Below the pieces are notes generated by a model. It had not been told where the DNA came from. It did not search any database and saw nothing but the letters and a program-made list of their open reading frames with translations. 64,000 nt of DNA from Candidatus Poriferisocius sp. (lineage in GTDB: Bacteria > Actinomycetota > Acidimicrobiia > Acidimicrobiales > Bin134). The DNA is taken from assembly GCF_965208475.1 (NCBI RefSeq), contig NZ_OZ242338.1, positions 2,834,782 to 2,898,781 of the forward strand, read 5' to 3'. The position numbers were made by a program, and so were the translations under genes. How positions within the stretch are numbered: the stretch's first letter is position 1; each line of letters opens with the position of its first letter. Below, one piece after another: positions 1 to 64,000 of this stretch.

Positions 1-66
1 GCTTCTCGCTGAGATGCCATCTTGTTTCGCTACGTTGTGGCCACCACCGAGACTTTGGAGGTTCAA

Positions 67-1488
67 GTGTTCAAGCGACTTCTAGGGGTGCTCATCGCTC
101 TATCAGTGCTCGTCACCGCCTGCGGGGGCGACTCAGATTCCGACACCACGGATGACGCTCCGGTTGAGCAACCAGCAAGCGAGCCCGACGCCGAACCCGA
201 AACGACAGACGAACCGGCGGAGGATGAGCCTGCCGCCGAACCCGAACCGGCAGAGGACGAGCCCGCCGCCGAACCCGAACCGGCAGAGGACGAGCCCGCC
301 GCCGAACCCGAGGCAACTCCCGAGCCGCTGACGGCCTCATTCAGAGGAGTGACCGAAACGGAGATCCGCATCGGCATGACCTCCCTCGATGCGGAGATGT
401 TCGGATTCGACCAGGGCGACCTCGCTTCCAAATGGCAGGTGGCCGCCGACGCGGTGAACGCGGCCGGCGGGATAAACGGCCGGATGCTGGTCCCCTTCAT
501 CGAAGTCTTCGATGTCCTCGGGTCGGTCGGAGCAGACGCGGCCTGCGTGAAGTTCGTCGAGGACGAGATGGTCTTCGCGTTCGTCGGGTGGCTTCGCGAG
601 GACAACGAACTCTGCTACACCGAGCTCAACAACACCATTGCCGTAAACGGCAACGATGTGACCCCGGATGCCATCAGCCGCTCCAATGGGCTGCTCTTCG
701 CCACCGAGGCCACCACGCTGGGCATCGAGGTGAACATGATCGCCGCGGCTGCGGCTGATGGGCTTCTCGAGGGCAAGAGCGTCCACCTCAGCCTATTGGT
801 CACCGAAGAAGCTCTTATCGACCCCCTCGGTGCTGCGCTAGAGGCTGGCGGCGCCTCCATCAGCTCGGTCAGCACGATCACCGCGGTGGACGATGTGCCG
901 GCCGCCGAGGCCAACCACGACGTGATCGTCCAGCGGATCGCCGATGAGAGTCCCGATCTGGTGTACTCGCTTGAGCCTTCGCTAATGGCCGCGGCCCTCA
1001 TAAGGGCGGGGATCGACATCCCGGTGATGACCAGCGAATCTGACGAAGACATCTTCCTGAACTTGGGCGTGGATCCCAACGACATTCAGATACACGCATT
1101 CGCGCCAGCACAGAACCAGACGATCTGGGACCAGGGGAACGACCCCCTGCTCATCGAGTGCGTAGAAAATTACAACAACGCCCAGATCACCGACGAGGAT
1201 GGCAACGTCGAAATGGTCAACGTGACCGAAGATCCCAGCCAGCCCTTCAACTTGGATCTGGTCGTTAGGGCATGCCAAACGGTCCAGCTATTCGCGGCCA
1301 TTGCCACCGCGGCTGGCCCCAATCTCACCAACGACACCTTCCTGGAGGCGGCGGCCAACCTCGGGTCCATCGACCTGCCGGGCATGTCTGCGGCTTCCCT
1401 CGGCGAGGGCAAGATCGGTGCCGACGACTCGCCGATGATCAAGGTGGTGTGGGATCCCGACGAAGAGGAGTTCGTGCCGGCCGGCTGA
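67..1488 (+). CDS. ABC-transporter substrate-binding lipoprotein, Leu/Ile/Val-binding (type 1 periplasmic binding protein) family
   Basis: ORF 22..1488. GGAGG at 57-61 lies five nt before GTG 67. Signal peptide with lipobox LVTACGG, then an acidic Pro/Glu/Ala linker. Paralogous in layout to the ORFs at 18500 and 60811; the latter ends a livGFHM-type operon. Confidence 0.7.
   Translation: MFKRLLGVLIALSVLVTACGGDSDSDTTDDAPVEQPASEPDAEPETTDEPAEDEPAAEPEPAEDEPAAEPEPAEDEPAAEPEATPEPLTASFRGVTETEIRIGMTSLDAEMFGFDQGDLASKWQVAADAVNAAGGINGRMLVPFIEVFDVLGSVGADAACVKFVEDEMVFAFVGWLREDNELCYTELNNTIAVNGNDVTPDAISRSNGLLFATEATTLGIEVNMIAAAAADGLLEGKSVHLSLLVTEEALIDPLGAALEAGGASISSVSTITAVDDVPAAEANHDVIVQRIADESPDLVYSLEPSLMAAALIRAGIDIPVMTSESDEDIFLNLGVDPNDIQIHAFAPAQNQTIWDQGNDPLLIECVENYNNAQITDEDGNVEMVNVTEDPSQPFNLDLVVRACQTVQLFAAIATAAGPNLTNDTFLEAAANLGSIDLPGMSAASLGEGKIGADDSPMIKVVWDPDEEEFVPAG
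238..303. repeat. Perfect 33-bp tandem duplication (GAACCCGAACCGGCAGAGGACGAGCCCGCCGCC x2) inside the binding-protein linker, with a degenerate partial copy at about 211-237
   Basis: Read directly: units 238-270 and 271-303 are identical. They are in frame and encode EPEPAEDEPAA twice. Confidence 0.9.
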
Positions 1489-2312
1489 TGGGAATTGACG
1501 TCTTCGAGCAGTTGGTCCCCGTGGGGGGCACCAAGAACCTGCGCGACCTCGGCGGCATTCAAGCCGCCGAGAGCCGCGTGGTTCGCGGAGGGGTTCTCTA
1601 CCGCTCCGACACGCTGCACGAAGCAGTCGGGGAGGATTTGGCCCGCCTGGATCTGGCCTGCGTGGTCGACTTCCGCAGCGCCGCTGAGGTGGAGCGCCGA
1701 CCAGACCGGCTCGATGGCCTCGACGTGCGCTGGGTAAATCTGCCCATCGACAACCCCCGAGGCTCTACTGAGCTTCTCGCCGGCCGAGACGAAGATTTGT
1801 CGGAGTTCCGGGCAGAGATCATCCATCATTGGCTCAACCGGGACTTCGATGCTGTGCTCAAGCTGACCAACGAGTTGGACCTAGACATCGCGGGCGACCG
1901 CGTGAAGCGGTATGTGAGCTTCGCCACCGATTTCGCTTCGGTCTTCGCCGAGTTCTTCGCCGAGGTCGTAGCGGCCTCTGGCCGACCCCTCCTGTACCAC
2001 TGCGAAGGCGGAACCGATCGGACTGGGGCGGCTACCGCGTTGCTGCTCGGCGTGCTCGGCGTCGAGCGCAAGGCGGTGGTGGAGGACTACCTGGCCACCA
2101 ACACCGTGATCGCCGCCGAGCTAGAGGAGCTCCGCCGCTTGGCCCCGCCTTCGCTGTGGCCCATACTCGGCGCCCACGAAAGTCAGATCCATGCTTTTCT
2201 CGACCACATCGAAAACGAACTAGGCGGCTTGGACTCCTATGCCCGTTCCCACCTCAACCTCACCGACAAGGCCATCGACTTGCTCAGATCGACTTATCTC
2301 ACCGCGGCGTAG
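1488..2312 (+). CDS. Protein tyrosine/serine phosphatase family protein
   Basis: In-frame ATG at 1488 overlaps the upstream TGA (TGATG). CX5R active-site signature HCEGGTDRTG. N-terminus is MGIDVFEQLVPVGGTKNLRDLGG. Confidence 0.7.
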   Translation: MGIDVFEQLVPVGGTKNLRDLGGIQAAESRVVRGGVLYRSDTLHEAVGEDLARLDLACVVDFRSAAEVERRPDRLDGLDVRWVNLPIDNPRGSTELLAGRDEDLSEFRAEIIHHWLNRDFDAVLKLTNELDLDIAGDRVKRYVSFATDFASVFAEFFAEVVAASGRPLLYHCEGGTDRTGAATALLLGVLGVERKAVVEDYLATNTVIAAELEELRRLAPPSLWPILGAHESQIHAFLDHIENELGGLDSYARSHLNLTDKAIDLLRSTYLTAA

Positions 2313-2329
2313 TCAAACTCAAGGACTCC

Positions 2330-3529
2330 TCAGTGGGTGGCTCGGCGGTGGCGGTGGGCGGCGAGTTGGGCGGCGAGCTCGTCGGGGGGCGTCTTGTTGG
2401 CCAGGGCCTCGAACACCAGATCTTGCTGTGATGGGGGCGTGAGGCCGCCGATGGGCACGTCGCGGTCGAGGTTGGTGGGGAAGGCGTAGCCCTCGGCACT
2501 GGCCGCCACCGCACAGGCGACGAGGGCGGGGTCGAGCCCCTCCTCCTGGCGGCGCAACAGCGCGGGGTAGACGGCATTGGTGATGCGCTCCCGATCCACG
2601 GCCTCGGTGGCCCGGCCCATGGCCGAGGAGATCTGCAACAGATTGGCCATCCGCCGCACGTCGTTGGTGCGGTTATGGCCGCCGGCGTGGAGCACCGCCG
2701 GGCTGAAGAACACCAGGTCGCCTTTGTCCAGTTCGATCTGCACGCGGTGCTCGGCGAAATACTCGATCAGCTCGGGGCGCCGCCAAGCCAGGTAGCCGAG
2801 CTCATACTTGTGGGAGTGGGGCAACAGCATGGTGGCCCCCGTCTCAGGCGGCATGTGGCAGTGGGCCACCCCCCCTTGAAGGGTCAACAGCGGCGACAGC
2901 CGGTGGGTGTGGATCGGATACCGCTCGGCCACCTCATCGGTCATGAAACCCACGTGGTAGTCCCGGTGGGGCATTTGGGCCGAGCCGCCAGGATTGATGG
3001 CGTTCACCTGGGCGGTTATCTGATAGCCGGGACCGAGCCAGGCCAGCGAGGCCAGGTCGATCATATCGCAGGCGTGATAGTCGACGAAGGTGTCGGGATC
3101 GGCCACGGCCAGCTTTTCCAGGGCGTTCCACAGCCGGTCATTGGCCCCGGGCTTGGCATAGTGGTCGCCCCCGCCGGTTCCGGCCTCGCGCTCTTCGGCA
3201 ATGATCTGCTCGAATACCTCGGTGGCCCGATCCACCACAGAAGGCTCGATGGCCCCGGTGATCACGATTACCCCCGGCCCGTCGTGAAGCGCCCGGGTCA
3301 ACTCCCGGCGCACCGCGGCCGCTTCGCCGAGGTCGCCGAGATGACCGCGCAGCTCCTCGGTGCGATACACCAGAGCCCGATCCACCACTGCTTCGGCAAT
3401 CGGGTACTCGTCCAGCGAAACCTCGACCTCTACAACCGCGCGCAACTTGTCGAGGGCGAACCCCTCCCGGCTGGTAACCACCGCGTCCCCCGCGGTGACT
3501 CGGCTGGGATAAAGCGGCGTGGCGGTCAT
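2330..3529 (-). CDS. Phytanoyl-CoA dioxygenase (PhyH)-like Fe(II)/2-oxoglutarate oxygenase
   Basis: 399-aa ORF. His/Asp-rich core segments HRDYHVGF, LLPHSHKY and LHAGGHNRT are typical of the PhyH fold. Confidence 0.55.
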   Translation of the reverse strand: MTATPLYPSRVTAGDAVVTSREGFALDKLRAVVEVEVSLDEYPIAEAVVDRALVYRTEELRGHLGDLGEAAAVRRELTRALHDGPGVIVITGAIEPSVVDRATEVFEQIIAEEREAGTGGGDHYAKPGANDRLWNALEKLAVADPDTFVDYHACDMIDLASLAWLGPGYQITAQVNAINPGGSAQMPHRDYHVGFMTDEVAERYPIHTHRLSPLLTLQGGVAHCHMPPETGATMLLPHSHKYELGYLAWRRPELIEYFAEHRVQIELDKGDLVFFSPAVLHAGGHNRTNDVRRMANLLQISSAMGRATEAVDRERITNAVYPALLRRQEEGLDPALVACAVAASAEGYAFPTNLDRDVPIGGLTPPSQQDLVFEALANKTPPDELAAQLAAHRHRRATH

Positions 3530-3544
3530 GTTGGGCCCCCTCAG

Positions 3545-3619
3545 CGCGCTTGGAGGGACTCGAACCCCCGGCCTTCTGATCCGTAGTCAGACGCTCTAAT
3601 CCAACTGAGCTACAAGCGC
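3545..3619 (-). tRNA. tRNA-Arg (anticodon ACG)
   Basis: Reverse complement folds as a cloverleaf: acceptor GCGCTTG/CAAGCGC, anticodon stem TCTGA/TCAGA with loop CTACGGA, T-loop TTCGAGT. CCA is not encoded. Confidence 0.9.
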
Positions 3620-3753
3620 GAGCAGCAGCCAGTGTACCCGGCGCCCTGGGCGCGGTCGCTACTGGATTGCCCCGTGGCGTATGAGCCTCACTCAGCCGCA
3701 GCCTCGCGGGACTGCGCTACCGCAGTGTCCCCCGAATCTGCCTCCTCGGTAAA

Positions 3754-5412
3754 GTGGCCATTCACGATGCTCGACCGCCCCAACACCCGATGACCGAATC
3801 AGATTTCGACGTTGTCATCATTGGCGCCGGTGCCGCGGGGCTGTACGCCCTCCACCGGGTACGCGGACTCGGCCTGTCGGCCAAGGTCTTCGAGAAGGGG
3901 GACGGCGTCGGCGGTACCTGGTACTGGAACCGCTACCCCGGCGCCCGGTGCGACGTGGAGAGCTGGGATTACTGCTACACGTTCTCCGAGGAGCTAGAGC
4001 AGGAGTGGGAGTGGACCGAGCGGTTCCCCACCCAGCCGGAGTTGGAGCGCTACTTCAACCACGTCGCCGACCGCTTCGACCTGCGTCGAGACATCGAATT
4101 CGACACCCGGGTGGAGCAGGCCCGTTTCGACGACGAGCTGAGCTGCTGGATAGTCCGCACTTCTGAGGGCGAAACGGTTTCGGCTCGGTTCGTCATATCA
4201 GCCACCGGCTGCCTCTCGGAGGTGAACATGCCGCGATTCAAGGGGGCCGACACCTTCGAGGGCCAGCAGATCCACACCGCCCGTTGGCCGAAGGGCGGCA
4301 TGGACGTCACCGGCATGCGGGTCGGCGTGATCGGCACCGGGTCGACCGGCGTGCAGGCCATTCCGCAGCTGGCCAAGCAGGCCGAGCAGCTGTTCGTCTT
4401 CCAGCGCACTCCGCAGTTCGCCATCCCGGCCCGCAACCGGCCGCTCGACGACGACAAGCTTGAGGAGCTGAAGCACAACTACCGCGAGCGGTGGGCGCTC
4501 AAGCGCGCGAACCCTGTCGGGATGGGGCGTCACCCTCCCGAGGTATCGTCGGCCCTCGAAGTCGATGAGGCGACCCGAACCAGGGTGCTGGAGGACTCGT
4601 GGGCCCTCGGCGGGCCGGGCTTCGCCCGGACCTTCGACGACGTGATGACCAACGCCGAGTCGAACCAGCTCACGGCGCAGTTCGTTCGGGACAAGATCAA
4701 AGACAAGGTCGACAATCCCGACGTGGCCTACGCCCTCCTGGAGATCGACCACCCCCTGGGCGCCCGGCGGCTCATCGTAGAGATCGACTACTTCGAGACC
4801 TACAACCGGCTCAACGTGACGCTGGTGGACGTGGCCACCAACCCCATTACCGAAGTCACGCCCCAGGGTCTGCGAACCGCCGAGGGCTCCTACGACCTCG
4901 ACCTGATCGTGTATGCCACCGGATTCGACGGCATGACCGGCGCCCTGCTGGCCATGGACATCCAAGGGGTTGGAGGCCTGGCCCTTCGCGACAAATGGGC
5001 CAATGGGGCCGGCGCCTATCTCGGCCTGGTGGCGTCCGGATTCCCCAACCTGTTCATGATCACCGGCCCCGGCAGCCCGGCGGTTTTCAGCAACGTGATC
5101 TTCTCCATCGAACAGCACGTCGACTGGATCACCGGCTGCCTGGCCCACATGCTCGACCACGGTCTAGACCGCATCGACTCCGATCCCCGGGCCGAGGCCG
5201 AATGGACCCGGCAAGTCCAGGAGATCGCCGCCCAGAGCATCGTCGGCAAAACCGATTCGTGGTGGACCGGAGCCAACATCGCCGGCAAGCCGAAAGGCGT
5301 CACCTTCTACCTCGGCGGCACCCACACCTACGCCGCCGTCTGCGACCAGATCGCCGCCAAAGGCTACGAGGGTTTTACCTTCCGGGCGGCCAACAGACCC
5401 GCGCGCTCCTGA
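3754..5412 (+). CDS. Baeyer-Villiger (flavin-containing) monooxygenase
   Basis: FAD fold VVIIGAGAAGLY, GGTWYWNRYPGARCD and the BVMO fingerprint FEGQQIHTARWP. The start could instead be ATG 3790 (MTESDFDVV). Confidence 0.85.
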   Translation: MAIHDARPPQHPMTESDFDVVIIGAGAAGLYALHRVRGLGLSAKVFEKGDGVGGTWYWNRYPGARCDVESWDYCYTFSEELEQEWEWTERFPTQPELERYFNHVADRFDLRRDIEFDTRVEQARFDDELSCWIVRTSEGETVSARFVISATGCLSEVNMPRFKGADTFEGQQIHTARWPKGGMDVTGMRVGVIGTGSTGVQAIPQLAKQAEQLFVFQRTPQFAIPARNRPLDDDKLEELKHNYRERWALKRANPVGMGRHPPEVSSALEVDEATRTRVLEDSWALGGPGFARTFDDVMTNAESNQLTAQFVRDKIKDKVDNPDVAYALLEIDHPLGARRLIVEIDYFETYNRLNVTLVDVATNPITEVTPQGLRTAEGSYDLDLIVYATGFDGMTGALLAMDIQGVGGLALRDKWANGAGAYLGLVASGFPNLFMITGPGSPAVFSNVIFSIEQHVDWITGCLAHMLDHGLDRIDSDPRAEAEWTRQVQEIAAQSIVGKTDSWWTGANIAGKPKGVTFYLGGTHTYAAVCDQIAAKGYEGFTFRAANRPARS

Positions 5413-5455
5413 AGAACCTTCGGGCTAGTCAGCGTTCACCACCTGGTGAATAGGT

Positions 5456-5483
5456 GCATGAATCTTTCATGCTAGAATCATGC
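5456..5483 (+). promoter_or_regulatory. Candidate operator/promoter of vapBC: inverted repeat GCATGA-N5-TCATGC, a -10-like TAGAAT and a repeated TCATGC
   Basis: Read directly. TAGAAT at 5473-5478 ends 6 nt before ATG 5485, which suggests a leaderless transcript. Confidence 0.4.
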
Positions 5484-5484
5484 T

Positions 5485-5718
5485 ATGGCTAATCTTCAGG
5501 TTAGGAATGTGCCTGATGTCCTCCACGAGCGGTTGCGCCAGCACGCCCTGGAGAGGAATTGCACCATGAGCGCGGCGGTGCTCGACGCTATTGAGCGGGA
5601 GCTTGCCCGGTGGGAGTGGAGCAAGCATTTATCGACTCGGCCGACCACTGACCTCGGGATTGAGGTTGCCTCCCTAATCGCCGAAGTGCGGGCATCTCGC
5701 GATTCAGAGCTTGAATGA
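5485..5718 (+). CDS. vapB: Ribbon-helix-helix antitoxin (VapB/FitA-like)
   Basis: 77 aa. N-terminus MANLQVRNVPDVLHERLRQHA is typical of RHH antitoxins. 4-bp overlap with the downstream PIN gene. Confidence 0.7.
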   Translation: MANLQVRNVPDVLHERLRQHALERNCTMSAAVLDAIERELARWEWSKHLSTRPTTDLGIEVASLIAEVRASRDSELE

Positions 5719-6116
5719 CCGGCTACGTAGTCGACGCCTCAGTAGCGGTCGAATACCTATTGCGAACGCCGCTGGGGATCACGCTTGCTGACACCGTCGA
5801 AAAAGCATCATTGGCTGCCCCCGAGCTGCTCGACCCAGAAGTGATGTCGGCGCTGCGCCGCGCCGTTCTCACCGGACGACTTGAGGAAGCAAGGGCCGTG
5901 ATGGCTCTGAGCGATCTGGCCATCTGGCCTATCGATCGCATCTCCCATCGAGTGCTCGCCATGTCGGCCTGGCAGCACTACGCCAATGTCAGCGCCTACG
6001 ACGCCTTTTATATCGCAGCCGCCCGAGCCATGGGGGTACCGCTGTTGACCGCAGATGGCCGGCTAGCGAGATCAACCGGCCTCGACATCACTATCCACCA
6101 CATACGAATGAGCTGA
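5715..6116 (+). CDS. vapC: PIN-domain toxin VapC
   Basis: 133 aa. VVDASVAVEYL N-terminal acidic motif, YDAFYIAAA, and LLTADGRLA at the C-terminus. Confidence 0.8.
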   Translation: MTGYVVDASVAVEYLLRTPLGITLADTVEKASLAAPELLDPEVMSALRRAVLTGRLEEARAVMALSDLAIWPIDRISHRVLAMSAWQHYANVSAYDAFYIAAARAMGVPLLTADGRLARSTGLDITIHHIRMS

Positions 6117-6166
6117 GCCGCCGGATCAAAGGGAGCAACCATGGCGGTGATGCCACGATCGCGGGT

Positions 6167-6198
6167 GTATGCAAAAGTGTTAGCATACTTGCATGCAA
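6167..6198 (+). promoter_or_regulatory. Candidate mazEF operator: GTATGC-N10-GCATAC inverted repeat plus the 10-bp palindrome TTGCATGCAA spanning the antitoxin ATG
   Basis: Read directly. -10-like TAGCAT/CATACT at 6181-6189 lies just upstream of ATG 6193. Confidence 0.4.
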
Positions 6199-6387
6199 AG
6201 TACCAGTGTGCGCATCGATGTGGCGACCCATCAGGAGCTGAAGAAGCTTGCCGCATCCCTAGGCGCAACGGTGGGCGACACGGTTGCGCTGGCGGTGCGA
6301 CGACTACGGCAAGACGAGATCGGAGCTGAGCTGGCGGATCAACTCACTGACGAAGAAACGGGTTGGCTCGATGCTGACCTCGGGTGA
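6193..6387 (+). CDS. Antitoxin (MazE/RHH-like) paired with a MazF-family toxin
   Basis: 64 aa with an acidic C-terminus. Overlaps the downstream toxin start by 17 nt. Confidence 0.6.
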   Translation: MQSTSVRIDVATHQELKKLAASLGATVGDTVALAVRRLRQDEIGAELADQLTDEETGWLDADLG

Positions 6388-6715
6388 CGTTGTCGAACTG
6401 GATCTCGGATTTCCCTTTGGCCGCGAGGCGGGGTTTCGCCACCCCGCAGTCGTAGTGACAGCCCAAAGAGTGCTCGACGCCAGGCCCAGCGTGGTTCAAG
6501 TGGTGCCACTGACTTCGCAACTTCGAGGATTTGCCTCGGAGGTGGAGCTAGAGGCCGATCCGCAGAACGGGTTGGATCGCGCCTCGGCCGCCCAGTGCCA
6601 GCACGTCCGCGCCGTCGCGGCAAGCCGAATCGAGGGCGCAAGGGGCAACATCGGAGGGACAGCGCTCACCCAAATCCGCGAAGTCCTGGGACTGATCCTC
6701 GATGTCCCGGGTTGA
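6371..6715 (+). CDS. mazF: MazF/PemK-family endoribonuclease toxin
   Basis: Internal ATG 6371 of ORF 6284..6715. GDVVELDLGFPFGREAGFRHPAVVV and VVPLTSQ are typical of the PemK/MazF fold. Confidence 0.8.
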   Translation: MLTSGDVVELDLGFPFGREAGFRHPAVVVTAQRVLDARPSVVQVVPLTSQLRGFASEVELEADPQNGLDRASAAQCQHVRAVAASRIEGARGNIGGTALTQIREVLGLILDVPG

Positions 6716-6836
6716 TTGGGCGATCACGTAGCGACCATTGATGGCCTCTGGCAGCCTCCCAGAAATTGTCTGAGAAATGACGCATTCGTTCCCCGCTGAC
6801 GAGCGTCGGCCACATCCAATGGCCACCGCATCGCTA

Positions 6837-6926
6837 TGGCGGAAGGTATGGGATTCGAACCCATGGTGACCCGGAGGCCACAACGGCTTTCGAGGCCGCC
6901 CCATTCGTCCGCTCTGGCAACCTTCC
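6837..6926 (-). tRNA. tRNA-Ser (anticodon CGA), long variable arm, CCA encoded
   Basis: Reverse complement GGAAGGTTGCCAGAGCGG...CTCGAAA...GGGTTCGAATCCCATACCTTCCGCCA. Acceptor GGAAGGT/ACCTTCC. Confidence 0.9.
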
Positions 6927-6980
6927 GCTCATCAGGATAGTGGGCTGCGCCGGCGTACTCCCAGCCCATAACCTGACCTC

Positions 6981-7430
6981 GTGACCGATGACCGCCAGTT
7001 CATGGATCTGGCCTTGGCCGAGGCCCGGCGGGCGTTGGAGCGCGGTGAGGTGCCCATCGGCGCGGTGGTGGCCATCGACGGCGCGGTGGTGGCCGCTCGC
7101 CACAACGAGCGGGAATCCACCAACGATCCCACCGCCCACGCTGAGATTCTGGCCCTGCGGGACGCGGCGGCAACTCGGGGCTCATCCCGGCTCGACGGGG
7201 CGGCGCTGGTGACCACGCTGGAACCGTGCCCGATGTGCGCGGGCGCCGCAGTGATGGCCCGGGTGGCCCGGGTGGTGTTCGCCGCTGAAGACCCCAAGGC
7301 CGGGGCGTGCGGCACGCTCTACAACCTCGGCGCCGACCCACGTCTCAACCACAGCTTCGAGGTGGTGGCCGGGGTGGGGCGTGACGAGTCCGCCACCCTG
7401 CTCAGAGACTTCTTCGCCGCCCGCCGCTGA
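6981..7430 (+). CDS. tadA: tRNA-specific adenosine deaminase TadA
   Basis: Deaminase zinc motifs HAEILALR and PCPMCAGA. 149 aa. Sits next to tRNA-Ser, as is common in actinobacteria. Confidence 0.9.
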   Translation: MTDDRQFMDLALAEARRALERGEVPIGAVVAIDGAVVAARHNERESTNDPTAHAEILALRDAAATRGSSRLDGAALVTTLEPCPMCAGAAVMARVARVVFAAEDPKAGACGTLYNLGADPRLNHSFEVVAGVGRDESATLLRDFFAARR

Positions 7431-7502
7431 GGGATTGCATTTGCCCTGCGAAGGTTCAATAACTAGAGCCGAGGCATCTCGATTCAGGAGTACGCTAGAA
7501 CT

Positions 7503-7727
7503 GTGAACCGGATCACAGTGAATCCCAATCAGATGGGCGGAGTTCCCTGCATTCGAGGCCTCCGCATTCCGGTCGCGACCGTCGTCAACATGATCGCTGA
7601 CGGCCTAACCCCCAGCGATATCATTGCCGAACTCCCGCCACTTGAACTCGAAGACGTGAGCGCGGCACTGAGGTTTGCTGCCGACACCGTCTCTGATCGC
7701 GAAATTCCCCTGCAAACCACCGCGTGA
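7503..7727 (+). CDS. DUF433-domain protein (putative antitoxin partner)
   Basis: 74 aa. GGVPCIRGLRIPVATVVNMIADGLTPSDII matches the DUF433 pattern. 4-bp overlap with the next gene. Confidence 0.65.
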   Translation: MNRITVNPNQMGGVPCIRGLRIPVATVVNMIADGLTPSDIIAELPPLELEDVSAALRFAADTVSDREIPLQTTA

Positions 7728-8101
7728 AGTTTCTGATTGATCAGAACCGTTCTCCTCAGCTGGCTGAGTTGCTCCGCGATGCCGGACACGACGCAGTTCA
7801 TACCTCTGAATTGGAACTAGAACGCGCTGAGGACAGCGAGTTGCTCGCACTTGCCGCCGATCAAGGGCGCGTTGTGGTTTCAGGTGACACCGACTTCGGA
7901 GCCTTGCTAGCCATGCTGCGAGCTAGCCAGCCGTCCGTGATCCTTTTTCGGGCTCGACATATGCCACGAGCCGAAAACCAAGCTGCGATCATCCTGGATC
8001 ATTTGGATGACATCGCCAACGACCTTGAAGAGGGCGCTGTCTTGGTGATTACCGATGACCGAATTCGGGTGCGGCACTTGCCCCTGATCAGCGACGACTA
8101 G
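7724..8101 (+). CDS. DUF5615-type PIN-like nuclease-fold protein (putative toxin partner of DUF433)
   Basis: 125 aa. MKFLIDQNRSPQLAELLRDAGHDAVH and SGDTDF are typical of the Mut7-C/PIN-like DUF5615 family. Confidence 0.6.
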   Translation: MKFLIDQNRSPQLAELLRDAGHDAVHTSELELERAEDSELLALAADQGRVVVSGDTDFGALLAMLRASQPSVILFRARHMPRAENQAAIILDHLDDIANDLEEGAVLVITDDRIRVRHLPLISDD

Positions 8102-8657
8102 GGCGGCGGCTCTTGCGCTTGCGGGGCCAGAAGAGCCAGGCGGCTAGGGCAACGGCTACGGGAATGATCACGACCAGCGCCAGGGTGCTGCCGCTGATGC
8201 CGCCTTCACCGCCCGAGCCTTCGGCGGCGGATTCGGGAAGCCACTCGGGTGGGGTGGCGGCCGGGTCGTAGGTGAAATCGAACTCCTCGGTAGCCCAATC
8301 CCCATCGCTTTGGTCGAGCAACTCCCAAATCACCGTGTACCGGCCAGGCTCGGTTAGCGGGTCGAAGCGGCCCCGCACCAGGTGGCCGTCCACCGTTGAC
8401 GCCGTGAGAATACGGGTGCCGTCGGGATATTGCAGCGCCGCTCCATTGAGGTCGTGGGGCTGGATGGGCTCTCGGAACTCCATCTCCACCCGGTCGACCG
8501 TTCCACCCACCACTTGACCGGGCTTCGGGGCCGACCGGCGCATCTCGGCGTGGGCGGCGGCGGTGTTGCTGAACACCGCCAGCAGCGAGAGCAAAAGGGC
8601 GAGCACTATGGCAATCGCCACCACCATGGCCACGATCTTTCGGGTCTGGACCCTCAC
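8088..8657 (-). CDS. CopC-domain copper-binding/resistance protein with a C-terminal membrane anchor
   Basis: Signal peptide, then a mature N-terminus beginning HAEM..SAPKPGQVV (CopC pattern). C-terminal TM helix and basic tail. The 3' end overlaps the convergent gene by 14 nt. Confidence 0.6.
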   Translation of the reverse strand: MRVQTRKIVAMVVAIAIVLALLLSLLAVFSNTAAAHAEMRRSAPKPGQVVGGTVDRVEMEFREPIQPHDLNGAALQYPDGTRILTASTVDGHLVRGRFDPLTEPGRYTVIWELLDQSDGDWATEEFDFTYDPAATPPEWLPESAAEGSGGEGGISGSTLALVVIIPVAVALAAWLFWPRKRKSRRPSRR

Positions 8658-8737
8658 GCCGCAACCCTATGCCGCTTCTTGGGCCTCCAAACAGCCGACT
8701 GTCATACCTGCGGCGTATCGTGCAGGAAGTGCATGCG

Positions 8738-10612
8738 ATGGGCGGCGCCCACGGCGCCATCGGCCACGATCCCTCCGGGGTCAAAGGCAAGCAGATAGCC
8801 GGGCAGACGATTCGCCGGGTGGCCGGTTTTGCGCGGCCCTATCGGAACATGCTCATCGGGTTCGTTGTGGTGCTGTTGTTGGGGGCGCTGCTGTCGCTGG
8901 TGCCGCCACTTTTGTTCCGCCAGATCATCGACGACGCAATCGCCAATAGCGACCGGGGCCAGGTGAACCTGCTGGCCGCCATCATCGTGTTGGCCGCATT
9001 CGGGGAAGCGGCCCTCGCTTTCATCGAGCGCTATTGGTCGTCTCGCATCGGCGAGGGGCTGATCTACGACCTGCGGGTGGGGCTCTACGACCACGTGCAG
9101 CGCATGCCGATGGCGTTCTTCACCCGGGTGCAGACGGGCTCGCTCATCAGCCGGATGAACAACGACGTGATCGGCGCCCAGCGGGCGTTCACCGGCACGC
9201 TGGGGTCGGTGGTGTCCAACACCATCGTGCTGGCCACCACACTGGTGGCCATGTTCTTGCTGGAGTGGCGGCTCACGCTGATGGCTCTGGCCCTGCTGCC
9301 GGTGTTCATCCTGCCCACCAAGCGGGTGGGCCGGAGGCTTCAGGCCCTCACCCGGGAGTCCATGGAGCACAACGCCTCTATGAACACGGTGATGACCGAG
9401 CGGCTGAACGTGTCGGGGGCGATGCTGGTGAAGCTGTTCGGGCGCCACAACCAGGAGCGAGACGGGTTCGGGGCCACTGCCGGGCGAGTGCGAGACATCG
9501 GTGTGCGCAGCGCCATGTATGGGCGGGCGTTCTTCATTGCGCTGAGCCTGGTGGGGGCGGTGGGGGCCGCGGTCCTTTACTGGGTGGGAGGCCACCTGGT
9601 GATCTCTGGGACGATCACGGTGGGGACGCTGGCGGCCATGGGGCTGATGGTGGTGCGGATCTACATGCCGCTCACCAGCCTGACCAACGCCCGGGTGGAC
9701 GTGATGACCGCACTGGTTTCGTTCGAGCGGGTGTTCGAGGTGCTGGACACGCCCAACCCCATCGCCGACCGGCCCGATGCCCCGAAGCTGCAAAATCCCA
9801 AGGGGCGGATCGAGCTCGCCGACGTGACCTTCACCTATCCGCCCAGTGACGACCGGTTGGCCTCGCTGCAAGCCAACGCCGCCGCGCCGGAGGCCACCGG
9901 CAGCCCGGTGCTGCGCAACGTGTCGGCGGAGATCGAGCCGGGCCAATTGGTGGCGCTGGTGGGGCCGTCGGGAGCGGGCAAGACCACTCTGGTGGCGCTG
10001 TTGAACCGGCTCTACGACGTGGACAGCGGGGCAGTGCTGATCGACGGCACCGACGTGCGGGACGTCACCCAGGAGTCGCTGCGGGCCTCGGTGGGAGTGG
10101 TGCCCCAAGACCCGCACCTGTTCCATGAGACGGTGGCCGACAACCTTCTCTATGTCCGGCCCGGCGCGACCCAAGCCGAGATGGAGGCCGCCTGCCGTTC
10201 GGCCCACATCCACGACCTGATCGCCTCGCTGCCCGAGGGCTACAACACCTTGGTGGGCGAGCGGGGCTACCGATTGTCGGGGGGCGAGAAGCAACGGGTG
10301 GCCATCGCCCGGGTGCTGCTCAAAGACCCGGCCATCGTGGTGCTGGACGAGGCCACCAGCCACCTCGACAGCGAGAACGAGGCGCTGGTGCAGCAGGCGC
10401 TGGGCATCGCGCTCCAGGGAAGGACCGCAGTGGTGATCGCCCACCGGCTCTCTACCGTGACCAATGCGGATCAGATCCTGGTGCTCAACCAGGGGGAGCT
10501 GGTGGAGTCGGGCCGCCATGGCGATCTGCTGGCCGCCGGGGGGCTGTACGCCGAGCTCTACCGCACGCTGGTGCGAAACGAACGGCAGTCGCCGGCGAAG
10601 AGCGCGCTGTGA
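8738..10612 (+). CDS. ABC exporter, fused permease/ATPase (MdlB/MsbA type)
   Basis: Six-TM N-terminal half. Walker A GPSGAGKTT, signature LSGGEKQRVAIARVL, Walker B VVLDEATS. ATG 8738 chosen over 8669 because of the divergent copC. Confidence 0.85.
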   Translation: MGGAHGAIGHDPSGVKGKQIAGQTIRRVAGFARPYRNMLIGFVVVLLLGALLSLVPPLLFRQIIDDAIANSDRGQVNLLAAIIVLAAFGEAALAFIERYWSSRIGEGLIYDLRVGLYDHVQRMPMAFFTRVQTGSLISRMNNDVIGAQRAFTGTLGSVVSNTIVLATTLVAMFLLEWRLTLMALALLPVFILPTKRVGRRLQALTRESMEHNASMNTVMTERLNVSGAMLVKLFGRHNQERDGFGATAGRVRDIGVRSAMYGRAFFIALSLVGAVGAAVLYWVGGHLVISGTITVGTLAAMGLMVVRIYMPLTSLTNARVDVMTALVSFERVFEVLDTPNPIADRPDAPKLQNPKGRIELADVTFTYPPSDDRLASLQANAAAPEATGSPVLRNVSAEIEPGQLVALVGPSGAGKTTLVALLNRLYDVDSGAVLIDGTDVRDVTQESLRASVGVVPQDPHLFHETVADNLLYVRPGATQAEMEAACRSAHIHDLIASLPEGYNTLVGERGYRLSGGEKQRVAIARVLLKDPAIVVLDEATSHLDSENEALVQQALGIALQGRTAVVIAHRLSTVTNADQILVLNQGELVESGRHGDLLAAGGLYAELYRTLVRNERQSPAKSAL

Positions 10613-12021
10613 GCCTGTTCGACTCGGCTGCGGCGAGGGCCGCTGGCGAACCAATGACGTTCACCGTGGCCGAGCTGGCCAACCGGATCAAACAGGTGTT
10701 GGGCGACGCCTTCGGCGATGAGCTGTGGGTGGAGGGTGAGATCCGCAACCTGAGCCGAGCCCGCAGCGGCCACATGTACTTCGACTTGGTGGAGCCCGAC
10801 CCCGACAACGGCTCCGGCAAACAGCCCGAGGCGTTGATTTCGGTGGCGCTGTTCCGGTTCAACCGGGAGAGGGTGGAAGAGACGCTGCGCCGCCAGGGCG
10901 GCATGGCCATGGAAGACGGTATGAAGGTCCGCATCCAGGGGAAATTGGATTTCTGGCCCCCCGGTGGACGGCTCCAGCTTTACATGTCGGATATCGACCC
11001 CAACTTCACTCTGGGCGAGTTGGAGGCCGAGCGGCTGCGACTGTTGGAGAAGCTGAGCGGCGAGGGTCTGTTGACCAAGAACCAGGCCGTGCCCTTTCCG
11101 GTGGCCCCGCTGCGGATCGGGCTGGTCACCTCGAACGGGAGCGCCGCCCACCACGACTTCCACAATGAGTTGGTTGCCAGCGGCCTGGCCTGGGAGGTGG
11201 TGCTGGCCGACACTCCGGTGCAGGGGGTGGACGCGCCTCCGCTCATCGCCGCGGCCATTGGGGCGGTGGGCCGGGCCGGAGTGGATGTGATCGCGGTGGT
11301 GCGCGGCGGCGGGGCCCGCACCGATTTGGTGGCCTTCGACAGCGAGGTCGTGGCCCGGGCCGCAGCCAACGCCCCGGTGCCGGTGGTCACCGGGGTGGGC
11401 CACGAGATCGACCGGTCCATCGTCGACGAGGTGGCCCACGAGGCCCAGAAGACGCCCACCGCGGCCGCGGTATTCATCGTGACGGTGGCGCGGGCTCACC
11501 TAGAAGCAGCCGAGCAGGCGTGGGGAGGAGTCTCTGCGTGGGCCCTGCGGCGGTTGGGCGACGCCGATCAGCGGCTAATGGTGGTGAGCCAGACCACCGC
11601 CCGAGCCGCCGACAGCCACCTGCTCCGCGCGGGCAGCCGGCTTCAGAGCCGAGCCGGGCGAATCAGGGAGTTGGCCGAGACTCGGACCCGGGGCGAGACC
11701 CGGCGGGTAGACGGCTGTGCGGGGGCCATGCGCTACCGGGCATCGGCGGCCATTGCCGACGAGCGGCGCACGCTGGAACAGATGAACTCGACAATGGCGA
11801 GCCAGGCCCAGCGAGCCCCCAGAGCTGCCACCAAGGAACTGACCAACCTGGAGGGCCGAGTTCGCCTGCTCGATCCTCGGGCAATCTTGGCCCGTGGTTG
11901 GTCGATAACCCGCCATGGCGGCAAAGTGGTCCGCGATCCGGCAAAGTTGGGCGCGGGCGATGAACTTGCGACCACCCTGGCCGAGGGCGACCTTCACAGC
12001 ACGGTGAACGAGAACCAATGA
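10609..12021 (+). CDS. xseA: Exodeoxyribonuclease VII large subunit
   Basis: OB-fold N-terminus VAELANRIKQVLGDAFGDELWVEGEIRNL. Followed by xseB. GTGA overlap with the upstream gene. Alternative ATG at 10654. Confidence 0.85.
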   Translation: MSLFDSAAARAAGEPMTFTVAELANRIKQVLGDAFGDELWVEGEIRNLSRARSGHMYFDLVEPDPDNGSGKQPEALISVALFRFNRERVEETLRRQGGMAMEDGMKVRIQGKLDFWPPGGRLQLYMSDIDPNFTLGELEAERLRLLEKLSGEGLLTKNQAVPFPVAPLRIGLVTSNGSAAHHDFHNELVASGLAWEVVLADTPVQGVDAPPLIAAAIGAVGRAGVDVIAVVRGGGARTDLVAFDSEVVARAAANAPVPVVTGVGHEIDRSIVDEVAHEAQKTPTAAAVFIVTVARAHLEAAEQAWGGVSAWALRRLGDADQRLMVVSQTTARAADSHLLRAGSRLQSRAGRIRELAETRTRGETRRVDGCAGAMRYRASAAIADERRTLEQMNSTMASQAQRAPRAATKELTNLEGRVRLLDPRAILARGWSITRHGGKVVRDPAKLGAGDELATTLAEGDLHSTVNENQ

Positions 12022-12034
12022 GGAGCACAACACG

Positions 12035-12298
12035 ATGAGCACACCAGAGATCGGCTATGCCGACGCGTTGAGCGAACTCCAGCAGATTCTGAGCGAGCTG
12101 GAGGCCGAAGACATCGACATCGACGTACTGGCCACCAAGGTCGAGCGGGCCGCGGAACTGATCCGGGTGTGCCGGGGGCGGATCAACGACGCCGAGGTGC
12201 GGGTCAAAGAGATCGTGGCCGGCCTAGACCACCAAGAAGATGAGCCCTCCCCTTCCAACAAAGAAGACGACTGGGACGATTTGTTGGACGATGAGTAG
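12035..12298 (+). CDS. xseB: Exodeoxyribonuclease VII small subunit
   Basis: 87 aa. YADALSELQQILSELEAEDIDIDVLATKVERAAELIRVCRGRI is the typical XseB helix hairpin. Confidence 0.85.
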   Translation: MSTPEIGYADALSELQQILSELEAEDIDIDVLATKVERAAELIRVCRGRINDAEVRVKEIVAGLDHQEDEPSPSNKEDDWDDLLDDE

Positions 12299-12311
12299 TA
12301 CAGCGGTCCGG

Positions 12312-12336
12312 GTGACTGGAACCATTTTCCAGTCAC
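12312..12336 (+). terminator. Perfect 10-bp stem hairpin (GTGACTGGAA-CCATT-TTCCAGTCAC) downstream of xseB
   Basis: Read directly, 13 nt after the xseB stop. No U-tract, so it would be an I-shaped actinobacterial-type terminator, if it is one. Confidence 0.45.
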
Positions 12337-12358
12337 TTGCCATCGCGGGGAGCAAGTC

Positions 12359-13351
12359 TTGCCCATAGAGAGCCTCGAGACGGTCGACGCCTTCATCGTG
12401 TTCGACTTGGCCAACGCGCCTGAGGCGGTGGGCATCGTCCGGTCGGCCCGCAAGATCCTGCCCAGCGGGGCTGGCGACCTGGCCCGGTCTATGACTTACG
12501 CCCTCGCCACCTTCGAGATGCGCCGCAGCGGGGCCTCAGCGGGGATCAACGCCCTAGATGAAGACCGGGCCGACGCGGTGGCCAAGTTCACCTCCGAGAT
12601 CTCCCCGATGGTGGCCTCCGGCCGCTTTCTGCCCGAGCCGGGAACCCGGGTGCCTCGGGCCGCGCTGGCATCATTGGCCGAAGCCGACTCCCGCGCCGCG
12701 GTGGGCGATGTGGCCGATCAGGCTGTCGTCGCCGGAGTGGTGGCCGCGGCAGCCACCGCCGCCGGCGGTTTGGACGGGCGCACCGTGGCCATCGAGGGCT
12801 TCAACGGCACCGGCCCCGCGCTGGCCGCCGCAGTGGCCGAGCAGGGCGCCAAGGTAGTGGCGGTGACTTCCGGTCCCCGGGGCGCTATCGACCGGGGTGG
12901 TTTTCCTGCTGGATCCCTGAGCACGCCGGGAAGCATCCCCAACCGCGACAAGACCGCAAACGAGGCCCTGGCCGAACCAGTCGACGTGCTGTTCGCCGGG
13001 TCCAAGATGGGCGCCGTCAATCACACGATGGCCGGCCAACTCAGCGTGGGCGCCGTGGTGCCCCATGCCCCAATCCCGGTGACCGCCCGAGCCTTGGCCA
13101 TTCTCGGTCGAGCAGGCACCACAGTGGTCCCCGACTTCATCTCCACCGCTGGCGCCCTGTTCGCCTGGTGGCCCACCGGCGAATTCTCCCCCGAGGCCAT
13201 CGCTGGCGATGCCGCCGCCAAGATCGCCGCCTCCTTAGAGGAAATCAGCGCCCACCCCGACGGCCTCTTCCTCGCCGCCGCCCAAAGAGCCGAGACATTC
13301 CTGGCCACCTGGCAAGACCCCCTCCCGTTCGGCCGCCCCCTGGCGCCGTAG
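12359..13351 (+). CDS. Glu/Leu/Phe/Val dehydrogenase-like protein with degenerate motifs
   Basis: VAIEGFNGTGPALAAAVAEQGAKVVAV and VVPDFISTAGAL resemble the GDH NAD domain. SGASAG stands where GGAKGG is expected. TTG start. Confidence 0.45.
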   Translation: MPIESLETVDAFIVFDLANAPEAVGIVRSARKILPSGAGDLARSMTYALATFEMRRSGASAGINALDEDRADAVAKFTSEISPMVASGRFLPEPGTRVPRAALASLAEADSRAAVGDVADQAVVAGVVAAAATAAGGLDGRTVAIEGFNGTGPALAAAVAEQGAKVVAVTSGPRGAIDRGGFPAGSLSTPGSIPNRDKTANEALAEPVDVLFAGSKMGAVNHTMAGQLSVGAVVPHAPIPVTARALAILGRAGTTVVPDFISTAGALFAWWPTGEFSPEAIAGDAAAKIAASLEEISAHPDGLFLAAAQRAETFLATWQDPLPFGRPLAP

Positions 13352-13362
13352 GGCCGCGGCGG

Positions 13363-14616
13363 CTAGCCGCTGCGGGGGACTTGGTTGAAGGGGAGGTCGC
13401 GGTCGACCGCGGGTTCGCGGGGCATGCCCAGAATGCGCTCGCTGATGATGTTGCGGGCCATCTCGGTGGTGCCGCCGCCTATGCAGGCCTGCTGGCGCTG
13501 CACAAACTCCACTCCGAAGACGCCGGTGGGCTCGCCCTGGTTCCACACCAGGGCCTGGTCACCGCGCAGCTCCATGGCCACCGTCTGGCGCTCGGTTCGC
13601 GACAGGCCGTGGAACAGGCGCACCAGAGATCCGGCCGGGGCCGGGAAGTAGCCGCTTTCAATGCCCTTCACCACTCGATCCGACAGCAGAGCCTCGAGTT
13701 GGCTGAACGTCTCCATGCGTCCTAGCCGCTGACGGTGGCTACCCATGTCGGCACCCCCATGTTGCCGGGCTATTGCAGCAAGGTCCTCGATTCCGTCGGC
13801 GGTCCGGTTCCGGTTGCGGCCCTGGGTGTAGGGGGAGGCGTTGCCCACCGCGGCCCGCTCGTGAAACAGCAAGCGGCTGGCCACCGTCCAGCCGTCATCC
13901 ACCGCGCCGACCACGTTGTCGGCGGAAATGATTACGTCGTTGAAGTACTCCTGGCAGAACTCCTCGGTGCGGTCCACCATCTGGATGGGGTGGATCTCGA
14001 TGCCGGGATGGTGGATGGGCACGATGAACATGGTCAGCCCCCGGTGCTTGGGCACCTCCCAGTTGGTCCGGGCCAGCATGAGGGCGTAGTCGGAGCGCTG
14101 GGCGAACGTGCTCCAGATCTTGGAACCGTTTATCACGAACTCATCGCCGTCCCGGTCGGCCCGGGTCAGGGCGCCGGCCATGTCGGAGCCGCCGCTGGGC
14201 TCGGACATGAACTGCACCCACAGCTCGTCGCCCCGAATCCACCCCGGGATGTAGCGCTGCTTCTGCTCCTCGGTGCCGAACTCCAAGATCACCGGACCAC
14301 AGATCGACATCGTGGGAATGCTGAACAGAATCGGCATGTCGAAATCCATGCTGACGTCGTTGACGATCCGCTGATGGGCAATGGTCAGGCTCCGGCCGCC
14401 GTATTCCTTGGGGTAGCACACCGCGGCGTACCCTCCGTCGGAGAGGCGTCGCTGGAGTTCCCGGTTGCGGGAGCACTTCTCGTCATCGTCACGGGTGGGG
14501 TGCCAGGGATTCACGGGGTCGCGCCGAGGCATGTTCTCGTTCATCCACGTCTCAGCCTGCTCCCGGTAATCGGCTAGCTCGGCGGGATCGGTTTCGGCGT
14601 ATATGAAGTCGTCCAT
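13363..14616 (-). CDS. Acyl-CoA dehydrogenase
   Basis: 417 aa. C-terminal IGGGTTEMARNIISERILGMPRE and overall ACAD layout. Confidence 0.85.
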   Translation of the reverse strand: MDDFIYAETDPAELADYREQAETWMNENMPRRDPVNPWHPTRDDDEKCSRNRELQRRLSDGGYAAVCYPKEYGGRSLTIAHQRIVNDVSMDFDMPILFSIPTMSICGPVILEFGTEEQKQRYIPGWIRGDELWVQFMSEPSGGSDMAGALTRADRDGDEFVINGSKIWSTFAQRSDYALMLARTNWEVPKHRGLTMFIVPIHHPGIEIHPIQMVDRTEEFCQEYFNDVIISADNVVGAVDDGWTVASRLLFHERAAVGNASPYTQGRNRNRTADGIEDLAAIARQHGGADMGSHRQRLGRMETFSQLEALLSDRVVKGIESGYFPAPAGSLVRLFHGLSRTERQTVAMELRGDQALVWNQGEPTGVFGVEFVQRQQACIGGGTTEMARNIISERILGMPREPAVDRDLPFNQVPRSG

Positions 14617-14618
14617 CT

Positions 14619-15743
14619 CTAGTACCCGCTCATCTTGGACAGAATTATCCGGTGGTCGTCCGGTGTGCCGAACAGTCCTCGGTTCACGGTGGCTCGGCGC
14701 AGGTGGAGGTGCAGGTCGTGCTCATAGGTCACACCGATGCCGCCGTGCATCTGCACGCAGTCCTGCATGAGCTCCACCGAGTGGTCGCCCACATACGACT
14801 TGGCCACGCTCACTATCCGAGCCTCGTTTTGGCCGGTGGCCACAGCATCGGCGGCACCGTCGACCGCGGCCTGAGAAGCCTCCGACCACAGCTTCATGTC
14901 GGCGAAACGGTGCTTGAGGGCCTGATACGACGCCAGAGGCCGGCCGAAGGAGTAGCGGTCAAAGGCGTACTCGATAGTGAACTCCAGCACCCTGGCCGCC
15001 GATCCGGCGTTGTCGGCGCATTGGAGAAGCTGCATTAGTAGGCATTGGCGGGCCACGTCGGCCTCGGCAGCCGCTCCCGGTGCCCCCACCAGGGCTTCGG
15101 GGCCGACGGCCACACCAACAAGGCCCACTTCGGCGAAGCGACGGCCCAAATCCAGCGACTCCTGGGGGTTGACGGTCACACCGGGAGCATCGGATGGCAC
15201 CAAGAATTGGGCCAAACCGTCGGCGGTGCGGGCGGTGACCAGCAAGTGGTGGGCCTGCGCGCCTGATTCCACTGCGGTCTTGGCGCCGGTCAGCACATAG
15301 CCGCCATTGGACGGCGCGGCCGCAGCCGCGACATGGCCGGCAGTCCAATCGCCACCCGGCTCGCAGAACGCCCAAGCCAGCACCACCTCACCGGCCATGA
15401 CCCCCTCGAGCATCGCCTGCTGTTCAGGCGAGCCCGACCGGCCCAAGGTGTCGGCCACCACGTTGGTGGGCATGAACGGTCCCGGCGTCACACCCCGGCC
15501 CATCTCATCGGCCACGATGGTCAGATCCACAATGGGGCGACCGGAGATGCTGCCGCCGCCCAACGACTCGGGCACCATCAGCGATGTCCAACCCAACTCG
15601 GCCGCCGCCTGCCACCAGCTCTGCGGACAACCGTCGGGCAACTCGTGCCACTCCCGCACCACGCTGATCGGGACCTCAGCCTCGATGAACCGCCGGGCCG
15701 TTTCCCGGAAGAACTCCTGATCGTCGCTCAGATCGACTCTCAC
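14619..15743 (-). CDS. Acyl-CoA dehydrogenase family protein
   Basis: VRVDLSDDQEFFRETARRFIE N-terminus (GTG 15743, preferred over TTG 15812, which would crowd tRNA-Ala). MHGGIGVTYEHDLHLHLRR at the C-terminus. 2-nt gap to the downstream ACAD gene. Confidence 0.8.
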   Translation of the reverse strand: MRVDLSDDQEFFRETARRFIEAEVPISVVREWHELPDGCPQSWWQAAAELGWTSLMVPESLGGGSISGRPIVDLTIVADEMGRGVTPGPFMPTNVVADTLGRSGSPEQQAMLEGVMAGEVVLAWAFCEPGGDWTAGHVAAAAAPSNGGYVLTGAKTAVESGAQAHHLLVTARTADGLAQFLVPSDAPGVTVNPQESLDLGRRFAEVGLVGVAVGPEALVGAPGAAAEADVARQCLLMQLLQCADNAGSAARVLEFTIEYAFDRYSFGRPLASYQALKHRFADMKLWSEASQAAVDGAADAVATGQNEARIVSVAKSYVGDHSVELMQDCVQMHGGIGVTYEHDLHLHLRRATVNRGLFGTPDDHRIILSKMSGY

Positions 15744-15837
15744 CGGGGCTATTCCACCACGACAACGCCAGCCGGTCACATTGAGCGGGCTATTGGGTCG
15801 TTGGCCCCGCAAATCGCCCGGTACGCTTGAACCGTCC

Positions 15838-15911
15838 GGGGCTGTAGCTCAGCTGGCTAGAGCACCTGCTTTGCAAGCAGGGGGTCGTGGGTTCGAGTCC
15901 CATCAGCTCCA
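15838..15911 (+). tRNA. tRNA-Ala (anticodon TGC)
   Basis: GGGGCTGTAGCTCAGCTGG..., anticodon loop TTTGCAA, G3:U70 identity pair, T-loop TTCGAGT. CCA is not encoded. Confidence 0.9.
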
Positions 15912-15994
15912 CTCTGTGGTATGTGAGATCTTGTCGCTCTGAAGTCTCTGTGGCCGTGATTGCATATTTGTTCCGTTAGCGGTATATTTTTGTT

Positions 15995-16660
15995 ATGAGG
16001 ATGATGGCAGTGGCCGAAGCCGCTAACGAACTCGGGGTAAGCGATCGGCGCATTCGCCAGATGCTGGCGGACGGCCGAATACCGGGCGAACGAACTGGCC
16101 GTTCTTGGGTGCTAGAAGAGCAAGCGGTTCGAGAGTTTGCCAAGAGCAGGTCGGGTGCAGGGCGCCCGTGGAAGCCATCATCTGCGTGGGATGTACTCGC
16201 GCTGGCCAACGGCAACAGGGTGCCAGGATCACCTATTGACAGGCACCGCGCCCAACAGCGCCTTGAGTTGGGGCTTGGATCGATCCTGGGACAGCTGGCA
16301 AACCGAGCCGAGCGCCATTGGTTCTATGCCCACCCCTCCGTACTGGAGGCAATACTGGAGCACCCAGGGTTTGTCTCCTCCGGCATCAGCGCTCTCGCCC
16401 CTAGTCACATTGACTTGGTGGTCGCCGACCAGATCGAAGGCTATGTCCCTGAGTCGGAACTGGCTGGTCTGATCGATCAATTCGCGCTCGACAGCGAATC
16501 CGAAAGACCAAACGTCTTGCTAAGGGTTGCGAACGACAACTGTTGGCCCTTTGCTCCACTAGAGCGCCATGCACCCACCCCGGTCGTGGCAATCGACCTT
16601 CTCGACTCGGCCGACGAGCGGTCGCGCCGAGCCGGTAAAGACCTCTTGAATCGCTTGTGA
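15995..16660 (+). CDS. Helix-turn-helix (excisionase/MerR-type HTH_17-like) protein with an uncharacterised C-terminal domain; AbiEi-like antitoxin candidate
   Basis: N-terminus AVAEAANELGVSDRRIRQMLADGRIPGERTGRSWVLEE. GTGA overlap with the next gene. Confidence 0.5.
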   Translation: MRMMAVAEAANELGVSDRRIRQMLADGRIPGERTGRSWVLEEQAVREFAKSRSGAGRPWKPSSAWDVLALANGNRVPGSPIDRHRAQQRLELGLGSILGQLANRAERHWFYAHPSVLEAILEHPGFVSSGISALAPSHIDLVVADQIEGYVPESELAGLIDQFALDSESERPNVLLRVANDNCWPFAPLERHAPTPVVAIDLLDSADERSRRAGKDLLNRL

Positions 16661-17403
16661 GCAACTGGCCGACCCTCAAGCGGGAACCGGTCCAACTTCC
16701 GGTCTTTCCCGGACTTGATGAGCTTCTATGGCTCACCCTGATCGAGGTGGGCGGTGTGAGGCGGGGAGAATGGACGCTGATCGGCGGCCAGATGGTCTTG
16801 CTCCACGCCATAGAACACGGAATCCAGCCACCCCGCGTGTCCACAGACCTCGATGCCCTCGTCAATGCTCGCGTCGCCGCAGATAGCGTGCGCCGGTTTG
16901 TAAGAGAGCTCGAATCGCGTGGCTTCGAGCTCACCGGCACTTCACCCGAGGGCCTTGCCCATCGCTATGACCGCGATGGCGTGAGCATTGACGTATTGGC
17001 CCCGGAGGGACTTGGTCAGCGGTCTGACCTCACCACGACTCCACCTGGCCGCACCCTTCAAGTGCCAGGCGGCACACAGGCGCTGAAGCGAACCGAATTC
17101 GTGCCCGTCCAGATTCTCGACTCGACAGGTCTCGTGCCCAGACCCTCCTTGCTGGGAGCGATCATCTGCAAAGCAGAAGCCGTCGACGCCGACGACATGC
17201 CTGAGGCACAGCGGACGGATTTGGCCCTGCTATTGAGCATGGTTGACCAGCCTCTCATGTTGGCCAACGAGCTAACCCCAAAGGACAGAACCCGGATCCG
17301 CAGGAGAGCGGAGATGAGCGATCCGGATCAACTCGCATGGCGCGCCCTTGATGCCGAGGGCGCTAGCCGTGGTCGAGCCGCCTACCGTCTCCTATCCCGC
17401 TAG
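16657..17403 (+). CDS. Nucleotidyltransferase-fold protein (AbiEii/DUF1814-like toxin candidate)
   Basis: LIGGQMVLLHAIEHGIQPPRVSTDLDALV (GG...DxD) and a later SIDVL resemble Pol-beta-type NTase motifs. Confidence 0.45.
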   Translation: MSNWPTLKREPVQLPVFPGLDELLWLTLIEVGGVRRGEWTLIGGQMVLLHAIEHGIQPPRVSTDLDALVNARVAADSVRRFVRELESRGFELTGTSPEGLAHRYDRDGVSIDVLAPEGLGQRSDLTTTPPGRTLQVPGGTQALKRTEFVPVQILDSTGLVPRPSLLGAIICKAEAVDADDMPEAQRTDLALLLSMVDQPLMLANELTPKDRTRIRRRAEMSDPDQLAWRALDAEGASRGRAAYRLLSR

Positions 17404-17404
17404 C

Positions 17405-17464
17405 TGCCTATCTCTGCCGAACCAGGAGCTTCCGATACTCCGCCTTCGAGAGTGCAGATAGGCA
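17405..17464. repeat. Inverted repeat TGCCTATCT ... AGATAGGCA (9-bp arms, 42-nt spacer) immediately after the NTase-like gene
   Basis: Read directly: arms at 17405-17413 and 17456-17464. Confidence 0.6.
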
Positions 17465-17582
17465 CTTGTGGAAGGATTCCCCTAATGCTCGACAGCCATC
17501 ACGCCCAGGGGTTCTTCATCGGCTTCGAGCAGTACGACGGCTTCAAGAACCCCCTGCTCCGCGACGGCCATCTGGTGGCCTG

Positions 17583-18434
17583 ATGGCCGACGGTGCCTAT
17601 ACCCCTCACCCCTGGAACCGGGACTTCGCCTGGCAGCCAGCCACCTCGTCGCCTGCTTTCCTGTCGGCGGGCCAAACCGACCAGTTCAACCGTCAAGGGT
17701 TCTTCGTGATGGAAGACCTGCTCGATGCCGACACCATCGCCACCGTCGTCGCGGAGATCGATGCCATAGAGGCCGAGACCGAGGCCGGGCTGCGCCAGAT
17801 CGAGGGCGAGCGGCTGATGATCGCCGAGGCTGGGGCCATCACCTTCACCCCCCACCTGGTGGCCCGCTCGAACCTCCTGCGCCAAGTGGCCGCCGATCCC
17901 CGGATCGCGGCGGTGTGCACCGACCTGGTGGGCCCCGACGTGAACCTGTACTGGGATCAGGCGGTGTACAAGAAGCCCGAGAAACCCCGCCGGTTCCCCT
18001 GGCACCAGGACAACGGCTACACCTTCATCGAGCCCCAGCAATATCTAACCGTTTGGCTGGCCCTCACCGACACCACCGTGGAGAACGGCTGTCCGTGGGT
18101 GGCCCCCGGCGTCCACCTCCACGGCACGCTGGCCCATGCCTACGTCGATCCCCTGGGCTTTGAGTGCTTCGAGCAGTGCGAGAGCGCGGTAGCCGCCCCG
18201 GTGCCCGCAGGAGGTGCGGCGGTGTTCTCGTCGCTCACCCCCCATCTGACCGGGCCGAATACCACCGACGAGGCGCGCAGGGCCTACATCCTCCAGTACG
18301 CCCCCGCGGAGGCCGAGTTGCTCACCGGCGACCCGGCCCAGGGACCGCCCACCGGCCGGGTACCCTGCAACGCTCCCGAGCGGCAGTACCCAGTGGCCCG
18401 GTCAGGGAGACCGGTAACTCCCGACCGAATATGA
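17583..18434 (+). CDS. Phytanoyl-CoA dioxygenase family protein
   Basis: Internal ATG 17583 (MADGAYTPHPW). FPWHQDNGY iron-binding motif and PhyH-like length. Confidence 0.75.
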   Translation: MADGAYTPHPWNRDFAWQPATSSPAFLSAGQTDQFNRQGFFVMEDLLDADTIATVVAEIDAIEAETEAGLRQIEGERLMIAEAGAITFTPHLVARSNLLRQVAADPRIAAVCTDLVGPDVNLYWDQAVYKKPEKPRRFPWHQDNGYTFIEPQQYLTVWLALTDTTVENGCPWVAPGVHLHGTLAHAYVDPLGFECFEQCESAVAAPVPAGGAAVFSSLTPHLTGPNTTDEARRAYILQYAPAEAELLTGDPAQGPPTGRVPCNAPERQYPVARSGRPVTPDRI

Positions 18435-18499
18435 TGCTCTGAGCCGGGACGGCCTATCCGCCCCCGGTGCCCATCAGGGGCACACAGAGGGGGAACCCC

Positions 18500-19978
18500 A
18501 TGAAGACCAAGACGATGCGCTGGTTGATCGCCATGCTCGTAGCGCTGTCGATGATCGCCGCGGCCTGCGGTGGCAACGACGACGATGGCGCCGGCGAACC
18601 GGCGGCACCGGCCACCGAAGCCCCGTCCGCGCCCGAAGAACCTGACCCGGAACCGGAAGAGGATGAGCCCGAAGAGGCCGCCCCTGCTGAGCCCGAGCCG
18701 GAAGGGGCCCCCGAGGACGACGAGCCCGAGTTCGAACCGGCCCCCACCGCGGAGCCGGAGCCGGAGATTCCCCTGACCGCCACCTGGCGAGGGGTCACCG
18801 CCGAGACCATCACCATCGGTGTCACCTATCTCGACATCGATCAACTAGTCGAACTCGGCTTCTCGCCAGCCACCTGGGGCGACCAAGAGAAGGTCATCCA
18901 AGCCCTGGTGGACGACATCAACATCCGGGGAGGCATCAACGGCCGCCGGGTTGAGGTCATCATAGACAAATACAACCCCATCGGAGCCACCGAGGCCGAG
19001 GCCGCCTGTCTCCGTGTGACCGAGGACAATGAAGTATTCGCCGTGCTGTTCGGGTTCCTCGGCCCTGCTGAAGTGGCCAACACCTGCATCGTCGACCAAC
19101 AGGAGACGATCCTGGTGGGCGGGACCATCACCGCCGATCGGCTGGCCCTAGCCCGAGCCCCATGGGTCAACGAGAGAGTCCCGCGTGAGCGCACCACCAG
19201 CGCGCTGTTCACCCTGCTCGACGAGGAGGGGATGCTCCAAGGACGCTCGATCGCCATTGTGGCCGACCTCCCCTCAGCCCCCCAGCTAGATGAGGTTGGC
19301 AAGCTGCTGCGGGATCATGGCGTCGAGCCGGTTCTCGAAATTGCCACTTCCTCCAACGTTGCCGACCTCATTGCCCAGAACCAAGAGTGGGCCGCACTGT
19401 CGGAGCGCATCAAGGCAGCCGGCACCGACACCCTCCTGCTCGTCGGCAACGCGTCAGCCGGTATTGAAAACGCTGCTATCAACGGCCTCGACGTAGACAT
19501 CTGGGCAACCGACGCTTCCGGGTTGGGCGCCAACCTGGGTGGCAACGTCGAACCTGAGTCCGCTAGGGGCGTGATAACCGTGTCGGCCATGACCGGGGCC
19601 CAGACATACGAATCCGATCCGAGGATGCAGGAATGCACGGACGCATTTGCCGCCGCCCACCCCGATGTCGAGGTCAAGCATCCCGACGCCTTGGAGGAAG
19701 GCGAGCCGCTGTGGTTCACCGCCCTGTCCGGCCACTGTCGGTTCTTCCAGATCTTTGAGTATCTGGCCACCGAAGCCGGTCCCAACCTGACCCATGAGAC
19801 CTTCGCTGAGGCCATTGCCAATGCAGGCCAGTTCTCCGTCGCCAGTCAGCCCTACGCCTCGTTCGGACCGGGCAAGTACTCCAGCAACGACTCCTTCCAG
19901 CTCGTAGCCCAAGATCCCGATCTGGGCGCTAGGGGCCTGTTGGTTCCCATCGGCCCTTTGCGAGACGCCACTCCCTGA
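18500..19978 (+). CDS. ABC-transporter substrate-binding lipoprotein (Leu/Ile/Val-binding family), orphan
   Basis: GAGGGGGAA before ATG 18500. Lipobox IAAACGG. Acidic PE-rich linker. Paralogue of the ORFs at 67 and 60811. Confidence 0.7.
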   Translation: MKTKTMRWLIAMLVALSMIAAACGGNDDDGAGEPAAPATEAPSAPEEPDPEPEEDEPEEAAPAEPEPEGAPEDDEPEFEPAPTAEPEPEIPLTATWRGVTAETITIGVTYLDIDQLVELGFSPATWGDQEKVIQALVDDINIRGGINGRRVEVIIDKYNPIGATEAEAACLRVTEDNEVFAVLFGFLGPAEVANTCIVDQQETILVGGTITADRLALARAPWVNERVPRERTTSALFTLLDEEGMLQGRSIAIVADLPSAPQLDEVGKLLRDHGVEPVLEIATSSNVADLIAQNQEWAALSERIKAAGTDTLLLVGNASAGIENAAINGLDVDIWATDASGLGANLGGNVEPESARGVITVSAMTGAQTYESDPRMQECTDAFAAAHPDVEVKHPDALEEGEPLWFTALSGHCRFFQIFEYLATEAGPNLTHETFAEAIANAGQFSVASQPYASFGPGKYSSNDSFQLVAQDPDLGARGLLVPIGPLRDATP

Positions 19979-19995
19979 TCCGAAAGGAACTGTTC

Positions 19996-20229
19996 ATGTC
20001 CGTCTTCGACGACGTCATCCCCACTCTCATAACCGCCACGCCCGCCGTGGGCCGTGAGCTGGCCATCATGATTGCCCGCAAGACCATCGCCTCCATCCAG
20101 ACCGATGCCGACGTGCGAGCAAGCCTGCGCGATGACTACGCCCGCGATACCGCTCAACTCATCAGCTCGGCCCACGTCGTGGCCGTTGAGTTCCAGACCA
20201 TCGCCGCCGCCAACAACTACTGGCGCTAG
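19996..20229 (+). CDS. Hypothetical small protein
   Basis: 77-aa ORF 17 nt after the binding-protein gene. No recognisable motif. Confidence 0.35.
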   Translation: MSVFDDVIPTLITATPAVGRELAIMIARKTIASIQTDADVRASLRDDYARDTAQLISSAHVVAVEFQTIAAANNYWR

Positions 20230-20279
20230 CCGACAACCGAACTGACTAGTTCCCTTTAACGGAGGATACGGTTGCGGCC

Positions 20280-21104
20280 ATGAGCGACGCTGTTTCCGCA
20301 TCCCATCCGCTGGCTGAGGCCTTCGCTTCGGGTCGACCCGCGCTGGGCGCCTGGGCGGGGCTGCCCACGGCCATGGGCTGCGAGATCATGTCTAGAGCCG
20401 GTTTCGACTATGTGTGCATCGACATGCAGCACGGCCTGGCCGACTACTCCGACGCGCTGCCCATGCTGGCGGCTATCGACCTGGGCTCATCGACCCCGGT
20501 GGTGCGGGTGCCGTGGAACGAGCAGGGCATCATCGGCCGGATGCTCGACGCCGGGGCCATGGGCATCATCATCCCCATGGTCAACAGCCGGGCCGAGGCT
20601 GAGGCCGCGGTGCGGTCGTGCCGCTACGCCCCTGAAGGGTCACGCAGCTTCGGCCCCACCCGGGTGGCGCTGCGCGACGGAGCGGGCTACTTCGCCGGCG
20701 CCAACCAGGCGGTGAAGTGCATTCCCATGGTGGAGACCATCGCCGCGCTGGAGAACCTGGACGACATCATGTCCACGCCGGGGGTGGACGCCGTCTACGT
20801 CGGACCGGCCGACATGTCGGTAAGCCTGGGCCTGCCCCCCGGCAACAACGACGGCGAATCCTCCTTCGACGACGCCCTGGCCGCCATCGTGGCCGCCTGC
20901 GATCGCCACGGCGTGGTCCCCGGCATCCACTCCACCCCCACGCTGGCCCCCACCCGGGTGGCCCAAGGATTCCGCCTGGTCACCGTCACCGCCGACAACG
21001 CCGCCCTAACCTCCGGCATCACCGCCCACCGCCAATCCGTCCTAGACGCCCTCAGCGGCAATACCCCCGCGAGCAGCGAGGCAGGCGGAGAATCCCTGTA
21101 CTGA
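20280..21104 (+). CDS. HpcH/HpaI-family aldolase
   Basis: FDYVCIDMQHG, VRVPWNE and IIIPMVNSRAEAEAAV are typical of 2,4-dihydroxyhept-2-enedioate-type aldolases. Confidence 0.8.
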   Translation: MSDAVSASHPLAEAFASGRPALGAWAGLPTAMGCEIMSRAGFDYVCIDMQHGLADYSDALPMLAAIDLGSSTPVVRVPWNEQGIIGRMLDAGAMGIIIPMVNSRAEAEAAVRSCRYAPEGSRSFGPTRVALRDGAGYFAGANQAVKCIPMVETIAALENLDDIMSTPGVDAVYVGPADMSVSLGLPPGNNDGESSFDDALAAIVAACDRHGVVPGIHSTPTLAPTRVAQGFRLVTVTADNAALTSGITAHRQSVLDALSGNTPASSEAGGESLY

Positions 21105-21149
21105 GCCTCAACTTCGGTCAGTTCCCTTGCGGCCCGCAGCATGACATAT

Positions 21150-21168
21150 TGATATATTCTTCATATCA
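21150..21168. promoter_or_regulatory. Inverted repeat TGATAT-N7-ATATCA in a very AT-rich stretch upstream of fic
   Basis: Read directly. Positions 21141-21190 contain 11 G+C out of 50 nt. Confidence 0.4.
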
Positions 21169-21189
21169 TAGTTTGATATCTTTATAGTC

Positions 21190-22374
21190 ATGCCATCGAG
21201 TATCTTTGCCACACCCGAACCGGAAGATACCGACCTGCTGGTAATCGATGAGATCGAGCGCTTGCGGCACGAGCTCTCCCAATACGTTCGGCACAAGCCC
21301 CGAAGGTGGGCAGGCCATCTAAGGAGAATGAGCCTGGCCCGGGCAGTCAGAGGCTCTAACTGGATCGAGGGTTACCGAGCGTCATTGGATGACGTGCTGG
21401 ATGCCATCGAAGGAGAAGAACCGCTGGACACCTCCGAGGAAACCAGGCTGGCATTGACCGGCTACCGGGACGCCATGACCTACGTGCTCCAGCTTGCCGA
21501 AGCCGAGACCATCGTCGATCAATCCCTCTTGAAGTCGCTCCACTTCATGATGACCAAGCATGATCTGCGCGCCCGGCCCGGCCTATACAGAAAAGGAGAT
21601 GTCTGGGTGTCCGACGAAAATGGGACCCGCGTCTACGACGCGCCCGACGCAGCCCTGGTCGAACCACTCATAGGCGAGCTTGTCGAATCCCTCCAAGGGG
21701 ACGGGCCTGTGCCTGTCATATTCCGGGCCGCGATGGCTCATCTCAACCTGGTGATGATCCACCCCTTCCGCGACGGGAACGGACGCATGGCTAGAGCCCT
21801 GCAAACAATGGTGCTCTCAGGCGAGGGCATCGTCTCCCCTGTCTTCTCGTCAGTGGAGGAATATCTGGGGCGAAACACCGACGACTACTACGCGATTCTC
21901 TCCGAAGTCGGCCAGGGAAGTTGGCACCCGGAGAACTCGGCCCGGCCGTGGATTCGATTCATGCTCAGAGCCCACTATCGACAGGCGTGGACAATGCAGA
22001 GGCGGATTCATGAAACCGAGCACCTGTACGACAGCATCACCCAACTCGTCCACCGCAACAGCCTTCCGAATCGGGTCACCGGCGCACTGGCCGATGCAGC
22101 CCGAGGCCGCCGATTGCGCCGGTCGATCTACACGCACCTCGTGGAGCTGACCGAAGGCGACGCGATCTCCGACCTCTCCGCCAGCCGAGACTTGAAGGCC
22201 ATGGTCGACGCCGGAGTCCTCGAACCAAAGGGAGCGGGACGGGGGCGCATCTACCACGGCTCCGATGAGCTACGCAGCCTATGGCTCGACGTCCGAGCCA
22301 ACCGGCCGGCAAGAGCCGACGATGATCCCTACGTCACACTCCCCCAGCGGCCCTTGCCAGGAATCTCGGGCTGA
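21190..22374 (+). CDS. Fic-family protein (class II, N-terminal auto-inhibitory helix) with a winged-helix-like C-terminus
   Basis: Fic motif HPFRDGNGRMAR. Inhibitory motif SNWIEG, which fits (S/T)xxxE(G/N). Confidence 0.85.
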   Translation: MPSSIFATPEPEDTDLLVIDEIERLRHELSQYVRHKPRRWAGHLRRMSLARAVRGSNWIEGYRASLDDVLDAIEGEEPLDTSEETRLALTGYRDAMTYVLQLAEAETIVDQSLLKSLHFMMTKHDLRARPGLYRKGDVWVSDENGTRVYDAPDAALVEPLIGELVESLQGDGPVPVIFRAAMAHLNLVMIHPFRDGNGRMARALQTMVLSGEGIVSPVFSSVEEYLGRNTDDYYAILSEVGQGSWHPENSARPWIRFMLRAHYRQAWTMQRRIHETEHLYDSITQLVHRNSLPNRVTGALADAARGRRLRRSIYTHLVELTEGDAISDLSASRDLKAMVDAGVLEPKGAGRGRIYHGSDELRSLWLDVRANRPARADDDPYVTLPQRPLPGISG

Positions 22375-22552
22375 TCTACACAACCCACTGAAGAAGCCAA
22401 CAGCATTTGACGGAAAGGAACTGTCGTCGGCCAATGAACGCGTTTCAGTCAAATATCGCCACCACGATCATGATGGTCAGCAGCAGCGTGAAGAAGTTGA
22501 TGATGATGCCCGGAACCACAATGACGTCACTGGGGGCGGGTATTCTCTGAAT

Positions 22553-23470
22553 ATGGCTGGTCAGATGGCTCCGGTGCCTTCAGTAGACGGGGATGAGGCA
22601 CTGGCTGTGCTGCTTGATGAAGGGGTGGTTTGGGGGGATTCCAGCGAGTGGCTGCCGAGGTTGCCGAATGGGTCGGTGGACCTCTTTTTCATGTCGCCGC
22701 CCTATGCCGATGCTCGGGCGTATTCCAAGATCAGCCCGGACAGGTATGTGGAGTGGTTCCTGCCCTTTGCCGATGCCATGCTTCGGGCCGCCACGGACAC
22801 CGGTTCGTTCGTGCTCAACATCAAAAACCGGGTGGCCAAGTCGGGGCCGCTGCGGGGCCAGCGACATCCGTACGTGTACCAACTGGTGATCGCTCTGCAA
22901 GACATGGGGTGGCGGTGGACGGAGACGTACATCTGGGGCAAGCCCAATGCCATCCCTGGTCGGTTCGGACCACGGACCAAGGACGCGTTCGAGTACGTGT
23001 ACCACTTCACAAAGGGACCAAATCCGTACTTCGACTTGGATGCTGTACGTGTCCCGTATCGAGCAGATGAAGCTGAGATCAAACGGCGGCTCAAAGACAC
23101 CAATGGCCGTCGGAACACTGATGCCGGATTCGGCCGGGACCGCACCCGCACCTACGGCCGAGGCGGTGCCGACCCTGGGAATGTGATCAACGTGGGCCAG
23201 ACCTACAACCAGCACAAGGGCCCTGCCGGACAGCACACCGCAGTCATGCCCGAAGGTTTGGCTGAGTTCTTTGTGAAGGCAGCCTGCCCACCTGAAGGAA
23301 TCGTCATCGACCCATTTGCCGGGTCGGGGACCACGGTTACTGTTTCCCGCCGACATGGGCGCCACTCCGGTGGGATTGAACTGCATGCCGAGTATGCAGC
23401 GGTTGCCAAGGAGCGCCTGGCCAGCGACTTCGTCCAGGAGGAGTTGGGGCTGCTCCGTGTCGCTAACTGA
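22553..23470 (+). CDS. Beta-class DNA methyltransferase (N4-cytosine or N6-adenine)
   Basis: Internal ATG 22553. Motif IV FMSPPYAD precedes motif I DPFAGSGTT, which is the N6_N4_Mtase permutation. Confidence 0.85.
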   Translation: MAGQMAPVPSVDGDEALAVLLDEGVVWGDSSEWLPRLPNGSVDLFFMSPPYADARAYSKISPDRYVEWFLPFADAMLRAATDTGSFVLNIKNRVAKSGPLRGQRHPYVYQLVIALQDMGWRWTETYIWGKPNAIPGRFGPRTKDAFEYVYHFTKGPNPYFDLDAVRVPYRADEAEIKRRLKDTNGRRNTDAGFGRDRTRTYGRGGADPGNVINVGQTYNQHKGPAGQHTAVMPEGLAEFFVKAACPPEGIVIDPFAGSGTTVTVSRRHGRHSGGIELHAEYAAVAKERLASDFVQEELGLLRVAN

Positions 23471-23750
23471 GCCTGAGCACAACCTTCTCGCCAGTGCTGG
23501 TACCACTCCCAGCCCCACAACTCGTCGTCAAGCGGTAGCTGTTCTGCTGCGGCTATCAGAATCTGCTAGGGATGAGGCCGCCAAAGATCGAGGTTTGCTG
23601 CCTTGTGCAGTAGTTGACGGCAAGGGTTGGTCAGAGCGTCCGAACGCCCTCGTGGACATCGTGATTGCCACCGATGGCCGCACCTATTCCTTGTCCACAC
23701 TCCCTCACCTTCTTGACATTCCTGAGATCATTGACCTCATGCCTTCTTAG
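23457..23750 (+). CDS. Hypothetical 97-aa protein, translationally coupled to the methyltransferase
   Basis: GTG 23457 lies in the frame of ORF 23316..23750 and overlaps the MTase 3' end by 14 nt. No recognisable motif. Confidence 0.35.
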   Translation: MSLTEPEHNLLASAGTTPSPTTRRQAVAVLLRLSESARDEAAKDRGLLPCAVVDGKGWSERPNALVDIVIATDGRTYSLSTLPHLLDIPEIIDLMPS

Positions 23751-23773
23751 GACGCGGTCTGCCCATTGGTCGG

Positions 23774-24655
23774 CTAGCGGTAGCGGCGGATTATGGAGGT
23801 GGTGTCTAGGCGGTTCTCGCCGGCGGCCGCGGTGGCTTCGGTGTAGCGGCGGCAGAGTTCTACTAGGGGGATGGGGGCGCTGAGTTCGGCGGCGGCGTCG
23901 GCTACCAGGCCCAGATCCTTGTTCATCCAGTCGATGGCGAAGCCGAAGTCGAACTCGTCGGCCACCATGGTGTGGCCTCGGTTCTGGAGATACCACGAAC
24001 CGGCCGCCCCCTTGGTGACGGCGGCCAGCACCTTCTCCATGTCGAGCCCGGCCCGCTCGCCGAAGGCCAGCGCCTCGGCCGCCCCCTGCACGGCGCCGGC
24101 GCAGAGGATCTGGTTGACCATCTTGGTGAGCTGGCCGCTGCCGGCCGGTCCCAAAAGGGTGACCGCCGACGAATAGGCGTCGATCACAGGGCGGGCGGCA
24201 TCGAAGTGCTCAAGCTCACCGCCGCACATCACTGTCAGCACGCCGTTCTCGGCCCCAGCCTGGCCCCCGGAGATGGGGGCGTCCAGCCAGCCGATCCCCC
24301 GGCCGGCACACACCTCGGCCAGCTCCCGGGCCACGTCGGCCGACGCGGTGGTGTGGTCCACCAGCACCGAACCGGCGGCCATGGTGCTCAGAACGCCGTC
24401 GTCGCCCAGCACCACCGCCCTCAGGTCGTCGTCGGCGCCCACGCAGGTGAACACGAACTCGGCCCCGGCGGCCGCCTCTGCCGGGGTGGGGGCCACCTCC
24501 CCGTCGTGGGCCTCCCCCCAGCGCTCGGCCACTGCCGCCGTCCGGTTGAACACCCGCACCTCGTGGCCGGCAGCCGCCAGGTGCCCGGCCATAGGGAAGC
24601 CCATGTTGCCCAGTCCGATAAATGCACAAATGCTCACGTCGGCCACGATATCCAC
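23774..24655 (-). CDS. 3-hydroxyisobutyrate dehydrogenase-family NAD(P) oxidoreductase
   Basis: FIGLGNMGFPMAGHLAAAGHEVRVFNRT Rossmann N-terminus. GTG 24655 chosen as start. Confidence 0.8.
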   Translation of the reverse strand: MDIVADVSICAFIGLGNMGFPMAGHLAAAGHEVRVFNRTAAVAERWGEAHDGEVAPTPAEAAAGAEFVFTCVGADDDLRAVVLGDDGVLSTMAAGSVLVDHTTASADVARELAEVCAGRGIGWLDAPISGGQAGAENGVLTVMCGGELEHFDAARPVIDAYSSAVTLLGPAGSGQLTKMVNQILCAGAVQGAAEALAFGERAGLDMEKVLAAVTKGAAGSWYLQNRGHTMVADEFDFGFAIDWMNKDLGLVADAAAELSAPIPLVELCRRYTEATAAAGENRLDTTSIIRRYR

Positions 24656-24714
24656 CCGCTCGGCCCCAGCCCCGGTGGGCGGGGGACGAGGGCGGGGGCA
24701 TAACATCAGAGGTG

Positions 24715-25818
24715 ATGAGCGACAACGGCTTCGACGTTTTCTCTGCCGACTCCCATGTGATCGAACCCCACGACCTGTGGCAGATATACACGGTGGAGGC
24801 CTACCGGGATCGGGCCCCCCGGCTGGTCCACGAGCCCACCACCGATCGCCTGGTGTGCGACCAGGCCCGGCTGCCCCCGGTGGGGCTTTTGGCCGGGTGC
24901 ATGCGCACCGACGACAACGTGCGGGTCAAGGGCCGATGGGACGAGGACGTGCCCGATGTGGGTTGGGATCCCGCGGTCCGCATGGAGGCGCTGCGCACCG
25001 ACGGGGTGACCGGCGAGGTGCTGTACCCCACCATCGCCATGCAGATGTACCCCATCCAAGACGTGGAGTTCCAGTGGGCCCTGTTCGAGGCCTACAACAC
25101 CTGGATCGGGGAGTTCGTCAGCCAGATCCCCGACACGTTCGTGGGCATCGGCCTGCTGTCGCCGGTTGACTTGGAGCGGGCCGCCAAAGAGATCAAGCGC
25201 TGTCGCGGCATCGGACTCAAAGGGGTGATGATCCCGGTGGTCAACGGCGAGGACAACCCCTACCAAGACCCGTCGTTCGACCCGCTGTGGGCCGCGGCGG
25301 TGGAGCACTCCATGCCGGTGAACCTGCATGCCGCCACCACCCGCGACCCCGACAAGTCCTGGGACCAGGGCACGTCCACCCGGTCGGTGCTGCAAACGGT
25401 GGACATCCAAGAGGTGGTGCTAGACCTCATCTTCGGCGGCGTGTTCGACCGGTTCCCCGAGCTCAAGATCGTGTCGGCCGAGAACGACGTGGGCTGGGCC
25501 GGCAACCTGCTGGAACGGGCCGACTACTGGTTCCACCGCAACGCCCAGCTCCTCAAGGACATGAACTGCCAGCACGAGCCTTCGCACTACTGGCGCAAGA
25601 ACTTCCGGGTCACCTTCATGCGCGACCTCACCGGAGTGGCCGCCCGCGACATCATCGGCACCGAGACCATGATGTGGGGCAACGACTTCCCCCACCATGT
25701 GTCCACCTGGCCCCACAGCCAAGCGGTGATCGGCGAGCACTTCGCCGACGCGACCGATGATGTGCGCCACGCCATCGTGTCGGGCAACGTCCGCCGGCTC
25801 TACGACATCCAGACGTAG
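24715..25818 (+). CDS. Amidohydrolase-2 (ACMSD-like metal-dependent hydrolase/decarboxylase) family protein
   Basis: ATG 24715. FSADSHVIEP N-terminal metal motif and the WGNDFPH C-terminal motif. Confidence 0.75.
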   Translation: MSDNGFDVFSADSHVIEPHDLWQIYTVEAYRDRAPRLVHEPTTDRLVCDQARLPPVGLLAGCMRTDDNVRVKGRWDEDVPDVGWDPAVRMEALRTDGVTGEVLYPTIAMQMYPIQDVEFQWALFEAYNTWIGEFVSQIPDTFVGIGLLSPVDLERAAKEIKRCRGIGLKGVMIPVVNGEDNPYQDPSFDPLWAAAVEHSMPVNLHAATTRDPDKSWDQGTSTRSVLQTVDIQEVVLDLIFGGVFDRFPELKIVSAENDVGWAGNLLERADYWFHRNAQLLKDMNCQHEPSHYWRKNFRVTFMRDLTGVAARDIIGTETMMWGNDFPHHVSTWPHSQAVIGEHFADATDDVRHAIVSGNVRRLYDIQT

Positions 25819-25831
25819 GAGGAAAGGGCCG

Positions 25832-26551
25832 ATGACCAAGACCTGGACCGAAGAACATCCCGCCTTCCAGGTGGCCGCCTCCCGGCGCATCCTGGCCCGG
25901 GAGGGGTGCGAGAGCAGAGTGGCCGGCCATGTGTCGGTGCGCGATCCCGAGCGGGCCGACGCTTTTTGGGTGTCGCCGTTCGGATACTTCAGCGAGACGC
26001 TGCCCAGCGACGTGAACAGCTACGACATGGGCCTCAACCTGCTTGACGGCGACACCCCAGCCTCGCCGGCGGTGCGGTTCCACGCCGGGTTCTACGAGGC
26101 CCGGCCCGACGCCAACTCGGTGATCCACACCCACTCCCAGTATGTGGAGGTGCTGTCCACCACCGGCCAAGACGTGGGCCTGTACTCGGCCGACGCCTGC
26201 CTGTTCTACAAGGAGCAAGCCCACTACGCCGACAATGGCATCGACCAGCCGGTGGACGGCCCCAAGATGGCCGAGGCGCTGGGCGACCGGTCGGTGGTGC
26301 TCATCGGCAACCACGGGGCCTGCTTCGTATGCCCCTCGCTGGAGGAGGCCACCATCAAGGCCATCGCCTATGAGACCTCGGCCCGAGCCCACTACGAGGC
26401 CAAGGTGGTCGGTGGCCACGAGATGCCCGAGGCCGAGGCCGCCCGGTCCAAAAAGGCCTACCACAAGTACTTCATCCCCATGATGTGGGAGGCCAACTAC
26501 CGGCGCCTGCGCCGCACCGACGCCGACTTGTTCGAGACTCTGGCCGGGTAA
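25832..26551 (+). CDS. Class II aldolase/adducin-family protein
   Basis: AGGAGGAAAG before ATG 25832. GHVSVRD, VIHTHS and IGNHGA motifs. Confidence 0.75.
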   Translation: MTKTWTEEHPAFQVAASRRILAREGCESRVAGHVSVRDPERADAFWVSPFGYFSETLPSDVNSYDMGLNLLDGDTPASPAVRFHAGFYEARPDANSVIHTHSQYVEVLSTTGQDVGLYSADACLFYKEQAHYADNGIDQPVDGPKMAEALGDRSVVLIGNHGACFVCPSLEEATIKAIAYETSARAHYEAKVVGGHEMPEAEAARSKKAYHKYFIPMMWEANYRRLRRTDADLFETLAG

Positions 26552-27445
26552 ATGGCCGACGAGCCTAAGGCCCACCCGATGGACGGAATCGGGGTGGTCG
26601 ATCTCATGTTGGGCGTGCCGTCGGACCGCGACGCCTGGTACGCCAACTTCCAGGGGCTGCTGAAGGACACCGAGAGCCGCAGCTTCGGCCACGGCGCTGC
26701 CTACATGTTCAAAGACCTGCCCCAGGTGGACGGCACGGTGGACTTCATCGCCTACCTGCTGGCCGAGATGGACCGCTGGGGCGTGGACAAAGGGCTGTTG
26801 CCGGTGAGCTTCGGCGACACCTGGGGCACCCGTGGGGTCGCCGAGCATCCCAACCGCCTCTACGGCAGCTACCTGGTGGACCCCAACCAGGGCGTGCAGG
26901 CGGTGCGAGACCTGCGCCGGGCGGTCGACGAACTGGGGGTGATCGCCGCGGCCTGCTTCCCCACCGGGCTGCACCCCCAAGTCAACATCAGCGACCCGCT
27001 GATGTACCCGATTTATGCGGCGTGCTGCGAACTGGAGATCCCCATGTGCATCAACGCCGGGGTGCCGGGACCACGGTTTCCGATGGGCCCCCAGCACGTC
27101 GAGCACCTCGACCGGGTGTGCTACGACTTCCCCGAGTTGGTATTGGTCGTCCGCCACGGGGCCGAGCCTTGGGAAGACCTCATGGTCAAGCTCATGTTGA
27201 AGTGGCCGGGGCTGCACTATTCGACTTCGGCGTTCGCTCCCAAGCACTACCCCGAAGCCATAGTCCGCTACGCCAACACTCGGGGGGCCGAAAAGGTGAT
27301 GTATGCCGGGTACTTCCCCTCGGGTCTGTCGCTGGAGCGGATCATGACCGAGATGCGCAATGTGCCGTTCAGAGATCATGTGTGGCCCAATTTCCTCCGT
27401 GAGAACGCCCTGAGGGTGTTCAATATGGGTAATGAGCATGATTGA
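26552..27445 (+). CDS. Amidohydrolase-2 family protein
   Basis: ATG directly follows the upstream TAA. TIM-barrel hydrolase-like sequence with VVRHGAEPW and YAGYFP segments. Confidence 0.65.
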   Translation: MADEPKAHPMDGIGVVDLMLGVPSDRDAWYANFQGLLKDTESRSFGHGAAYMFKDLPQVDGTVDFIAYLLAEMDRWGVDKGLLPVSFGDTWGTRGVAEHPNRLYGSYLVDPNQGVQAVRDLRRAVDELGVIAAACFPTGLHPQVNISDPLMYPIYAACCELEIPMCINAGVPGPRFPMGPQHVEHLDRVCYDFPELVLVVRHGAEPWEDLMVKLMLKWPGLHYSTSAFAPKHYPEAIVRYANTRGAEKVMYAGYFPSGLSLERIMTEMRNVPFRDHVWPNFLRENALRVFNMGNEHD

Positions 27446-28025
27446 GCACATCTTCCGCCGGCGCGATCTGGGAGTGATCGACTCCATCATCGGAGCGGGC
27501 ATCCTGGCCATAGCCGTGTTCGCCTGGGCCGAGCGATCGGCGGTGGTCGACGCCAATGCCGAGGGGCCCGACAACTGGAAGTGGCAGCTCTGGCAGATGG
27601 GCACCGTAGCGTTCTCCATCGTCGGCGTGTGGCTGCTGTGGCGCAACACCAGCAAGGTGCCCTGGGTGCGCACGGTGTGCCTATCGGCTTTGGCCACGGC
27701 GTACCTGCTCAACCACTACACCGATGTCTTCAAGCACAGCGGCAATATCTGGAACACCGCCAACCCGCTGTTCATCTCCTGCGCCACCGTGGCCATCTGC
27801 ACCGGGTGGCGTCGGGTCATGGCCCAAAGACAGGGCATGGAACCGGCCAACCCGTTCGTCATGATCGCGGCCGTGATCGCCACCGGAATGGCCGTGGCGG
27901 TGTTCGTCAACGCCTACTTCGCCAACGATGAGGGCGCGTGGAACATCCTCGATCCCCTGATCATCCTGGCTCTTTTGGTCTGGGCCATCGGCGCCCGCCG
28001 CACCAATGTGGGTGACGCCATCTGA
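27432..28025 (+). CDS. Integral membrane protein, unknown function
   Basis: 197 aa with about six hydrophobic segments. Overlaps the upstream gene by 14 nt. Confidence 0.5.
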   Translation: MSMIEHIFRRRDLGVIDSIIGAGILAIAVFAWAERSAVVDANAEGPDNWKWQLWQMGTVAFSIVGVWLLWRNTSKVPWVRTVCLSALATAYLLNHYTDVFKHSGNIWNTANPLFISCATVAICTGWRRVMAQRQGMEPANPFVMIAAVIATGMAVAVFVNAYFANDEGAWNILDPLIILALLVWAIGARRTNVGDAI

Positions 28026-28076
28026 ACCTATACGCTGCCTGAAACTCAGCCGCGACCAGGCGAAGGGAGCACGACG

Positions 28077-28859
28077 ATGCCCGAGGTAGACGGCTATGTT
28101 CACGGCGATTTCAGCTGGGTAGATTTGTGCACCGAGGAGCCCGACAAGGCCAAGGCGTTCTACGCGGCGCTGTTCGGGCTGACCTTTCGTGATGAGACCG
28201 ACGGGTCACAGGTCGTCTACACGCTGGGACTGAAGGGCGAGAAGCCGGTGCTGGGGCTGCTCGAGAAGCCTCAGCAGATGTGCGAGATGGGGATCCCCAA
28301 CGTGTGGGAGACCTACATCTCTGTGGACAGCGCCGATGAGGCCCTGGCCATGGTGGGCCCCGCCGGGGGCACGCCGATGGGACCGGTGATGGAGCCGTCG
28401 GGCGCCGGCAGGATGGTGGTGGTGGCCGACCCCACCGGCGCCGTGGCGATTCTGTGGGAAGCGCTGGGCCAAGACGGCGCCGAGCTGAAGAGCGAGCACG
28501 GCACCCTGTGCTGGAACCAACTCCTCACCTCCGATGTCGACAAGGCCCTGGCCTTCTACTCCGAGCTGCTGGGCTGGACCCCGATACCCCTTGACATGGA
28601 GGGTTCGGTGGGCATCTCGCACAACGGCGAGATGATCGGCAGCGCCGGCCCCCTGCCAATGGAGGGCATCCCTCCCCACTGGGCGGTGTACTTCGCGGTG
28701 GACGACTGCGACGCCACCGCGGCACAGTGCGGTGAGCTGGGCGGGCAGGTAATCGTCCCACCCATGGACACCCCGCCGGGGCGCATGGCGCAGCTCATGG
28801 ACGACACCGGCGCCATGTTCTGGGTCATCACCCTCAACCCCGACTTCTCGATGGACTGA
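28077..28859 (+). CDS. VOC (glyoxalase/bleomycin-resistance/dioxygenase) family protein, two-domain
   Basis: Two repeats of the FYxxLFGW-type beta-alpha-beta-beta-beta module (FYAALFGLTF and FYSELLGWTP). Confidence 0.7.
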   Translation: MPEVDGYVHGDFSWVDLCTEEPDKAKAFYAALFGLTFRDETDGSQVVYTLGLKGEKPVLGLLEKPQQMCEMGIPNVWETYISVDSADEALAMVGPAGGTPMGPVMEPSGAGRMVVVADPTGAVAILWEALGQDGAELKSEHGTLCWNQLLTSDVDKALAFYSELLGWTPIPLDMEGSVGISHNGEMIGSAGPLPMEGIPPHWAVYFAVDDCDATAAQCGELGGQVIVPPMDTPPGRMAQLMDDTGAMFWVITLNPDFSMD

Positions 28860-28882
28860 GCCAGCAGAAAGAGCACAATCCG

Positions 28883-31189
28883 ATGACCGACGAGACGGCG
28901 AGCAGGCCTGAGCCCTATGAGGGATGGGAGGGGCGGGCGGGCCGCACGGTGGCCGGCTCCGATCCGTGGTGGCCTGAGGCGGTGCGGGCGCCCGAGGGCG
29001 CGCCCAACATCGTGGTGGTGCTGGTGGACGACCTGGGCTTCGCCGACTTGGGCTGCTACGGCTCGGAGATCGACACCCCCCACATCGACAAGATGGCGGC
29101 CGAGGGGCTGCGCTACCTCAACTTCCACGTCAATCCCATGTGCTCGCCCACCCGGGCGTCGCTGCTCACCGGGCTCAACCACCACGATGTGGGGGTGGGC
29201 CATGTGTGCCACTCCGACCCCGGCTACCCCGGCTACACCTCCGAGCTCACCGAGCACTGCGCCACGTTGGCCGAGATCCTGAGGGCAGGGGGCTACGCCA
29301 CCTTGATGGTGGGCAAGTGGCATCTGTGCAAAGACTCCAACCTGGTGGGCCCCCGCCACTCGTGGCCCCTTCAGCGGGGCTTCGACCACTACTACGGCTT
29401 CCTCGACGGGTTCACCAACTTCCACCACCCCCACCGGCTGATCCGAGACAACAGCGTGGTGCGCACCGACCAATACCCCGACGACTACTACTTCACCGAC
29501 GACATCACCGACGAGGCCATCTCCATGGTGCGCGAGCAGAAGGCGGCCCGGCCCGACCAGCCGTTCTTCTTGTACCTGTCGCACGGGGCAGTTCATGCCC
29601 CGCTCCAGGCCAAGCAGGCCGACATCGACAAGTACCGGGGGGCCTACAACGCCGGCTGGGACGAGATCCGCCATCGCCGCTACCGCCGCCAGATTGAGCT
29701 GGGCATCATCGACGCCGACACCGCGCTGCCGCCCCGCAACTCCGAGGAGCGCAACGACGTCACCCCGTGGGACGAGCTGTCCACCACGCAGCAGGAGGTG
29801 TTCGCCCGCTACATGGAGGTGTTCGCCGCCATGGTGGACAACGTCGACCAGAACCTCGGGCGGCTTCGAGATGCCCTGGAGGAGTTGGGCGAGTGGGACA
29901 ACACGCTGGTGCTGTTCACCTCCGACAACGGGGCGTCCCGCGAGGGCGAGGACACCGGCTGCTCGCAGTACTTCGAGGTGCTGTCGCCCACCCCCGGCGA
30001 CATCGACGTTGACCACGCCCGCCTTGATCAGCTGGGCGGCCCCCAGACCCTGGCCCACTATCCCCGGGGCTGGGCCATGGCCGGAAACACGCCCCTGCGG
30101 CTGTACAAGTGCAACACCCACGCCGGGGGGCACCAGGTGGCCATGATCTCGTCGTGGCCCCAGCGCATCGCCGACCCCGGCGGGTTCCGCCGCCAGTACC
30201 TGCACATCACCGACGTGCTGCCCACCGTGCTCGACATCGTGGGGCTCAACGCTCCCACCGAGCGCAACGGCCAGCCGCTCAAGGGTCCGCTGGTGGGGGC
30301 CAGCTTCGCCCCCACGTTCGTCGACGGCGATGCCCCCGAGCACCACACCGAGCAGTACTACGAGCAGATCGGCCACCGGGGGTTCTACCGCGACGGCTGG
30401 GAGGCGGTCACTCTGCACCTGCCGATGACCCCGTTCGGCGACCACGAGTGGGAGGTGTACAACCTGGCCGACGACCCCACCGAGACGGTGGATCTGTCGG
30501 AAGCTGAGCCCGAGCGGCGCCAAGAGCTGATCGACGCCTGGGAGGAGGCTGCCCACCGCTATCAGGTGTACCCCCTCGATGAGGGCTCGATGCTCAAGTT
30601 CGTGCAGCGGCCTGAGTCGGAAGCGGTGTATGAGACGCCAGTGCGGATCACGCCGGGCACCGACACGCTGGAGCGCTACCGGAGCATGAAGATGATCCAG
30701 GCCCGGTCGTTCGCTGTGGACGTCGAGTTCGACTACGCCTCAGGCGACCAGGGGATGCTGGTGGCCCACGGCGATCAGGGCGGCGGCTACGCCTGCTACA
30801 TCGAGGGTGGCGAGGTGGTCTACGTCCACAACGGCTACGGCCACATGCGGCTGCTCAACGGTGGCCAACTGGCCGAGGGCCGGCGCAGCGTGCAACTCGC
30901 CTTCACCATCACCGATGGGTTCGCCTGGGATCTGCGGATGCTGGTGGACGGCGTCGAAGTAGCCGCGGACGAGAACTTCACCGGCATGTGGACCATGGCC
31001 CCCTTCGAGGGCATCGACGTGGGCATCGACCGCCGCTCCCCCGTCTCCTGGGACATCTACCAGCGCCACGGCCCCTTCCCCTACACCAACACCATCGACT
31101 CCGTCACCTACACCCCCGGCGAACAAGGCCGCATGGCCTCGGTACACACCACCCAAATCCTCAAACAAATGGGCTCCCGCTTCGAATGA
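28883..31189 (+). CDS. Arylsulfatase (formylglycine-dependent)
   Basis: VVVLVDDLGFADLGCYG and the sulfatase signature CSPTRASLLTG. 768 aa. Confidence 0.85.
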   Translation: MTDETASRPEPYEGWEGRAGRTVAGSDPWWPEAVRAPEGAPNIVVVLVDDLGFADLGCYGSEIDTPHIDKMAAEGLRYLNFHVNPMCSPTRASLLTGLNHHDVGVGHVCHSDPGYPGYTSELTEHCATLAEILRAGGYATLMVGKWHLCKDSNLVGPRHSWPLQRGFDHYYGFLDGFTNFHHPHRLIRDNSVVRTDQYPDDYYFTDDITDEAISMVREQKAARPDQPFFLYLSHGAVHAPLQAKQADIDKYRGAYNAGWDEIRHRRYRRQIELGIIDADTALPPRNSEERNDVTPWDELSTTQQEVFARYMEVFAAMVDNVDQNLGRLRDALEELGEWDNTLVLFTSDNGASREGEDTGCSQYFEVLSPTPGDIDVDHARLDQLGGPQTLAHYPRGWAMAGNTPLRLYKCNTHAGGHQVAMISSWPQRIADPGGFRRQYLHITDVLPTVLDIVGLNAPTERNGQPLKGPLVGASFAPTFVDGDAPEHHTEQYYEQIGHRGFYRDGWEAVTLHLPMTPFGDHEWEVYNLADDPTETVDLSEAEPERRQELIDAWEEAAHRYQVYPLDEGSMLKFVQRPESEAVYETPVRITPGTDTLERYRSMKMIQARSFAVDVEFDYASGDQGMLVAHGDQGGGYACYIEGGEVVYVHNGYGHMRLLNGGQLAEGRRSVQLAFTITDGFAWDLRMLVDGVEVAADENFTGMWTMAPFEGIDVGIDRRSPVSWDIYQRHGPFPYTNTIDSVTYTPGEQGRMASVHTTQILKQMGSRFE

Positions 31190-31275
31190 TGGGATTGCTA
31201 TAAAATATATTGAAATTTCCAAGACGTGGCGGCAGACTGACAGACGATATTTCAGTTCACGGCATTGGAGATAAT

Positions 31276-31291
31276 GTGCTACAAATAGCAC
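31276..31291. promoter_or_regulatory. Palindrome GTGCTA-CAAA-TAGCAC abutting the phd start codon (candidate antitoxin operator)
   Basis: Read directly. Lies in an AT-rich spacer (31195-31292) that also carries TTGAAAT ... ATTTCAG. Confidence 0.4.
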
Positions 31292-31292
31292 A

Positions 31293-31565
31293 ATGGATTC
31301 GATTGGGATTCGGGAGCTGCGGCAACGAGCCAGCGAGTACTTGCGCCGGGTCGAAGCCGGGGAGACATTCCAGGTGACAGATCATGGTCGGCCGGTGGCG
31401 CTGTTGGGTCCAATCCCAGACGTCTCTCCGTTGGAGCGACTGAGAGCCTCAGGTGAGGTCGATTCTGCCGTGCATGAGGGCCCATTCCCAGACCCCATTG
31501 AACCTGATCCTGGTGCAGAGCTACCGTCAGCGGTTCTATCCAGGCTTCGCGCTGACGAGAGATGA
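31293..31565 (+). CDS. Phd/YefM-family antitoxin
   Basis: IGIRELRQRASEYLRRVEAGETFQVTDHGRPVALLGPI is the canonical Phd/YefM N-domain. Confidence 0.8.
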   Translation: MDSIGIRELRQRASEYLRRVEAGETFQVTDHGRPVALLGPIPDVSPLERLRASGEVDSAVHEGPFPDPIEPDPGAELPSAVLSRLRADER

Positions 31566-31759
31566 GCTCACAACCAGCGACCTATCTAGACTCATCGGCC
31601 ATCGTCAAGCTTGTCATCGACGAACCAGAGTCGGCTGCCTTGCAACAGTTCCTCCACCAACAGAAGCCATTGGTCTCCAGCGCCCTGGCCCGAGCCGAGG
31701 TATCACGGGCGGTTCTGGCATTCGGCCCCGCGGCACTAGCGGCCGCACAGGAGGTTGAA

Positions 31760-32713
31760 TCACGCCGGGTTTGGTAGAGACTGTTTTTGTTGGGTCACGG
31801 CCGGGGTGGCTGTGGTGTTGTTATGGTAGGCGGTTTCGTGGTCGGCGGGGGTGGTGTAGGTGTATCGGCCTTTGAGGAGTTGGCTGTGGCTGCGTCGGTT
31901 GTTGTACCAGTCGATGTATTCGAGGGTGGCGAACTCGACGTCGCTTTGTCCCTGCCAGGGGCCGTGCGGGTAGATGAGTTCCCATTTGAACAGGCCGTTG
32001 AAGCTCTCGATCATGGCGTTGTCGTAGCTGTCGCCTTTGCTGCCGACCGAGGCGACGATGTCGTTGTCGTCGAGGCGCTGGCTGTAGCGGATCGACACAT
32101 ATTGCGATCCGCGGTCGCTGTGGTGGACGGCTTTGTCGATGCTGTGGCCGCAGCGCCGGCGGGCGGCGATGGCCATGTCCAAAGCGTCGAGCGCCAACTC
32201 GGTGCGCAAAGAGCGCGACGCCTGCCAGCCCAGGACCCGGCGGGAGTAGGCGTCGACGACGAACGCCATGTAGACCCAGCCGGAGCGGGTCCGCACCCAG
32301 GTGAGGTCAGCGAGCCACAGCCGATCCGGGGCGTCGGCGCCGAAGTCCCTGTTCACGATGTCCTCGGGCATCTCGCCGGCGGCGGGCGTGGTGGTGCGGG
32401 GCTTTTTGCCCCGGCGGGCGCCCGCCAGGCCCATCTGGCCCATCAGCCGCTCGACGGTGCAGCGGGCCACCCGCACGCCCTCGACGCGGTTTAGGTGGTC
32501 CCACACCTTGGCCGCGCCGTAGGCGCCGTAGTTCGCCTTGTGCGCCCTAGCGATCACCGGGCGCAGCCGGGCGTCGCGCAAAGCACGCTCCGACGGGGCC
32601 CGCTTTTTGGCCGCCCAGTAGGTGGACGGGGCGATCCCGACGCCGTGCTCTGTGAGCACCGCGCAGATCGGCTCGACCCCGAACCGGTGCCGGTAGGCGT
32701 CGATGAACGCCAC
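31760..32713 (-). CDS. IS3 transposase OrfB (DDE integrase core)
   Basis: FGVEPICAVL, WLADLTWV, HHSDRGSQYVS and YDNAMIESFNG are DDE/rve motifs. It is in the -1 frame relative to orfA and overlaps its stop. Confidence 0.85.
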   Translation of the reverse strand: MAFIDAYRHRFGVEPICAVLTEHGVGIAPSTYWAAKKRAPSERALRDARLRPVIARAHKANYGAYGAAKVWDHLNRVEGVRVARCTVERLMGQMGLAGARRGKKPRTTTPAAGEMPEDIVNRDFGADAPDRLWLADLTWVRTRSGWVYMAFVVDAYSRRVLGWQASRSLRTELALDALDMAIAARRRCGHSIDKAVHHSDRGSQYVSIRYSQRLDDNDIVASVGSKGDSYDNAMIESFNGLFKWELIYPHGPWQGQSDVEFATLEYIDWYNNRRSHSQLLKGRYTYTTPADHETAYHNNTTATPAVTQQKQSLPNPA

Positions 32714-33033
32714 TACAGCCTGGACTGGCGGTCGAGCTCCGCCCCGAAGAAAGCCGACGCCGCTTTCAATATCTCGTTAGCCCGGCGCAGCTCGCGGTTC
32801 TCGCGCTCGAGCTTTTGGAGCCGCCCGCGCTCCGCGGTCGTCACCCCCGGGCGCATCCCGCCGTCGACCTCCGCTCGGCGCACCTGATTGCGCACCGTCT
32901 CCGCCGACGGGCCCAGCTTGTCAGCGACCGAGCAGACCGCCTCCCACTGCGACCCGTGATGCCGCTCGTTGTCCAGCACCATCCGCACCGCCCGCTCACG
33001 CAACTCGGCGGGATATCTCCCATGATTTGGCAT
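32713..33033 (-). CDS. IS3 transposase OrfA (HTH/leucine-zipper part)
   Basis: YPAELRERAVRMV ... LERENRELRRANEILKAASAFF is typical IS3 OrfA. Confidence 0.85.
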   Translation of the reverse strand: MPNHGRYPAELRERAVRMVLDNERHHGSQWEAVCSVADKLGPSAETVRNQVRRAEVDGGMRPGVTTAERGRLQKLERENRELRRANEILKAASAFFGAELDRQSRL

Positions 33034-33301
33034 TGCTCCATCCTCTCAAGGAACAGAGCCTCCACAAAACACGGGGTGATTCAGGTGCTGGGGCGGATTG
33101 ATCTCCTTCGAGTGAACAACCGGATTCTCGAAATGGCCAGCACCCTTAAACCCAATTCGCTCCGAACCCTCGATGCCATCCACCTGGCTAGTGCTCTGTC
33201 TCTCGAAGACTCCCTGACTGATTTCGTCTGCTACGACCGTCGACTCTCCCAAGCAGCCGCCCACCAAGGCTGGGCAATCCAGAACCCGACTTAGGCGTTG
33301 C

Positions 33302-33317
33302 TCAGTCCCAGCGGGGG
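33302..33317. repeat. 16-bp direct repeat TCAGTCCCAGCGGGGG, copy 1
   Basis: Read directly. Intergenic, 8 nt after the vapC stop and 35 nt beyond the hipA stop. Confidence 0.9.
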
Positions 33318-33351
33318 GCGACGCGGCGCACTTGCTGGTAGATACTCAGTC

Positions 33352-34641
33352 CTAACTCGAAGCCAAGCCGGCCAGGCATTGGTCTCGGCGGAAGGCGGTC
33401 ATAGATATAAGGCTTTGCACGACAGGCAGCGCCCTTAGTTCGGGAGAGAGTTCGTCGGCCGCCTGCTGCATGGCTTCGGGGGCGGCCTTGGCGATGGCGG
33501 TGGCCCGGTCGACTCCTTCGGATTCGGGCAGCCCTATTGCACTAGCCGCCATTTCCCATGCTTGTTTGCTCTCGGCGGTGAGGATCCGACGGTCGGGCAG
33601 GACCGACATTGCCAGCGAGTAGGAGCGGTAGTGGTGAGGGTCGTAGGGCATCATCGACCAGATGTCATAGAGCGGAGCAAGGCGGGCCCTTCCGGCGGCG
33701 AGCAGCAGGCTGTAGTTCTTGGAGTGGCCATCGGTGTTGCAAATGACCCAGTTGAACACCTGGGCGTCGAAGAAGACCCGTAGGTCGGTGTCGCGGTCGA
33801 CGGAGTGGTCGGCAATGAGGCGGGCGAGGCGACGCAGGCTGTGGCCCTCTCCTCTTTCGTTCTGATAGATGGGAACGTCGGGCTCGCCACATGCCTGATG
33901 CAGATCCTCCTGGTGTATGCGTCGAATGGAACCATCCACATCAAGGCGGTCAAAACGGCGGACAACCAGCACCGGATGGCCAGCAACAACTTCAACCTCA
34001 GTCCGAACTGCGGGAAGACCGCAGTGTCTAGCCACCGTCAAACAGAGGTGCTCGTTGACCGATTGATCGTCCAAGTCCCTCATCGACGGTTTGAGGATGT
34101 GGGTAGTCGGCACGCTTCCCATTGCCTCACCCCATCTTCCCCCTTCCCGATGCAACGCAGTCTTGGCTTGGGCGCCTCCGAGGCTGAAGGCGCTGCGCCC
34201 GGTGGGACGCACCCATTGGGCAGACTCCCTCACCATCCCCAAGACGAGCTCCTCGAAGCTGGTGTCATCCAGCCACTCAACACTGCCGTTGCGCTCTTCG
34301 AGGGCATCGAAGTTCTCTGGCCGACAGAATCGGACCGCGCCGGGACAATCCAAACCGATGCGAGTGCTCAGCAGGTCGAACGGGGAGGCTGACATCGCCT
34401 GGTACTTCGCTGCCCAGCGTTCTCGGACATCTGGGTTACCGGGCAACAATCCCGACATCCATCCCTCCACCCGTTGGTCCTCGATCTCACCCTCTTCCAG
34501 CGGAAGAGAGAGCGAAAGGGGCGAAACATCGCGGCGGGAGGAATAGTCGCCGTCATAGGAGAGGCACAGCATCGGCCCTCGCCGATCAATGCGGCCGACA
34601 AAATCGTCACCGATGAAGACGAGCAGTGAATCCTCCGGCAT
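33352..34641 (-). CDS. hipA: HipA-family serine/threonine kinase toxin
   Basis: 429 aa. HipA N-domain, SLGGAQAKTAL, and the catalytic-loop-like NTDGHSKNYSLL. Confidence 0.85.
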   Translation of the reverse strand: MPEDSLLVFIGDDFVGRIDRRGPMLCLSYDGDYSSRRDVSPLSLSLPLEEGEIEDQRVEGWMSGLLPGNPDVRERWAAKYQAMSASPFDLLSTRIGLDCPGAVRFCRPENFDALEERNGSVEWLDDTSFEELVLGMVRESAQWVRPTGRSAFSLGGAQAKTALHREGGRWGEAMGSVPTTHILKPSMRDLDDQSVNEHLCLTVARHCGLPAVRTEVEVVAGHPVLVVRRFDRLDVDGSIRRIHQEDLHQACGEPDVPIYQNERGEGHSLRRLARLIADHSVDRDTDLRVFFDAQVFNWVICNTDGHSKNYSLLLAAGRARLAPLYDIWSMMPYDPHHYRSYSLAMSVLPDRRILTAESKQAWEMAASAIGLPESEGVDRATAIAKAAPEAMQQAADELSPELRALPVVQSLISMTAFRRDQCLAGLASS

Positions 34642-34650
34642 TCGTGCTGC

Positions 34651-34941
34651 TCACGCGGGGCCGCTGAGGCTCTCGAACACCCGATCAATATCGGTGCGTG
34701 GGCGCTCGTGCAAGGCGAGCGATAATCCCAGCACACCAGCCAGACGCATCATTCGGTGGGTTCCGCAGCTTCCCTTTCCGTTCTCAAACCCTGAGAGCCA
34801 CTGGACCGACACGCCAGCTTGTCGAGCGGTCTCCTCTTGGGTCATGCCCAGCTCCTTCCTTCTCTCCTTGAGCGCCCGAGACACCTGCGGCGGCGTCCGC
34901 AGATCCCAATTCAGAACCCCCAGAGTGTGCTGCTCCCTCAT
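34651..34941 (-). CDS. hipB: HipB-like XRE-family HTH antitoxin
   Basis: LKERRKELGMTQEETARQAGVSVQWLSGFENGKG. Lies 9 nt upstream of hipA. Confidence 0.8.
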   Translation of the reverse strand: MREQHTLGVLNWDLRTPPQVSRALKERRKELGMTQEETARQAGVSVQWLSGFENGKGSCGTHRMMRLAGVLGLSLALHERPRTDIDRVFESLSGPA

Positions 34942-34963
34942 CTCATACCCCGTAACTTCGCGG

Positions 34964-35067
34964 ATTCATGAATACATTATCACTTCGACAGAACTTCGTA
35001 TATAAGTTAAGTTTGTCTTCGATTCTCATAACTTCAGAGATATACGAAGTATCCCTAGGCAAGGATA
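34964..35067. promoter_or_regulatory. hipBA control region with palindromes: ATTCATGAAT (34964-34973), 11-bp inverted repeat ACTTCGTATAT/ATATACGAAGT (34993-35003 and 35040-35050), and TATCC-N8-GGATA (35050-35067)
   Basis: Read directly in the AT-rich spacer upstream of hipB. The last element equals the E. coli HipB operator consensus. Confidence 0.5.
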
Positions 35068-35095
35068 GAACTGCGGGGCAGCGACGGCTAGGTGT

Positions 35096-35111
35096 TCAGT
35101 CCCAGCGGGGG
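35096..35111. repeat. 16-bp direct repeat TCAGTCCCAGCGGGGG, copy 2
   Basis: Read directly. Lies between the hipBA control region and the membrane-protein gene. Confidence 0.9.
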
Positions 35112-35119
35112 CAGGTACG

Positions 35120-35941
35120 GTGAATGGGGGGTTCTTTGAGCCAGCAGCGGGGTTGCCGATGAAACCGGGGGGGCCGAGTGGACGGATTCCGATGAATCGA
35201 CCCGTAATTCCGGCAGCCTTGCTGGTGGTGACCTTGCCGGTGGCTGTTTGGCATTTGTTTGGGGACCAGACGGATTACTCGGATGAATCTCTTCGGCTGT
35301 ACTTCATCTGGAGAGCGCCGGGGTGGCTGAACGAGCTGGCCCACCCGATTGGGCTCGTCTCCTCGCTGATGGTGGTGGCCGCGCTCATTTGGCTGGCGGT
35401 GGAGTATTGGCTGGAGCATTGGCGCAAGTGGTGGTTCATGGCGCTGGGGTCGCTCTGCATGCTGGGGCTCTATGCCGGGTTGGGGGGAAGGTACTCCACC
35501 AAGGGCATCACCGAGGAGGACTACGTAAACGTCAACGGCTGGTTGAGCTTGTTGAGCGTGCCCGGTGTTCTTGCCCTGCTCTTCACCATGCTCTGTGTGG
35601 CCGCATCCAAGGTCAGGCCGGAGTCGACTGCTCGCTACCTCTCCAAAGTGGGGCTCAAGCCGACGAGGCGGACGGCGATGGGTGCGCTCCTGCTGGGCGG
35701 TCTCATCTCAGCCGGTCTTTCGCTTGGCATCGCCGCAGCCAAGACCGTGGCATCACCCTCACAGAGCCTGTCGCTGAATGAGTCCATCAACCTGTCGGTG
35801 TTCTTCCTACCCCCTCTCTTATTCGTCGGGGTAGTGGGCCTTCTCACCTACCTGGCGATCATGGCCTTGGGGCTCACAGCCACCTGGCTGCTGCTTTTCC
35901 GCACCGCCGACTGGATCCGCAAGCGAACGGTCTACTGGTAG
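35120..35941 (+). CDS. Integral membrane protein, unknown function
   Basis: 273-aa ORF with at least six hydrophobic segments. The start is uncertain (GTG 35120 or a downstream ATG). Confidence 0.5.
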   Translation: MNGGFFEPAAGLPMKPGGPSGRIPMNRPVIPAALLVVTLPVAVWHLFGDQTDYSDESLRLYFIWRAPGWLNELAHPIGLVSSLMVVAALIWLAVEYWLEHWRKWWFMALGSLCMLGLYAGLGGRYSTKGITEEDYVNVNGWLSLLSVPGVLALLFTMLCVAASKVRPESTARYLSKVGLKPTRRTAMGALLLGGLISAGLSLGIAAAKTVASPSQSLSLNESINLSVFFLPPLLFVGVVGLLTYLAIMALGLTATWLLLFRTADWIRKRTVYW

Positions 35942-35944
35942 CGG

Positions 35945-35960
35945 TCAGTCCCAGCGGGGG
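35945..35960. repeat. 16-bp direct repeat TCAGTCCCAGCGGGGG, copy 3
   Basis: Read directly. Forms the last four codons plus stop (P-R-W-D-stop) of the minus-strand SnoaL-like gene. Confidence 0.9.
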
Positions 35961-36373
35961 CGGGGGGATTGGGGGAGCCAGGAGTCGGGTTGCTGGGCGA
36001 TTAAGTAGTTGTAGTCCCAGTATTCGCGCCAGTGGGCGATCTTGTTGTCGCGGATTTGGAGGCGGCACAGCACGGGGAGGCTGGCAACGGTGCCGTCGGG
36101 GTGGTGCCAGACTTCGACTCGCTCGACGAGCACGTTGTCGCCGCTCACCCAGATGTCGGTGACACCGAGGTCGAAGCGGTCCAGGGCGCTCAGGCCCACC
36201 TCCAGCTTGGCGATGATGCCGGCGTGGCCGACGGTGCCGCCGGAGTCGGTCTCGAAGGGCATGTCCTGGTAGGTGCCGTCTTCGGTGAACAGCTCGGCCA
36301 CCGCGGGCCAGTCCATCCGCTCCAGGGCGGCGAACAGGGCCTCGGCCAGTGCTCGATTCTCAGCGTCGCTCAT
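35945..36373 (-). CDS. SnoaL/NTF2-like (limonene-epoxide-hydrolase-like) protein
   Basis: ATG 36373 (MSDAENRALAEALFAALERMDWPAVAELFTEDGTYQDMPF). 142 aa alpha+beta barrel pattern. Confidence 0.6.
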   Translation of the reverse strand: MSDAENRALAEALFAALERMDWPAVAELFTEDGTYQDMPFETDSGGTVGHAGIIAKLEVGLSALDRFDLGVTDIWVSGDNVLVERVEVWHHPDGTVASLPVLCRLQIRDNKIAHWREYWDYNYLIAQQPDSWLPQSPRPRWD

Positions 36374-36380
36374 GGTTGCC

Positions 36381-37469
36381 TCACTCGGGAGTGGGCAGGC
36401 CCAGGTACTGGGCCAGCATCTGGGTAGAGGGGTTGTTCTGTTCGTACTGGGCACCGTCCTCGGCACTGAAGGCCCCATACTTCACCTGCATGTTCACGAT
36501 GGCCACCATGATGATGCAAAAGCGCAGACACCCCCACGCCTCGAAGTAGTCCACGTGCTCGGCCTTGCGGCCCATAGCCTGCTCCCAGCGGGCGATGGTG
36601 CCCTCCTGGTCGGCGAAGCCGGGCAGCCAGTCGACGCCGGCACCCTCGCTCAAGAATCGGTTCATGTACAAGAACCAGCCCAGGTCGACCTCGCCGGGCC
36701 CCAGATCGGCCATCTCCCAGTCGAACACGGCCATCACCTTGAAGTCTTCGCCGTACATGAGGTTGCTGGGCCGGGCGTCGCCCCAGTTCAGCTCGATAGG
36801 CATCGAGCCTGAGGGATCGTTAGCGTCGAACCAGCCCAGCGCGGCGTCGATAAGCGGCTTGGGCCGGTCCTCAGCGGCCCAGTTGGCGTAGTAGCGCTGA
36901 TAGCCGAGCTGCTGGGCAAAACCGGGGCCGCCGTATTGAGGGCGCTCCACGAAGTCGAATCCGTTGGCCTTCCAGTCGGTTTTGGCCACCGCGGCCAGCG
37001 TGTCCACCGACGAGTTGTACAGCGCGGCCTGCTGTTCGGGGGTGGCCTCGAATACCCAGCCCTCCGAGAAGAACGGTGGATTGTCGGAGGGCACCCGGCC
37101 GTGCAGGCGCTCCATGATGAAGAACGGCTCCCCCAGCACTTCTCCGGTGTCCTCCACCCACAGGATCTCGGGCACCGGCACGCTGCCGCAGGCGGCCATG
37201 TTCTGCATGCTCCGGTACTGCACGCTCATGTCATAGGTGGGGAAGATGGCGTAGTCGGTGGGCCGCTTGCGCACCACGATGCCCGAATCCCGGATCTGGC
37301 CGTTGAGGGTGTAGACGGCGTCGCACACCAAGGTCTCGTTGCTGAACCCGGAGGACTCGGGGTTCACCAGAAAGGTCACTTCGGCATCGGACACGCCGGG
37401 GCGGGTGTTCATCCAGTCGGACACCGAGGCCTTGAGGGCGTCGATGTCGCGGTCTTGGGGAATAGCCAT
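36381..37469 (-). CDS. Phosphotransferase (APH/choline-kinase-like) family protein
   Basis: NWGDARPSNLMY (catalytic-loop-like) and DWEMADLGPGEVDLGW, typical of APH-family kinases found next to acyl-CoA enzymes. Confidence 0.75.
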   Translation of the reverse strand: MAIPQDRDIDALKASVSDWMNTRPGVSDAEVTFLVNPESSGFSNETLVCDAVYTLNGQIRDSGIVVRKRPTDYAIFPTYDMSVQYRSMQNMAACGSVPVPEILWVEDTGEVLGEPFFIMERLHGRVPSDNPPFFSEGWVFEATPEQQAALYNSSVDTLAAVAKTDWKANGFDFVERPQYGGPGFAQQLGYQRYYANWAAEDRPKPLIDAALGWFDANDPSGSMPIELNWGDARPSNLMYGEDFKVMAVFDWEMADLGPGEVDLGWFLYMNRFLSEGAGVDWLPGFADQEGTIARWEQAMGRKAEHVDYFEAWGCLRFCIIMVAIVNMQVKYGAFSAEDGAQYEQNNPSTQMLAQYLGLPTPE

Positions 37470-37505
37470 AGGAACCTGAGATTACCCACCGAAGCGGGCC
37501 GAATA

Positions 37506-39818
37506 TCAGGCGGGGACGGGCACAACCTCCACCTTGATCCCGTTCACGATGGCATTGCCGGAGATCTCGTCCACCAGCTCGCCCGGGGCCAAAAGGTTGT
37601 TGTTGACCCCGGCGAACTCCTTGGCCACCGAGAGCTGCACCCCGTCGAGGTTGTGGCCCCAGCCGTGGGGCAGCGACACCACGCCGGGCATCATCTCGTC
37701 GCTCACCTCAACGGGCACCTCGATGCTGCCGACCTCGGTGCTCACCCGGGCCACCGATCCTTCGGCCAGGCCGATCCCCGCCGCGTCGTCGGGATGCACA
37801 ATTAGCGTGCAGCGGTCCTTGCCCTTCACCAGCACCTTCACGTTGTGCATCCAGGAGTTGTTAGACCGCACATGGCGGCGGCTCACCAGCACCATTCCGT
37901 CGTCGCGCCCCAAGCGGCGCTGGAGCCGGTCCACATCGGCGGTGATGTAGGGCGGGGCCATCTCGATGCGGCCCGACGGGGTGTGGAGGATCTCCGGTAT
38001 CCGGGGCACCATCGGGCCGAAATCGAGGCCGTGGGGGTTGTTTTTGAAGTCCTGCAAGGTGAGTCCGTCGGGATTCTCGCCGTAGCGGTCGCCCCGATGG
38101 CCCACCCGGATCATGAAGTCGGTCATCCGCTCGGGGCCACCGGCGTCGTAGTGCGACAGCACATGGCCAGGATCGAGGCCGAAGAACGTGCAGAGCCCGG
38201 AGAAGAACCCGTCGTCGATGGCGCGCTCGTCGATCTCGCCGTTGGATTGGCCGCCCATCAGCGCGCCCACCCGCACGAGCACCTCCCACTCGTCTGGGCG
38301 GTCGCCGAACTCGAAGATCCGGTCCGACCAGTTGCCCGCGGTGCGGGCGGCCCATGACCAGATCATCTCGTCCCAGTGGGGCTGCTCCAGAGGCGACAGC
38401 CCGGGCAGGATCACATCGGCGTGGCGGGTAGTGGCGTTGACCCAGTTGTCGATGCAGATCATGGCATCCAGCATGGGAAGCACCTCATCGAGGCGACCTG
38501 CCTCGGGCGAGCTGATAACCGGGTTGCCGGCCACCACCACCAGGGCCTTTATCTGGCCCTCGCCGGGGGTCATGATCTCCTCCGACAAACACGACACCGG
38601 CACCTGGCCCAGCACCTCGGGGGCGCCCCGCACCCGGCTGTGCCAGCGGCCGAACTCGGGCTCTTTGGGTGCCTCGAAGTTGAGGGTGGCCATGGCCGGA
38701 GCCACCGGGGTGGCGAACATCATCCCGCCGGGCACGTCGAAGTTGGCGGTGAGCAGGTTCACCACGTCGATGAGCCACGAGGCCAGCGTGCCGAACTCCT
38801 GGTTGCACAGCCCGATGCGGCCGTACACGCTGGCGCTGTCGGCCGCGGCGATCTCCCGAGCCAGCCGGCGGATTTTTTCGGCCGGAATCTGGGTGGTCTC
38901 AACCACCATCTCGGGGGTCCAGTCGGCCACCAGGGCCCGCACCTCGTCGAGGCCGTTCACGTGGCCGGCCATGGTGCCCAGATCCACCAGATCCTCGTCG
39001 AACAGCACATGGCACAGGGCCAACAAGAAGGCGGCATCGGTTCCGGGAGTGATGGGCACCCACTCATCGGCGTGGTCGAAGGTGCCGGTGCGGCGGGGGT
39101 CGATCACCACGCACTTGCCGCCCCGCTCGCGGATCTTGTCCATCTCGCCCAGCACGTCGGGGCAGGCCAACAGGCTGCCCTGGGAGGCGTGGGGGTTGGC
39201 ACCCATCACCACCAGGTACTGGGTGCGCATGATGTCGGGGGTGGGGAACGTCCAAGAGTTGCCGTACATGCACACCGACGACACGTTCTTGGGCCACTGG
39301 TCGACGGTGCCCGCCGAGTACCCCATCTGCACGCCCGACAGCATCACCAGCGCGCCCACGTAGCGGCTGATGGAGAAGTTGTGGGCCGCAGGATTGCCGA
39401 TGTAGTAGGTCATGGCCTCGACGCCGTAGGTGTCGCGCACGCCGTGGAGCAGCTCCTCGCAGCGGGCATAGGCCTCTTCCCAGGTGGCCTCCTGGAAGGT
39501 GCCGCTGGAGTCTTTGACCAGCGGCACCCGCACCCGGTCGGGATCGGTGTGCAAATGCCCCAGAGTGGTGCCCTTGGGGCAGATGAAGCCCTTGCTCCAC
39601 ACGTCGTCGCGGTCGGGCCGGATGGGGGGCAACACCTTGGTGCCCTCGGTTTTGATCACCATCCCGCACATGGCCTCACACAGCGGACAGGTCCTCAAAT
39701 GGGTCTTAACCTGGCTGCCATTGCCAGACGGTTCGGGGGCTGGGGTTTCGGCGCTCACGCCGGGGATTTTACTCACATGGGGCGAAAGCGGCTTCTGTCC
39801 GACGAACATGGCCGACAA
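37506..39818 (-). CDS. Molybdopterin-dependent oxidoreductase (formate dehydrogenase-like MopB family)
   Basis: N-terminal Fe-S motif CPLCEAMCGM...CPKG. 770 aa with molybdopterin-binding and C-terminal beta-barrel segments. Confidence 0.85.
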   Translation of the reverse strand: MSAMFVGQKPLSPHVSKIPGVSAETPAPEPSGNGSQVKTHLRTCPLCEAMCGMVIKTEGTKVLPPIRPDRDDVWSKGFICPKGTTLGHLHTDPDRVRVPLVKDSSGTFQEATWEEAYARCEELLHGVRDTYGVEAMTYYIGNPAAHNFSISRYVGALVMLSGVQMGYSAGTVDQWPKNVSSVCMYGNSWTFPTPDIMRTQYLVVMGANPHASQGSLLACPDVLGEMDKIRERGGKCVVIDPRRTGTFDHADEWVPITPGTDAAFLLALCHVLFDEDLVDLGTMAGHVNGLDEVRALVADWTPEMVVETTQIPAEKIRRLAREIAAADSASVYGRIGLCNQEFGTLASWLIDVVNLLTANFDVPGGMMFATPVAPAMATLNFEAPKEPEFGRWHSRVRGAPEVLGQVPVSCLSEEIMTPGEGQIKALVVVAGNPVISSPEAGRLDEVLPMLDAMICIDNWVNATTRHADVILPGLSPLEQPHWDEMIWSWAARTAGNWSDRIFEFGDRPDEWEVLVRVGALMGGQSNGEIDERAIDDGFFSGLCTFFGLDPGHVLSHYDAGGPERMTDFMIRVGHRGDRYGENPDGLTLQDFKNNPHGLDFGPMVPRIPEILHTPSGRIEMAPPYITADVDRLQRRLGRDDGMVLVSRRHVRSNNSWMHNVKVLVKGKDRCTLIVHPDDAAGIGLAEGSVARVSTEVGSIEVPVEVSDEMMPGVVSLPHGWGHNLDGVQLSVAKEFAGVNNNLLAPGELVDEISGNAIVNGIKVEVVPVPA

Positions 39819-39833
39819 ACAACATGGTTGGAG

Positions 39834-39870
39834 TACTAACCCATACTAATTCATGTCACATTAGTAGCAA
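39834..39870. repeat. 37-bp direct repeat, left copy (TACTAACCCATACTAATTCATGTCACATTAGTAGCAA)
   Basis: Read directly. Matches the right copy at 32 of 37 positions. Contains TACTAAT-N9-ATTAGTA. Confidence 0.85.
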
Positions 39871-39899
39871 TCACCCTGGATCTGCCATAGAGTTGCACT

Positions 39900-41300
39900 G
39901 TGGCAAAGGTGCTCACACCCCCAACTTGGACTGATCTGGCCTCAAAAGTCCCACCAGAAAATCATCACCGCGTGATTGAAGTGCTGACGTCAGGAAGGCC
40001 AATTGATCCCAAGGGCCGATACCTTCATTGGGACGAGATGCGGCACCGGACCCCTCCCGACGGCCTCACTCTAGACGAGTGGTGGATGGGCACTGCCTAC
40101 AGCCGGTTCGCAGTTGCCCGCCCGCTACCTCTAACCAGTGTGACAGGAGAGCCGTTCCGGATCTCCAACATCGACCCAATACAGGAAGCGGTTCACCGCA
40201 TCGACCAGTACGCCAGCGGGCAGATCCAGGCCGATGGCGCCATCGCCAACGTGCAGTCCAGCGACCGCTACCTGGTTTCTTCGCTCATGGAAGAGGCAAT
40301 CACCTCCAGCCTCTTGGAGGGCGCCGCCACCACTCGGCGAGCCGCCAAAGAAATGCTGCGAACGAAGCGGTCACCCAAGACCCACGGCGAGCGCATGGTG
40401 TTCAATAACTTCAACGCGATGATCGCCGCCGAGCAGTTGGCCCGAGAGGGCCGCCCGCTGACGCCGGGGGATGTATTGGAACTGCACCGCATCGTCACCG
40501 ACGGCACGTTGGACGACGAGTCGGAATCCGGGCGCATCCAGCAGCCCGGCGAAGAGCGGGTTGTTGTGGTTGACAGCGATGACACAGTGATTCATCGACC
40601 GCCGCCGGCCGAGGAACTCCCAGGACGGCTAGAACAACTCTGCGAGTTCGCCAATGGTGAGAACGTCGAAGGTTTCCTACACCCAGTGGTCCGAGCCATT
40701 GTCCTCCATTTCTGGGTGGGGTACGACCATCCCTTTGTGGACGGCAACGGGCGTACCGCCCGGGCGCTGTTCTACTGGTCGATACTGAGATCCGGGTACT
40801 GGCTGGCCCAGTACATCTCCATCTCTGCCATCCTGCGCAACGCTCCTGGGCAATACAAGAAGTCATACCTGAAGGCTGAGACTGACAGCAACGATGCCAC
40901 TTACTTCGTGATCTACCAGCTTCAGGTCATGGAGCAGGCAATCGACAGCCTTCGGGACTACCTGGCCCGAAAGACCTCAGAGATCAATAACGTCAAACAG
41001 CGCTTGCGCAGTGTCTCCAGGCTCAACAACCGCCAACTCGCCATCATCAACGACGCCTTGCACGACCCCTCCCAGGTCTTCACCATCCAAGGCCAGGCAC
41101 AACTGCACCGCGTGGTATACCAGTCGGCTCGTACCGATTTGCTCGCCCTAGAAGCCATGGGGCTTTTCGCCAAAGCCAAGTTGGGCAATCAGTTCGAGTT
41201 CTATGCGGTCGGCGACATCCAAGATCGGCTACATCACCTGGTTGAGGCTGAGAAGCAACAAATCGCGCACGAGGTTGAGGCTGCGGTACGACGAAGCTGA
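39900..41300 (+). CDS. Fic-family protein (class II) with extended N-terminal and C-terminal domains
   Basis: Fic motif HPFVDGNGRTAR. Inhibitory motif SSLLEG. GTG start. Confidence 0.85.
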   Translation: MAKVLTPPTWTDLASKVPPENHHRVIEVLTSGRPIDPKGRYLHWDEMRHRTPPDGLTLDEWWMGTAYSRFAVARPLPLTSVTGEPFRISNIDPIQEAVHRIDQYASGQIQADGAIANVQSSDRYLVSSLMEEAITSSLLEGAATTRRAAKEMLRTKRSPKTHGERMVFNNFNAMIAAEQLAREGRPLTPGDVLELHRIVTDGTLDDESESGRIQQPGEERVVVVDSDDTVIHRPPPAEELPGRLEQLCEFANGENVEGFLHPVVRAIVLHFWVGYDHPFVDGNGRTARALFYWSILRSGYWLAQYISISAILRNAPGQYKKSYLKAETDSNDATYFVIYQLQVMEQAIDSLRDYLARKTSEINNVKQRLRSVSRLNNRQLAIINDALHDPSQVFTIQGQAQLHRVVYQSARTDLLALEAMGLFAKAKLGNQFEFYAVGDIQDRLHHLVEAEKQQIAHEVEAAVRRS

Positions 41301-41330
41301 CCGCATAGCCGCTGGATATAGAACGCGAAC

Positions 41331-41367
41331 TACTAATCGATACTAATTGATATCAAATTAGTAGCAA
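41331..41367. repeat. 37-bp direct repeat, right copy (TACTAATCGATACTAATTGATATCAAATTAGTAGCAA)
   Basis: Read directly. Lies between two convergent 3' ends. Contains TACTAAT-N9-ATTAGTA with the central palindrome TTGATATCAA. Confidence 0.85.
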
Positions 41368-41385
41368 CTGTCCGTCCTTCCCTGG

Positions 41386-42264
41386 TCAGCGGAGTTGGTC
41401 TACGTAGGTGTCGGTGCCGGGGATGGTGGGGATGAAGGGGGCGGACAGGGCCAGGCTGGCCTTGGGGTGGGCGGCGAGGGCGGCGTGGTGGCTGGCGAGG
41501 GCGTCAGGGAAAACGTCGGAGGGGTCTTGGTCCAAGAACCACAGCAGACACAGGCGCTGGCCCACCTTGGCGGTGGGGGCCACCGGCGGGGTGCCGGGCT
41601 GTTCGATGCGGCCCTGGGCGAACTCGCGGGGGGCGAAGGCCAGACACATCACCGCGGGCGAGCCCGGCAGCACAGAGGGCAGGTGGTCGTCGACCAGCCA
41701 ATCCTCGATGGCCTGCTGATCGTCGGGGGCGGCGGCGGCGATCACCTCCACCACCAACCCCGCGAAGGGGTGGTCGAGGGCCAAGTGGGGCTTCATGGGG
41801 CCGCTTCCGGGGCGGACCACCCCAAAGCGGTACTGGTGGAAGGCGGTGTACACATGGGTGCGCTGGGTGAATCCCCGTCCGTGGGGCATGAGGGCCTCGG
41901 CCATGGCCAAAAAGCTCCACCGCTCGGTGTCGTCCTCGTGGCCCGGTGTGCTCCAGTACAGCGAGATGTAGCAGCCGGCGTCGGGAGGGTGAAACGCCGG
42001 CTCGTCCACCTCCGGGCGCAGGTCGCGCAGCGCTTTGGGGGCCACCCAGCGGCGTCCGGCGAACACCCACGGACCGTGCATGGCCCCGGAGTAGAAATGG
42101 TCGTCCTCGTACCAGCGGTTGTACGCGTTCTCGTAGCCCTCGTGGGGCTCCACCATGGTGATGAGCGCGCCCCCTATGCCGTTGTCGTTGGGCAGGTGCC
42201 GCGCCAGCCGCTCATACACCGACCGGTCGGCCGGGGTCCGATCGGGCTCGCTGAGGGTGGACAT
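41386..42264 (-). CDS. Conserved hypothetical protein
   Basis: 292-aa ORF 32 nt downstream of the CoA-transferase gene, with coding-like composition. No motif recognised. Confidence 0.45.
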   Translation of the reverse strand: MSTLSEPDRTPADRSVYERLARHLPNDNGIGGALITMVEPHEGYENAYNRWYEDDHFYSGAMHGPWVFAGRRWVAPKALRDLRPEVDEPAFHPPDAGCYISLYWSTPGHEDDTERWSFLAMAEALMPHGRGFTQRTHVYTAFHQYRFGVVRPGSGPMKPHLALDHPFAGLVVEVIAAAAPDDQQAIEDWLVDDHLPSVLPGSPAVMCLAFAPREFAQGRIEQPGTPPVAPTAKVGQRLCLLWFLDQDPSDVFPDALASHHAALAAHPKASLALSAPFIPTIPGTDTYVDQLR

Positions 42265-42296
42265 GGAATGCCTCCTTTCGGTGGCGGGAGCGGAAC

Positions 42297-44714
42297 TTAG
42301 GTGAGTGCTCCGGTGGCGGCTAGGGCGGTGATCTCGTCGTCGGAGAAGCCGAGAATCTCCGACATGACCTGCTGGGTGTGCTCGCCAACCAGGGGGCCGG
42401 CCCGCCAGGGGCGGGCGGGGGTGGCGGAGAACAAGGTGACGGGGCCGTCGAAGGTCATGGTGCCGATGGCGCCGTGGTCCAGTTCGATGAAGAACTCCCG
42501 AGCCACCAGGTTGGGGTCGGCGTAGAAGTCGCTGGCCCGCAGAGCCATATAGGCGGGCACGCCGGCGTTGCGGAGTTCTTGGGCAGCCTCGAAGCCGTCG
42601 CGGGAGACAAACCAGGCGGCCAAGATCTCATCGGCGGCCGCGGTCTCAGACCACCGGTCGTCCACCTTGCTCAACTCGGGCACCACCGAGCGCAGGGCTT
42701 CCCACTGCTCGTCGGTCTCGGTGGCCACCGCGCAGAAGCGCTCGGTGCCCGCTACGCGGTACACCCCATGGGGAGCGGCCCGCTCGGAGCTCAGCCCGGC
42801 CTGGGTGCGCACCCGGCCGCTGTCGCGAAATTCCAGCACCAGTGGGGCGAGAAAATGTATGGAGGCCTCAATCTGGGACAGGTCTATGTACTGGCCCTCC
42901 CCGGTGCGGTTGCGGTGGTGCAGTGCCGCGGCGAGGGCAGACAGGGCGTAGCGGGGGGATATGAAGTCGGTGTAGGCCCCCCAGGGAACATGGGGGGTCC
43001 GGTCGGGCCAGCCGGTGATGGCCGCGAAGCCGCCCAGACATGCCCCGTGGAGCCCGAAGCCGGTGTGGCGGGCCTCGGGGCCGGTCTGGCCCCGCATGCA
43101 GCTCGAAAGCATCACCGCGGCGGGGTTCAGCTCACGGACGCGCTCGTAGCCGAAGCCCATGCGGTCGGCGGTGCCGGGGGTGTAGTTCTCCACCACCACG
43201 TCGGCCCACTCGATCATCCGGTCGATGACCGCCTTCGCCTCGGCGATGGTGAAGTTGAGCCCCAAACCGAGCTTCGACTGGTTCATGTTGGCCATGGGGT
43301 GCCCGGCGCTCATCGGCGAGGCGTGGGGCAGATGGGGTGGAATCCAGCGCAGGGTGTCGAGGCGGGCCTCGGTCTCCACCCGGATCACGGTGGCCCCCAG
43401 GTTGGCCAGATCTTTGGAGATGAGCGGTCCCGCCGCGATCCACGACAAGTCGGCCACCTTCAGGCCTTCGAACAGCGAGCCTCGGGGAACCGCCCACACT
43501 TTGCCGTCGGCTGTTGGCCGGGAAACGGAATCGAGGCCGTCGAGCAACTCCTGGTGCTGGCCCAGCTCAGGGGCAAGATGGCGATAGACGATGGGGGTGG
43601 CCGACATCTTGGCGAACGGCCCGGCGTGAACGGCGCCGTCGATCTCCACCCAGAAGTCCCGGGCAGCCAGTTGGGGGTCGTCGGCCAGGCGGGCCGTGGT
43701 GAAGCAAGGGGCCACCAGCATCTTGCCGGCCACCGCCCGCTCCTGGATCTCGGCCTGGGTCTTGGTCTTGATGAACGCCAAGAGGTCGTTGATGGCAATG
43801 GCGGCTTGTTCAGGGCTCAGGGTCTTGTCGGCCAGCATCTCCAGCCAGGCGTCCCAGGCCACGTCCACCAGTCCGTCGTCGAGCGCGCCCTCTTCGATCA
43901 CCCAGGCCATGAGCGATTTCATCCCCCGGTTGCCCTGCTCGCCCAGCACCAGCGTCATGCCCACATAGCCGTCGGCGCAGGGCTCGATCACCGGCATCGG
44001 CACACCGGGCACGATCTCGGGGTGGGTCGCCTCGGCCCGGTCGTCGCCTCGGCCGGGAAAGTCCTGGCCCAGGGCGGCGTAGCTGGTGATCGACATGAGC
44101 GACCACATCACCGCGGCCTGCATGGAGCTGTCTAGGTGCTGGCCCCCTCCGCTGCGGTCGCGCTCGCACAGCGCCATGGCGGCGTCGGCCGCGGCCTGCA
44201 TGGCCCCCAGAAACGACGTCTCCGGGTATCCCACCGGGGTGGGCACCCGGTCGTGATCGCCCTGCATGGCCAACAGCCCGCCGGCGGCCGACAAAGTCAG
44301 GTCGACCATGGGAGCGGTGGCGTCGGGCACATCGAAGCCGAACGGGGTCACCGACACATACACCAGGGCGGGGTTGACGGCAGCCAGATCGTCGGGGCCG
44401 AGACCGAGGCCGGCCAGGTGGCCGGGGGCGAATGACTCCACCAGCACATCGGCACCCGCCACCAGGGCTCTGAGCTGACCCTGGCCTTCGGGGGTGTCGA
44501 TGTCGCACACCACGCTGTGCTTGCCCAAGCCCCACGCCTCCCAGAACAGCGAGCGGCCGTCTTGGGCGAACGGCGGGGCAGAGCGGGCGTCGCACCCCCC
44601 GGGGGGCTCCACCTTGATTACCTCGGCCCCCAGGTCGGCCAGAGTCTTCCCGGTGGCTTCGGCCATCCGGGTGGACAGGTCAAGGATTCTTACGCCTTCG
44701 AGGGCGCCGCTCAT
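42297..44714 (-). CDS. Fused tandem family III CoA-transferase (two CaiB/BaiF modules)
   Basis: ATG 44714 (MSGALEGVRILDLSTRMAEATGKTLADLGAEVIKVEPPGG). The second module starts FEGLKVADLSWIAAGPLISKDLANLGATVIRVE. 805 aa. Confidence 0.8.
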   Translation of the reverse strand: MSGALEGVRILDLSTRMAEATGKTLADLGAEVIKVEPPGGCDARSAPPFAQDGRSLFWEAWGLGKHSVVCDIDTPEGQGQLRALVAGADVLVESFAPGHLAGLGLGPDDLAAVNPALVYVSVTPFGFDVPDATAPMVDLTLSAAGGLLAMQGDHDRVPTPVGYPETSFLGAMQAAADAAMALCERDRSGGGQHLDSSMQAAVMWSLMSITSYAALGQDFPGRGDDRAEATHPEIVPGVPMPVIEPCADGYVGMTLVLGEQGNRGMKSLMAWVIEEGALDDGLVDVAWDAWLEMLADKTLSPEQAAIAINDLLAFIKTKTQAEIQERAVAGKMLVAPCFTTARLADDPQLAARDFWVEIDGAVHAGPFAKMSATPIVYRHLAPELGQHQELLDGLDSVSRPTADGKVWAVPRGSLFEGLKVADLSWIAAGPLISKDLANLGATVIRVETEARLDTLRWIPPHLPHASPMSAGHPMANMNQSKLGLGLNFTIAEAKAVIDRMIEWADVVVENYTPGTADRMGFGYERVRELNPAAVMLSSCMRGQTGPEARHTGFGLHGACLGGFAAITGWPDRTPHVPWGAYTDFISPRYALSALAAALHHRNRTGEGQYIDLSQIEASIHFLAPLVLEFRDSGRVRTQAGLSSERAAPHGVYRVAGTERFCAVATETDEQWEALRSVVPELSKVDDRWSETAAADEILAAWFVSRDGFEAAQELRNAGVPAYMALRASDFYADPNLVAREFFIELDHGAIGTMTFDGPVTLFSATPARPWRAGPLVGEHTQQVMSEILGFSDDEITALAATGALT

Positions 44715-44876
44715 CGTGGCGGCGCGGCGGTGGGGGTACACGCCATGAGCCCACAGTAGTGGGCGCAGAATGCAGGGACTTCGCTGGCAAAGCCGCCGGA
44801 TTTTATCGGAATGCCGACAGGGGCCGTCGGCCATTCGAGCGACCGCGCCCTTGACAGATGTGGCTACTCTGTGGCG

Positions 44877-45272
44877 ATGGCCGACCCGATGGTCGCAGCG
44901 ATAGGGGTTCAGCCCGAGCCCGCCTCGACGGTGGACTACCGGTTGGTGCGGGCCCATGTGCTGCACCGCCTCAAGAGCGGCACCCGCATGGCCAGCGACG
45001 TGTGCGACGCCCACCCAGAACTGGTGCGGGCCGGCCGAGAGGTGGGAACCGCCGCGGGGGAGCAGTGCCCGGTGTGCCAAGGGGGCGATCTGGCTCTGGT
45101 GTCATACGTGTTCGGGCCCCGTCTGCCGGCCCACGGCCGCTGCATAAGCTACGCCGAGGAGATCGCCAAGCTGGCCCGGCGCAAGGGCCGATTCACCTGC
45201 TACGAGGTGGAGGTGTGCCCCGACTGCCGCTGGAACCACCTGCTCCGCAGCTACGTGCTCCAGCCCCGCTGA
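44877..45272 (+). CDS. Conserved actinobacterial Cys-rich protein (DUF5318-like)
   Basis: ATG 44877. CPVC and CPDC pairs. Position upstream of the rpsF region is reminiscent of mycobacterial synteny. Confidence 0.5.
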   Translation: MADPMVAAIGVQPEPASTVDYRLVRAHVLHRLKSGTRMASDVCDAHPELVRAGREVGTAAGEQCPVCQGGDLALVSYVFGPRLPAHGRCISYAEEIAKLARRKGRFTCYEVEVCPDCRWNHLLRSYVLQPR

Positions 45273-45311
45273 CCGGCGCCGGTCGACTCCAACCCTGCTG
45301 CCTGTCCTGCT

Positions 45312-46709
45312 CTACCGCGGCTGGGGCCAGAAGGGTTGGGCCTGCTCCAGTTGGGCGGCCAGCTGCAACAGCAGGGCCTCGGCGCCGAAGGGGGCGATGA
45401 AGTGGCTGCCCACGGTAAGGCCCCGGTCGTCCCAGTGCAGCGGCACCGACATGGCCGGCTGGCCGGTGGCGTTGGCCATGGCGCAGAACGGGCTATAGGC
45501 ACCTTGGCGGGCGCCCCACTCGGCCACATCGTCGCCGGTGGCCACCAGCTCACCCAATGGCGGCGGCACCCGGGCCAGGGTGGGGGTGAGCACCAGGTCG
45601 ATCCCCGATTCGTGGTATTGGCCCATCATCCGGCCCATCAGATGGCTGTCCAGCACCGCCTGGGCGTATTCGGGGCCGGTGAGGGTGGCACCCCGGGCGG
45701 CCAGCGAAGCGGCCACCGGCTCCAGGTCGTCGGCGCCGGGGGGCCGTCCGCACTGGGCCTCCCGACGCACCATCAGCGCAGCGATGTTGGAGGAGGTGAT
45801 AACCCCCTGCGGGCCGCCCATGCCCCGGCGCACCGGCAAGTCGGCCTCTTCCAACCGGTGTCCGAGCTCCTCGCACAGCGCCACCGCGGCGTCCAGCGCT
45901 CCCCGGGCTGTCGAGTCGAGCTCGATCCCGTCGGCCGAGCCGTCCCATACCGCGATCCGCAGCGAGGGCGGCGGGGCGGCAATGGCCGCCTCGAATGTCT
46001 GGTCGGGAGCAGGGGCCACATAGGGGTCGCCGGGGGCCAGGCCGGAGGTGAGGTCTAACAGCACGGCGCTGTCGCGCACCGTGCGGGAGATCACATGGGT
46101 GCAGGAATAGCCGCTCCACCCCTCGCCGGCGTCGGGGCCGAAGCTCACCCGGCCCCGGCTGGGCTTGAGCCCGAACAGCCCGCAGGCCGACGACGGGATG
46201 CGGATGGAGCCGCCCCCGTCGGAGGCGTGGGCCACCGTCAGCATCCCCGACGCCACTGCCGATGCCGCCCCGCCGCTGGAGCCGCCCGCGCTGCGGCCTA
46301 CGTCCAGCGGGTTGGCGCACGGGCCGAACAGGGCGGGCTCGGTAGTGGTCGACAGGCCGAGCTCGGGCGAGTTGGTGCGGCCCACCAGCACCATCCCCGC
46401 CGCCCGGTAGCGGCGCACCACCTCGGCGTCGTGGTCGTCCACCGGCGCGTCGGCGAAGTACTGCGACCCGTGGGTGGTGACCGTGCCCCGCATGGCAAAA
46501 TGCAGGTCTTTGATGGCGAACGGCACCCCCCGCAGCCGCCCGTCGGCCGCCGGCTCGGGCGCCACCACCGTGGTGATGGCGTTCAGCTCGGGGTTGTGCT
46601 CGTCGATGCGGGCCATGGTGGCCTCCAACACCTCGGCCTCCGACACCTCGCCGGCCCGAATGGCATCGGCCAGCCCTACTGCATCGCTCCGGTCCAACAA
46701 GTCGTCCAT
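45312..46709 (-). CDS. Amidase (amidase-signature family)
   Basis: ATG 46709. AS signature GGSSGGAASAVASG and GSIRIPSSACG. Confidence 0.85.
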   Translation of the reverse strand: MDDLLDRSDAVGLADAIRAGEVSEAEVLEATMARIDEHNPELNAITTVVAPEPAADGRLRGVPFAIKDLHFAMRGTVTTHGSQYFADAPVDDHDAEVVRRYRAAGMVLVGRTNSPELGLSTTTEPALFGPCANPLDVGRSAGGSSGGAASAVASGMLTVAHASDGGGSIRIPSSACGLFGLKPSRGRVSFGPDAGEGWSGYSCTHVISRTVRDSAVLLDLTSGLAPGDPYVAPAPDQTFEAAIAAPPPSLRIAVWDGSADGIELDSTARGALDAAVALCEELGHRLEEADLPVRRGMGGPQGVITSSNIAALMVRREAQCGRPPGADDLEPVAASLAARGATLTGPEYAQAVLDSHLMGRMMGQYHESGIDLVLTPTLARVPPPLGELVATGDDVAEWGARQGAYSPFCAMANATGQPAMSVPLHWDDRGLTVGSHFIAPFGAEALLLQLAAQLEQAQPFWPQPR

Positions 46710-46838
46710 GTCCCCGAAGCTAGCGGCCAACCACCCCCTAGATGCAGGCGCGGGGTGGCGCGGGGGAGGGAGTGGTGGGCTATGGTTGGGCACTACCGCC
46801 GGCAGCCGGAGTGCGCTGGACGGGGAAGGAGAACGACG

Positions 46839-47693
46839 ATGGGCACGAAGCTCACCGCGCTGGCTATCAGCAGACGCAAGCGAAGCCTGGGTGCCGACCC
46901 GCTCGTCATGCTCACCGCCTACGACGCGCCCAGCGCGCGCATGGCCGACGAAGCCGGCGCCGATCTAATTCTGGTGGGCGACTCGGTGGCCATGGTGGTG
47001 CTGGGCCACGACGACACCATGAGCGTGACCGTCGACGAGATGGCCCACCACGCCGCGGCGGTGGCCCGCACTCGCCCCCGGGCGATGGTGGTGGCCGACA
47101 TGCCGTGGATGAGCTACCACGTGTCGGCCGCCGACACGGTGACCAACGCGGCCACCCTGGTGCGGGCCGGGGCCCAGGGGGTGAAGCTGGAGGGCGGATC
47201 GGAGCGGGTGCCGATGATCGAGGCCATCATCTCGGCCGAGGTGCCGGTTATGGGCCATCTGGGGCTCACCCCCCAGTCGATGCTGGCCCAGGGCGGCTAC
47301 CGGGTGCAAGGGCGCAACAGCGAGGCTGCGCTGGGGCTGGTGGCCGACGCCAAGGCGCTGGCCCACGCCGGATGCTTCGCCATCGTGCTGGAGGGCATTC
47401 CCGCGGCAGTGGGCCAGATGGTCACCGACGCGGTGGACGTGCCCACCATAGGCATCGGCGCAGGCGGCGACTGCGACGGCCAGGTGCTGGTGATTCACGA
47501 TGTGCTGGGGCTGGAAACCCGGATGCTCCCCCGGTTCGTGCGCCGCTACGCATCAATGCACGCCGACGGCGTGGACGCCCTGGCCCGGTTCGCGGCCGAT
47601 GTGCGCGGCGGCGCCTTCCCCAATGCCGCAGAGTGCTACGAGATGGACCCCGACGAGGTGATCGCGCTCGGCCTGTACGGCCACCAGGGATAG
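46839..47693 (+). CDS. panB: 3-methyl-2-oxobutanoate hydroxymethyltransferase
   Basis: ATG 46839. VMLTAYDAPSARMADEAGADLILVGDS, GVKLEGG and IGIGAG motifs. Confidence 0.9.
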   Translation: MGTKLTALAISRRKRSLGADPLVMLTAYDAPSARMADEAGADLILVGDSVAMVVLGHDDTMSVTVDEMAHHAAAVARTRPRAMVVADMPWMSYHVSAADTVTNAATLVRAGAQGVKLEGGSERVPMIEAIISAEVPVMGHLGLTPQSMLAQGGYRVQGRNSEAALGLVADAKALAHAGCFAIVLEGIPAAVGQMVTDAVDVPTIGIGAGGDCDGQVLVIHDVLGLETRMLPRFVRRYASMHADGVDALARFAADVRGGAFPNAAECYEMDPDEVIALGLYGHQG

Positions 47694-47798
47694 CGGCCGC
47701 TCCCCGGCCCCACTGCAACTGTCACACCCTGCGAGATAATGGAGCCGATGCAGTGAAGTCCCGAGAAGTCCGGTAGGGTTTTTCCAAAACAAGACCCT

Positions 47799-47831
47799 GC
47801 CCCGGCGATCGGGGCCCCGGCTGGAGCCGGG
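47799..47831 (+). promoter_or_regulatory. Two adjacent GC hairpins (GCCCCG-GCGAT-CGGGGC and CCCGGC-TGGA-GCCGGG) in the rpsF 5' leader
   Basis: Read directly, immediately upstream of the GGGAGG Shine-Dalgarno at 47838-47843. Could be a panB terminator and/or an S6:S18 autoregulatory leader. Confidence 0.3.
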
Positions 47832-47854
47832 ACCGTAGGGAGGTGAAGCTCGCC

Positions 47855-48199
47855 ATGCGAGCATACGAATTGATGATCATCATGGATGCGGGCGTCGAGG
47901 AATCCGATGTGGTCGCCCGTATCGAGCAGGTTGCCGAGAACATCACCTCCCAAGGTGGTCAGGTGATGTCTGAAGACCGGTGGGGCAAGCGCCGCTTCGC
48001 CTATGAGATCAACCATCAACACGAGGGCTACTATCTGGTTCTCGAGTTTGCGACCGAGACGCGCGACATGGGCACATTGGAACGTCTCCTCCGACTTGCG
48101 GACGATGTGGTCCGCCACAAGCTGATCCGTCTGCCTGACGCTGAAGCCGCACGACGCGGCCTGCTGGGCGGCGGTACTCCCCTGGCTGCGGCCGGGTAA
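47855..48199 (+). CDS. rpsF: 30S ribosomal protein S6
   Basis: MRAYELMIIMD...RWGKRRFAYEINHQHEGYYLVLEF. Confidence 0.9.
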   Translation: MRAYELMIIMDAGVEESDVVARIEQVAENITSQGGQVMSEDRWGKRRFAYEINHQHEGYYLVLEFATETRDMGTLERLLRLADDVVRHKLIRLPDAEAARRGLLGGGTPLAAAG

Positions 48200-48214
48200 T
48201 TCAAGGAGACAGAG

Positions 48215-48676
48215 ATGGCATTCGACAACACGGTTACCGTTACCGGGAACATCACCAGAGATCCCGAGCTTCGATTCACCCCCGGCGGCAGCGCCGTGGC
48301 CACATTCGGGCTGGCCTGGAACCGGCGCTGGCAGAACCGCCAGACCAACGAGACCGAAGAACAGGTGTCGTTCTTCGACGTGACCTGCTGGAACACCCTG
48401 GCCGAGAACGTCAGCGAGAGCTTGGTGAAAGGCACTCGGGTGGTCGTCAGCGGGCGAATGGAGCAGCGGTCTTGGGAGACCCAGGACGGCGACCGCCGCA
48501 GCAAGATCGAGATCATCGCCGACGAGGTATCCCCCAGCTTGCGCTGGGCCACCGTCGAGGTGATCAAGAACGAGAGGCGCGACGGCGGTGGCGGGGGCCG
48601 CAACCAAGGCGGCGGAGGCGGGCGCCCACCCCGTAACCAGCCACAGGGGTACGACCTCGACGAGGAGCCGTTCTAA
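48215..48676 (+). CDS. ssb: Single-stranded DNA-binding protein
   Basis: OB-fold N-terminus [18 protein letters not shown], Gly-rich tail and acidic tip DLDEEPF. Confidence 0.9.
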
Positions 48677-49176
48677 TGGCAAAAGGACTCAAGAAGCCGA
48701 GGGCCAAGGACAACAGCCGGCGCCGCAAGAAGAAGGTCAGCGTCCTCACCCAAGAGAGCATTGGCTACGTGGACTGGAAAGACATCAATCTGTTGCGGCG
48801 GTTCATGTCCGACCGGGCCAAGATCCGGGCCCGGCAGGTAACCGGCAACAACCAGCAGCAGCAGAAAGAGATCGCCCGGGCCATCAAGAACGCCCGGGAG
48901 ATGGCGCTGCTGCCCTACAACAACCGGATCACCACCCAGCGCAGTGCAACCCGGTCGCGCGACGACAACCGCGTCGACGGGCCGGCCCCCCAGCCAACAG
49001 CCCCGCCACCAGGCCTGCGGGGGTCGCCGGAAGCAGACGGCGCCGAGATGGACGCCCCCGAGGCCGGCGGCGACGCAATGATTGCTGAAGCAGCCGTCGA
49101 CGAGGTGGCAATACCGGCGCCGAGCGCTGAGCAGCCGGCGGGCGCGATGGGCGGCGGCGAGGAGACGGCGCAATGA
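48676..49176 (+). CDS. rpsR: 30S ribosomal protein S18 with a C-terminal extension of about 80 aa
   Basis: S18 core [27 protein letters not shown]...[15 protein letters not shown], followed by a Pro/Ala/Glu/Asp-rich tail. The stop overlaps the rplI ATG (ATGA). Confidence 0.85.
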
Positions 49177-49619
49177 ATGTCGTACTGCGTGAAAGCGTGG
49201 ACGGTCTGGGCAAGAAGGGCGATGTAGTGGAAGTGGCCGACGGCTACGCCCGCAACTTCTTGATCCCTGCCGGCAAGGCCTTCAAGTCCTCAGCCGGGGC
49301 GGAGCGCCAAGCGGAGCGCATGCGCCGCTCGCGTGAGTTGCGGGATGCCAAGGAACTGGCCGAGGCCCAGGAAATGGCCAGCAGGCTGGTGTCCACCCCC
49401 ATCCACATTGCGGCTCGCGCTGGAGCGGAGGGCAAGCTCTTCGGCTCGGTAACCACCGCCGACGTTGTGCGGGCGGTGGCCGAGCAGGCCAACATCATGT
49501 TGGAGCGCAAGGCACTGTCCTCCGAGGGGATCAAGGAACTGGGCAGTCACATGGTGACGGCCAAACCGCATCCAGAGGTGGAGTTCCCCATCACCGTGGA
49601 GGTAATTGCCACCCAATAG
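49173..49619 (+). CDS. rplI: 50S ribosomal protein L9
   Basis: [32 protein letters not shown]. Confidence 0.9.
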
Positions 49620-49652
49620 CCCCAGGGAAGCCTACTTTGGCAAATCCCCAGG

Positions 49653-49671
49653 TTATCCACCCATATCCACG
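49653..49671 (+). promoter_or_regulatory. Two tandem DnaA-box-like 9-mers (TTATCCACC and ATATCCACG) upstream of dnaB
   Basis: Read directly. They match the TTATNCACA consensus at 8 of 9 and 7 of 9 positions. Confidence 0.3.
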
Positions 49672-49778
49672 GGCCTTCCCCTAGCGGCCCACAACGGGGA
49701 TCCGCGAAAGTAGTCAACCGTGGCCTCCGATTCGACCCCATATAACTGTCACTGGTCATCGGTACTCTGGGCACAGCT

Positions 49779-51158
49779 GTGAGCGATCCCTTCCAATACT
49801 CCGACGGCGGCGGCTACTCGTCCTCGCCGGGCCGCTCAGGGCGGGTGCCGCCCCATGACCTCGAGGCCGAGGAGGCGCTGTTGGGGGCAATGCTGTTGAG
49901 CCGCGATGCCATCGCGGATGCGGTGAACTTGATCCGCCCCGGACATTTCTATCGGCCTGCGAATGCTCATGTGTACGAGGCAGTGTGCTCGCTGTACGCC
50001 AAGGGGGAGCCTGCCGATGCGGTGACGGTGGCCGCCGAGCTGAATCGGCTGGGCTTGGCCGACAAAGTGGGGGGCAACGCCGCATTGGTGAGACTCCAGA
50101 CCGGCACTCCGGCGTCGGCCAATGCGGCCAAGTACGCCAACATCGTGCATGAGGCTGCCACGCTCAGGAAGCTGATCGAGGTCGGCGGGGAGATCGCCGA
50201 ATTGGGCTACGAGGGTGCCGACGATGTGGTCAAGACTGTTGACTCAGCCGAAGCGATGGTGTACCGGCTGGCCGCCGACCGCATGGGCGACACCACGGCC
50301 AGCCTGGCCGAACTCCTGCCGGCCAACTTGGAGCGCATCGAGAAGCTCTACGAGCAGGGCGAGGTCATCACCGGCACCCCCACCGGTTACAACGACTTGG
50401 ACGCGATCACCAGCGGACTCCAGCCCAACACCCTCGTGGTGGTCGGTGCTCGGCCCTCGGTGGGGAAAACCAGCTTCGCCTTGGGCATGGCCGCCCACGC
50501 CGCCATCCGGGCGGGCAAGCCGGTGCTGGTCTTCTCGCTGGAGATGAGCCAACTCGAGATCAGCCAGCGGATCCTGTGCGCTGAGGCCCGGGTGGACGCC
50601 AGCCGGGTACGCACCGGCAAACTCACCGACCAGGACTGGACCGACATCAGCAACGCTTTGGGACGCCTCGCCGACGCGCCCATCTGGATCGACGACAACC
50701 CTGCGGTGACCATCATGGAGATCAGGGGCAAATCCCGGCGGTTGCGCAGCCAAACTGGCGACCTTGGCATGATCATCGTCGACTACCTCCAGCTCATGAC
50801 CGGTCGCCACTCCGCCGAGAACCGCCAAGTAGAGGTCTCCGAGATCAGCCGAGGCCTCAAGATCCTGGCCCGTGAACTGCAATGCCCGGTAGTGGCGCTG
50901 TCCCAGCTTTCTCGGAATCTGGAGCAGCGCCAGGATAAACGGCCGATACTCGCCGACCTGCGGGAGTCGGGCTCCATCGAGCAGGACGCCGACATTGTCA
51001 TGTTCTTGTATCGCGACGAGTTATACAACCCCGAAACCCAAGACGCCGGCATCGCCGAAGTACTGGTGGCCAAACACCGCACCGGACCTACCGGCAAAGC
51101 CAGCCTGGCCTTCATCAACAACCACACCCGCTTTGCCAACATGGCCCGGGGGGCGTAA
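49779..51158 (+). CDS. dnaB: Replicative DNA helicase DnaB
   Basis: PPHDLEAEEALLGAML N-domain, Walker A GARPSVGKTSFAL. 459 aa, so no intein. GTG start. Confidence 0.9.
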   Translation: MSDPFQYSDGGGYSSSPGRSGRVPPHDLEAEEALLGAMLLSRDAIADAVNLIRPGHFYRPANAHVYEAVCSLYAKGEPADAVTVAAELNRLGLADKVGGNAALVRLQTGTPASANAAKYANIVHEAATLRKLIEVGGEIAELGYEGADDVVKTVDSAEAMVYRLAADRMGDTTASLAELLPANLERIEKLYEQGEVITGTPTGYNDLDAITSGLQPNTLVVVGARPSVGKTSFALGMAAHAAIRAGKPVLVFSLEMSQLEISQRILCAEARVDASRVRTGKLTDQDWTDISNALGRLADAPIWIDDNPAVTIMEIRGKSRRLRSQTGDLGMIIVDYLQLMTGRHSAENRQVEVSEISRGLKILARELQCPVVALSQLSRNLEQRQDKRPILADLRESGSIEQDADIVMFLYRDELYNPETQDAGIAEVLVAKHRTGPTGKASLAFINNHTRFANMARGA

Positions 51159-51171
51159 TCAGCGGGTGCTG

Positions 51172-54100
51172 TCAGGTTGATGGCCTATCGCCGGATGGGA
51201 TAGGGCGCCCGTCGGTGTAGGAGATGGTGTTGTTGGGGGTGGCGGGAGTCCGGGGGCCCTCGAAGAGGATGCCGGTGAGGTTGAGGGGGTCGCAGGCGGC
51301 GATGTTGATGGTTTGGCCGGTGCGAGGACGGTGGACGGCGGTTTGGAGCTGTTCGGCCGCGGCGGGGAGGGCGAACTGCTCGCCGCTGAAACCGGTGACG
51401 AAGCGGCCGCCGCGGACCAGGCCTCTGTCCTCAAAGCGGCGCAGGGCCTTGAGGATCTCTCGCCAGGGAGTAGCGATGGGGCTGGCCGGGTGGTGGGCGA
51501 GGTCGCGAAACACCACACCCCAGCAGGTAAGCATTTGGTGCGCGGCGGCCTCGGCAAGGTCTTCAAGGGGAAAGTGCTCAGCCTGGGGAACGAGCGACCA
51601 GCGGCCGGGGGCGGCGGGGACTTGCTGCTGCTGGCTGTTATGGCCGCGATTGACGCGCATTGCCCGAGTTCTGAGAGCCTGCGAGCGGAGGCCCTGACCA
51701 GGGCGGTGGCGGGTGGGGCGGCGACTGGGGCGGCTCAGCAGCGACCGGACGGCGGCGAACCCGTCGGCGGTGAACAGGCCGAGGGCGACGCCGCTCCAGA
51801 GGGCCCGCTCGATGTCGTCGGGCAACCGGTGGGTGGCTGCGGCCAGGTCGGGCAGAAAACTGGCGCCTTGGGCAGCGAGGATGTCGGCGATTTCTTGGAT
51901 GGGGCCGGATTCGGGGCATTCAAGATCGCGGGTGCGGGCGGCGGCCAGTAGCCAGGGAAGGTCTTCTCGAAAGGCAAGGGTGATGGGCGTAGCTTTTCGA
52001 GGGGCCATCGTGTTGGCCTTGGCGGGGGTAGTGGGCGGGCTGAGCCTGAGCCAGGCGAGCTCGCCGCGGTAGCAGAGCTCGTCGAGCCAGAGGGGGTTGT
52101 AGTCGGGCAGTCGCTGGGCGATGATCTGCTTCTCCCAGGTTCCGGCCGGGAGATCAAGGCCCTGGAGTTGCTCGAGGATCTTGGTGAGGCCGGGGCGGCC
52201 TCGAACCGTGGTGTCGGGAGTCAGGCGGTGCCAGTCGAGGAGGAAGCGCATGAAGTCTTGGGCGGAGGCGGGTTGGATAGAGGCGCGCTTTTGCCTTCGG
52301 GACAGGTAGGACATTCGTTGGAGCAAGCGTCTTGAGCACCATGTTTCGCGCGATCCACCGGCGTGGGGAGCACCCCCCTTTTTTTGTTGGTTGGGGGTGG
52401 GTTGGACCGGTAGGTGGTTGGCGCGCATGGCGGTGCCTTCGGATTCGAGGGCGGCCAATGACTGTTGGACGGTGGGGAGAGTCAGGGCAGTCTTTTTTGC
52501 CAGTTCTTCGGGGGTGGTGGGGCCGGTGATTTCTAGGTGGCCGCGGATCTTTTCTATTGCCATTTCGGGGGTTAGGGCGGTTTCGGACAGTTCTGTGGTG
52601 GTCCAGAGGGGGGTGTTGGTGGGGGATTGGATGGTTTGGGCTCGGCCTTTGGATTCGAGTTCGTTGTAGAGATCGGTCCATTCGGGGTGGGGGTGGGTGG
52701 TTACCAGTGTGGTCAGGAGGTCGTGGAGTTCGTCGGGGGTTCTTGGGTCGGGGGTTATTTCTTCGATTACTTGGGTTATGGCGTCGGGGGTGATTTGGGA
52801 GAGGGCTGGTTGGTCGAGGGTGGGGGGTTGGCGGTCGTTTCTTGGGCGGAGGCCTCTTGGGACGGTGACGGCGTTGGTGCGGCGGTCGACTATTTCGGCG
52901 TCGTCCAAGAAGGCATAGGGGCGGGCGTTGACGATCTCGTGGCTGAGCGGGGAGGGCTCAGCGGTGTCGCAGAAGTGGGTGCGGACCTGCCCGGAGCGGA
53001 TATCGGTGAGGAGTTGTTTGAGGCCGTCGACGTCGAGGGCTTCGTGGAGAGTGTCGTGGAGGGTTTGGCGCACCAGCAGGTGGTCGGGGATCTCGATGGG
53101 TCCGGCGACGTTCTCCTGGCAGGCGGCGGCGCCGGGGAACACGGCGGCCATGATGTCGTCGGCCTCCATGCGCTGGATGGGGGGTGGGTTGCGCTTTCCG
53201 CCCCGGCTGCGGAGCACCACCAGCGCCCGGTTCAGGTTCCAGCGCCACCGGGCGGTGAACATGGGAGAGTCGAGCACGGCTTGGGTCAGCACCTCCTCCA
53301 CCGAGTCCGGGTGCAAAAAGGCGGGGACGTCGCTGAGGGGGAAGCTGTGGTGGGGACCGAGCGACAAGATGATGGCGTTGTCGTTGGCCGCGGCCTGGAG
53401 CTCGAAGTCGAAGCGGCGGCACAAGCGCTTGCGCAAGGCCAGGCCGAAGGCCCGGTTGATGCGCCCACCGTAGGGCGAGTGGACCACGAGCTGCTGGCCG
53501 CCGGTGTCGTCGAAGAAGCGCTCGAACACGATGTCGGTGTGGGTGGGGACTGTGCCGAGGGAGGCTTTGGCCGCGGCTATGTAGGTGACGGCCTGCTCGG
53601 CGATCTCTGCGGTGGTGTCGTGGGTATGGGCCAACTGTTCGGCGGCACGGGCAAGGGCGATGTCGTCGAGGGGGTTGACTTCGGGGTCTTCGGGCAGGAG
53701 TTCTTTGATGGAGGCGCGCAAAGCGGACACCTGCTGGGACAGCTCGGTGGTGCGGGCGGGGGCCTCGCCGAGCCAGAAGGGGACGGTGGGCGGGGCGTCG
53801 CCGGCGTCGATCACCCGCACAGTGCCGGCAACCACCTGTTTGATGCGCCAAGAGTGGGAGCCGAGCAAAAAGATGTCGCCGGCCATCGACTCCACCGCCC
53901 AGTCCTCGTTGACGGTGCCGATGAAGGTGTCGTCGGGCTCGGCCACCACCCGGTAGTCGCCGTTCTCGCCGATGGCCCCACCGGAGGTGAGGGCGGCCAG
54001 CCGGGCGCCCCGTCGCCCCCGCACCTCTTGGTTGACGGAGTCGTAGTGAAGGTAGGCGCCTCGGGGACCCCGGCCGGTGACCACTCCCCGAGCAGCCTGC

Positions 54101-55542
54101 TGTATGGCCTCGTCGAACTGCTCTCTGGGGAGGCTGGCGAACGGGGCCGCCCTGGTGAACATCTGATAGAGGCCATCGACGGTGTGGTTGTCGTCGGCGG
54201 CGGCTTCGGCGATGAGCTGCTGCACCAAGATGTCGAGGGGGGCTTGCGGGGGACAGATGGCGTCGAGTTGGCCCTGGTGGACGGCACCGATGAGGGCGAG
54301 GGATTCGATGAGCTCGTCTCGGGTGAGGGGCCACAGGCGGCCCTTGGGTGTGCCGTGGCGGCTGTGGTTGGAGCGGCCCACCCGCTGGAGGAAGGTGGCA
54401 ATGCTGCGGGGGGAGCCCACCTGGCACACCAGCTCGACCGGGCCGATGTCGATGCCCAGCTCCAGGGATGCGGTGGCCACCAGGGCCTTGAGATCGCCGG
54501 CGCGGAGGCGATGCTCGGTGCGGTAGCGGCGCTCAGTGGACAAAGAGCCGTGGTGGGCGGCCACCGCATCCTCGCCCAGGCGCTCGGCCAGTTGGTGGGC
54601 GATGCGCTCCGACAGGCGCCGGGTGTTGACGAACACGATGGTGGTGTGATGCTCTCCGATGAGGGTGGCCATGCGGTCGAGGATCTGGTCCATCTGGGCG
54701 TGGGAGATCACCGATTCGAGCTCGTCGTCGATCAGCTCCAAGCGGATGTCGAGGTTTCGCTGGTGGCCAGTGTCGACGATGGCGCAGCTGGGTTCGGCTG
54801 CGGCTGGGGCGGTGGCGGCTGCGGCGGGGGTTTTGGGGATGCCGGTGAGGAGGTTGGCGATGGTGGCGATGGGGTGCTGGGTGGCCGACAGGCCGATGCG
54901 GGTGGGGCGGTTGTTGGCCACGTGTTCTAGGCGCTCGAGGGTGAGGGCCAGGTGGCTGCCCCGCTTGTCTCGGGCGGTGGCGTGGATCTCGTCGACGATC
55001 ACCGTCTCCACGGTGCGCAGCACCTCGCGGCTCTTGGCCGCGGTCACCAGCAAATAGAGCGACTCGGGGGTGGTGACCACGAAGTTGGCCGGCTTTTTGA
55101 TCATGGCGGCCCGGGTGTGAGCCGGGGTGTCGCCGGTGCGCACCGCCACCGTCAGCGGCGGAGGGTCGAAGCCCTGTTGTCGGGCTATTTCAGCGATCTC
55201 GGCCAGAGGGCGCTCCAGGTTCTCGGCAATGTCGGTGGCCAGGGCTTTCAGCGGCGACACGTACACCACCTGGCTGGCCTTGGCCACCGTTTGGCCAGCG
55301 GCGTGGCGCTTATAGAGGTTGTCGATGGCGATGAGGAACCCGGCCAGGGTCTTGCCCGACCCGGTGGGCGCGGCGATCAGCGTGTCTTTGCCCGACGCAA
55401 TAGCCGGCCACCCCTGAGCCTGCGCCTCAGTAGGCCCCCCCGGAAACCGCCCCTCGAACCAAGCCGCCACCGCCGGGTGGAACTCATAGCCGATGTCGGC
55501 GACCACGCGGGGCGCAGCATGAGTCGGAAAAGCCACAGCCAA
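51172..55542 (-). CDS. lhr: Lhr-family large ATP-dependent DEAD/DEAH-box helicase
   Basis: 1456 aa. Walker A APTGSGKT, motif II VIVDEIHA and the long C-terminal region characteristic of Lhr. TTG start. Confidence 0.85.
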   Translation of the reverse strand: MAVAFPTHAAPRVVADIGYEFHPAVAAWFEGRFPGGPTEAQAQGWPAIASGKDTLIAAPTGSGKTLAGFLIAIDNLYKRHAAGQTVAKASQVVYVSPLKALATDIAENLERPLAEIAEIARQQGFDPPPLTVAVRTGDTPAHTRAAMIKKPANFVVTTPESLYLLVTAAKSREVLRTVETVIVDEIHATARDKRGSHLALTLERLEHVANNRPTRIGLSATQHPIATIANLLTGIPKTPAAAATAPAAAEPSCAIVDTGHQRNLDIRLELIDDELESVISHAQMDQILDRMATLIGEHHTTIVFVNTRRLSERIAHQLAERLGEDAVAAHHGSLSTERRYRTEHRLRAGDLKALVATASLELGIDIGPVELVCQVGSPRSIATFLQRVGRSNHSRHGTPKGRLWPLTRDELIESLALIGAVHQGQLDAICPPQAPLDILVQQLIAEAAADDNHTVDGLYQMFTRAAPFASLPREQFDEAIQQAARGVVTGRGPRGAYLHYDSVNQEVRGRRGARLAALTSGGAIGENGDYRVVAEPDDTFIGTVNEDWAVESMAGDIFLLGSHSWRIKQVVAGTVRVIDAGDAPPTVPFWLGEAPARTTELSQQVSALRASIKELLPEDPEVNPLDDIALARAAEQLAHTHDTTAEIAEQAVTYIAAAKASLGTVPTHTDIVFERFFDDTGGQQLVVHSPYGGRINRAFGLALRKRLCRRFDFELQAAANDNAIILSLGPHHSFPLSDVPAFLHPDSVEEVLTQAVLDSPMFTARWRWNLNRALVVLRSRGGKRNPPPIQRMEADDIMAAVFPGAAACQENVAGPIEIPDHLLVRQTLHDTLHEALDVDGLKQLLTDIRSGQVRTHFCDTAEPSPLSHEIVNARPYAFLDDAEIVDRRTNAVTVPRGLRPRNDRQPPTLDQPALSQITPDAITQVIEEITPDPRTPDELHDLLTTLVTTHPHPEWTDLYNELESKGRAQTIQSPTNTPLWTTTELSETALTPEMAIEKIRGHLEITGPTTPEELAKKTALTLPTVQQSLAALESEGTAMRANHLPVQPTPNQQKKGGAPHAGGSRETWCSRRLLQRMSYLSRRQKRASIQPASAQDFMRFLLDWHRLTPDTTVRGRPGLTKILEQLQGLDLPAGTWEKQIIAQRLPDYNPLWLDELCYRGELAWLRLSPPTTPAKANTMAPRKATPITLAFREDLPWLLAAARTRDLECPESGPIQEIADILAAQGASFLPDLAAATHRLPDDIERALWSGVALGLFTADGFAAVRSLLSRPSRRPTRHRPGQGLRSQALRTRAMRVNRGHNSQQQQVPAAPGRWSLVPQAEHFPLEDLAEAAAHQMLTCWGVVFRDLAHHPASPIATPWREILKALRRFEDRGLVRGGRFVTGFSGEQFALPAAAEQLQTAVHRPRTGQTINIAACDPLNLTGILFEGPRTPATPNNTISYTDGRPIPSGDRPST

Positions 55543-55636
55543 AGAGTACCGGGCGGTTGTGACAGGCTCAGCGGGTAGCGGGCGGCCTGACGGAAATCTG
55601 GGGATGAAAGATAGTGATGTGTGTATAGTTAGGCGT

Positions 55637-55885
55637 ATGCCACGGATGCAGGTTTATTTGCCGGATGATCTACATGCGGCGGTCAAAGAGCACGGATTTC
55701 CCGCCTCTGAGATGCTGCAGAAGGCCGTTCGGGAGGAGATTCGACGACTTGAGCTGATCAAGGCAGGTGAGGAGTACTTGGAGGAGCTGCGGGCCGAGGT
55801 AGGGCCTTCTACACCAGAAAGCGAGGCCTGGGCTGAGGAAATCGTAGGACAGATTGTCCGCCATTCCGAGCAGACCGCTAGCTAG
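55637..55885 (+). CDS. Ribbon-helix-helix antitoxin-like protein
   Basis: ATG 55637. MPRMQVYLPDDLHAAVKEHGFPASEMLQKAVREEI. 1-nt overlap with the PIN gene. Confidence 0.6.
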   Translation: MPRMQVYLPDDLHAAVKEHGFPASEMLQKAVREEIRRLELIKAGEEYLEELRAEVGPSTPESEAWAEEIVGQIVRHSEQTAS

Positions 55886-56268
55886 TGACACTCGTGGTTG
55901 ATTCGGGCGGAGTCTCGTTTCTCACTGGCACAACACTTGAAGCGGCTGATGTAATCCGAGGGTTCCAGCGCGAAGGGCTTTGGCCACCGGTGGTGCCGTC
56001 ACCTGTGTTGGTTGAGTGCATGCAAGGTGACGCAGGAAAAGACGCCAGAGTCAATCTGCTTCTCAAATCATGCGAAGTAGTGGAATTGATTGACATCGGA
56101 TTGGCCCGGAGGGCCGGTTGGCTTCGAACTCGTGCCCAGAGAGGCTCAGCGATTGATGCTCTTGTAGTTGCCCTGGCCGAACCAGGAGGTTCGGTGCTCA
56201 CCTCTGATTCCGGCGATCTACGCGCCTTGTCGGCGTACGCCCAAGACGTGCGCATCGTTTCGATTTAG
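55885..56268 (+). CDS. PIN-domain protein (VapC-like toxin)
   Basis: LVVDSGGVSFL, IDALVVALA and LTSDSGDL acidic motifs. 127 aa. GTG start. Confidence 0.6.
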   Translation: MTLVVDSGGVSFLTGTTLEAADVIRGFQREGLWPPVVPSPVLVECMQGDAGKDARVNLLLKSCEVVELIDIGLARRAGWLRTRAQRGSAIDALVVALAEPGGSVLTSDSGDLRALSAYAQDVRIVSI

Positions 56269-56280
56269 GAGACAACGCGG

Positions 56281-56850
56281 GTGGGATCTACTTGGGGTGG
56301 GCGGATGTCGAGGAGGGACTATGACGCTCGGTGGGAGCGGCTGGCCGCTGAGGGGCACAACCCGCATGGGGAGGCCGACTTTGTGGACTCGCTGCTGGGG
56401 GGCTTGGGGCGGGTGCTGGACGCCGGGTGCGGGACGGGGCGGGTGGCTGTTGAGCTGGCCCGGCGGGGGTATGAGGCCGTGGGGGTGGACGTCGACGACG
56501 AGATGATCTCGGGGGCTCGGGCCAAGGCGCCGGAACTGGCGTGGCACCAATTCGACCTGGCCTCGTTTGATTTGGGGGAGACGTTTGACGCGGTGGTGAT
56601 GGCGGGCAACGTGCTGCTGTTCACCGCGCCGGGCACTGAGGCCGCGGTGGTGGGGCACTGCGCCGCCCACATCTCCTTCGGCGGCACGCTGGTGGCCGGG
56701 TTCCAGCTACGGGGCGGGGGCTACGGGCTAGATCGCTACGACGCCGACTGCGATGCGGCTGGATTGGCCCTTTCGGAGCGGTATTCGACTTGGGAGCGGG
56801 GGGCGTGGGCCGGCGGCGACTACGCCGTGTCGGTCCACCGCTTGGTGTAG
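56281..56850 (+). CDS. Class I SAM-dependent methyltransferase
   Basis: Motif I VLDAGCGTGRVAVELARRGYEAVGVDVDDEM. Confidence 0.8.
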   Translation: MGSTWGGRMSRRDYDARWERLAAEGHNPHGEADFVDSLLGGLGRVLDAGCGTGRVAVELARRGYEAVGVDVDDEMISGARAKAPELAWHQFDLASFDLGETFDAVVMAGNVLLFTAPGTEAAVVGHCAAHISFGGTLVAGFQLRGGGYGLDRYDADCDAAGLALSERYSTWERGAWAGGDYAVSVHRLV

Positions 56851-56882
56851 GCGCGCTTGGATACAGGCGCGAGACTGGGGGG

Positions 56883-57122
56883 GTGCTGGGTGGGCCGGAG
56901 ATCATCACGTTCTTGCTGCTGGCGCTGGGAGGTGCGCTGGCGGTGGGCAACATCGCCGCGCTGATCAATCCCGAGGGGCCCCGACGGCGGGCACAGGGTC
57001 CGCCGCCCCCGCCGGGCGCTCCCGATGAGCCGGTCAAGCCGAAGGTGGGGCGCAGCGTGGTGATGATCATGGTGGGCCTGGTGATCGTGATATGGGCCAT
57101 CGCCAGCCTCATCGGGGGGTGA
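56883..57122 (+). CDS. Small two-TM membrane protein with a proline-rich loop
   Basis: GTG 56883 lies in the frame of ORF 56790..57122. Two hydrophobic helices flank PPPPPGAPDEP. Immediately upstream of the liv-type operon. Confidence 0.35.
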   Translation: MLGGPEIITFLLLALGGALAVGNIAALINPEGPRRRAQGPPPPPGAPDEPVKPKVGRSVVMIMVGLVIVIWAIASLIGG

Positions 57123-57167
57123 GCCTTCCCGCCCGGCGCAGGTGGGCGGGATAGGGTCGGGTGGAGT

Positions 57168-57929
57168 ATGGCCTTGTTGGATGTGGCGGGGGTCACGGTG
57201 CGGTTTGGCGGGGTCACCGCGCTGGCGGACCTGTCGTTCACCGTGGACGAGGGCAGCATCTGCGGATTGATCGGGCCCAACGGGGCGGGAAAGACCACGC
57301 TGTTCAACGTGGTCAGCAGGGTGTACGACGCCCAGGATGGGACGGTGGCCTTCGAGGGCGCCGACCTGCTGGCCCGCCCGGCCCATGCCATCAGCGGCCT
57401 GGGCATCGGCCGCACGTTTCAGAATCTGGCGCTGTGGCCGGGCATGACCGTGCTTCAGAACGTGATGGTGGGCGCCCACCACCGCTCTCGGATCGGCGCT
57501 CTGCGGGCCGCTCTGCGGTGGGGGTCGGGCCGGGAGGAGGCCGAGCTGGCCCGAACGGCGTGGGATGCGCTGGACGAGCTGTCGTTGACCGACGTGGCCT
57601 TCCACCCCGCCGCCGGGCTGCCGTTCGGCACGCTCAAGCGGGTGGAGCTGGCCCGGGCGCTGGTGGGCAGGCCCCGGCTGTTGCTGCTGGACGAGCCGGC
57701 CACCGGTCTTACCCAGACCGAGGTGGGCGAGCTGGGCGAGCTTTTGGTGGCGCTGGCCGAGCGGCATTCGCTGACGCTTCTGTTGGTGGAGCACCACATG
57801 GGGATGGTTATGGGGGTATCTGACAAGGTGGTGGTGCTGGACTTCGGGGCCAAGATCGCCGAAGGCTCCCCCGCCGAGGTGCAGAACGACCCCGCGGTGG
57901 TGGAGGCTTATCTGGGAGCCCCGCAGTGA
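57168..57929 (+). CDS. livG: Branched-chain amino acid ABC transporter ATP-binding protein (LivG-like)
   Basis: Walker A GPNGAGKTT and a LivG-type C-terminus VVEAYLG. Confidence 0.85.
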   Translation: MALLDVAGVTVRFGGVTALADLSFTVDEGSICGLIGPNGAGKTTLFNVVSRVYDAQDGTVAFEGADLLARPAHAISGLGIGRTFQNLALWPGMTVLQNVMVGAHHRSRIGALRAALRWGSGREEAELARTAWDALDELSLTDVAFHPAAGLPFGTLKRVELARALVGRPRLLLLDEPATGLTQTEVGELGELLVALAERHSLTLLLVEHHMGMVMGVSDKVVVLDFGAKIAEGSPAEVQNDPAVVEAYLGAPQ

Positions 57930-58639
57930 GCGCTCCCTATTTGGAGGTGCGGGGGCTGAAGGCGGCCTACGGGAACATCCAGGTGCTGCACGGGGTGGAC
58001 TTCTCGGTGGCCGAGGGGCAGATCGCGGTGATTTTGGGGGCCAACGGGGCGGGCAAGACCACCACGCTGCGGGCGCTGTGCGCCATGGTGTCGACCGAGG
58101 GGTCGATCAAGCTGGCCGGCGAGGAGTTGGCCGGGCACCGCACCGCCGAAATCGTGCGGCGGGGGGTGGCCCATGTGCCCCAAGGGCGGGGGACGTTCCC
58201 CGATCTCTCGGTGGAGGAGAACCTGATGGCCGGGGCGTTCGTGCGCTCCGACGCAGAGGTGCGGGACGACGTCGAGCGGTGGTACGAGACCTTCCCGGTG
58301 CTGGGCGAGCGGCGCAATCAGGCCGCCGGATCGCTGAGCGGGGGGGAACAGCAGATGCTGGCCATCGCCCGAGCCTTGATGCTGCGGCCATCGCTGCTGC
58401 TGTTGGACGAGCCGTCGCTGGGGTTGGCGCCGATGATCACCCGGTCCTTGTTCGAGCAGCTCACTGTGATCAATGCCACCGCCGGCACCACCATGCTGGT
58501 GGTGGAGCAGAACGCCAGCCTGGCGCTAGGAGTGGCCGATGTGGCCTACGTGCTGGAGGCCGGGGAGGTGGCGCTGTCGGGCCCCGCCGACCAGCTGGCC
58601 GCCGACGACAACGTCCGCCGGGCGTACCTGGGGTATTGA
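57926..58639 (+). CDS. livF: Branched-chain amino acid ABC transporter ATP-binding protein (LivF-like)
   Basis: GANGAGKTTTLRAL, LSGGEQQMLAIARAL and C-terminal RRAYLGY. Confidence 0.85.
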   Translation: MSAPYLEVRGLKAAYGNIQVLHGVDFSVAEGQIAVILGANGAGKTTTLRALCAMVSTEGSIKLAGEELAGHRTAEIVRRGVAHVPQGRGTFPDLSVEENLMAGAFVRSDAEVRDDVERWYETFPVLGERRNQAAGSLSGGEQQMLAIARALMLRPSLLLLDEPSLGLAPMITRSLFEQLTVINATAGTTMLVVEQNASLALGVADVAYVLEAGEVALSGPADQLAADDNVRRAYLGY

Positions 58640-58642
58640 GCG

Positions 58643-59584
58643 ATGGTTGTTGTCGCATCGCTGCTCGGGGTGTTCGACATCTCGCTGGACAAGCTTTCCG
58701 ACGGCGAGCTGTGGCTGGCCCAGTTCTTTAGGGGGCTGAGCGACGGAGCTACCTATGCGTCGGTGGCGCTGGCGCTGGTGATGATCTACAAGTCCACCGG
58801 GTTCATCAACTTCGCCCAGGGCTCTTTGGCGCTGTTGGGGGTGTATATGGCCTACATATTCAGCGTGGAGCAGGGGCTGCCGGTGGCCGTCGCGGTGGTG
58901 TGCGCCATGGTGGCCAGCTCATTGGTGGCAATGTTCATCGAGCGGGTGTTCATCCGTCCGTTCCCGCCCGACCATGTGCTGCCGTTGGTGATCGTGACGC
59001 TGGGGCTGTTGTTGATCATCGACTCGGCGGTGGGGATCGTGTGGGGGTTCCGCACCCGCAGCCTGCCCAGCATGTTCCCCAGCGGAGCGCCCATCGAGTG
59101 GGGCATCGCCCAGCTCACCTGGCGCACCATCGGCAACCTGGGCACAGTGTTCGCGGTGGTGGGGCTGTTGTATCTGCTGTTGTCGCGCACCAGGGTGGGG
59201 CTGGCCTTTCGGGCGGTGTCGTCGAATCTGGAATCGGCCCGACTGGTGGGCATCCGGGTGGGGCCCACGCTGGGATTCGGCTGGGCGCTGGCCGCGGCCA
59301 TCGGCACCCTGGGCGGGGCACTGGTGGTGCCCGACCTGCTGCTGGAGCCCTCCATCATGCTGCGGGTGCTGATCTTCTCGCTGGCCGCCGCGGCGTTGGG
59401 CGGGCTCGACTCCATGATGGGGGCGGTTGTCGGTGGATTGGTGGTGGGGCTGGCCCGAAACCTCTTGGTGACGTTCTTGGACCTGAGCGAGCTGGCCCTG
59501 GCCACCGCGGTGGCGGTGATCTTGGCGGTGCTTTTGGTGCGGCCCACCGGCCTGTTCGGATCGACCCGGGTGGAGCGGGTGTGA
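58643..59584 (+). CDS. livH: Branched-chain amino acid ABC transporter permease (LivH-like)
   Basis: GLSDGATYASVALALVMIYKSTGFINFAQG. Confidence 0.85.
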   Translation: MVVVASLLGVFDISLDKLSDGELWLAQFFRGLSDGATYASVALALVMIYKSTGFINFAQGSLALLGVYMAYIFSVEQGLPVAVAVVCAMVASSLVAMFIERVFIRPFPPDHVLPLVIVTLGLLLIIDSAVGIVWGFRTRSLPSMFPSGAPIEWGIAQLTWRTIGNLGTVFAVVGLLYLLLSRTRVGLAFRAVSSNLESARLVGIRVGPTLGFGWALAAAIGTLGGALVVPDLLLEPSIMLRVLIFSLAAAALGGLDSMMGAVVGGLVVGLARNLLVTFLDLSELALATAVAVILAVLLVRPTGLFGSTRVERV

Positions 59585-60738
59585 TGGCGGCCAAGTTGGG
59601 CGTTGTGGCCGCGGGCAGCCGGGCACACCGGAGGCGCCAGATCATCGGGTGGGCGCTGTTCGCCCTGGTGGTGGTGCTGATCCCGTTTCTGATCGCCGAC
59701 ACTTACAGCCCCACCATCTTCGGCAACCGCTACACGGTGGGGCTGGGCAACTTGAGCCAGGCCATCGGGCTGATGGTGGCCGTTTTGGGGCTGAACATCG
59801 CCACCGGCTACAGCGGGCAGCTCTCTTTGGGCCACAGCTTCTTCGTGGGCTCGGGGGCTTACCTCACTGCGGTGCTGGTGAATGAGTTTCACTGGTCGTA
59901 TGTGTCCACCCTGGGAGTGGTGGTTCCGGGGCTGTTCGTGTTCGGGGTGCTGTTCGGGGTGCCCGCCCTGCGGATCCAGGGGTTGTATCTGGGGCTGTTG
60001 ACGTTTGCGGTGGCTGCGGTGTTCCCGTCGATCATCCGACTCGACAACGTGGCCGACCGCACCGGGGGCAGCAACGGGCTGTTGATAGACAGCGATCTGG
60101 TGGCGCCGACGTGGGCGCCCATCGAGAAGGTGACCGAGTGGCTGCACGCCATACCCGGGGTGGGTTCTCGGGTTCCCGACGGGTTGACCGGCCGCCAGGA
60201 GGAGGCGGTGTACAAGTACTTCTTACTGATGATCGTGGCGCTGGTGTGCTTCTGGCTGGTGCGCAACATCCTGGCCGGCCGGGTGGGGCGGGCCTTGGTG
60301 GCCATTCGGGACAACCCGCTGGGGGCGGCGGCCAACGGGGTGAATCTGGCCGCTTACAAGACCCTGAGCTTTGGCATCAGCGCCGCGGTGGGCGGGGTGG
60401 CCGGGACCATGCTGGCCATGCACTCGGGGTTCGTGGGGCCCGATGAGTTCGGCTTTTCGATGGCCATCTTGTTGATCGTGGGGCTGATCGTGGGCGGCTC
60501 GGGAACCCTGCACGGGGCGGTGGTGGGCGGGCTGGCCATCCAGTTCGTGCCCCACTGGTCGAGCCAGACCCAGACTTTGCCGGGCACCGACGTAGCTTTG
60601 GAGGGGCCCTACGGAACCGCCATATTGGGCGGCCTTTTGATCGTGATCATCTTTGCGCTGCCCGGCGGGGGGGCCCACGGATTCCGAAAGGTCAAGTCCC
60701 GGCTGATGCCGGTGGCGCCCCAGCCGCCTGGGGGCTGA
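59584..60738 (+). CDS. livM: Branched-chain amino acid ABC transporter permease (LivM-like)
   Basis: ATG 59584 overlaps the livH stop. GYSGQLSLGHSFFVGSGAY motif. Confidence 0.85.
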   Translation: MAAKLGVVAAGSRAHRRRQIIGWALFALVVVLIPFLIADTYSPTIFGNRYTVGLGNLSQAIGLMVAVLGLNIATGYSGQLSLGHSFFVGSGAYLTAVLVNEFHWSYVSTLGVVVPGLFVFGVLFGVPALRIQGLYLGLLTFAVAAVFPSIIRLDNVADRTGGSNGLLIDSDLVAPTWAPIEKVTEWLHAIPGVGSRVPDGLTGRQEEAVYKYFLLMIVALVCFWLVRNILAGRVGRALVAIRDNPLGAAANGVNLAAYKTLSFGISAAVGGVAGTMLAMHSGFVGPDEFGFSMAILLIVGLIVGGSGTLHGAVVGGLAIQFVPHWSSQTQTLPGTDVALEGPYGTAILGGLLIVIIFALPGGGAHGFRKVKSRLMPVAPQPPGG

Positions 60739-60810
60739 AATTGTCGCTGTGGCCGCGTAGGGTTACAGGACCGCTCCAACCGAAGAGCCCATCTCAGGAG
60801 GGATGACCCC

Positions 60811-62151
60811 ATGTCGAAATCTTGGCGAATCTTGCTCGCGCTGTTTGTTGTGCTCGCGCTGGTGGCCAGCAGCTGCGGCAACGACGACGATGGCGCACCG
60901 GCGTCCGAGCCGGTGGAGCCCTCCGATCCCAACATCGTGGAGCTGGGCGGCGGCGCGGTGATCGACGTCGGCGAGTGCCCTGATGAGTGGGACAACTACG
61001 GCGGGGTTACCGACACCGAGATCCGCTTCGGCAGCAGCTTGCCCCGGTCGGGGGCTTTGGCCGGATTCGGCACCATCGCCGACGGCGTCGGCCTCTACTT
61101 CGACGCAGTCGGGCCCATCGAGGGCCGCAACGTGGTGATGGTGGCCCGGGACGACGGCTACGTGCCGGCCCGCACGGTGACCAATGTGGAGGAGATGATC
61201 GACGTCGAGAACCTGCTGGGGTTCGCCGGGATTCTGGGCAGCCCCAACAATCTGGCGGTGCGCGACACGCTCAACGAGAACTGCATCCCGCAGCTCTTCA
61301 ACCTGACCGGGCTGCCCGAATGGGGCGACCCCACCAACTACCCGTGGACCACTGGCGCGCTGATGTCGTATGAGACCGAGGCCCGAGTGTGGTGCCAGCA
61401 CATAGCCGACGAGATCGGCTCGGGCGCGACGGCCGCGGTATTGGCGCTGGGCAACGACGCCGGCGAGGCGTGGCGAGTGGCCTTCAATGAGTGCGCTCCC
61501 GAACACGGCATCGAGATCTTGGACGAGATCAAGCACGACCCGCAGGCCGACTCGGTGGGCGCTGATGTGATCAACTTGGCGGCCAGCAACGCCGACGCTC
61601 TGGTGGTGGCCTCTTCGGGGGCGTTCTGCCCGCAGGCAGTGGCCACTGTGGCCAGCCTGCCGTGGGAGCCGATGATGCTGGTGGCCAACGGGTGCCAGAG
61701 CATTGCCTTGTTCTGGGTCCCCATCGGGCCGCTGGCCAACGGGGTCCGGATGGTGAACACCCAAAAGGACGTGTCCGACTCTTCGTTGGCCGACGACGAA
61801 TGGGTGCAGTTCGTGCGCGACGCGCTGGAGGCCCAGGGCATCGATCCCGAAGCCGCTTCCCACGCCTTGGGCTATATCTTCGGCGAGGTATTGCACGAGG
61901 TTCTTTTGGACGCGGCCGGTATGGACGGCGGCATCAACCGGACCAATGTGATGCGGGCCATGTGGCGGATGGACTTCGACTCCCGTGGTGCGCTGGGCAA
62001 TTCCCCGCGGCGCATGGACGGGGCCAACGACTCCTACATGGTGGAGGCCGGTCGCATGGAAGAGTTGGTGGTGGACGCCGATGGCGCCCGCTACCTGCCC
62101 GTCAGCGACGTGATCTCCTTCGAGGGCGAAACCGGCACATTCGGGAATTAG
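60811..62151 (+). CDS. ABC-transporter substrate-binding lipoprotein (Leu/Ile/Val-binding family)
   Basis: GGAGGG before ATG 60811. Lipobox VASSCGN. Last gene of the livGFHM-type operon. Confidence 0.8.
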   Translation: MSKSWRILLALFVVLALVASSCGNDDDGAPASEPVEPSDPNIVELGGGAVIDVGECPDEWDNYGGVTDTEIRFGSSLPRSGALAGFGTIADGVGLYFDAVGPIEGRNVVMVARDDGYVPARTVTNVEEMIDVENLLGFAGILGSPNNLAVRDTLNENCIPQLFNLTGLPEWGDPTNYPWTTGALMSYETEARVWCQHIADEIGSGATAAVLALGNDAGEAWRVAFNECAPEHGIEILDEIKHDPQADSVGADVINLAASNADALVVASSGAFCPQAVATVASLPWEPMMLVANGCQSIALFWVPIGPLANGVRMVNTQKDVSDSSLADDEWVQFVRDALEAQGIDPEAASHALGYIFGEVLHEVLLDAAGMDGGINRTNVMRAMWRMDFDSRGALGNSPRRMDGANDSYMVEAGRMEELVVDADGARYLPVSDVISFEGETGTFGN

Positions 62152-63368
62152 GAGACGGTGATCGGCACTGAGGAGTAGCCGGCTACGTTGGACATCTGCA
62201 CCCGGCGCAGGCAGGATTCCTGCACCTCGAAGGCGGGCCAGCGCCGGGCGATCTCCTCGATGGCCACCCGGCTCTCCAATCGGGCCAGGGCCGCGCCCAA
62301 ACACACATGCAGGCCGTGGCCCAGCCCGACGGCGAGACCGGCCTCGCGGGTGATGTCGAATTTGTCGGGATCGCCGTAGCGGCGGGGGTCGCGGTTGGCC
62401 GACCCGGTGATCAGAAACACCGGCTTGTGCTTGGGGATGGTCACCCCGTGCCATTCGGAGTCGACCATTGAGTAGCGGCCCTGGTACTGCGAGGGGGCCC
62501 AGTAGCGGAGGATCTCCTCCACCGCGTTGGCGATGACGGCGGGGTCGTCGAGCACCTTGGCCCACTGATCCCGATGGCGATGGAACAAGACCACGGCGTT
62601 GCCCACCAGCTTGGTTACCGTCTCGGAGCCCGCTGCGGCCAGCAGCGTTCCAAACTCGGCGATCTCCGCGTCGTTGAGTTGGGCCAAGTCACCGTCTTCG
62701 GTCTCCACCTCGGCCTCGATCAGCGCGGAGAGCATGTCGTCGGCCGGGTTTTGGCGTTTCTTCACCGAGAGCTCATACAGGTACATCCCCTGGGCCATGC
62801 CCCCCTCCCGGGCAGCTTGGCTGCCCAGGGCCGAGCCTTCTTCCCGGTGGAGCATGGCGTCGGTCCACAGCCTGATTTGCTGGCGGTCTTCGGGGGGCAC
62901 GCCCAAGATGCTGGAGATGATCTCGACCGGAAACGGAGCGGCGAACTCCTCGAGGATGTCGAACTGGCGCCGGCCCATGAGCGGGTCGAGATATCCGCTG
63001 ATGATCTCCCTCACCAGCGACTCGTAGTTGCCGATGGAGCGGGGGGTGAATGAACGGGACACCAGCTTGCGATAGCGGGTGTGGCGGGGCGGGTCCATGG
63101 AGATGATCGCGCCTGTGTCCGCTGGCTGGCCCGAGGCCAGCTGCTCGTAGGTCTGGCCGTGGGTGGAGGTGAAGGTGGCGTGGTCGCGGTGGCCGGCCAC
63201 CACATCGTCGAACCGGCTCAGGGCATAGAAGTCATACTGCTCGCTGTAGTAGCAGGGGGCATGGTCGCGAAGTGCGGCATAGGTGTCATAGGGATCGTCA
63301 AAAAAATCCCGGCTGAACGGATCGAACTCAACGGTGGTGGCTTGCCCCATAACCCCAGTATTGACCAT
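62148..63368 (-). CDS. Cytochrome P450
   Basis: Heme-thiolate loop GHGLHVCLGAALAR, EEILR (ExxR) and the I-helix AGSETV. Confidence 0.9.
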   Translation of the reverse strand: MVNTGVMGQATTVEFDPFSRDFFDDPYDTYAALRDHAPCYYSEQYDFYALSRFDDVVAGHRDHATFTSTHGQTYEQLASGQPADTGAIISMDPPRHTRYRKLVSRSFTPRSIGNYESLVREIISGYLDPLMGRRQFDILEEFAAPFPVEIISSILGVPPEDRQQIRLWTDAMLHREEGSALGSQAAREGGMAQGMYLYELSVKKRQNPADDMLSALIEAEVETEDGDLAQLNDAEIAEFGTLLAAAGSETVTKLVGNAVVLFHRHRDQWAKVLDDPAVIANAVEEILRYWAPSQYQGRYSMVDSEWHGVTIPKHKPVFLITGSANRDPRRYGDPDKFDITREAGLAVGLGHGLHVCLGAALARLESRVAIEEIARRWPAFEVQESCLRRVQMSNVAGYSSVPITVS

Positions 63369-63420
63369 CCGCCGACAACCGCCAATCGGCGCGCCTGCGC
63401 GCTGTCATTTGCCGGCTAGG

Positions 63421-64000
63421 TCAGTGGCTGGTGCGGTAGTCGCCGAACTTGGAGTCGCGCTCGGAAAGGGTGGTGGTGAGGCCCTTCTTCTGGATCGAGG
63501 CCACGAAGTCGGCCATGGCCTGGGTGTGGGTGCCCAGCGCGCACAACTCGGTGCCGGCCCGGATGCCGGCCCGCATGCCCATGTGCTCCATCTGGCGGTG
63601 TACCAGGCGCTTGTTCATCTGGAGCAGCTCGGCGGGCACCTGGGCAATGCGCTCGGCGATGTCGAGCACGGCGTCTTCCAGCTCGTCTTCGGGGTAGGCG
63701 GCGTTGGCCCAGCCCCTCTCCACCGCTTCGATGCCCGACACGTAGTCGCCGGTGAGCATCATCTCCATGGCCTTGCGCATGCCCATGAACCAGGCGTGGA
63801 AGTGCATGTCGGGCACGCCGAAGCGGACGGCGGGATAGCCCATCTTGGCGTCTTCGGCCATGTACACCAGGTCGCAGCCGGTGGCCAGCTCACTGCCCCC
63901 GGCCAGGCAGTAGCCGTGGACCTGGGCGATCACCGGCTTGGCCAGATCCCATATGCTCATCCAGCCCTCGGTCACATGGCGGGGCCACTGGCCCTCGCCG
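63421..64000 (-). CDS. Enoyl-CoA hydratase/isomerase (crotonase) family protein, 5' end beyond the window
   Basis: IAQVHGYCLAGGSELATGCDLVYMAED oxyanion-hole region. The frame stays open to the window edge. Confidence 0.8.
   Translation of the reverse strand, partial: GEGQWPRHVTEGWMSIWDLAKPVIAQVHGYCLAGGSELATGCDLVYMAEDAKMGYPAVRFGVPDMHFHAWFMGMRKAMEMMLTGDYVSGIEAVERGWANAAYPEDELEDAVLDIAERIAQVPAELLQMNKRLVHRQMEHMGMRAGIRAGTELCALGTHTQAMADFVASIQKKGLTTTLSERDSKFGDYRTSH

Follow-up and report, generated by a model that had tools for sequence, protein, structure and literature searches.

The stretch of DNA that we analyzed (the window) is 64 kb long and comes from a Candidatus Poriferisocius-like sponge symbiont of the Acidimicrobiia. 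Between the stop codon of a SnoaL-like gene and the stop codon of a sulfatase gene lies an islet of 4.75 kb (31190-35944), made up of a phd/PIN module, a hipBA module and a lineage-specific membrane protein (Table 1). The C-terminus of the SnoaL protein, PRPRWD-stop, is kept in orthologs of 80-95% identity. The cassettes differ in composition from the core genes (GC3 of 0.70-0.79 vs 0.85-0.92), and their orientations are mixed.

Table 1. Features of the islet and its flanks, in positions of the 64-kb window.
Feature	Position	Strand	Description
Sulfatase	28883..31189	+	right flank, conserved; convergent with SnoaL; adjoins SnoaL in empty-site relatives
phd/PIN (vapBC-type) cassette	31293..33294	+	Pfam PhdYeFM_antitox, PIN
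phd-family antitoxin	31293-31565	+	
PIN toxin	31562-31777 and 33091-33294	+	split by IS3
IS3-family insertion sequence	31756..33083	-	inside PIN gene; terminal inverted repeats, ALIL frameshift pseudoknot
Copy 1 of the 16-mer	33302..33317	-	non-coding SnoaL 3′-end stub, between hipA stop and vapC stop
hipBA cassette unit	33302..35095	-	1794 bp including one stub; Pfam HipA_C, Couple_hipA, HTH_3
hipA	33352-34641		HipA_C + Couple_hipA
hipB	34651-34941		HTH_3
Predicted palindromic operator region	34993-35050		upstream of hipB; 21-nt inverted repeat
Copy 2 of the 16-mer	35096..35111	-	non-coding SnoaL 3′-end stub, between membrane gene 5′ side and hipB promoter
Membrane-protein cassette unit	35096..35944	+	849 bp; one ORF 35120-35941, ~six TM segments
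Copy 3 of the 16-mer	35945..35960	-	the SnoaL-like gene's own 3′ end (...P R W D stop)
SnoaL_2/LEH-family gene	35945-36373	-	last gene of Mo-oxidoreductase–APH–SnoaL operon; stub source
APH-family phosphotransferase	36381-37469	-	left flank, conserved
Molybdopterin oxidoreductase	37506-39818	-	left flank, conserved

A preliminary description of this DNA had delimited two of the modules by a 16-mer that occurs three times, placing hipA, hipB and their palindrome-rich control region in the 1794-bp interval between copies 1 and 2, and one membrane-protein gene in the 849-bp interval between copies 2 and 3. We find the same contents, the latter being a single ORF with about six hydrophobic segments. 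From its Pfam and NCBIfam matches, hipBA is predicted to be a type II toxin–antitoxin pair with a HipA kinase, a Cro/C1-type HTH antitoxin and palindromic operators, and the cassette has this control region of its own. The membrane ORF has no match in Pfam, NCBIfam or PADLOC. An identical protein (P0130, 100%) is annotated at source from Met25 (35192). Among 5.8 billion proteins its family counts only 34, none of which has a Pfam domain, and the few members named at source are all called Candidatus Poriferisocius sp. A third cassette had been overlooked: copy 1 stands directly after the stop codon (33292-33294) of the phd/PIN module, which is split by the IS3 element in the window and unbroken in two relatives (L008 and L009; L numbers denote the loci compared). 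The right end of IS3, at 33083, is 219 bp from copy 1, practically the 220 bp noted before. IS3, whose transposase is the only one present, is an unrelated element with a target duplication of its own (3 bp, GGT). Also in the window, a Fic cassette lies between long direct repeats, and this repeat is single-copy in relatives without Fic.

The 16-mer TCAGTCCCAGCGGGGG is indeed present in three exact copies, all on the + strand and in the same orientation, and the window holds no further match on either strand, even at 2 mismatches. The exact match appeared in 0 of 100 dinucleotide-preserving shuffles, which agrees with the earlier judgment that the triplication is not due to chance. Copy 3, which had been read as coding sequence, comprises the last base of a Pro codon followed by CGC TGG GAC TGA (R, W, D, stop) of the SnoaL gene. 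Copies 1 and 2 had been called intergenic; they do lie outside genes, and both are scars, non-coding stubs of the SnoaL 3′ terminus. At copy 2, degenerate SnoaL-like sequence runs on to about 35160 with weak similarity (shuffle test, p ~0.01). In the window, copy 1 shows no significant similarity to SnoaL past the 16-mer (p = 0.34), and the orthologous junction in L012 retains 22-24 nt of SnoaL sequence. Stubs orthologous to copy 2 have 1-2 mismatches in L008 and L009 and are further decayed in L016, L027 and L045; the stubs therefore are under no visible constraint. The three copies of the window match one another at 16/16 positions, against 1-2 mismatches in the nearest relatives, which calls for either a recent event or gene conversion. 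Folding the 96-nt contexts of the three copies on both strands, we obtained structures no better than those of shuffles (z from −0.15 to +1.39), and the stubs have no dyad symmetry. A terminator and promoter scan found neither at the copies, and the sole match in an Rfam search of 30.5-37 kb was the ALIL pseudoknot of IS3.

We compared about 45 related loci from some 35 species of uncultivated sponge symbionts, 32 of the loci being fetched by one genome-collection scan. In these loci, the interval from SnoaL to its downstream neighbor is hypervariable. This neighbor is a sulfatase gene or FeR, a gene for an iron-dependent repressor, and the right flank alternates between the sulfatase block and the FeR block in sister taxa. 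More than 12 islet architectures were found, patchily distributed on the APH tree: the islet is empty, or holds only a membrane gene, only vapBC or only hipBA, or carries arrays of 2-4 modules in varied order. The preliminary description had suggested searching for relatives with an empty site or a single cassette, and both exist. The sulfatase follows 24-50 nt after SnoaL, with one copy, in L017, L028 and L034; a membrane gene stands by itself in eight loci, vapBC in L029 and hipBA in L043. It had also raised the case in which all relatives carry the same three copies without polymorphism; instead, many cassette combinations were seen.

The differences between relatives fall precisely at the stubs. 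The window equals L009 plus an exact 1794-bp hipBA insert with the 16-mer duplicated (or L009 bears the deletion), and hipBA is missing precisely at the same point in L008 and L009. Such filled and empty pairs are formed by the window and L009, by L012 and L010, and by L043 and L017. The hipBA cassettes of the window and L012 are 93.8% identical end to end over 1794 nt; the former lies between the membrane-gene stub and vapC, the latter between SnoaL and a second membrane-gene type (Memb2). Scanning JGI metagenomes with HipA, we obtained a sole match, a 1.5-kb contig (L040) in which SnoaL·stub is followed by hipBA as in L012. This hipBA clade was found at no locus other than the SnoaL islet. 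Two membrane-gene cassettes shared by the sister species L024 and L039 (95% and 87% identical) stand in one order in the first and in the reverse order in the second, with a stub before each cassette.

At the module junctions of the compared loci lie duplicates of the SnoaL 3′ end. They measure 16–65 nt, start at SnoaL nt 365, 373, 385, 406, 408 or 414, and always end at the stop codon. The preliminary description had considered that the 16-mer might be a dispersed REP-like element. Searching for the motif with up to 2 mismatches, we counted 55 matches inside the islets and 0 outside them, where the search covered the remaining 61 kb of the window and 736 kb of flanks from 46 loci. In every stub, the terminal GCTGGGACTGA is preserved best. 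The SnoaL piece after hipA measures 16-24 nt in the window, L012 and L043, 57 nt in L023, and is the full gene in L005 and L001. In L005, APH is followed by a 65-nt stub, and a hipA remnant by a full SnoaL; in L001, hipBA is upstream of the sole SnoaL. A shared hipA flank, ...gagctagacaatc, leads into the full gene in L005, into 57 nt in L023 and into about 24 nt in L043, where a CAATC microhomology explains the deletion. In L024 and L020 we find a chimeric joint, in which about 20 nt of the sulfatase 3′ end is fused to SnoaL nt 385-429, followed by a membrane gene. Such a joint would be expected if a whole alternative allele had been circularized and integrated through 45-58 nt of homology. 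Internal stubs match the SnoaL-end variants of their own genome (61 nt with 1 mismatch in L023; the 'cag' variant in L024).

The earlier statement that no integrase lies between the copies holds more widely: we found none in the 64-kb window or in the islet of any relative (~45), and apart from IS3 no recombinase or resolvase was detected in the window or the islets. In IMG/VR, a 21-nt pattern gave 0 matches, the 16-mer gave 8 single matches without extended similarity, which is chance level, and HipA had no relatives; hence no candidate phage or plasmid attP emerged. We rejected a long target duplication of the transposon type, as the cassette ends have no inverted repeats, the cassettes have no transposase of their own and the duplicated length varies. 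Literature searches found no published description of the locus or of a taxon-specific mechanism.

The polymorphism of the relatives and the stubs at their junctions uphold the structural part of the preliminary description, namely that the repeats derive from the SnoaL 3′ end and bracket discrete cassettes. What is not supported is its proposal that site-specific recombination regenerated an att core, attL/attR fashion, at each insertion. Stub lengths from 16-65 nt up to a whole second SnoaL speak against a regenerated core; the chimeric sulfatase-SnoaL joint, the lack of dyad symmetry and hairpins, the decay of the stubs, the like end duplications that the 3′ end of APH and the 5′ end of SnoaL show, and the confinement of hipBA to one locus speak against such insertion. 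These features are a better fit for duplicative recombination driven by homology or microhomology than for a dedicated recombinase. We therefore favor, with a probability of about 55%, that the islet arose by homology-driven recombination of a duplicative kind between alternative alleles, with later deletion and reshuffling at the stubs. DNA with another version of the islet would recombine through the shared SnoaL end, perhaps by a single Campbell-type crossover of a circularized fragment or by unequal crossover. The incoming module would be added rather than exchanged, duplicating SnoaL in part or whole, and the redundant copy would then be cut down by deletion to a short 3′ stub. As the stubs are short direct repeats, they could afterwards allow precise loss, re-insertion and reordering of modules, with host recombination as the presumed driver. 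Most modules are toxin–antitoxin pairs, and selection probably acts against recombinants that lose a resident pair, which would favor accretion and growth of the array.

Several observations sit uneasily with homology-driven duplication. RecA-type recombination is inefficient for crossovers within 16-24 nt. Independent stubs are all ≤65 nt or else full length, a skew unlike random fragment ends unless deletion is fast, and the stubs of L005 and L023, in different contexts, start within a few bases of each other. The full identity of the three window copies, which calls for a recent event or gene conversion, belongs here too. Many empty states could also result from deletion alone, and neither circular intermediates nor signs of present activity were found. 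As a cause of the hotspot, a G-quadruplex fragile site in the G5CG6ATTG5 tract is speculative.

Among the alternatives, a recombinase encoded elsewhere or on a visiting element might attach at the final 16-24 nt of SnoaL, a reading that we hold to be unlikely. The same judgment applies to its corollary that integrase-less cassettes integrate and excise by an accretion of the CIME (cis-mobilizable element) or integron type, mobilized in trans. [quoted passage not shown] The preservation of the terminal GCTGGGACTGA in every stub and the long direct repeat around Fic, single-copy where Fic is absent, also speak for it. Yet no integrase or resolvase is found in the window or about 45 islets, and no viral contig has extended homology to the sequence; the extent of the stubs varies from 16 nt to the whole gene, they decay in relatives, dyad symmetry and a stable hairpin are absent, and the hipBA clade never occurs outside the SnoaL locus. 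The sulfatase-end fragment in the L024/L020 joint is not predicted by an att model either. More improbable still is the specific version in which a trans-acting recombinase or a host Xer-like enzyme treats the SnoaL end as an att site for toxin and membrane cassettes of 0.85-1.8 kb. That the islet would then be an integron-like capture platform in Acidimicrobiia, having neither intI nor attC hairpins, is just as improbable; on that version, Fic could be a second instance of the same cassette-capture habit.

We also doubt an ancient origin of the array in which the stubs would be passive scars without a role, and the diversity would come from differential deletion and from wholesale allelic replacement by homologous recombination via the conserved flanks. 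The order membrane gene·stub-hipBA, with decayed stubs, is common to distant lineages (the window, L027, L044 and L045), and internal deletions and remnants are frequent (L006, L023, L038, L005). Moreover, hipBA divergence (94%) is near that of the core genes (91%), so no recent transfer of hipBA is needed. Against passive scars, the boundaries of presence and absence coincide exactly with stubs in three independent pairs, sister species carry two cassettes in permuted order, the same cassette is found at different stubs, and the chimeric joint shows duplicative addition, not loss alone. The 16-mer as a functional or dispersed element (a REP-like repeat, terminator or regulatory site), with a recurrence unrelated to SnoaL, is very improbable and largely refuted. 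Three exact copies lie near gene ends and a small CCC...GGG stem is possible, but every copy is co-linear with SnoaL and the longer ones reach into its coding sequence. Copies are lacking in the 61 kb and 736 kb beyond the islets, the contexts fold like shuffles, no T-run terminator stands at the copies, and an Rfam match is absent.

The islet can be set beside known systems. Integrative elements and CIMEs of the ICESt1 type accrete in tandem at the 3′ end of a target gene (PMC5704250). Like such arrays, the islet has copies of one gene's 3′ end separating tandem accessory blocks, grows at a gene end, and consists of units flanked by direct repeats identical to that end, the blocks themselves having no integration genes. 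CIMEs, however, derive from ICEs or IMEs by decay, their attL/attR have a fixed sequence, and they need a related integrase. The islet blocks are single modules of 0.85-1.8 kb with no integrase seen in about 45 loci; the SnoaL pieces vary in extent, a duplicate of the whole gene exists, and a chimeric joint combines both flanks. Minimal mobile elements are sites where close relatives have different whole-gene cassettes within one conserved pair of genes; mobility genes are absent, and host recombination is the presumed driver. The gene content of our relatives varies between the same flanks in this way. Minimal mobile elements are described as replacement sites, whereas the islet modules accumulate side by side, and their junctions carry duplicated stubs of the flanking gene's end.

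Integron arrays and CALINs (attC clusters lacking an integrase) are series of small, toxin–antitoxin-rich cassettes separated by a recurring short sequence, and the islet has the same layout. In integrons, the array adjoins intI with attI and Pc, the attC sites are imperfect palindromes that form a hairpin with conserved core sites, and most cassettes lack promoters and share one orientation. Unlike them, it has no intI, attC-type hairpin or R/L core sites, its cassettes have their own promoters and mixed orientations, and the recurring sequence is a fragment of a neighboring gene. In tRNA-proximal islands with repeated partial tRNA att sites (for example, Prochlorococcus islands and tycheposons), the 3′ ends of the flanking gene are repeated and some units carry cargo without integrases. 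The islet is likewise hypervariable with repeated 3′ ends of a flanking gene; its target is protein-coding, each unit is a single module, and we found neither an associated tyrosine recombinase nor an associated transposase family.

The loci offer a natural series of some 35 species in which small toxin–antitoxin and defense-type modules accumulate and reshuffle at one chromosomal address with no apparent involvement of an integrase, transposase or phage. The scars (stubs, whole-gene duplicate and two-flank chimeric joint) record how the arrays were built. A trans-acting recombinase, if that reading were true, would mean a new cassette-capture system. If the homology-driven reading is true, it would strengthen the view that hotspots are pushed toward growth by addictive modules, and short gene-end duplications could mark additive recombination at hotspots generally. 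In the annotation of MAGs, gene-end stubs can be mistaken for att sites.

The 16-mer TCAGTCCCAGCGGGGG occurs three times on the plus strand of the window. Scanning both strands of the 64 kb with up to two mismatches, we found no further match, and none of 100 shuffles contained an exact one. The preliminary description had taken the three identical, same-orientation copies to be beyond chance and copy 3 to be coding, and both statements hold. Read on the minus strand, copy 3 is C CCC CGC TGG GAC TGA, the PRWD-stop terminus of a SnoaL-like gene. A PRPRWD-stop C-terminus is kept in SnoaL homologues of 80-95% identity, which carry the NCBI name Candidatus Poriferisocius sp., a sponge-associated Acidimicrobiia lineage. 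As also described, the 1794-bp interval between copies 1 and 2 contains hipA, hipB and a palindromic control region, and the 849-bp interval between copies 2 and 3 contains a single membrane-protein ORF with about six hydrophobic segments, for which family searches gave no assignment. Its family comprises only 34 clusters among 5.8 billion proteins. A third cassette, pairing a phd-family antitoxin with a PIN toxin, has its stop codon 8 nt before copy 1; its PIN gene is split by an IS3 element with terminal inverted repeats and a 3-bp GGT duplication. The GC content at third codon positions (GC3) is 0.70-0.79 in the cassettes versus 0.85-0.92 in the core genes, consistent with an accessory gene pool.

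Positions of the repeats, cassette genes and other features in the window
Feature	Position	Strand	Remark
PIN-domain gene	5715-6116		low GC3
MazF/PemK toxin gene	6284-6715		low GC3
HTH_17 (excisionase-type HTH) protein, then 248-aa ORF	15995-17403		ORF without assignment
Second SoFic-like Fic gene and N6/N4 DNA methylase gene	21190-23470		Fic gene overlaps start of methylase gene
IS3-family element	31756-33083		splits PIN toxin gene; phd antitoxin gene intact
ALIL frameshift pseudoknot	32627-32755		within IS3 element
16-mer, copy 1	33302-33317	plus	
16-mer, copy 2	35096-35111	plus	
Membrane-protein gene (Memb)	35120-35941		
16-mer, copy 3	35945-35960	plus	end of SnoaL gene
SnoaL_2/LEH-family gene	35945-36373	minus	downstream of APH-family kinase and molybdopterin oxidoreductase
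37-nt direct repeat, left	39834-39870		
Fic gene	39900-41300		matches PADLOC SoFic model
37-nt direct repeat, right	41331-41367		

Using the adjacent APH protein as query, we fetched 32 loci from distinct species-level genomes and added 14 from protein look-ups (46 in all). All were mapped by tblastn and motif search, and a neighbour-joining tree of APH was annotated with the architectures. The left flank, Mo-oxidoreductase–APH–SnoaL, is invariant. On the right stands a sulfatase block in some loci and a block with an iron-dependent repressor gene (FeR) in others, and sister taxa can differ. We noticed that sulfatase-glyoxalase-amidohydrolase and FeR-AMP-ligase-luciferase alternate in this way (L009 versus L011, L010, L012 and others) even in sister species, so the SnoaL end is also a larger rearrangement or island breakpoint. 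Between the SnoaL stop codon and the right-flank gene lies the islet. Relatives with an empty site or a partial set of cassettes had been predicted, and they were found. In L017, L028 and L034, only 24-50 nt separate the SnoaL stop from the sulfatase stop; the islet holds a membrane gene alone in eight loci, vapBC alone in L029 and hipBA alone in L043. The membrane gene is joined by vapBC in L008, L009 and L016, by hipBA in L045, and by both in the window and L044, and L012 carries hipBA, Memb2, vapBC and Memb. Further combinations include two more toxin–antitoxin-like pairs (L007; L033/L039), judged by eye from ORF translations. In L001-L003 and L032, hipBA is placed upstream of SnoaL. Cassette content is thus strongly polymorphic with no fixed three-copy state, and neither of the two outcomes that the preliminary description had named as refuting, uniform content or a dispersed motif, was observed. 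The islet states are scattered across the APH tree, and L008, the closest relative of the window, has neither hipBA nor IS3. The membrane genes fall into at least three types (Memb, that of the window, and the divergent Memb2 and Memb3; 31-44% mutual identity), all housed in this islet. Decay was seen as well: of the hipA genes of L001 and L032, that of L001 has an internal deletion (318 aa), a decay product of the module; of hipA in L038 just a 3′ remnant is left, lying between APH and FeR; L006 SnoaL misses nt 122-413 and retains the last 16 nt; and the SnoaL gene of L007 is broken by an IS3-family copy that differs from the window's.

In every locus, the extra 16-mer copies stand at module junctions in the SnoaL orientation. 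Copies exceeding 16 nt extend upstream into the SnoaL coding sequence: 65 nt in L005, 57 in L023, 45 in L024 (with a related piece in L020), 24 in L010, 22 in L012, and about 16 in the window, L006, L008/L009 and L033/L039. All of them end at the SnoaL stop codon, which identifies them as stubs of the gene's 3′ terminus. Within a genome, internal stubs share the variants found at the end of that genome's SnoaL. Orthologous stubs gather substitutions in relatives (CCCCCGCTGGGACGGA in L009, CCCCCGCGGGGACGGA in L008, strongly decayed in L016, L027, L044 and L045), giving no sign of purifying selection. At copy 2, weak similarity to the SnoaL 3′ end persists past the 16-mer (p ~0.01). That copy 1 breaks off sharply at 16 nt is, judging from the sequence, probably due to the loss of one unit from a tandem CCCCCG·CCCCCG that SnoaL and the L012 stub both have. 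The SnoaL orthologues P0002 and P0003 (L005 2553-2680) read …PAPAGTD… and extend beyond the normal stop; such read-on ends would result from slippage by one base in the run of Cs immediately 5′ of the 16-mer.

Three pairs and a permutation bore out the claim that gain, loss and reordering of modules take place exactly at the regenerated SnoaL ends. The window and L009 are colinear through …ccgtaccYgCCCCCGCTGGGAC, where the window has 1794 bp extra (hipBA plus one 16-mer), and colinearity is regained at AACGCCTA… in the vapC 3′ flank. Equally precise boundaries separate L012 from L010 at another position, between SnoaL and the Memb2 gene, and L043 from L017 at the empty SnoaL–sulfatase site. 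The hipBA cassettes of the window and L012 are 93.8% identical end to end (APH plus SnoaL, 90.6%), with both end sequences in common and different neighbours. In the sister species L024 and L039, two shared membrane-gene cassettes (95% and 87% identity) stand in reversed order with a stub before each.

An integrase-type mechanism with an att-like core, as initially proposed, is not supported, given the varying extent of the duplication, the lack of a recombinase in the window and the islets, and a chimeric joint; recombination that needs no integrase fits better as the origin. Even for hipBA, the duplicated SnoaL extent is not constant: past the hipA 3′ flank …gagctagacaatc we find the full SnoaL with a 23-nt leader in L005, 57 nt in L023 and about 24 nt in L043. 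In L043, the junction falls at a CAATC that occurs both in the hipA flank and in SnoaL, which is what a microhomology deletion would leave. In L005, a 65-nt stub adjoins APH and the intact SnoaL is distal. In L001, the proximal copy is wholly lost, and the sequence upstream of hipB is homologous to that of L043, starting at the base after the stop codon. This complementary decay suggests an ancestor in which hipBA lay between two complete SnoaL genes. The chimeric joint (L024 13360-13440; L020 13110-13190) runs from about 20 nt of the sulfatase 3′ end through SnoaL nt 385-429 and a membrane gene to the full sulfatase. It would be expected if an alternative islet allele, cut inside both flanking genes, circularised and entered by one crossover in short SnoaL homology; the same joint would follow from an unequal crossover of two alleles. 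Short duplications also occur nearby. The APH 3′ end (CCGAGTGA; up to 17 nt, that maximum in L026) is duplicated around 24-40-nt inserts in the APH–SnoaL spacer of L016/L017, L024/L026/L033/L039 and L007, L004/L031 show a tandem duplication of the first ~56 nt of SnoaL, and L030 has 3-4 repeats of a shorter 5′-end unit. That no integrase lies between the copies was confirmed: neither the ~57 window ORFs nor the islet ORFs of at least 60 aa encode an integrase or resolvase domain, and the IS3 copies of the window and L007 are the sole mobility genes. The close HipA homologues with context examined (76-96% identity) are all at this locus, so this hipBA is no free-roaming cassette. No viral contig carried the SnoaL terminal sequence plus extended homology.

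We consider a homology-driven hotspot the most likely mechanism, with a probability of about 0.55. The islet would be a recombination hotspot between core genes, receiving an alternative islet allele from another strain or a sister chromosome. Recombination through the shared SnoaL end and an illegitimate or second short-homology joint would add the incoming module beside the residents, duplicating SnoaL in part or whole. The redundant copy would then be trimmed to a stub, and through stubs of 16-60 nt modules could be precisely deleted, re-inserted and permuted. Most modules are toxin–antitoxin pairs, and simple replacement, which takes away a resident antitoxin gene, should be disfavoured. 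Post-segregational killing is well established, and by it the hotspot would be biased toward accretion. The model has its weak points: crossing over is inefficient within homologies as short as 16-24 nt, the stub lengths are bunched at or below 65 nt, and the window's three copies are perfect and those of its nearest relatives imperfect, which requires a recent event or gene conversion.

Among the rivals, a recombinase acting in trans seems unlikely. The architecture works like the tandem accretion of cis-mobilizable and integrative elements at a gene 3′ end (PMC5704250); unlike those arrays, the islet has no constant att and shows no integrase. Slightly less probable still is that the stubs are purely passive scars, with diversification by deletion alone; the permutation of cassettes and the occurrence of one cassette at different stubs argue against this reading. 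A functional or dispersed motif is hardly credible: the stubs fold into hairpins no more readily than shuffled controls, lack terminator features and match no Rfam family, and a check for dispersal with up to two mismatches gave 55 matches inside islets and none in 736 kb outside.

The islet resembles hotspots of the minimal mobile element type, at which close relatives carry differing cassettes between shared conserved genes. Those are described as replacement sites; the islet is additive and carries gene-end stubs. An integron, or an attC cluster without integrase (CALIN), was ruled out, with no intI, no attC hairpins, self-promoted cassettes and mixed orientations. The literature search returned no description of this locus and only passing mentions of the genus name, in two papers. 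We regard the locus as of moderate interest, mainly because its scars leave the assembly history unusually legible.

The window holds other toxin-type loci. On either side of the Fic gene at 39900-41300 stands one copy of a 37-nt direct repeat (86% identity, 1497 bp apart) that includes the palindrome ACTAAT-N9-ATTAGT. Relatives with Fic have two repeat copies, and those without it (L001, L029, L043) have one, between orf292 and the Mo-oxidoreductase gene. Fic is thus a second toxin-type cassette with a duplicated target, its repeat being unrelated to the 16-mer. The pair of PIN-domain and MazF/PemK genes, between flavin monooxygenase and deaminase genes, is another small toxin islet.

Follow-up and report, generated by a model that had tools for sequence, protein, structure and literature searches.

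Organization of the fic locus

The window (the whole 64-kb stretch of DNA that was analysed) carries a fic gene enclosed by a pair of direct repeats, and the features of this locus are listed in Table 1. The fic ORF is the sole plausible gene between the repeats on the basis of the ORF list and Pfam, as the initial annotation had it. The left repeat lies between fic and a divergent molybdopterin oxidoreductase (Mo-oxidoreductase) gene, while the right one is found 30 nt past the fic stop codon and 18 nt ahead of the stop codon of a convergent 292-aa ORF, which was not assigned to any Pfam family. Genes for APH and a CoA-transferase are further neighbours. Based on alignment with the related locus L158, the true start of the Mo-oxidoreductase gene is probably near position 39759. 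The GC content of fic is 53-64%, against 65-72% in its flanks.

Table 1. Features of the fic locus, in positions of the window
Feature	Position	Strand	Remarks
Mo-oxidoreductase gene (molybdopterin oxidoreductase), left neighbour	37506..39818	-	homologues called at 735-748 aa
Decayed copy of segment X	39800-39816		
Left composite operator (predicted)	39834..39870	+	TACTAACCCATACTAATTCATGTCACATTAGTAGCAA; three half-sites, then GCAA
Half-sites of left copy	39834-39839; 39844-39850; 39860-39866	+	TACTAA; TACTAA(T); (A)TTAGTA
-10-like hexamer TAGAGT	39887..39892	+	ends 7 nt before GTG start; comparative position only
fic	39900..41300	+	466 aa, read as class II Fic enzyme; Pfam Fic, invariant motifs, AlphaFold, Foldseek
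Winged helix-turn-helix coding region	41028..41207	+	residues 377-436; predicted secondary structure H-β-H-H-β-β
Recognition helix	41112-41156	+	residues ~405-419, VVYQSARTDLLALEA; invariant in close homologues
Right composite operator (predicted)	41331..41367	+	TACTAATCGATACTAATTGATATCAAATTAGTAGCAA; half-sites and orientation as in left copy
292-aa ORF, right neighbour	41386..42264	-	conserved in Acidimicrobiales; convergent with fic
Segment X	41387..41403	+	CAGCGGAGTTGGTCTAC; 3' end of 292-aa ORF

The Fic protein

A Pfam Fic domain was identified at residues 186-293 (E = 9.6e-18). The catalytic motif H277-P-F-V-D-G-N-G-R285, which has the form HPFx[D/E]GN[G/K]R, is invariant in 42 homologues, and the inhibitory-helix motif S136-S-L-L-E140-G141 ([S/T]xxxE[G/N], class II) is likewise invariant among the homologues. 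The latter is located in helix 123-139/146-155 of the AlphaFold model (monomer, pLDDT 80). The best Foldseek matches of this model were Fic proteins with a winged helix-turn-helix domain (Fic-wHTH), namely 7cb8, 8cil (CbFic2), 3zcn/3eqx (SoFic, TM 0.71) and 7xux, the last being presumably CccR judging from its release date and title. The matches to 3zcn/3eqx, 8cil and 7xux extended over 356-385 columns and covered both the Fic and the wHTH parts. Since the catalytic motif, the inhibitory helix, the C-terminal wHTH and an inverted repeat at the putative promoter of the gene were all found, the protein is best read as a member of the class II Fic-wHTH group, of the CccR/SoFic kind. A type II toxin-antitoxin operon was considered and rejected, as there is no second ORF between the repeats and the class II motif indicates intramolecular inhibition.

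Structure of the repeats

The initial annotation described the repeats as direct and identical at 32 of 37 positions (86%), and both the positions and the count were confirmed exactly, as was its figure of 10 G+C in the 30 nt at 39841-39870. Each copy reads TACTAA-N4-TACTAAT-N9-ATTAGTA. The 7-bp inverted repeat with a 9-nt spacer noted initially is thus present in both copies, but there are three TACTAA-type half-sites per copy, two direct ones 10 bp apart and one inverted, so that the layout exceeds a simple 7-9-7 palindrome. Allowing up to two mismatches, TACTAAT-N9-ATTAGTA has no match in the 64-kb window besides the two copies, and it did not occur in 100 dinucleotide-preserving shuffles; the degenerate 37-mer behaved alike. 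A functional, probably protein-binding element, which was among the options of the initial annotation, is therefore favoured over chance.

The left copy and the putative fic promoter

The left copy occupies the intergenic stretch from which fic and the Mo-oxidoreductase gene diverge, as annotated, and its TACTAAT-N9-ATTAGTA part is 34-56 nt before the fic start. The same site occurs at the loci L001-L008, at -55 to -58 relative to the start. Half-sites of the left copy are 98% identical among five syntenic genomes, whose flanks reach about 50%. The window and L001, L002, L003, L004, L005, L006 and L155 have a TANNNT hexamer that ends 6-7 nt ahead of the start codon, and in the window its distance of 7 nt from the GTG codon suggests a leaderless fic mRNA. 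The promoter assignment is comparative only, because a strict sigma-70 scan of 39600-41600 returned no promoter. On this basis the left copy probably overlaps the -35 region of a leaderless fic promoter.

The right copy behind the gene

Conservation is higher for the right copy than for the left: in the five syntenic genomes its half-sites are 100% and its spacer 82% identical, against 49-55% for the flanks. Homologous downstream sites were identified at L007, L008, L011, L019, L092 and L136, with a variant form in Tepidiformaceae; L005 is without a downstream site and that of L006 is decayed. The initial annotation argued that an operator makes no sense between two convergent 3' ends, and a classical promoter operator is indeed ruled out by this position. 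A terminator or RNA hairpin was rejected for the right copy. The terminator scan gave no terminator-like site at 41331-41367, the fold of the RNA is no better than that of shuffled sequences (z = -0.81), and neither the GC-rich hairpin nor the following U-tract of an intrinsic terminator is present. We propose that the right copy is an auxiliary operator, acting through a loop or as a roadblock, and that it pairs with the left copy when fic is deleted.

Conservation of the sites in the Fic family

The sequence TACTAA-N11-TTAGTA is located 27-140 bp upstream of fic homologues in several phyla. Thirty loci found through the protein alone, from Acidimicrobiia, Gemmatimonadota and Latescibacterota, carry it directly upstream of fic. 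The motif alone was used to collect a sample of 120 metagenome contigs among the matches listed; 34 of these 120 encode a Fic homologue (31-60% identical), and the site is upstream and in the same orientation on 33 of the 34, again among the matches listed. The remaining one is L092, in which the exact match is the downstream site and the upstream site has one mismatch. Two tandem upstream copies, sometimes three, are usual for the family, whereas some lineages, that of the window included, have one upstream copy and one just past the stop codon. All site pairs are in direct orientation.

The site was found to change with the recognition helix of the protein. Where the helix reads YQ[S/T]AR, TACTAA sites are present at 20 of 20 unbiased loci, and where it is altered at none of seven, which have other palindromes instead, the loci in both counts being phylogenetically non-independent. 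Tepidiformaceae combine the helix IQS with the site GCTGCTAA-N11-TTAGCAGC, and QAT, YDT and IPT are further altered helices. At L155 the helix is HQSS and the sites are degenerate; since both have drifted, the arrangement is not universally maintained. Residues Y407, Q408 and S409 co-vary with the operator sequence across the Fic-wHTH family.

Sites were also present on metagenome contigs without fic, among the matches listed, so that Fic may also have other targets in trans, or the sites an additional role. No recurrent gene family was observed beside these fic-less sites on the contigs listed, many of which are AT-rich and some truncated on the gene side.

The locus in related genomes

At L158 the gene order is CoA-transferase, 292-aa-ORF homologue, Mo-oxidoreductase and APH, with a single site and without fic. 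This solo site stands where the window has the whole segment from the right site through fic to the left site, and on its Mo-oxidoreductase side L158 retains the spacer that in L155 and L006 travels along with the cassette. The orthologous locus with one repeat and no fic that the initial annotation had suggested looking for therefore exists. Among the metagenome contigs, L069 and L070 have common flanks, and one of the two has fic while the other lacks it. A search with the 292-aa ORF also returned L152, in which fic, the Mo-oxidoreductase gene and the site are all absent and which is thus uninformative about a single-gene insertion, as well as L154 and one JGI locus, which are not syntenic. 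L157 has neither fic nor an intact site.

The history of fic is decoupled from that of its neighbours, its synonymous divergence being unlike that of the flanks and its alleles mosaic. In L006 a paralogue elsewhere in the genome was copied as a unit, the left edge of which is the left repeat. This paralogue appears circularly permuted, with the junction in segment X, outside the sites. L155 and L006 have a second copy of segment X on the left side of the left operator, and the segment may be linked to cassette movement. No recombinase adjoins fic in the window, where the closest mobile-element gene is an IS (rve) transposase at 31760-32713, 7 kb away; nor was a recognisable one seen inside a 2.4-kb insertion of L001.

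The view of fic as a repeat-bounded cassette is consequently upheld in part. The solo site of L158, the decoupled history of fic and the L006 unit agree with it, but a dedicated mobile or recombination nature of the repeats does not follow. Insertion scars or recombination sites, as first suggested, are disfavoured since the same element is found upstream of fic across many phyla, mostly in tandem, changes with the recognition helix and has no recombinase beside it. Moreover fic and both sites are inherited at the window locus in at least six related genomes, an outcome of the kind that the initial annotation had itself named as refuting its reading.

Comparison with known systems

CccR of Yersinia pseudotuberculosis is a dimer that, by means of its C-terminal HTH, acts on a palindrome near the -35/-10 boxes of its own promoter and so represses itself (PMC9755527). 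Both CccR and the Fic of the window are class II Fic proteins that combine, in a single polypeptide, an inhibitory helix at the N-terminus with a DNA-binding domain at the C-terminus; the model of the window protein matches 7xux, and the inverted repeat in the window lies on the putative -35 region. The operators differ, that of CccR being AGATAATCAT-N26-ATGATAATCT and that of the window TACTAA-N11-TTAGTA, to which a third half-site is added at a distance of one helical turn. An N-terminal region of ~120 aa is additional in the window protein, identity in the structural alignment is 17-19%, and the T6SS context is absent in the window. Two or more operators, of which one is downstream in the window lineage, are undescribed for CccR.

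Like CccR, SoFic (Shewanella oneidensis SO_4266) binds its own promoter as a dimer, and the DNA bound is the first 100 bp upstream of the gene (bioRxiv 10.64898/2026.07.09.737422). CbFic2 of Coxiella burnetii, a secreted effector with histone H3 as its reported target, dimerises upon DNA binding and switches from AMPylase to deAMPylase, the binding having been shown without a defined DNA sequence (PMC10628234). SoFic (3eqx/3zcn) and CbFic2 (8cil) best match the model in structure across its Fic and wHTH parts, with TM values on the target of 0.62-0.72, but a defined operator, paired or gene-flanking sites and specificity residues are undescribed for both.

A primary operator at the promoter, combined with another one at a distance of hundreds to thousands of bp, is known from lac O1-O2, gal OE-OI and lambda CI OL-OR. 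In lambda the two operators bracket the repressor gene, and a cooperative DNA loop tightens repression. The window differs in that a loop is suggested by the paired sites only and that the second site is in a convergent 3' intergenic region.

A single promoter-proximal gene, short imperfect repeats containing inverted repeats and a gene-less locus with one site also recall integron cassettes and pdif modules. An attC site is 57-141 bp long, has the structure R''/L''-L'/R' with the 7-bp core GTTRRRY, and is accompanied by intI integrase/attI and a cassette array. The repeats of the window are 37 nt long with TACTAA half-sites and no GTTRRRY core, and neither an integrase nor a cassette array is among the adjacent genes. 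The dif/pdif site comprises 28 bp with 11-bp XerC and XerD arms and a 6-bp centre, and module sites are inverted, whereas the copies in the window are direct and have the 7-9-7 layout with an extra half-site. A dif-like reading of the spacer TGATGTCAAAT was dropped because the overall 11-6-11 layout is absent. The sites of the window are, unlike those of integrons and pdif modules, tied to the DNA-binding helix of the cargo protein and to a promoter.

Proposed function of the repeats

From the sequence comparisons we consider it likely that both repeats are operators for the C-terminal wHTH of the Fic protein whose gene they flank, through which it would repress itself, with a second site behind the gene and gene deletion as a by-product. 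Fic bound at the left copy, overlapping the -35 region, would shut off its own synthesis, and such self-repression would keep a potentially toxic AMP-transferase low and self-limiting. The right site would probably be bound cooperatively with the left, closing a loop of ~1.5 kb around fic, and may also serve as a roadblock between the convergent genes; a loop, a roadblock or another role may apply, being equally compatible with the computations. Because the operators are in direct orientation, recombination between them would remove fic cleanly and leave one site, as at L158. As no recombinase or att-like feature was found, this recombination looks like a by-product, and loss of fic is probably a consequence of the arrangement and not the function of the sites.

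Dedicated att-like sites, with a host recombinase that releases fic as a circle bearing one site and integrates the circle at solo sites elsewhere, much as integron cassettes or Xer-dependent modules move, are an unlikely alternative in spite of the single fic-less site at L158, the direct orientation of all flanking pairs, the fic-less solo sites on metagenome contigs, the L069/L070 pair, the decoupled and mosaic history of fic and the apparently permuted paralogue of L006. Most family members have both sites in tandem upstream, where bracketing a cassette is impossible, and the site sits on a promoter and co-varies with the Fic helix. The nearest mobile-element gene is an IS transposase and no recombinase is nearby, both the attC core and the dif layout are absent, the L006 junction is in segment X and not in the sites, and the site is missing from L152, as are fic and the Mo-oxidoreductase gene; conserved flanking genes would in addition permit ordinary homologous allelic replacement. 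Quite improbable, in our estimate, is a self-contained mobile module whose sites serve for more than transcriptional control, in that Fic bound at both of them would synapse them and thereby favour the excision of a fic circle with one site and its re-insertion at solo sites scattered through genomes. The sites might also serve as a "DNA antidote" that keeps Fic a dimer in its non-toxic deAMPylase form, as has been proposed for CbFic2 and CccR (PMC10628234); in such a module the toxin would bring its own landing pad and safety catch.

We regard it as very unlikely that the left copy alone is functional and the right one a neutral relic, left for instance by a tandem operator-fic duplication whose second gene was lost. 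The direct orientation and 86% identity would suit such an origin, as would the missing downstream site of L005 and the decayed one of L006, but the right copy exceeds the left in conservation, with half-sites and spacer well above the ~50% of adjacent non-coding sequence in the five genomes, and several separate lineages have a downstream site as well (L007/L008, L011, L019, L136 and, with a changed half-site, Tepidiformaceae). There is very little to recommend a separate host regulator that would use the sites as operators across a wider regulon, fic being one target. Sites without an adjoining fic at L158 and on many metagenome contigs would agree with this, yet no other gene is consistently linked to them, the window has just the two copies, and the sites accompany fic into unrelated contexts and phyla and change with its helix. 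Least credible of all is a right copy that works as RNA, by a 3' hairpin terminating or stabilising the fic transcript; the palindrome can make an 8-bp AU-rich RNA stem, but against this stand its unexceptional fold, the missing U-tract and the conserved third, direct half-site, which has no role in a hairpin, while joint conservation of spacer and half-sites suits a protein site. Self-repression of Fic at the repeats is thus retained as the preferred explanation.

Significance

To our knowledge, CccR is the sole Fic-wHTH enzyme with a mapped operator. The comparative data add a second and much more broadly conserved candidate, TACTAA-N11-TTAGTA, and together with the candidate specificity residues Y407/Q408/S409 this provides a testable protein-DNA recognition code for the family. 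Self-repression of a Fic protein at its own sites, most likely the purpose of the repeats, is a known mechanism, the new element being a second site behind the gene, which would enable clean excision of the kind seen in a related genome. The paired sites, one of them behind the gene in several lineages, suggest that a potentially toxic enzyme is controlled cooperatively or by looping, and we know of no description of such control for Fic proteins. Direct repeats flanking the gene are a substrate for clean loss of fic, and with the mosaic alleles they offer a simple account of how single toxin or defence genes could be gained, exchanged and lost in sponge symbionts without a dedicated mobility gene. 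Fic-wHTH proteins are widespread (1807 in InterPro, according to the SoFic preprint, bioRxiv 10.64898/2026.07.09.737422).

Fic homologues of phages and plasmids

In phage and plasmid collections the Fic homologues were only 29-38% identical, and the TACTAA site was absent from the Klebsiella and Vibrio plasmid fic copies that were read. A different palindrome is located upstream of the Klebsiella plasmid copy. Both plasmid copies end in hairpins, that of Vibrio with a T-tract.

Putative operators flanking the fic gene

Two direct repeats of 37 nt, which agree at 32 positions, were confirmed to enclose a single gene, fic. With up to two mismatches allowed, TACTAAT-N9-ATTAGTA occurs at only two places in the 64-kb window, the two repeats, and it was absent from 100 shuffled sequences. 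Each repeat combines three TACTAA-type half-sites, TACTAA-N4-TACTAA-N11-TTAGTA, two of them direct at a distance of 10 bp and one inverted. The GC content of fic is 53-64% versus 65-72% in the surroundings. The repeats are probably operators recognized by the winged helix of Fic itself, which is their best explanation; autoregulation would be of the CccR/SoFic kind. New elements of this reading are a widely conserved operator, candidate specificity residues, a paired-site rule and a second site behind the gene.

Features of the fic locus in the window and in loci (L) of relatives and metagenome contigs
Feature	Location	Remarks
Left repeat	39834-39870	
Right repeat	41331-41367	
fic	39900-41300	466 aa, Pfam Fic
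Mo-oxidoreductase gene	37506-39818(-)	left of fic, divergent
292-aa ORF	41386-42264(-)	right of fic, convergent; then CoA-transferase gene
-10-like hexamer TAGAGT	39887-39892	by comparative position
Other fic gene	21190-22374	394 aa, Pfam Fic
AT-rich repeats	21140-21189	directly 5' of ATG of other fic
IS-type transposase	31760-32713(-)	rve, HTH_21
hipA	33352-34641(-)	
Extra 292-aa ORF 3'-end copies	39800-39816; L155:9395-9430 (minus strand); L006:5893-5925	window copy decayed, 12/17
Tepidiformaceae sites	L009:5850-5960 and 7365-7400	likewise L010, L026; each preceded by CAACTGCAA
Site remnant	L157:5815-5900	two copies of AGCCGTCGTAACTGTAA and a ATTAATTAGTGG remnant
Schlafen/AlbA_2-HATPase_c_4 gene	L155:5148-6818	556 aa
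68-bp direct repeat	L001:7514-7581 and 9882-9949	97% identical; 292-aa ORF 3' end
Duplicated segment	L005:5727-6281 and L030:5727-6281	98% identity

Distribution of the site

Thirty loci were retrieved via the protein alone, mostly from MAGs of sponge-associated and other origin (Acidimicrobiales, Tepidiformaceae, Gemmatimonadota, Latescibacterota and others). In most of them TACTAA-N11-TTAGTA, a conserved cis element of this family, lies directly 5' of fic with invariant spacing, and no other gene was found to be consistently linked to it. A search with the composite motif, independent of fic, matched at least 120 metagenome contigs. Among the 120 matches listed, a homologue is present on 34, at an identity of just 31-60%, and in 33 of these 34 the site is 5' of it in the same orientation; in the remaining one (L092) it is the downstream site that matches exactly, and the upstream site has one mismatch.

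The commonest architecture is two or three tandem upstream sites, 42-80 bp apart. The alternative, one site upstream and one just 3' of the stop codon, was found in the window, the syntenic L001-L004, L007/L008, L011, L019, L092 and L136, and, with an altered half-site, in Tepidiformaceae. All site pairs are in direct orientation.

Many fic-less contigs (L056, L058, L070, L085, L114, L124, L133, L147 and others) carry aacTACTAA-N4-TACTAA-N4-TACTAA-a-TTAGTAg, three direct half-sites and one inverted, a type that also flanks fic in L011; no recurrent gene was found beside the sites of fic-less metagenome contigs. L069, with fic, and L070, with the distal site only, have flanking sequence in common. 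One Ca. Poriferisocius genome (L005/L030) has a duplicate of the fic promoter, its four-half-site operator and the first ~93 codons at a second locus, where the gene is truncated.

The Fic protein and its recognition helix

Neither the catalytic motif H277-PFVDGNGR nor the class II inhibitory motif S136-x3-E-G varies among 42 homologues. In an AlphaFold model (pLDDT 80) residues 377-436 form a C-terminal winged helix, with the recognition helix at about 405-419. The top structural matches, M. marinum FIC 7cb8, CbFic2 8cil, SoFic 3zcn/3eqx (TM 0.71 on the target) and 7xux, span the Fic and wHTH parts; similarity detectable by PDB sequence search is limited to the Fic core. The protein belongs to the known Fic-wHTH enzymes. 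The class II Fic protein CccR, whose HTH is C-terminal, represses its own promoter as a dimer bound to an inverted repeat close to the -35 and -10 boxes (PMC9755527). SoFic binds the first 100 bp 5' of its own gene (bioRxiv 10.64898/2026.07.09.737422), and in CbFic2 DNA binding triggers both dimerisation and a switch from AMPylase to deAMPylase (PMC10628234).

In the protein-found loci, the window and the syntenic L155, a ..YQ[S/T]AR.. helix accompanied TACTAA sites in 20/20 loci, and different helices in 0/7, other palindromes occupying the same place; these loci are not phylogenetically independent. Altered helices are QAT (L015), YDT (L023), IPT (L028) and, with drifted sites, HQSS (L155); YAT (L012, L025) and HET (L021) are further cases. 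Tepidiformaceae have IQS in place of YQS, and GCTGCTAA-N11-TTAGCAGC, both arms altered together, in two copies upstream and one downstream: a natural, testable specificity swap. Since no other gene is consistently linked and site and helix co-vary, the binding protein would most simply be Fic itself.

The 394-aa fic gene elsewhere in the window is preceded by TGATAT-N8-ATATCA, then TGATAT. No TACTAA site is among these AT-rich repeats, which suggests that this Fic has an independent autoregulatory operator of its own. A homologue on a Klebsiella IncFIB plasmid (L160:2370-2410 and 3790-3830, about 38% identical) has the palindrome AACTCAATTTT-N4-AAAATTGAGTT immediately 5' of ATG and an ordinary hairpin terminator 3' of the stop, and would allow Fic-wHTH autoregulation to be tested in a cultivable system.

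Promoter and downstream site

In the window, L001-L006 and L155 a TANNNT hexamer ends 6-7 nt 5' of the start codon, which suggests a leaderless fic mRNA. The promoter-proximal half-site and the next GCAA would cover the -35 position. A strict sigma-70 scan of this region was negative, so the promoter is placed by comparison only.

Pairwise identities among five syntenic genomes were 0.98 (left) and 1.00 (right) for the half-sites, 0.59 and 0.82 for the spacers, and 0.48-0.49 and 0.49-0.55 for the adjacent 30 nt. Both copies are under selection, and the right one is thus not a decaying scar. Because the family as a rule has paired sites, here with the second one 1.5 kb away, Fic may bind both cooperatively, with a DNA loop enclosing the gene; the right site could additionally or alternatively be a roadblock between the convergent genes. 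Terminator function of the right copy was ruled out by a terminator scan and an RNA fold test.

Inheritance and recombination at the locus

The initial annotation had read the repeats as insertion scars or recombination sites, or as a protein-binding element with a role other than promoter control, and fic as a single-gene cassette between them; the cassette view holds in part. The genealogy of fic is decoupled from that of its flanks, with a synonymous divergence between syntenic genomes of 0.8-1.5 versus 0.2-0.5 for flanking genes. Window and L001 are roughly concordant (0.30 versus 0.18-0.44), L002 and L003 are reversed (0.09 versus 0.3-0.4), and the window gene is mosaic: over the initial ~280 nt it resembles the L002 allele and thereafter that of L001. 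Lower codon bias somewhat inflates the fic values but cannot account for the reversal or the mosaic. Allele swapping needs no more than ordinary homologous recombination in the flanks, since the high-divergence zone stops at the conserved neighbouring genes. A dedicated recombination function of the repeats is improbable, being opposed by the tandem upstream sites of most family members.

The order APH, Mo-oxidoreductase, fic, 292-aa ORF, CoA-transferase is common to the window, L001-L004 and L155, and fic is therefore inherited there; it is absent from L158, L157 and L152. L158 has the single-site locus sought: 292-aa-ORF homologue, 18 nt, site TACTAATTTGACATGAATTAGTATGAGTTAGTA, 85 nt and a Mo-oxidoreductase gene 85% identical to that of the window. 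Its site agrees at 31/33 positions with the window's left copy in reverse complement and keeps, on the oxidoreductase side, the short spacer accompanying the cassette in L155 and the translocated paralogue L006; the intergenic DNA around it cannot be aligned to the window. From this match and spacer, the best reading of L158 is that it once carried fic and that recombination between the two sites removed the gene. As direct repeats, the sites permit clean deletion of fic, documented this once. L157 lacks an intact site, with a remnant at the expected position and a 292-aa-ORF homologue of only 189 aa; L152 lacks both site and oxidoreductase gene.

In L006, from the same genome as L003, homology begins some 6 nt ahead of the left site and a copy of the 292-aa ORF 3' end is present on both sides, an apparent signature of copying via a circular or tandem intermediate; the junction falls within this 3'-end segment, outside the sites. 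An extra copy of the last ~17-25 nt of this ORF (CAACGGAGTTGGTCGAC / CCAGCGGAGTTGGTGGTCG) occurs just outside the left operator, so the fic unit is also bracketed by a duplicated right-hand target. The 68-bp repeats of L001 bracket a 2.37-kb low-GC3 insertion adjoining the right fic operator; it has four or five ORFs, none of which Pfam identifies as a recombinase. In L155 the Schlafen-type gene is an insertion that separates the 292-aa ORF from the CoA-transferase gene; taken with fic, hipBA and the L001 insertion, it identifies the locus as a variable hot spot of defence- or toxin-type genes. The window transposase and hipA genes are 5-8 kb left of fic, and hipBA varies in position in L155 and L158, beside APH and SnoaL.
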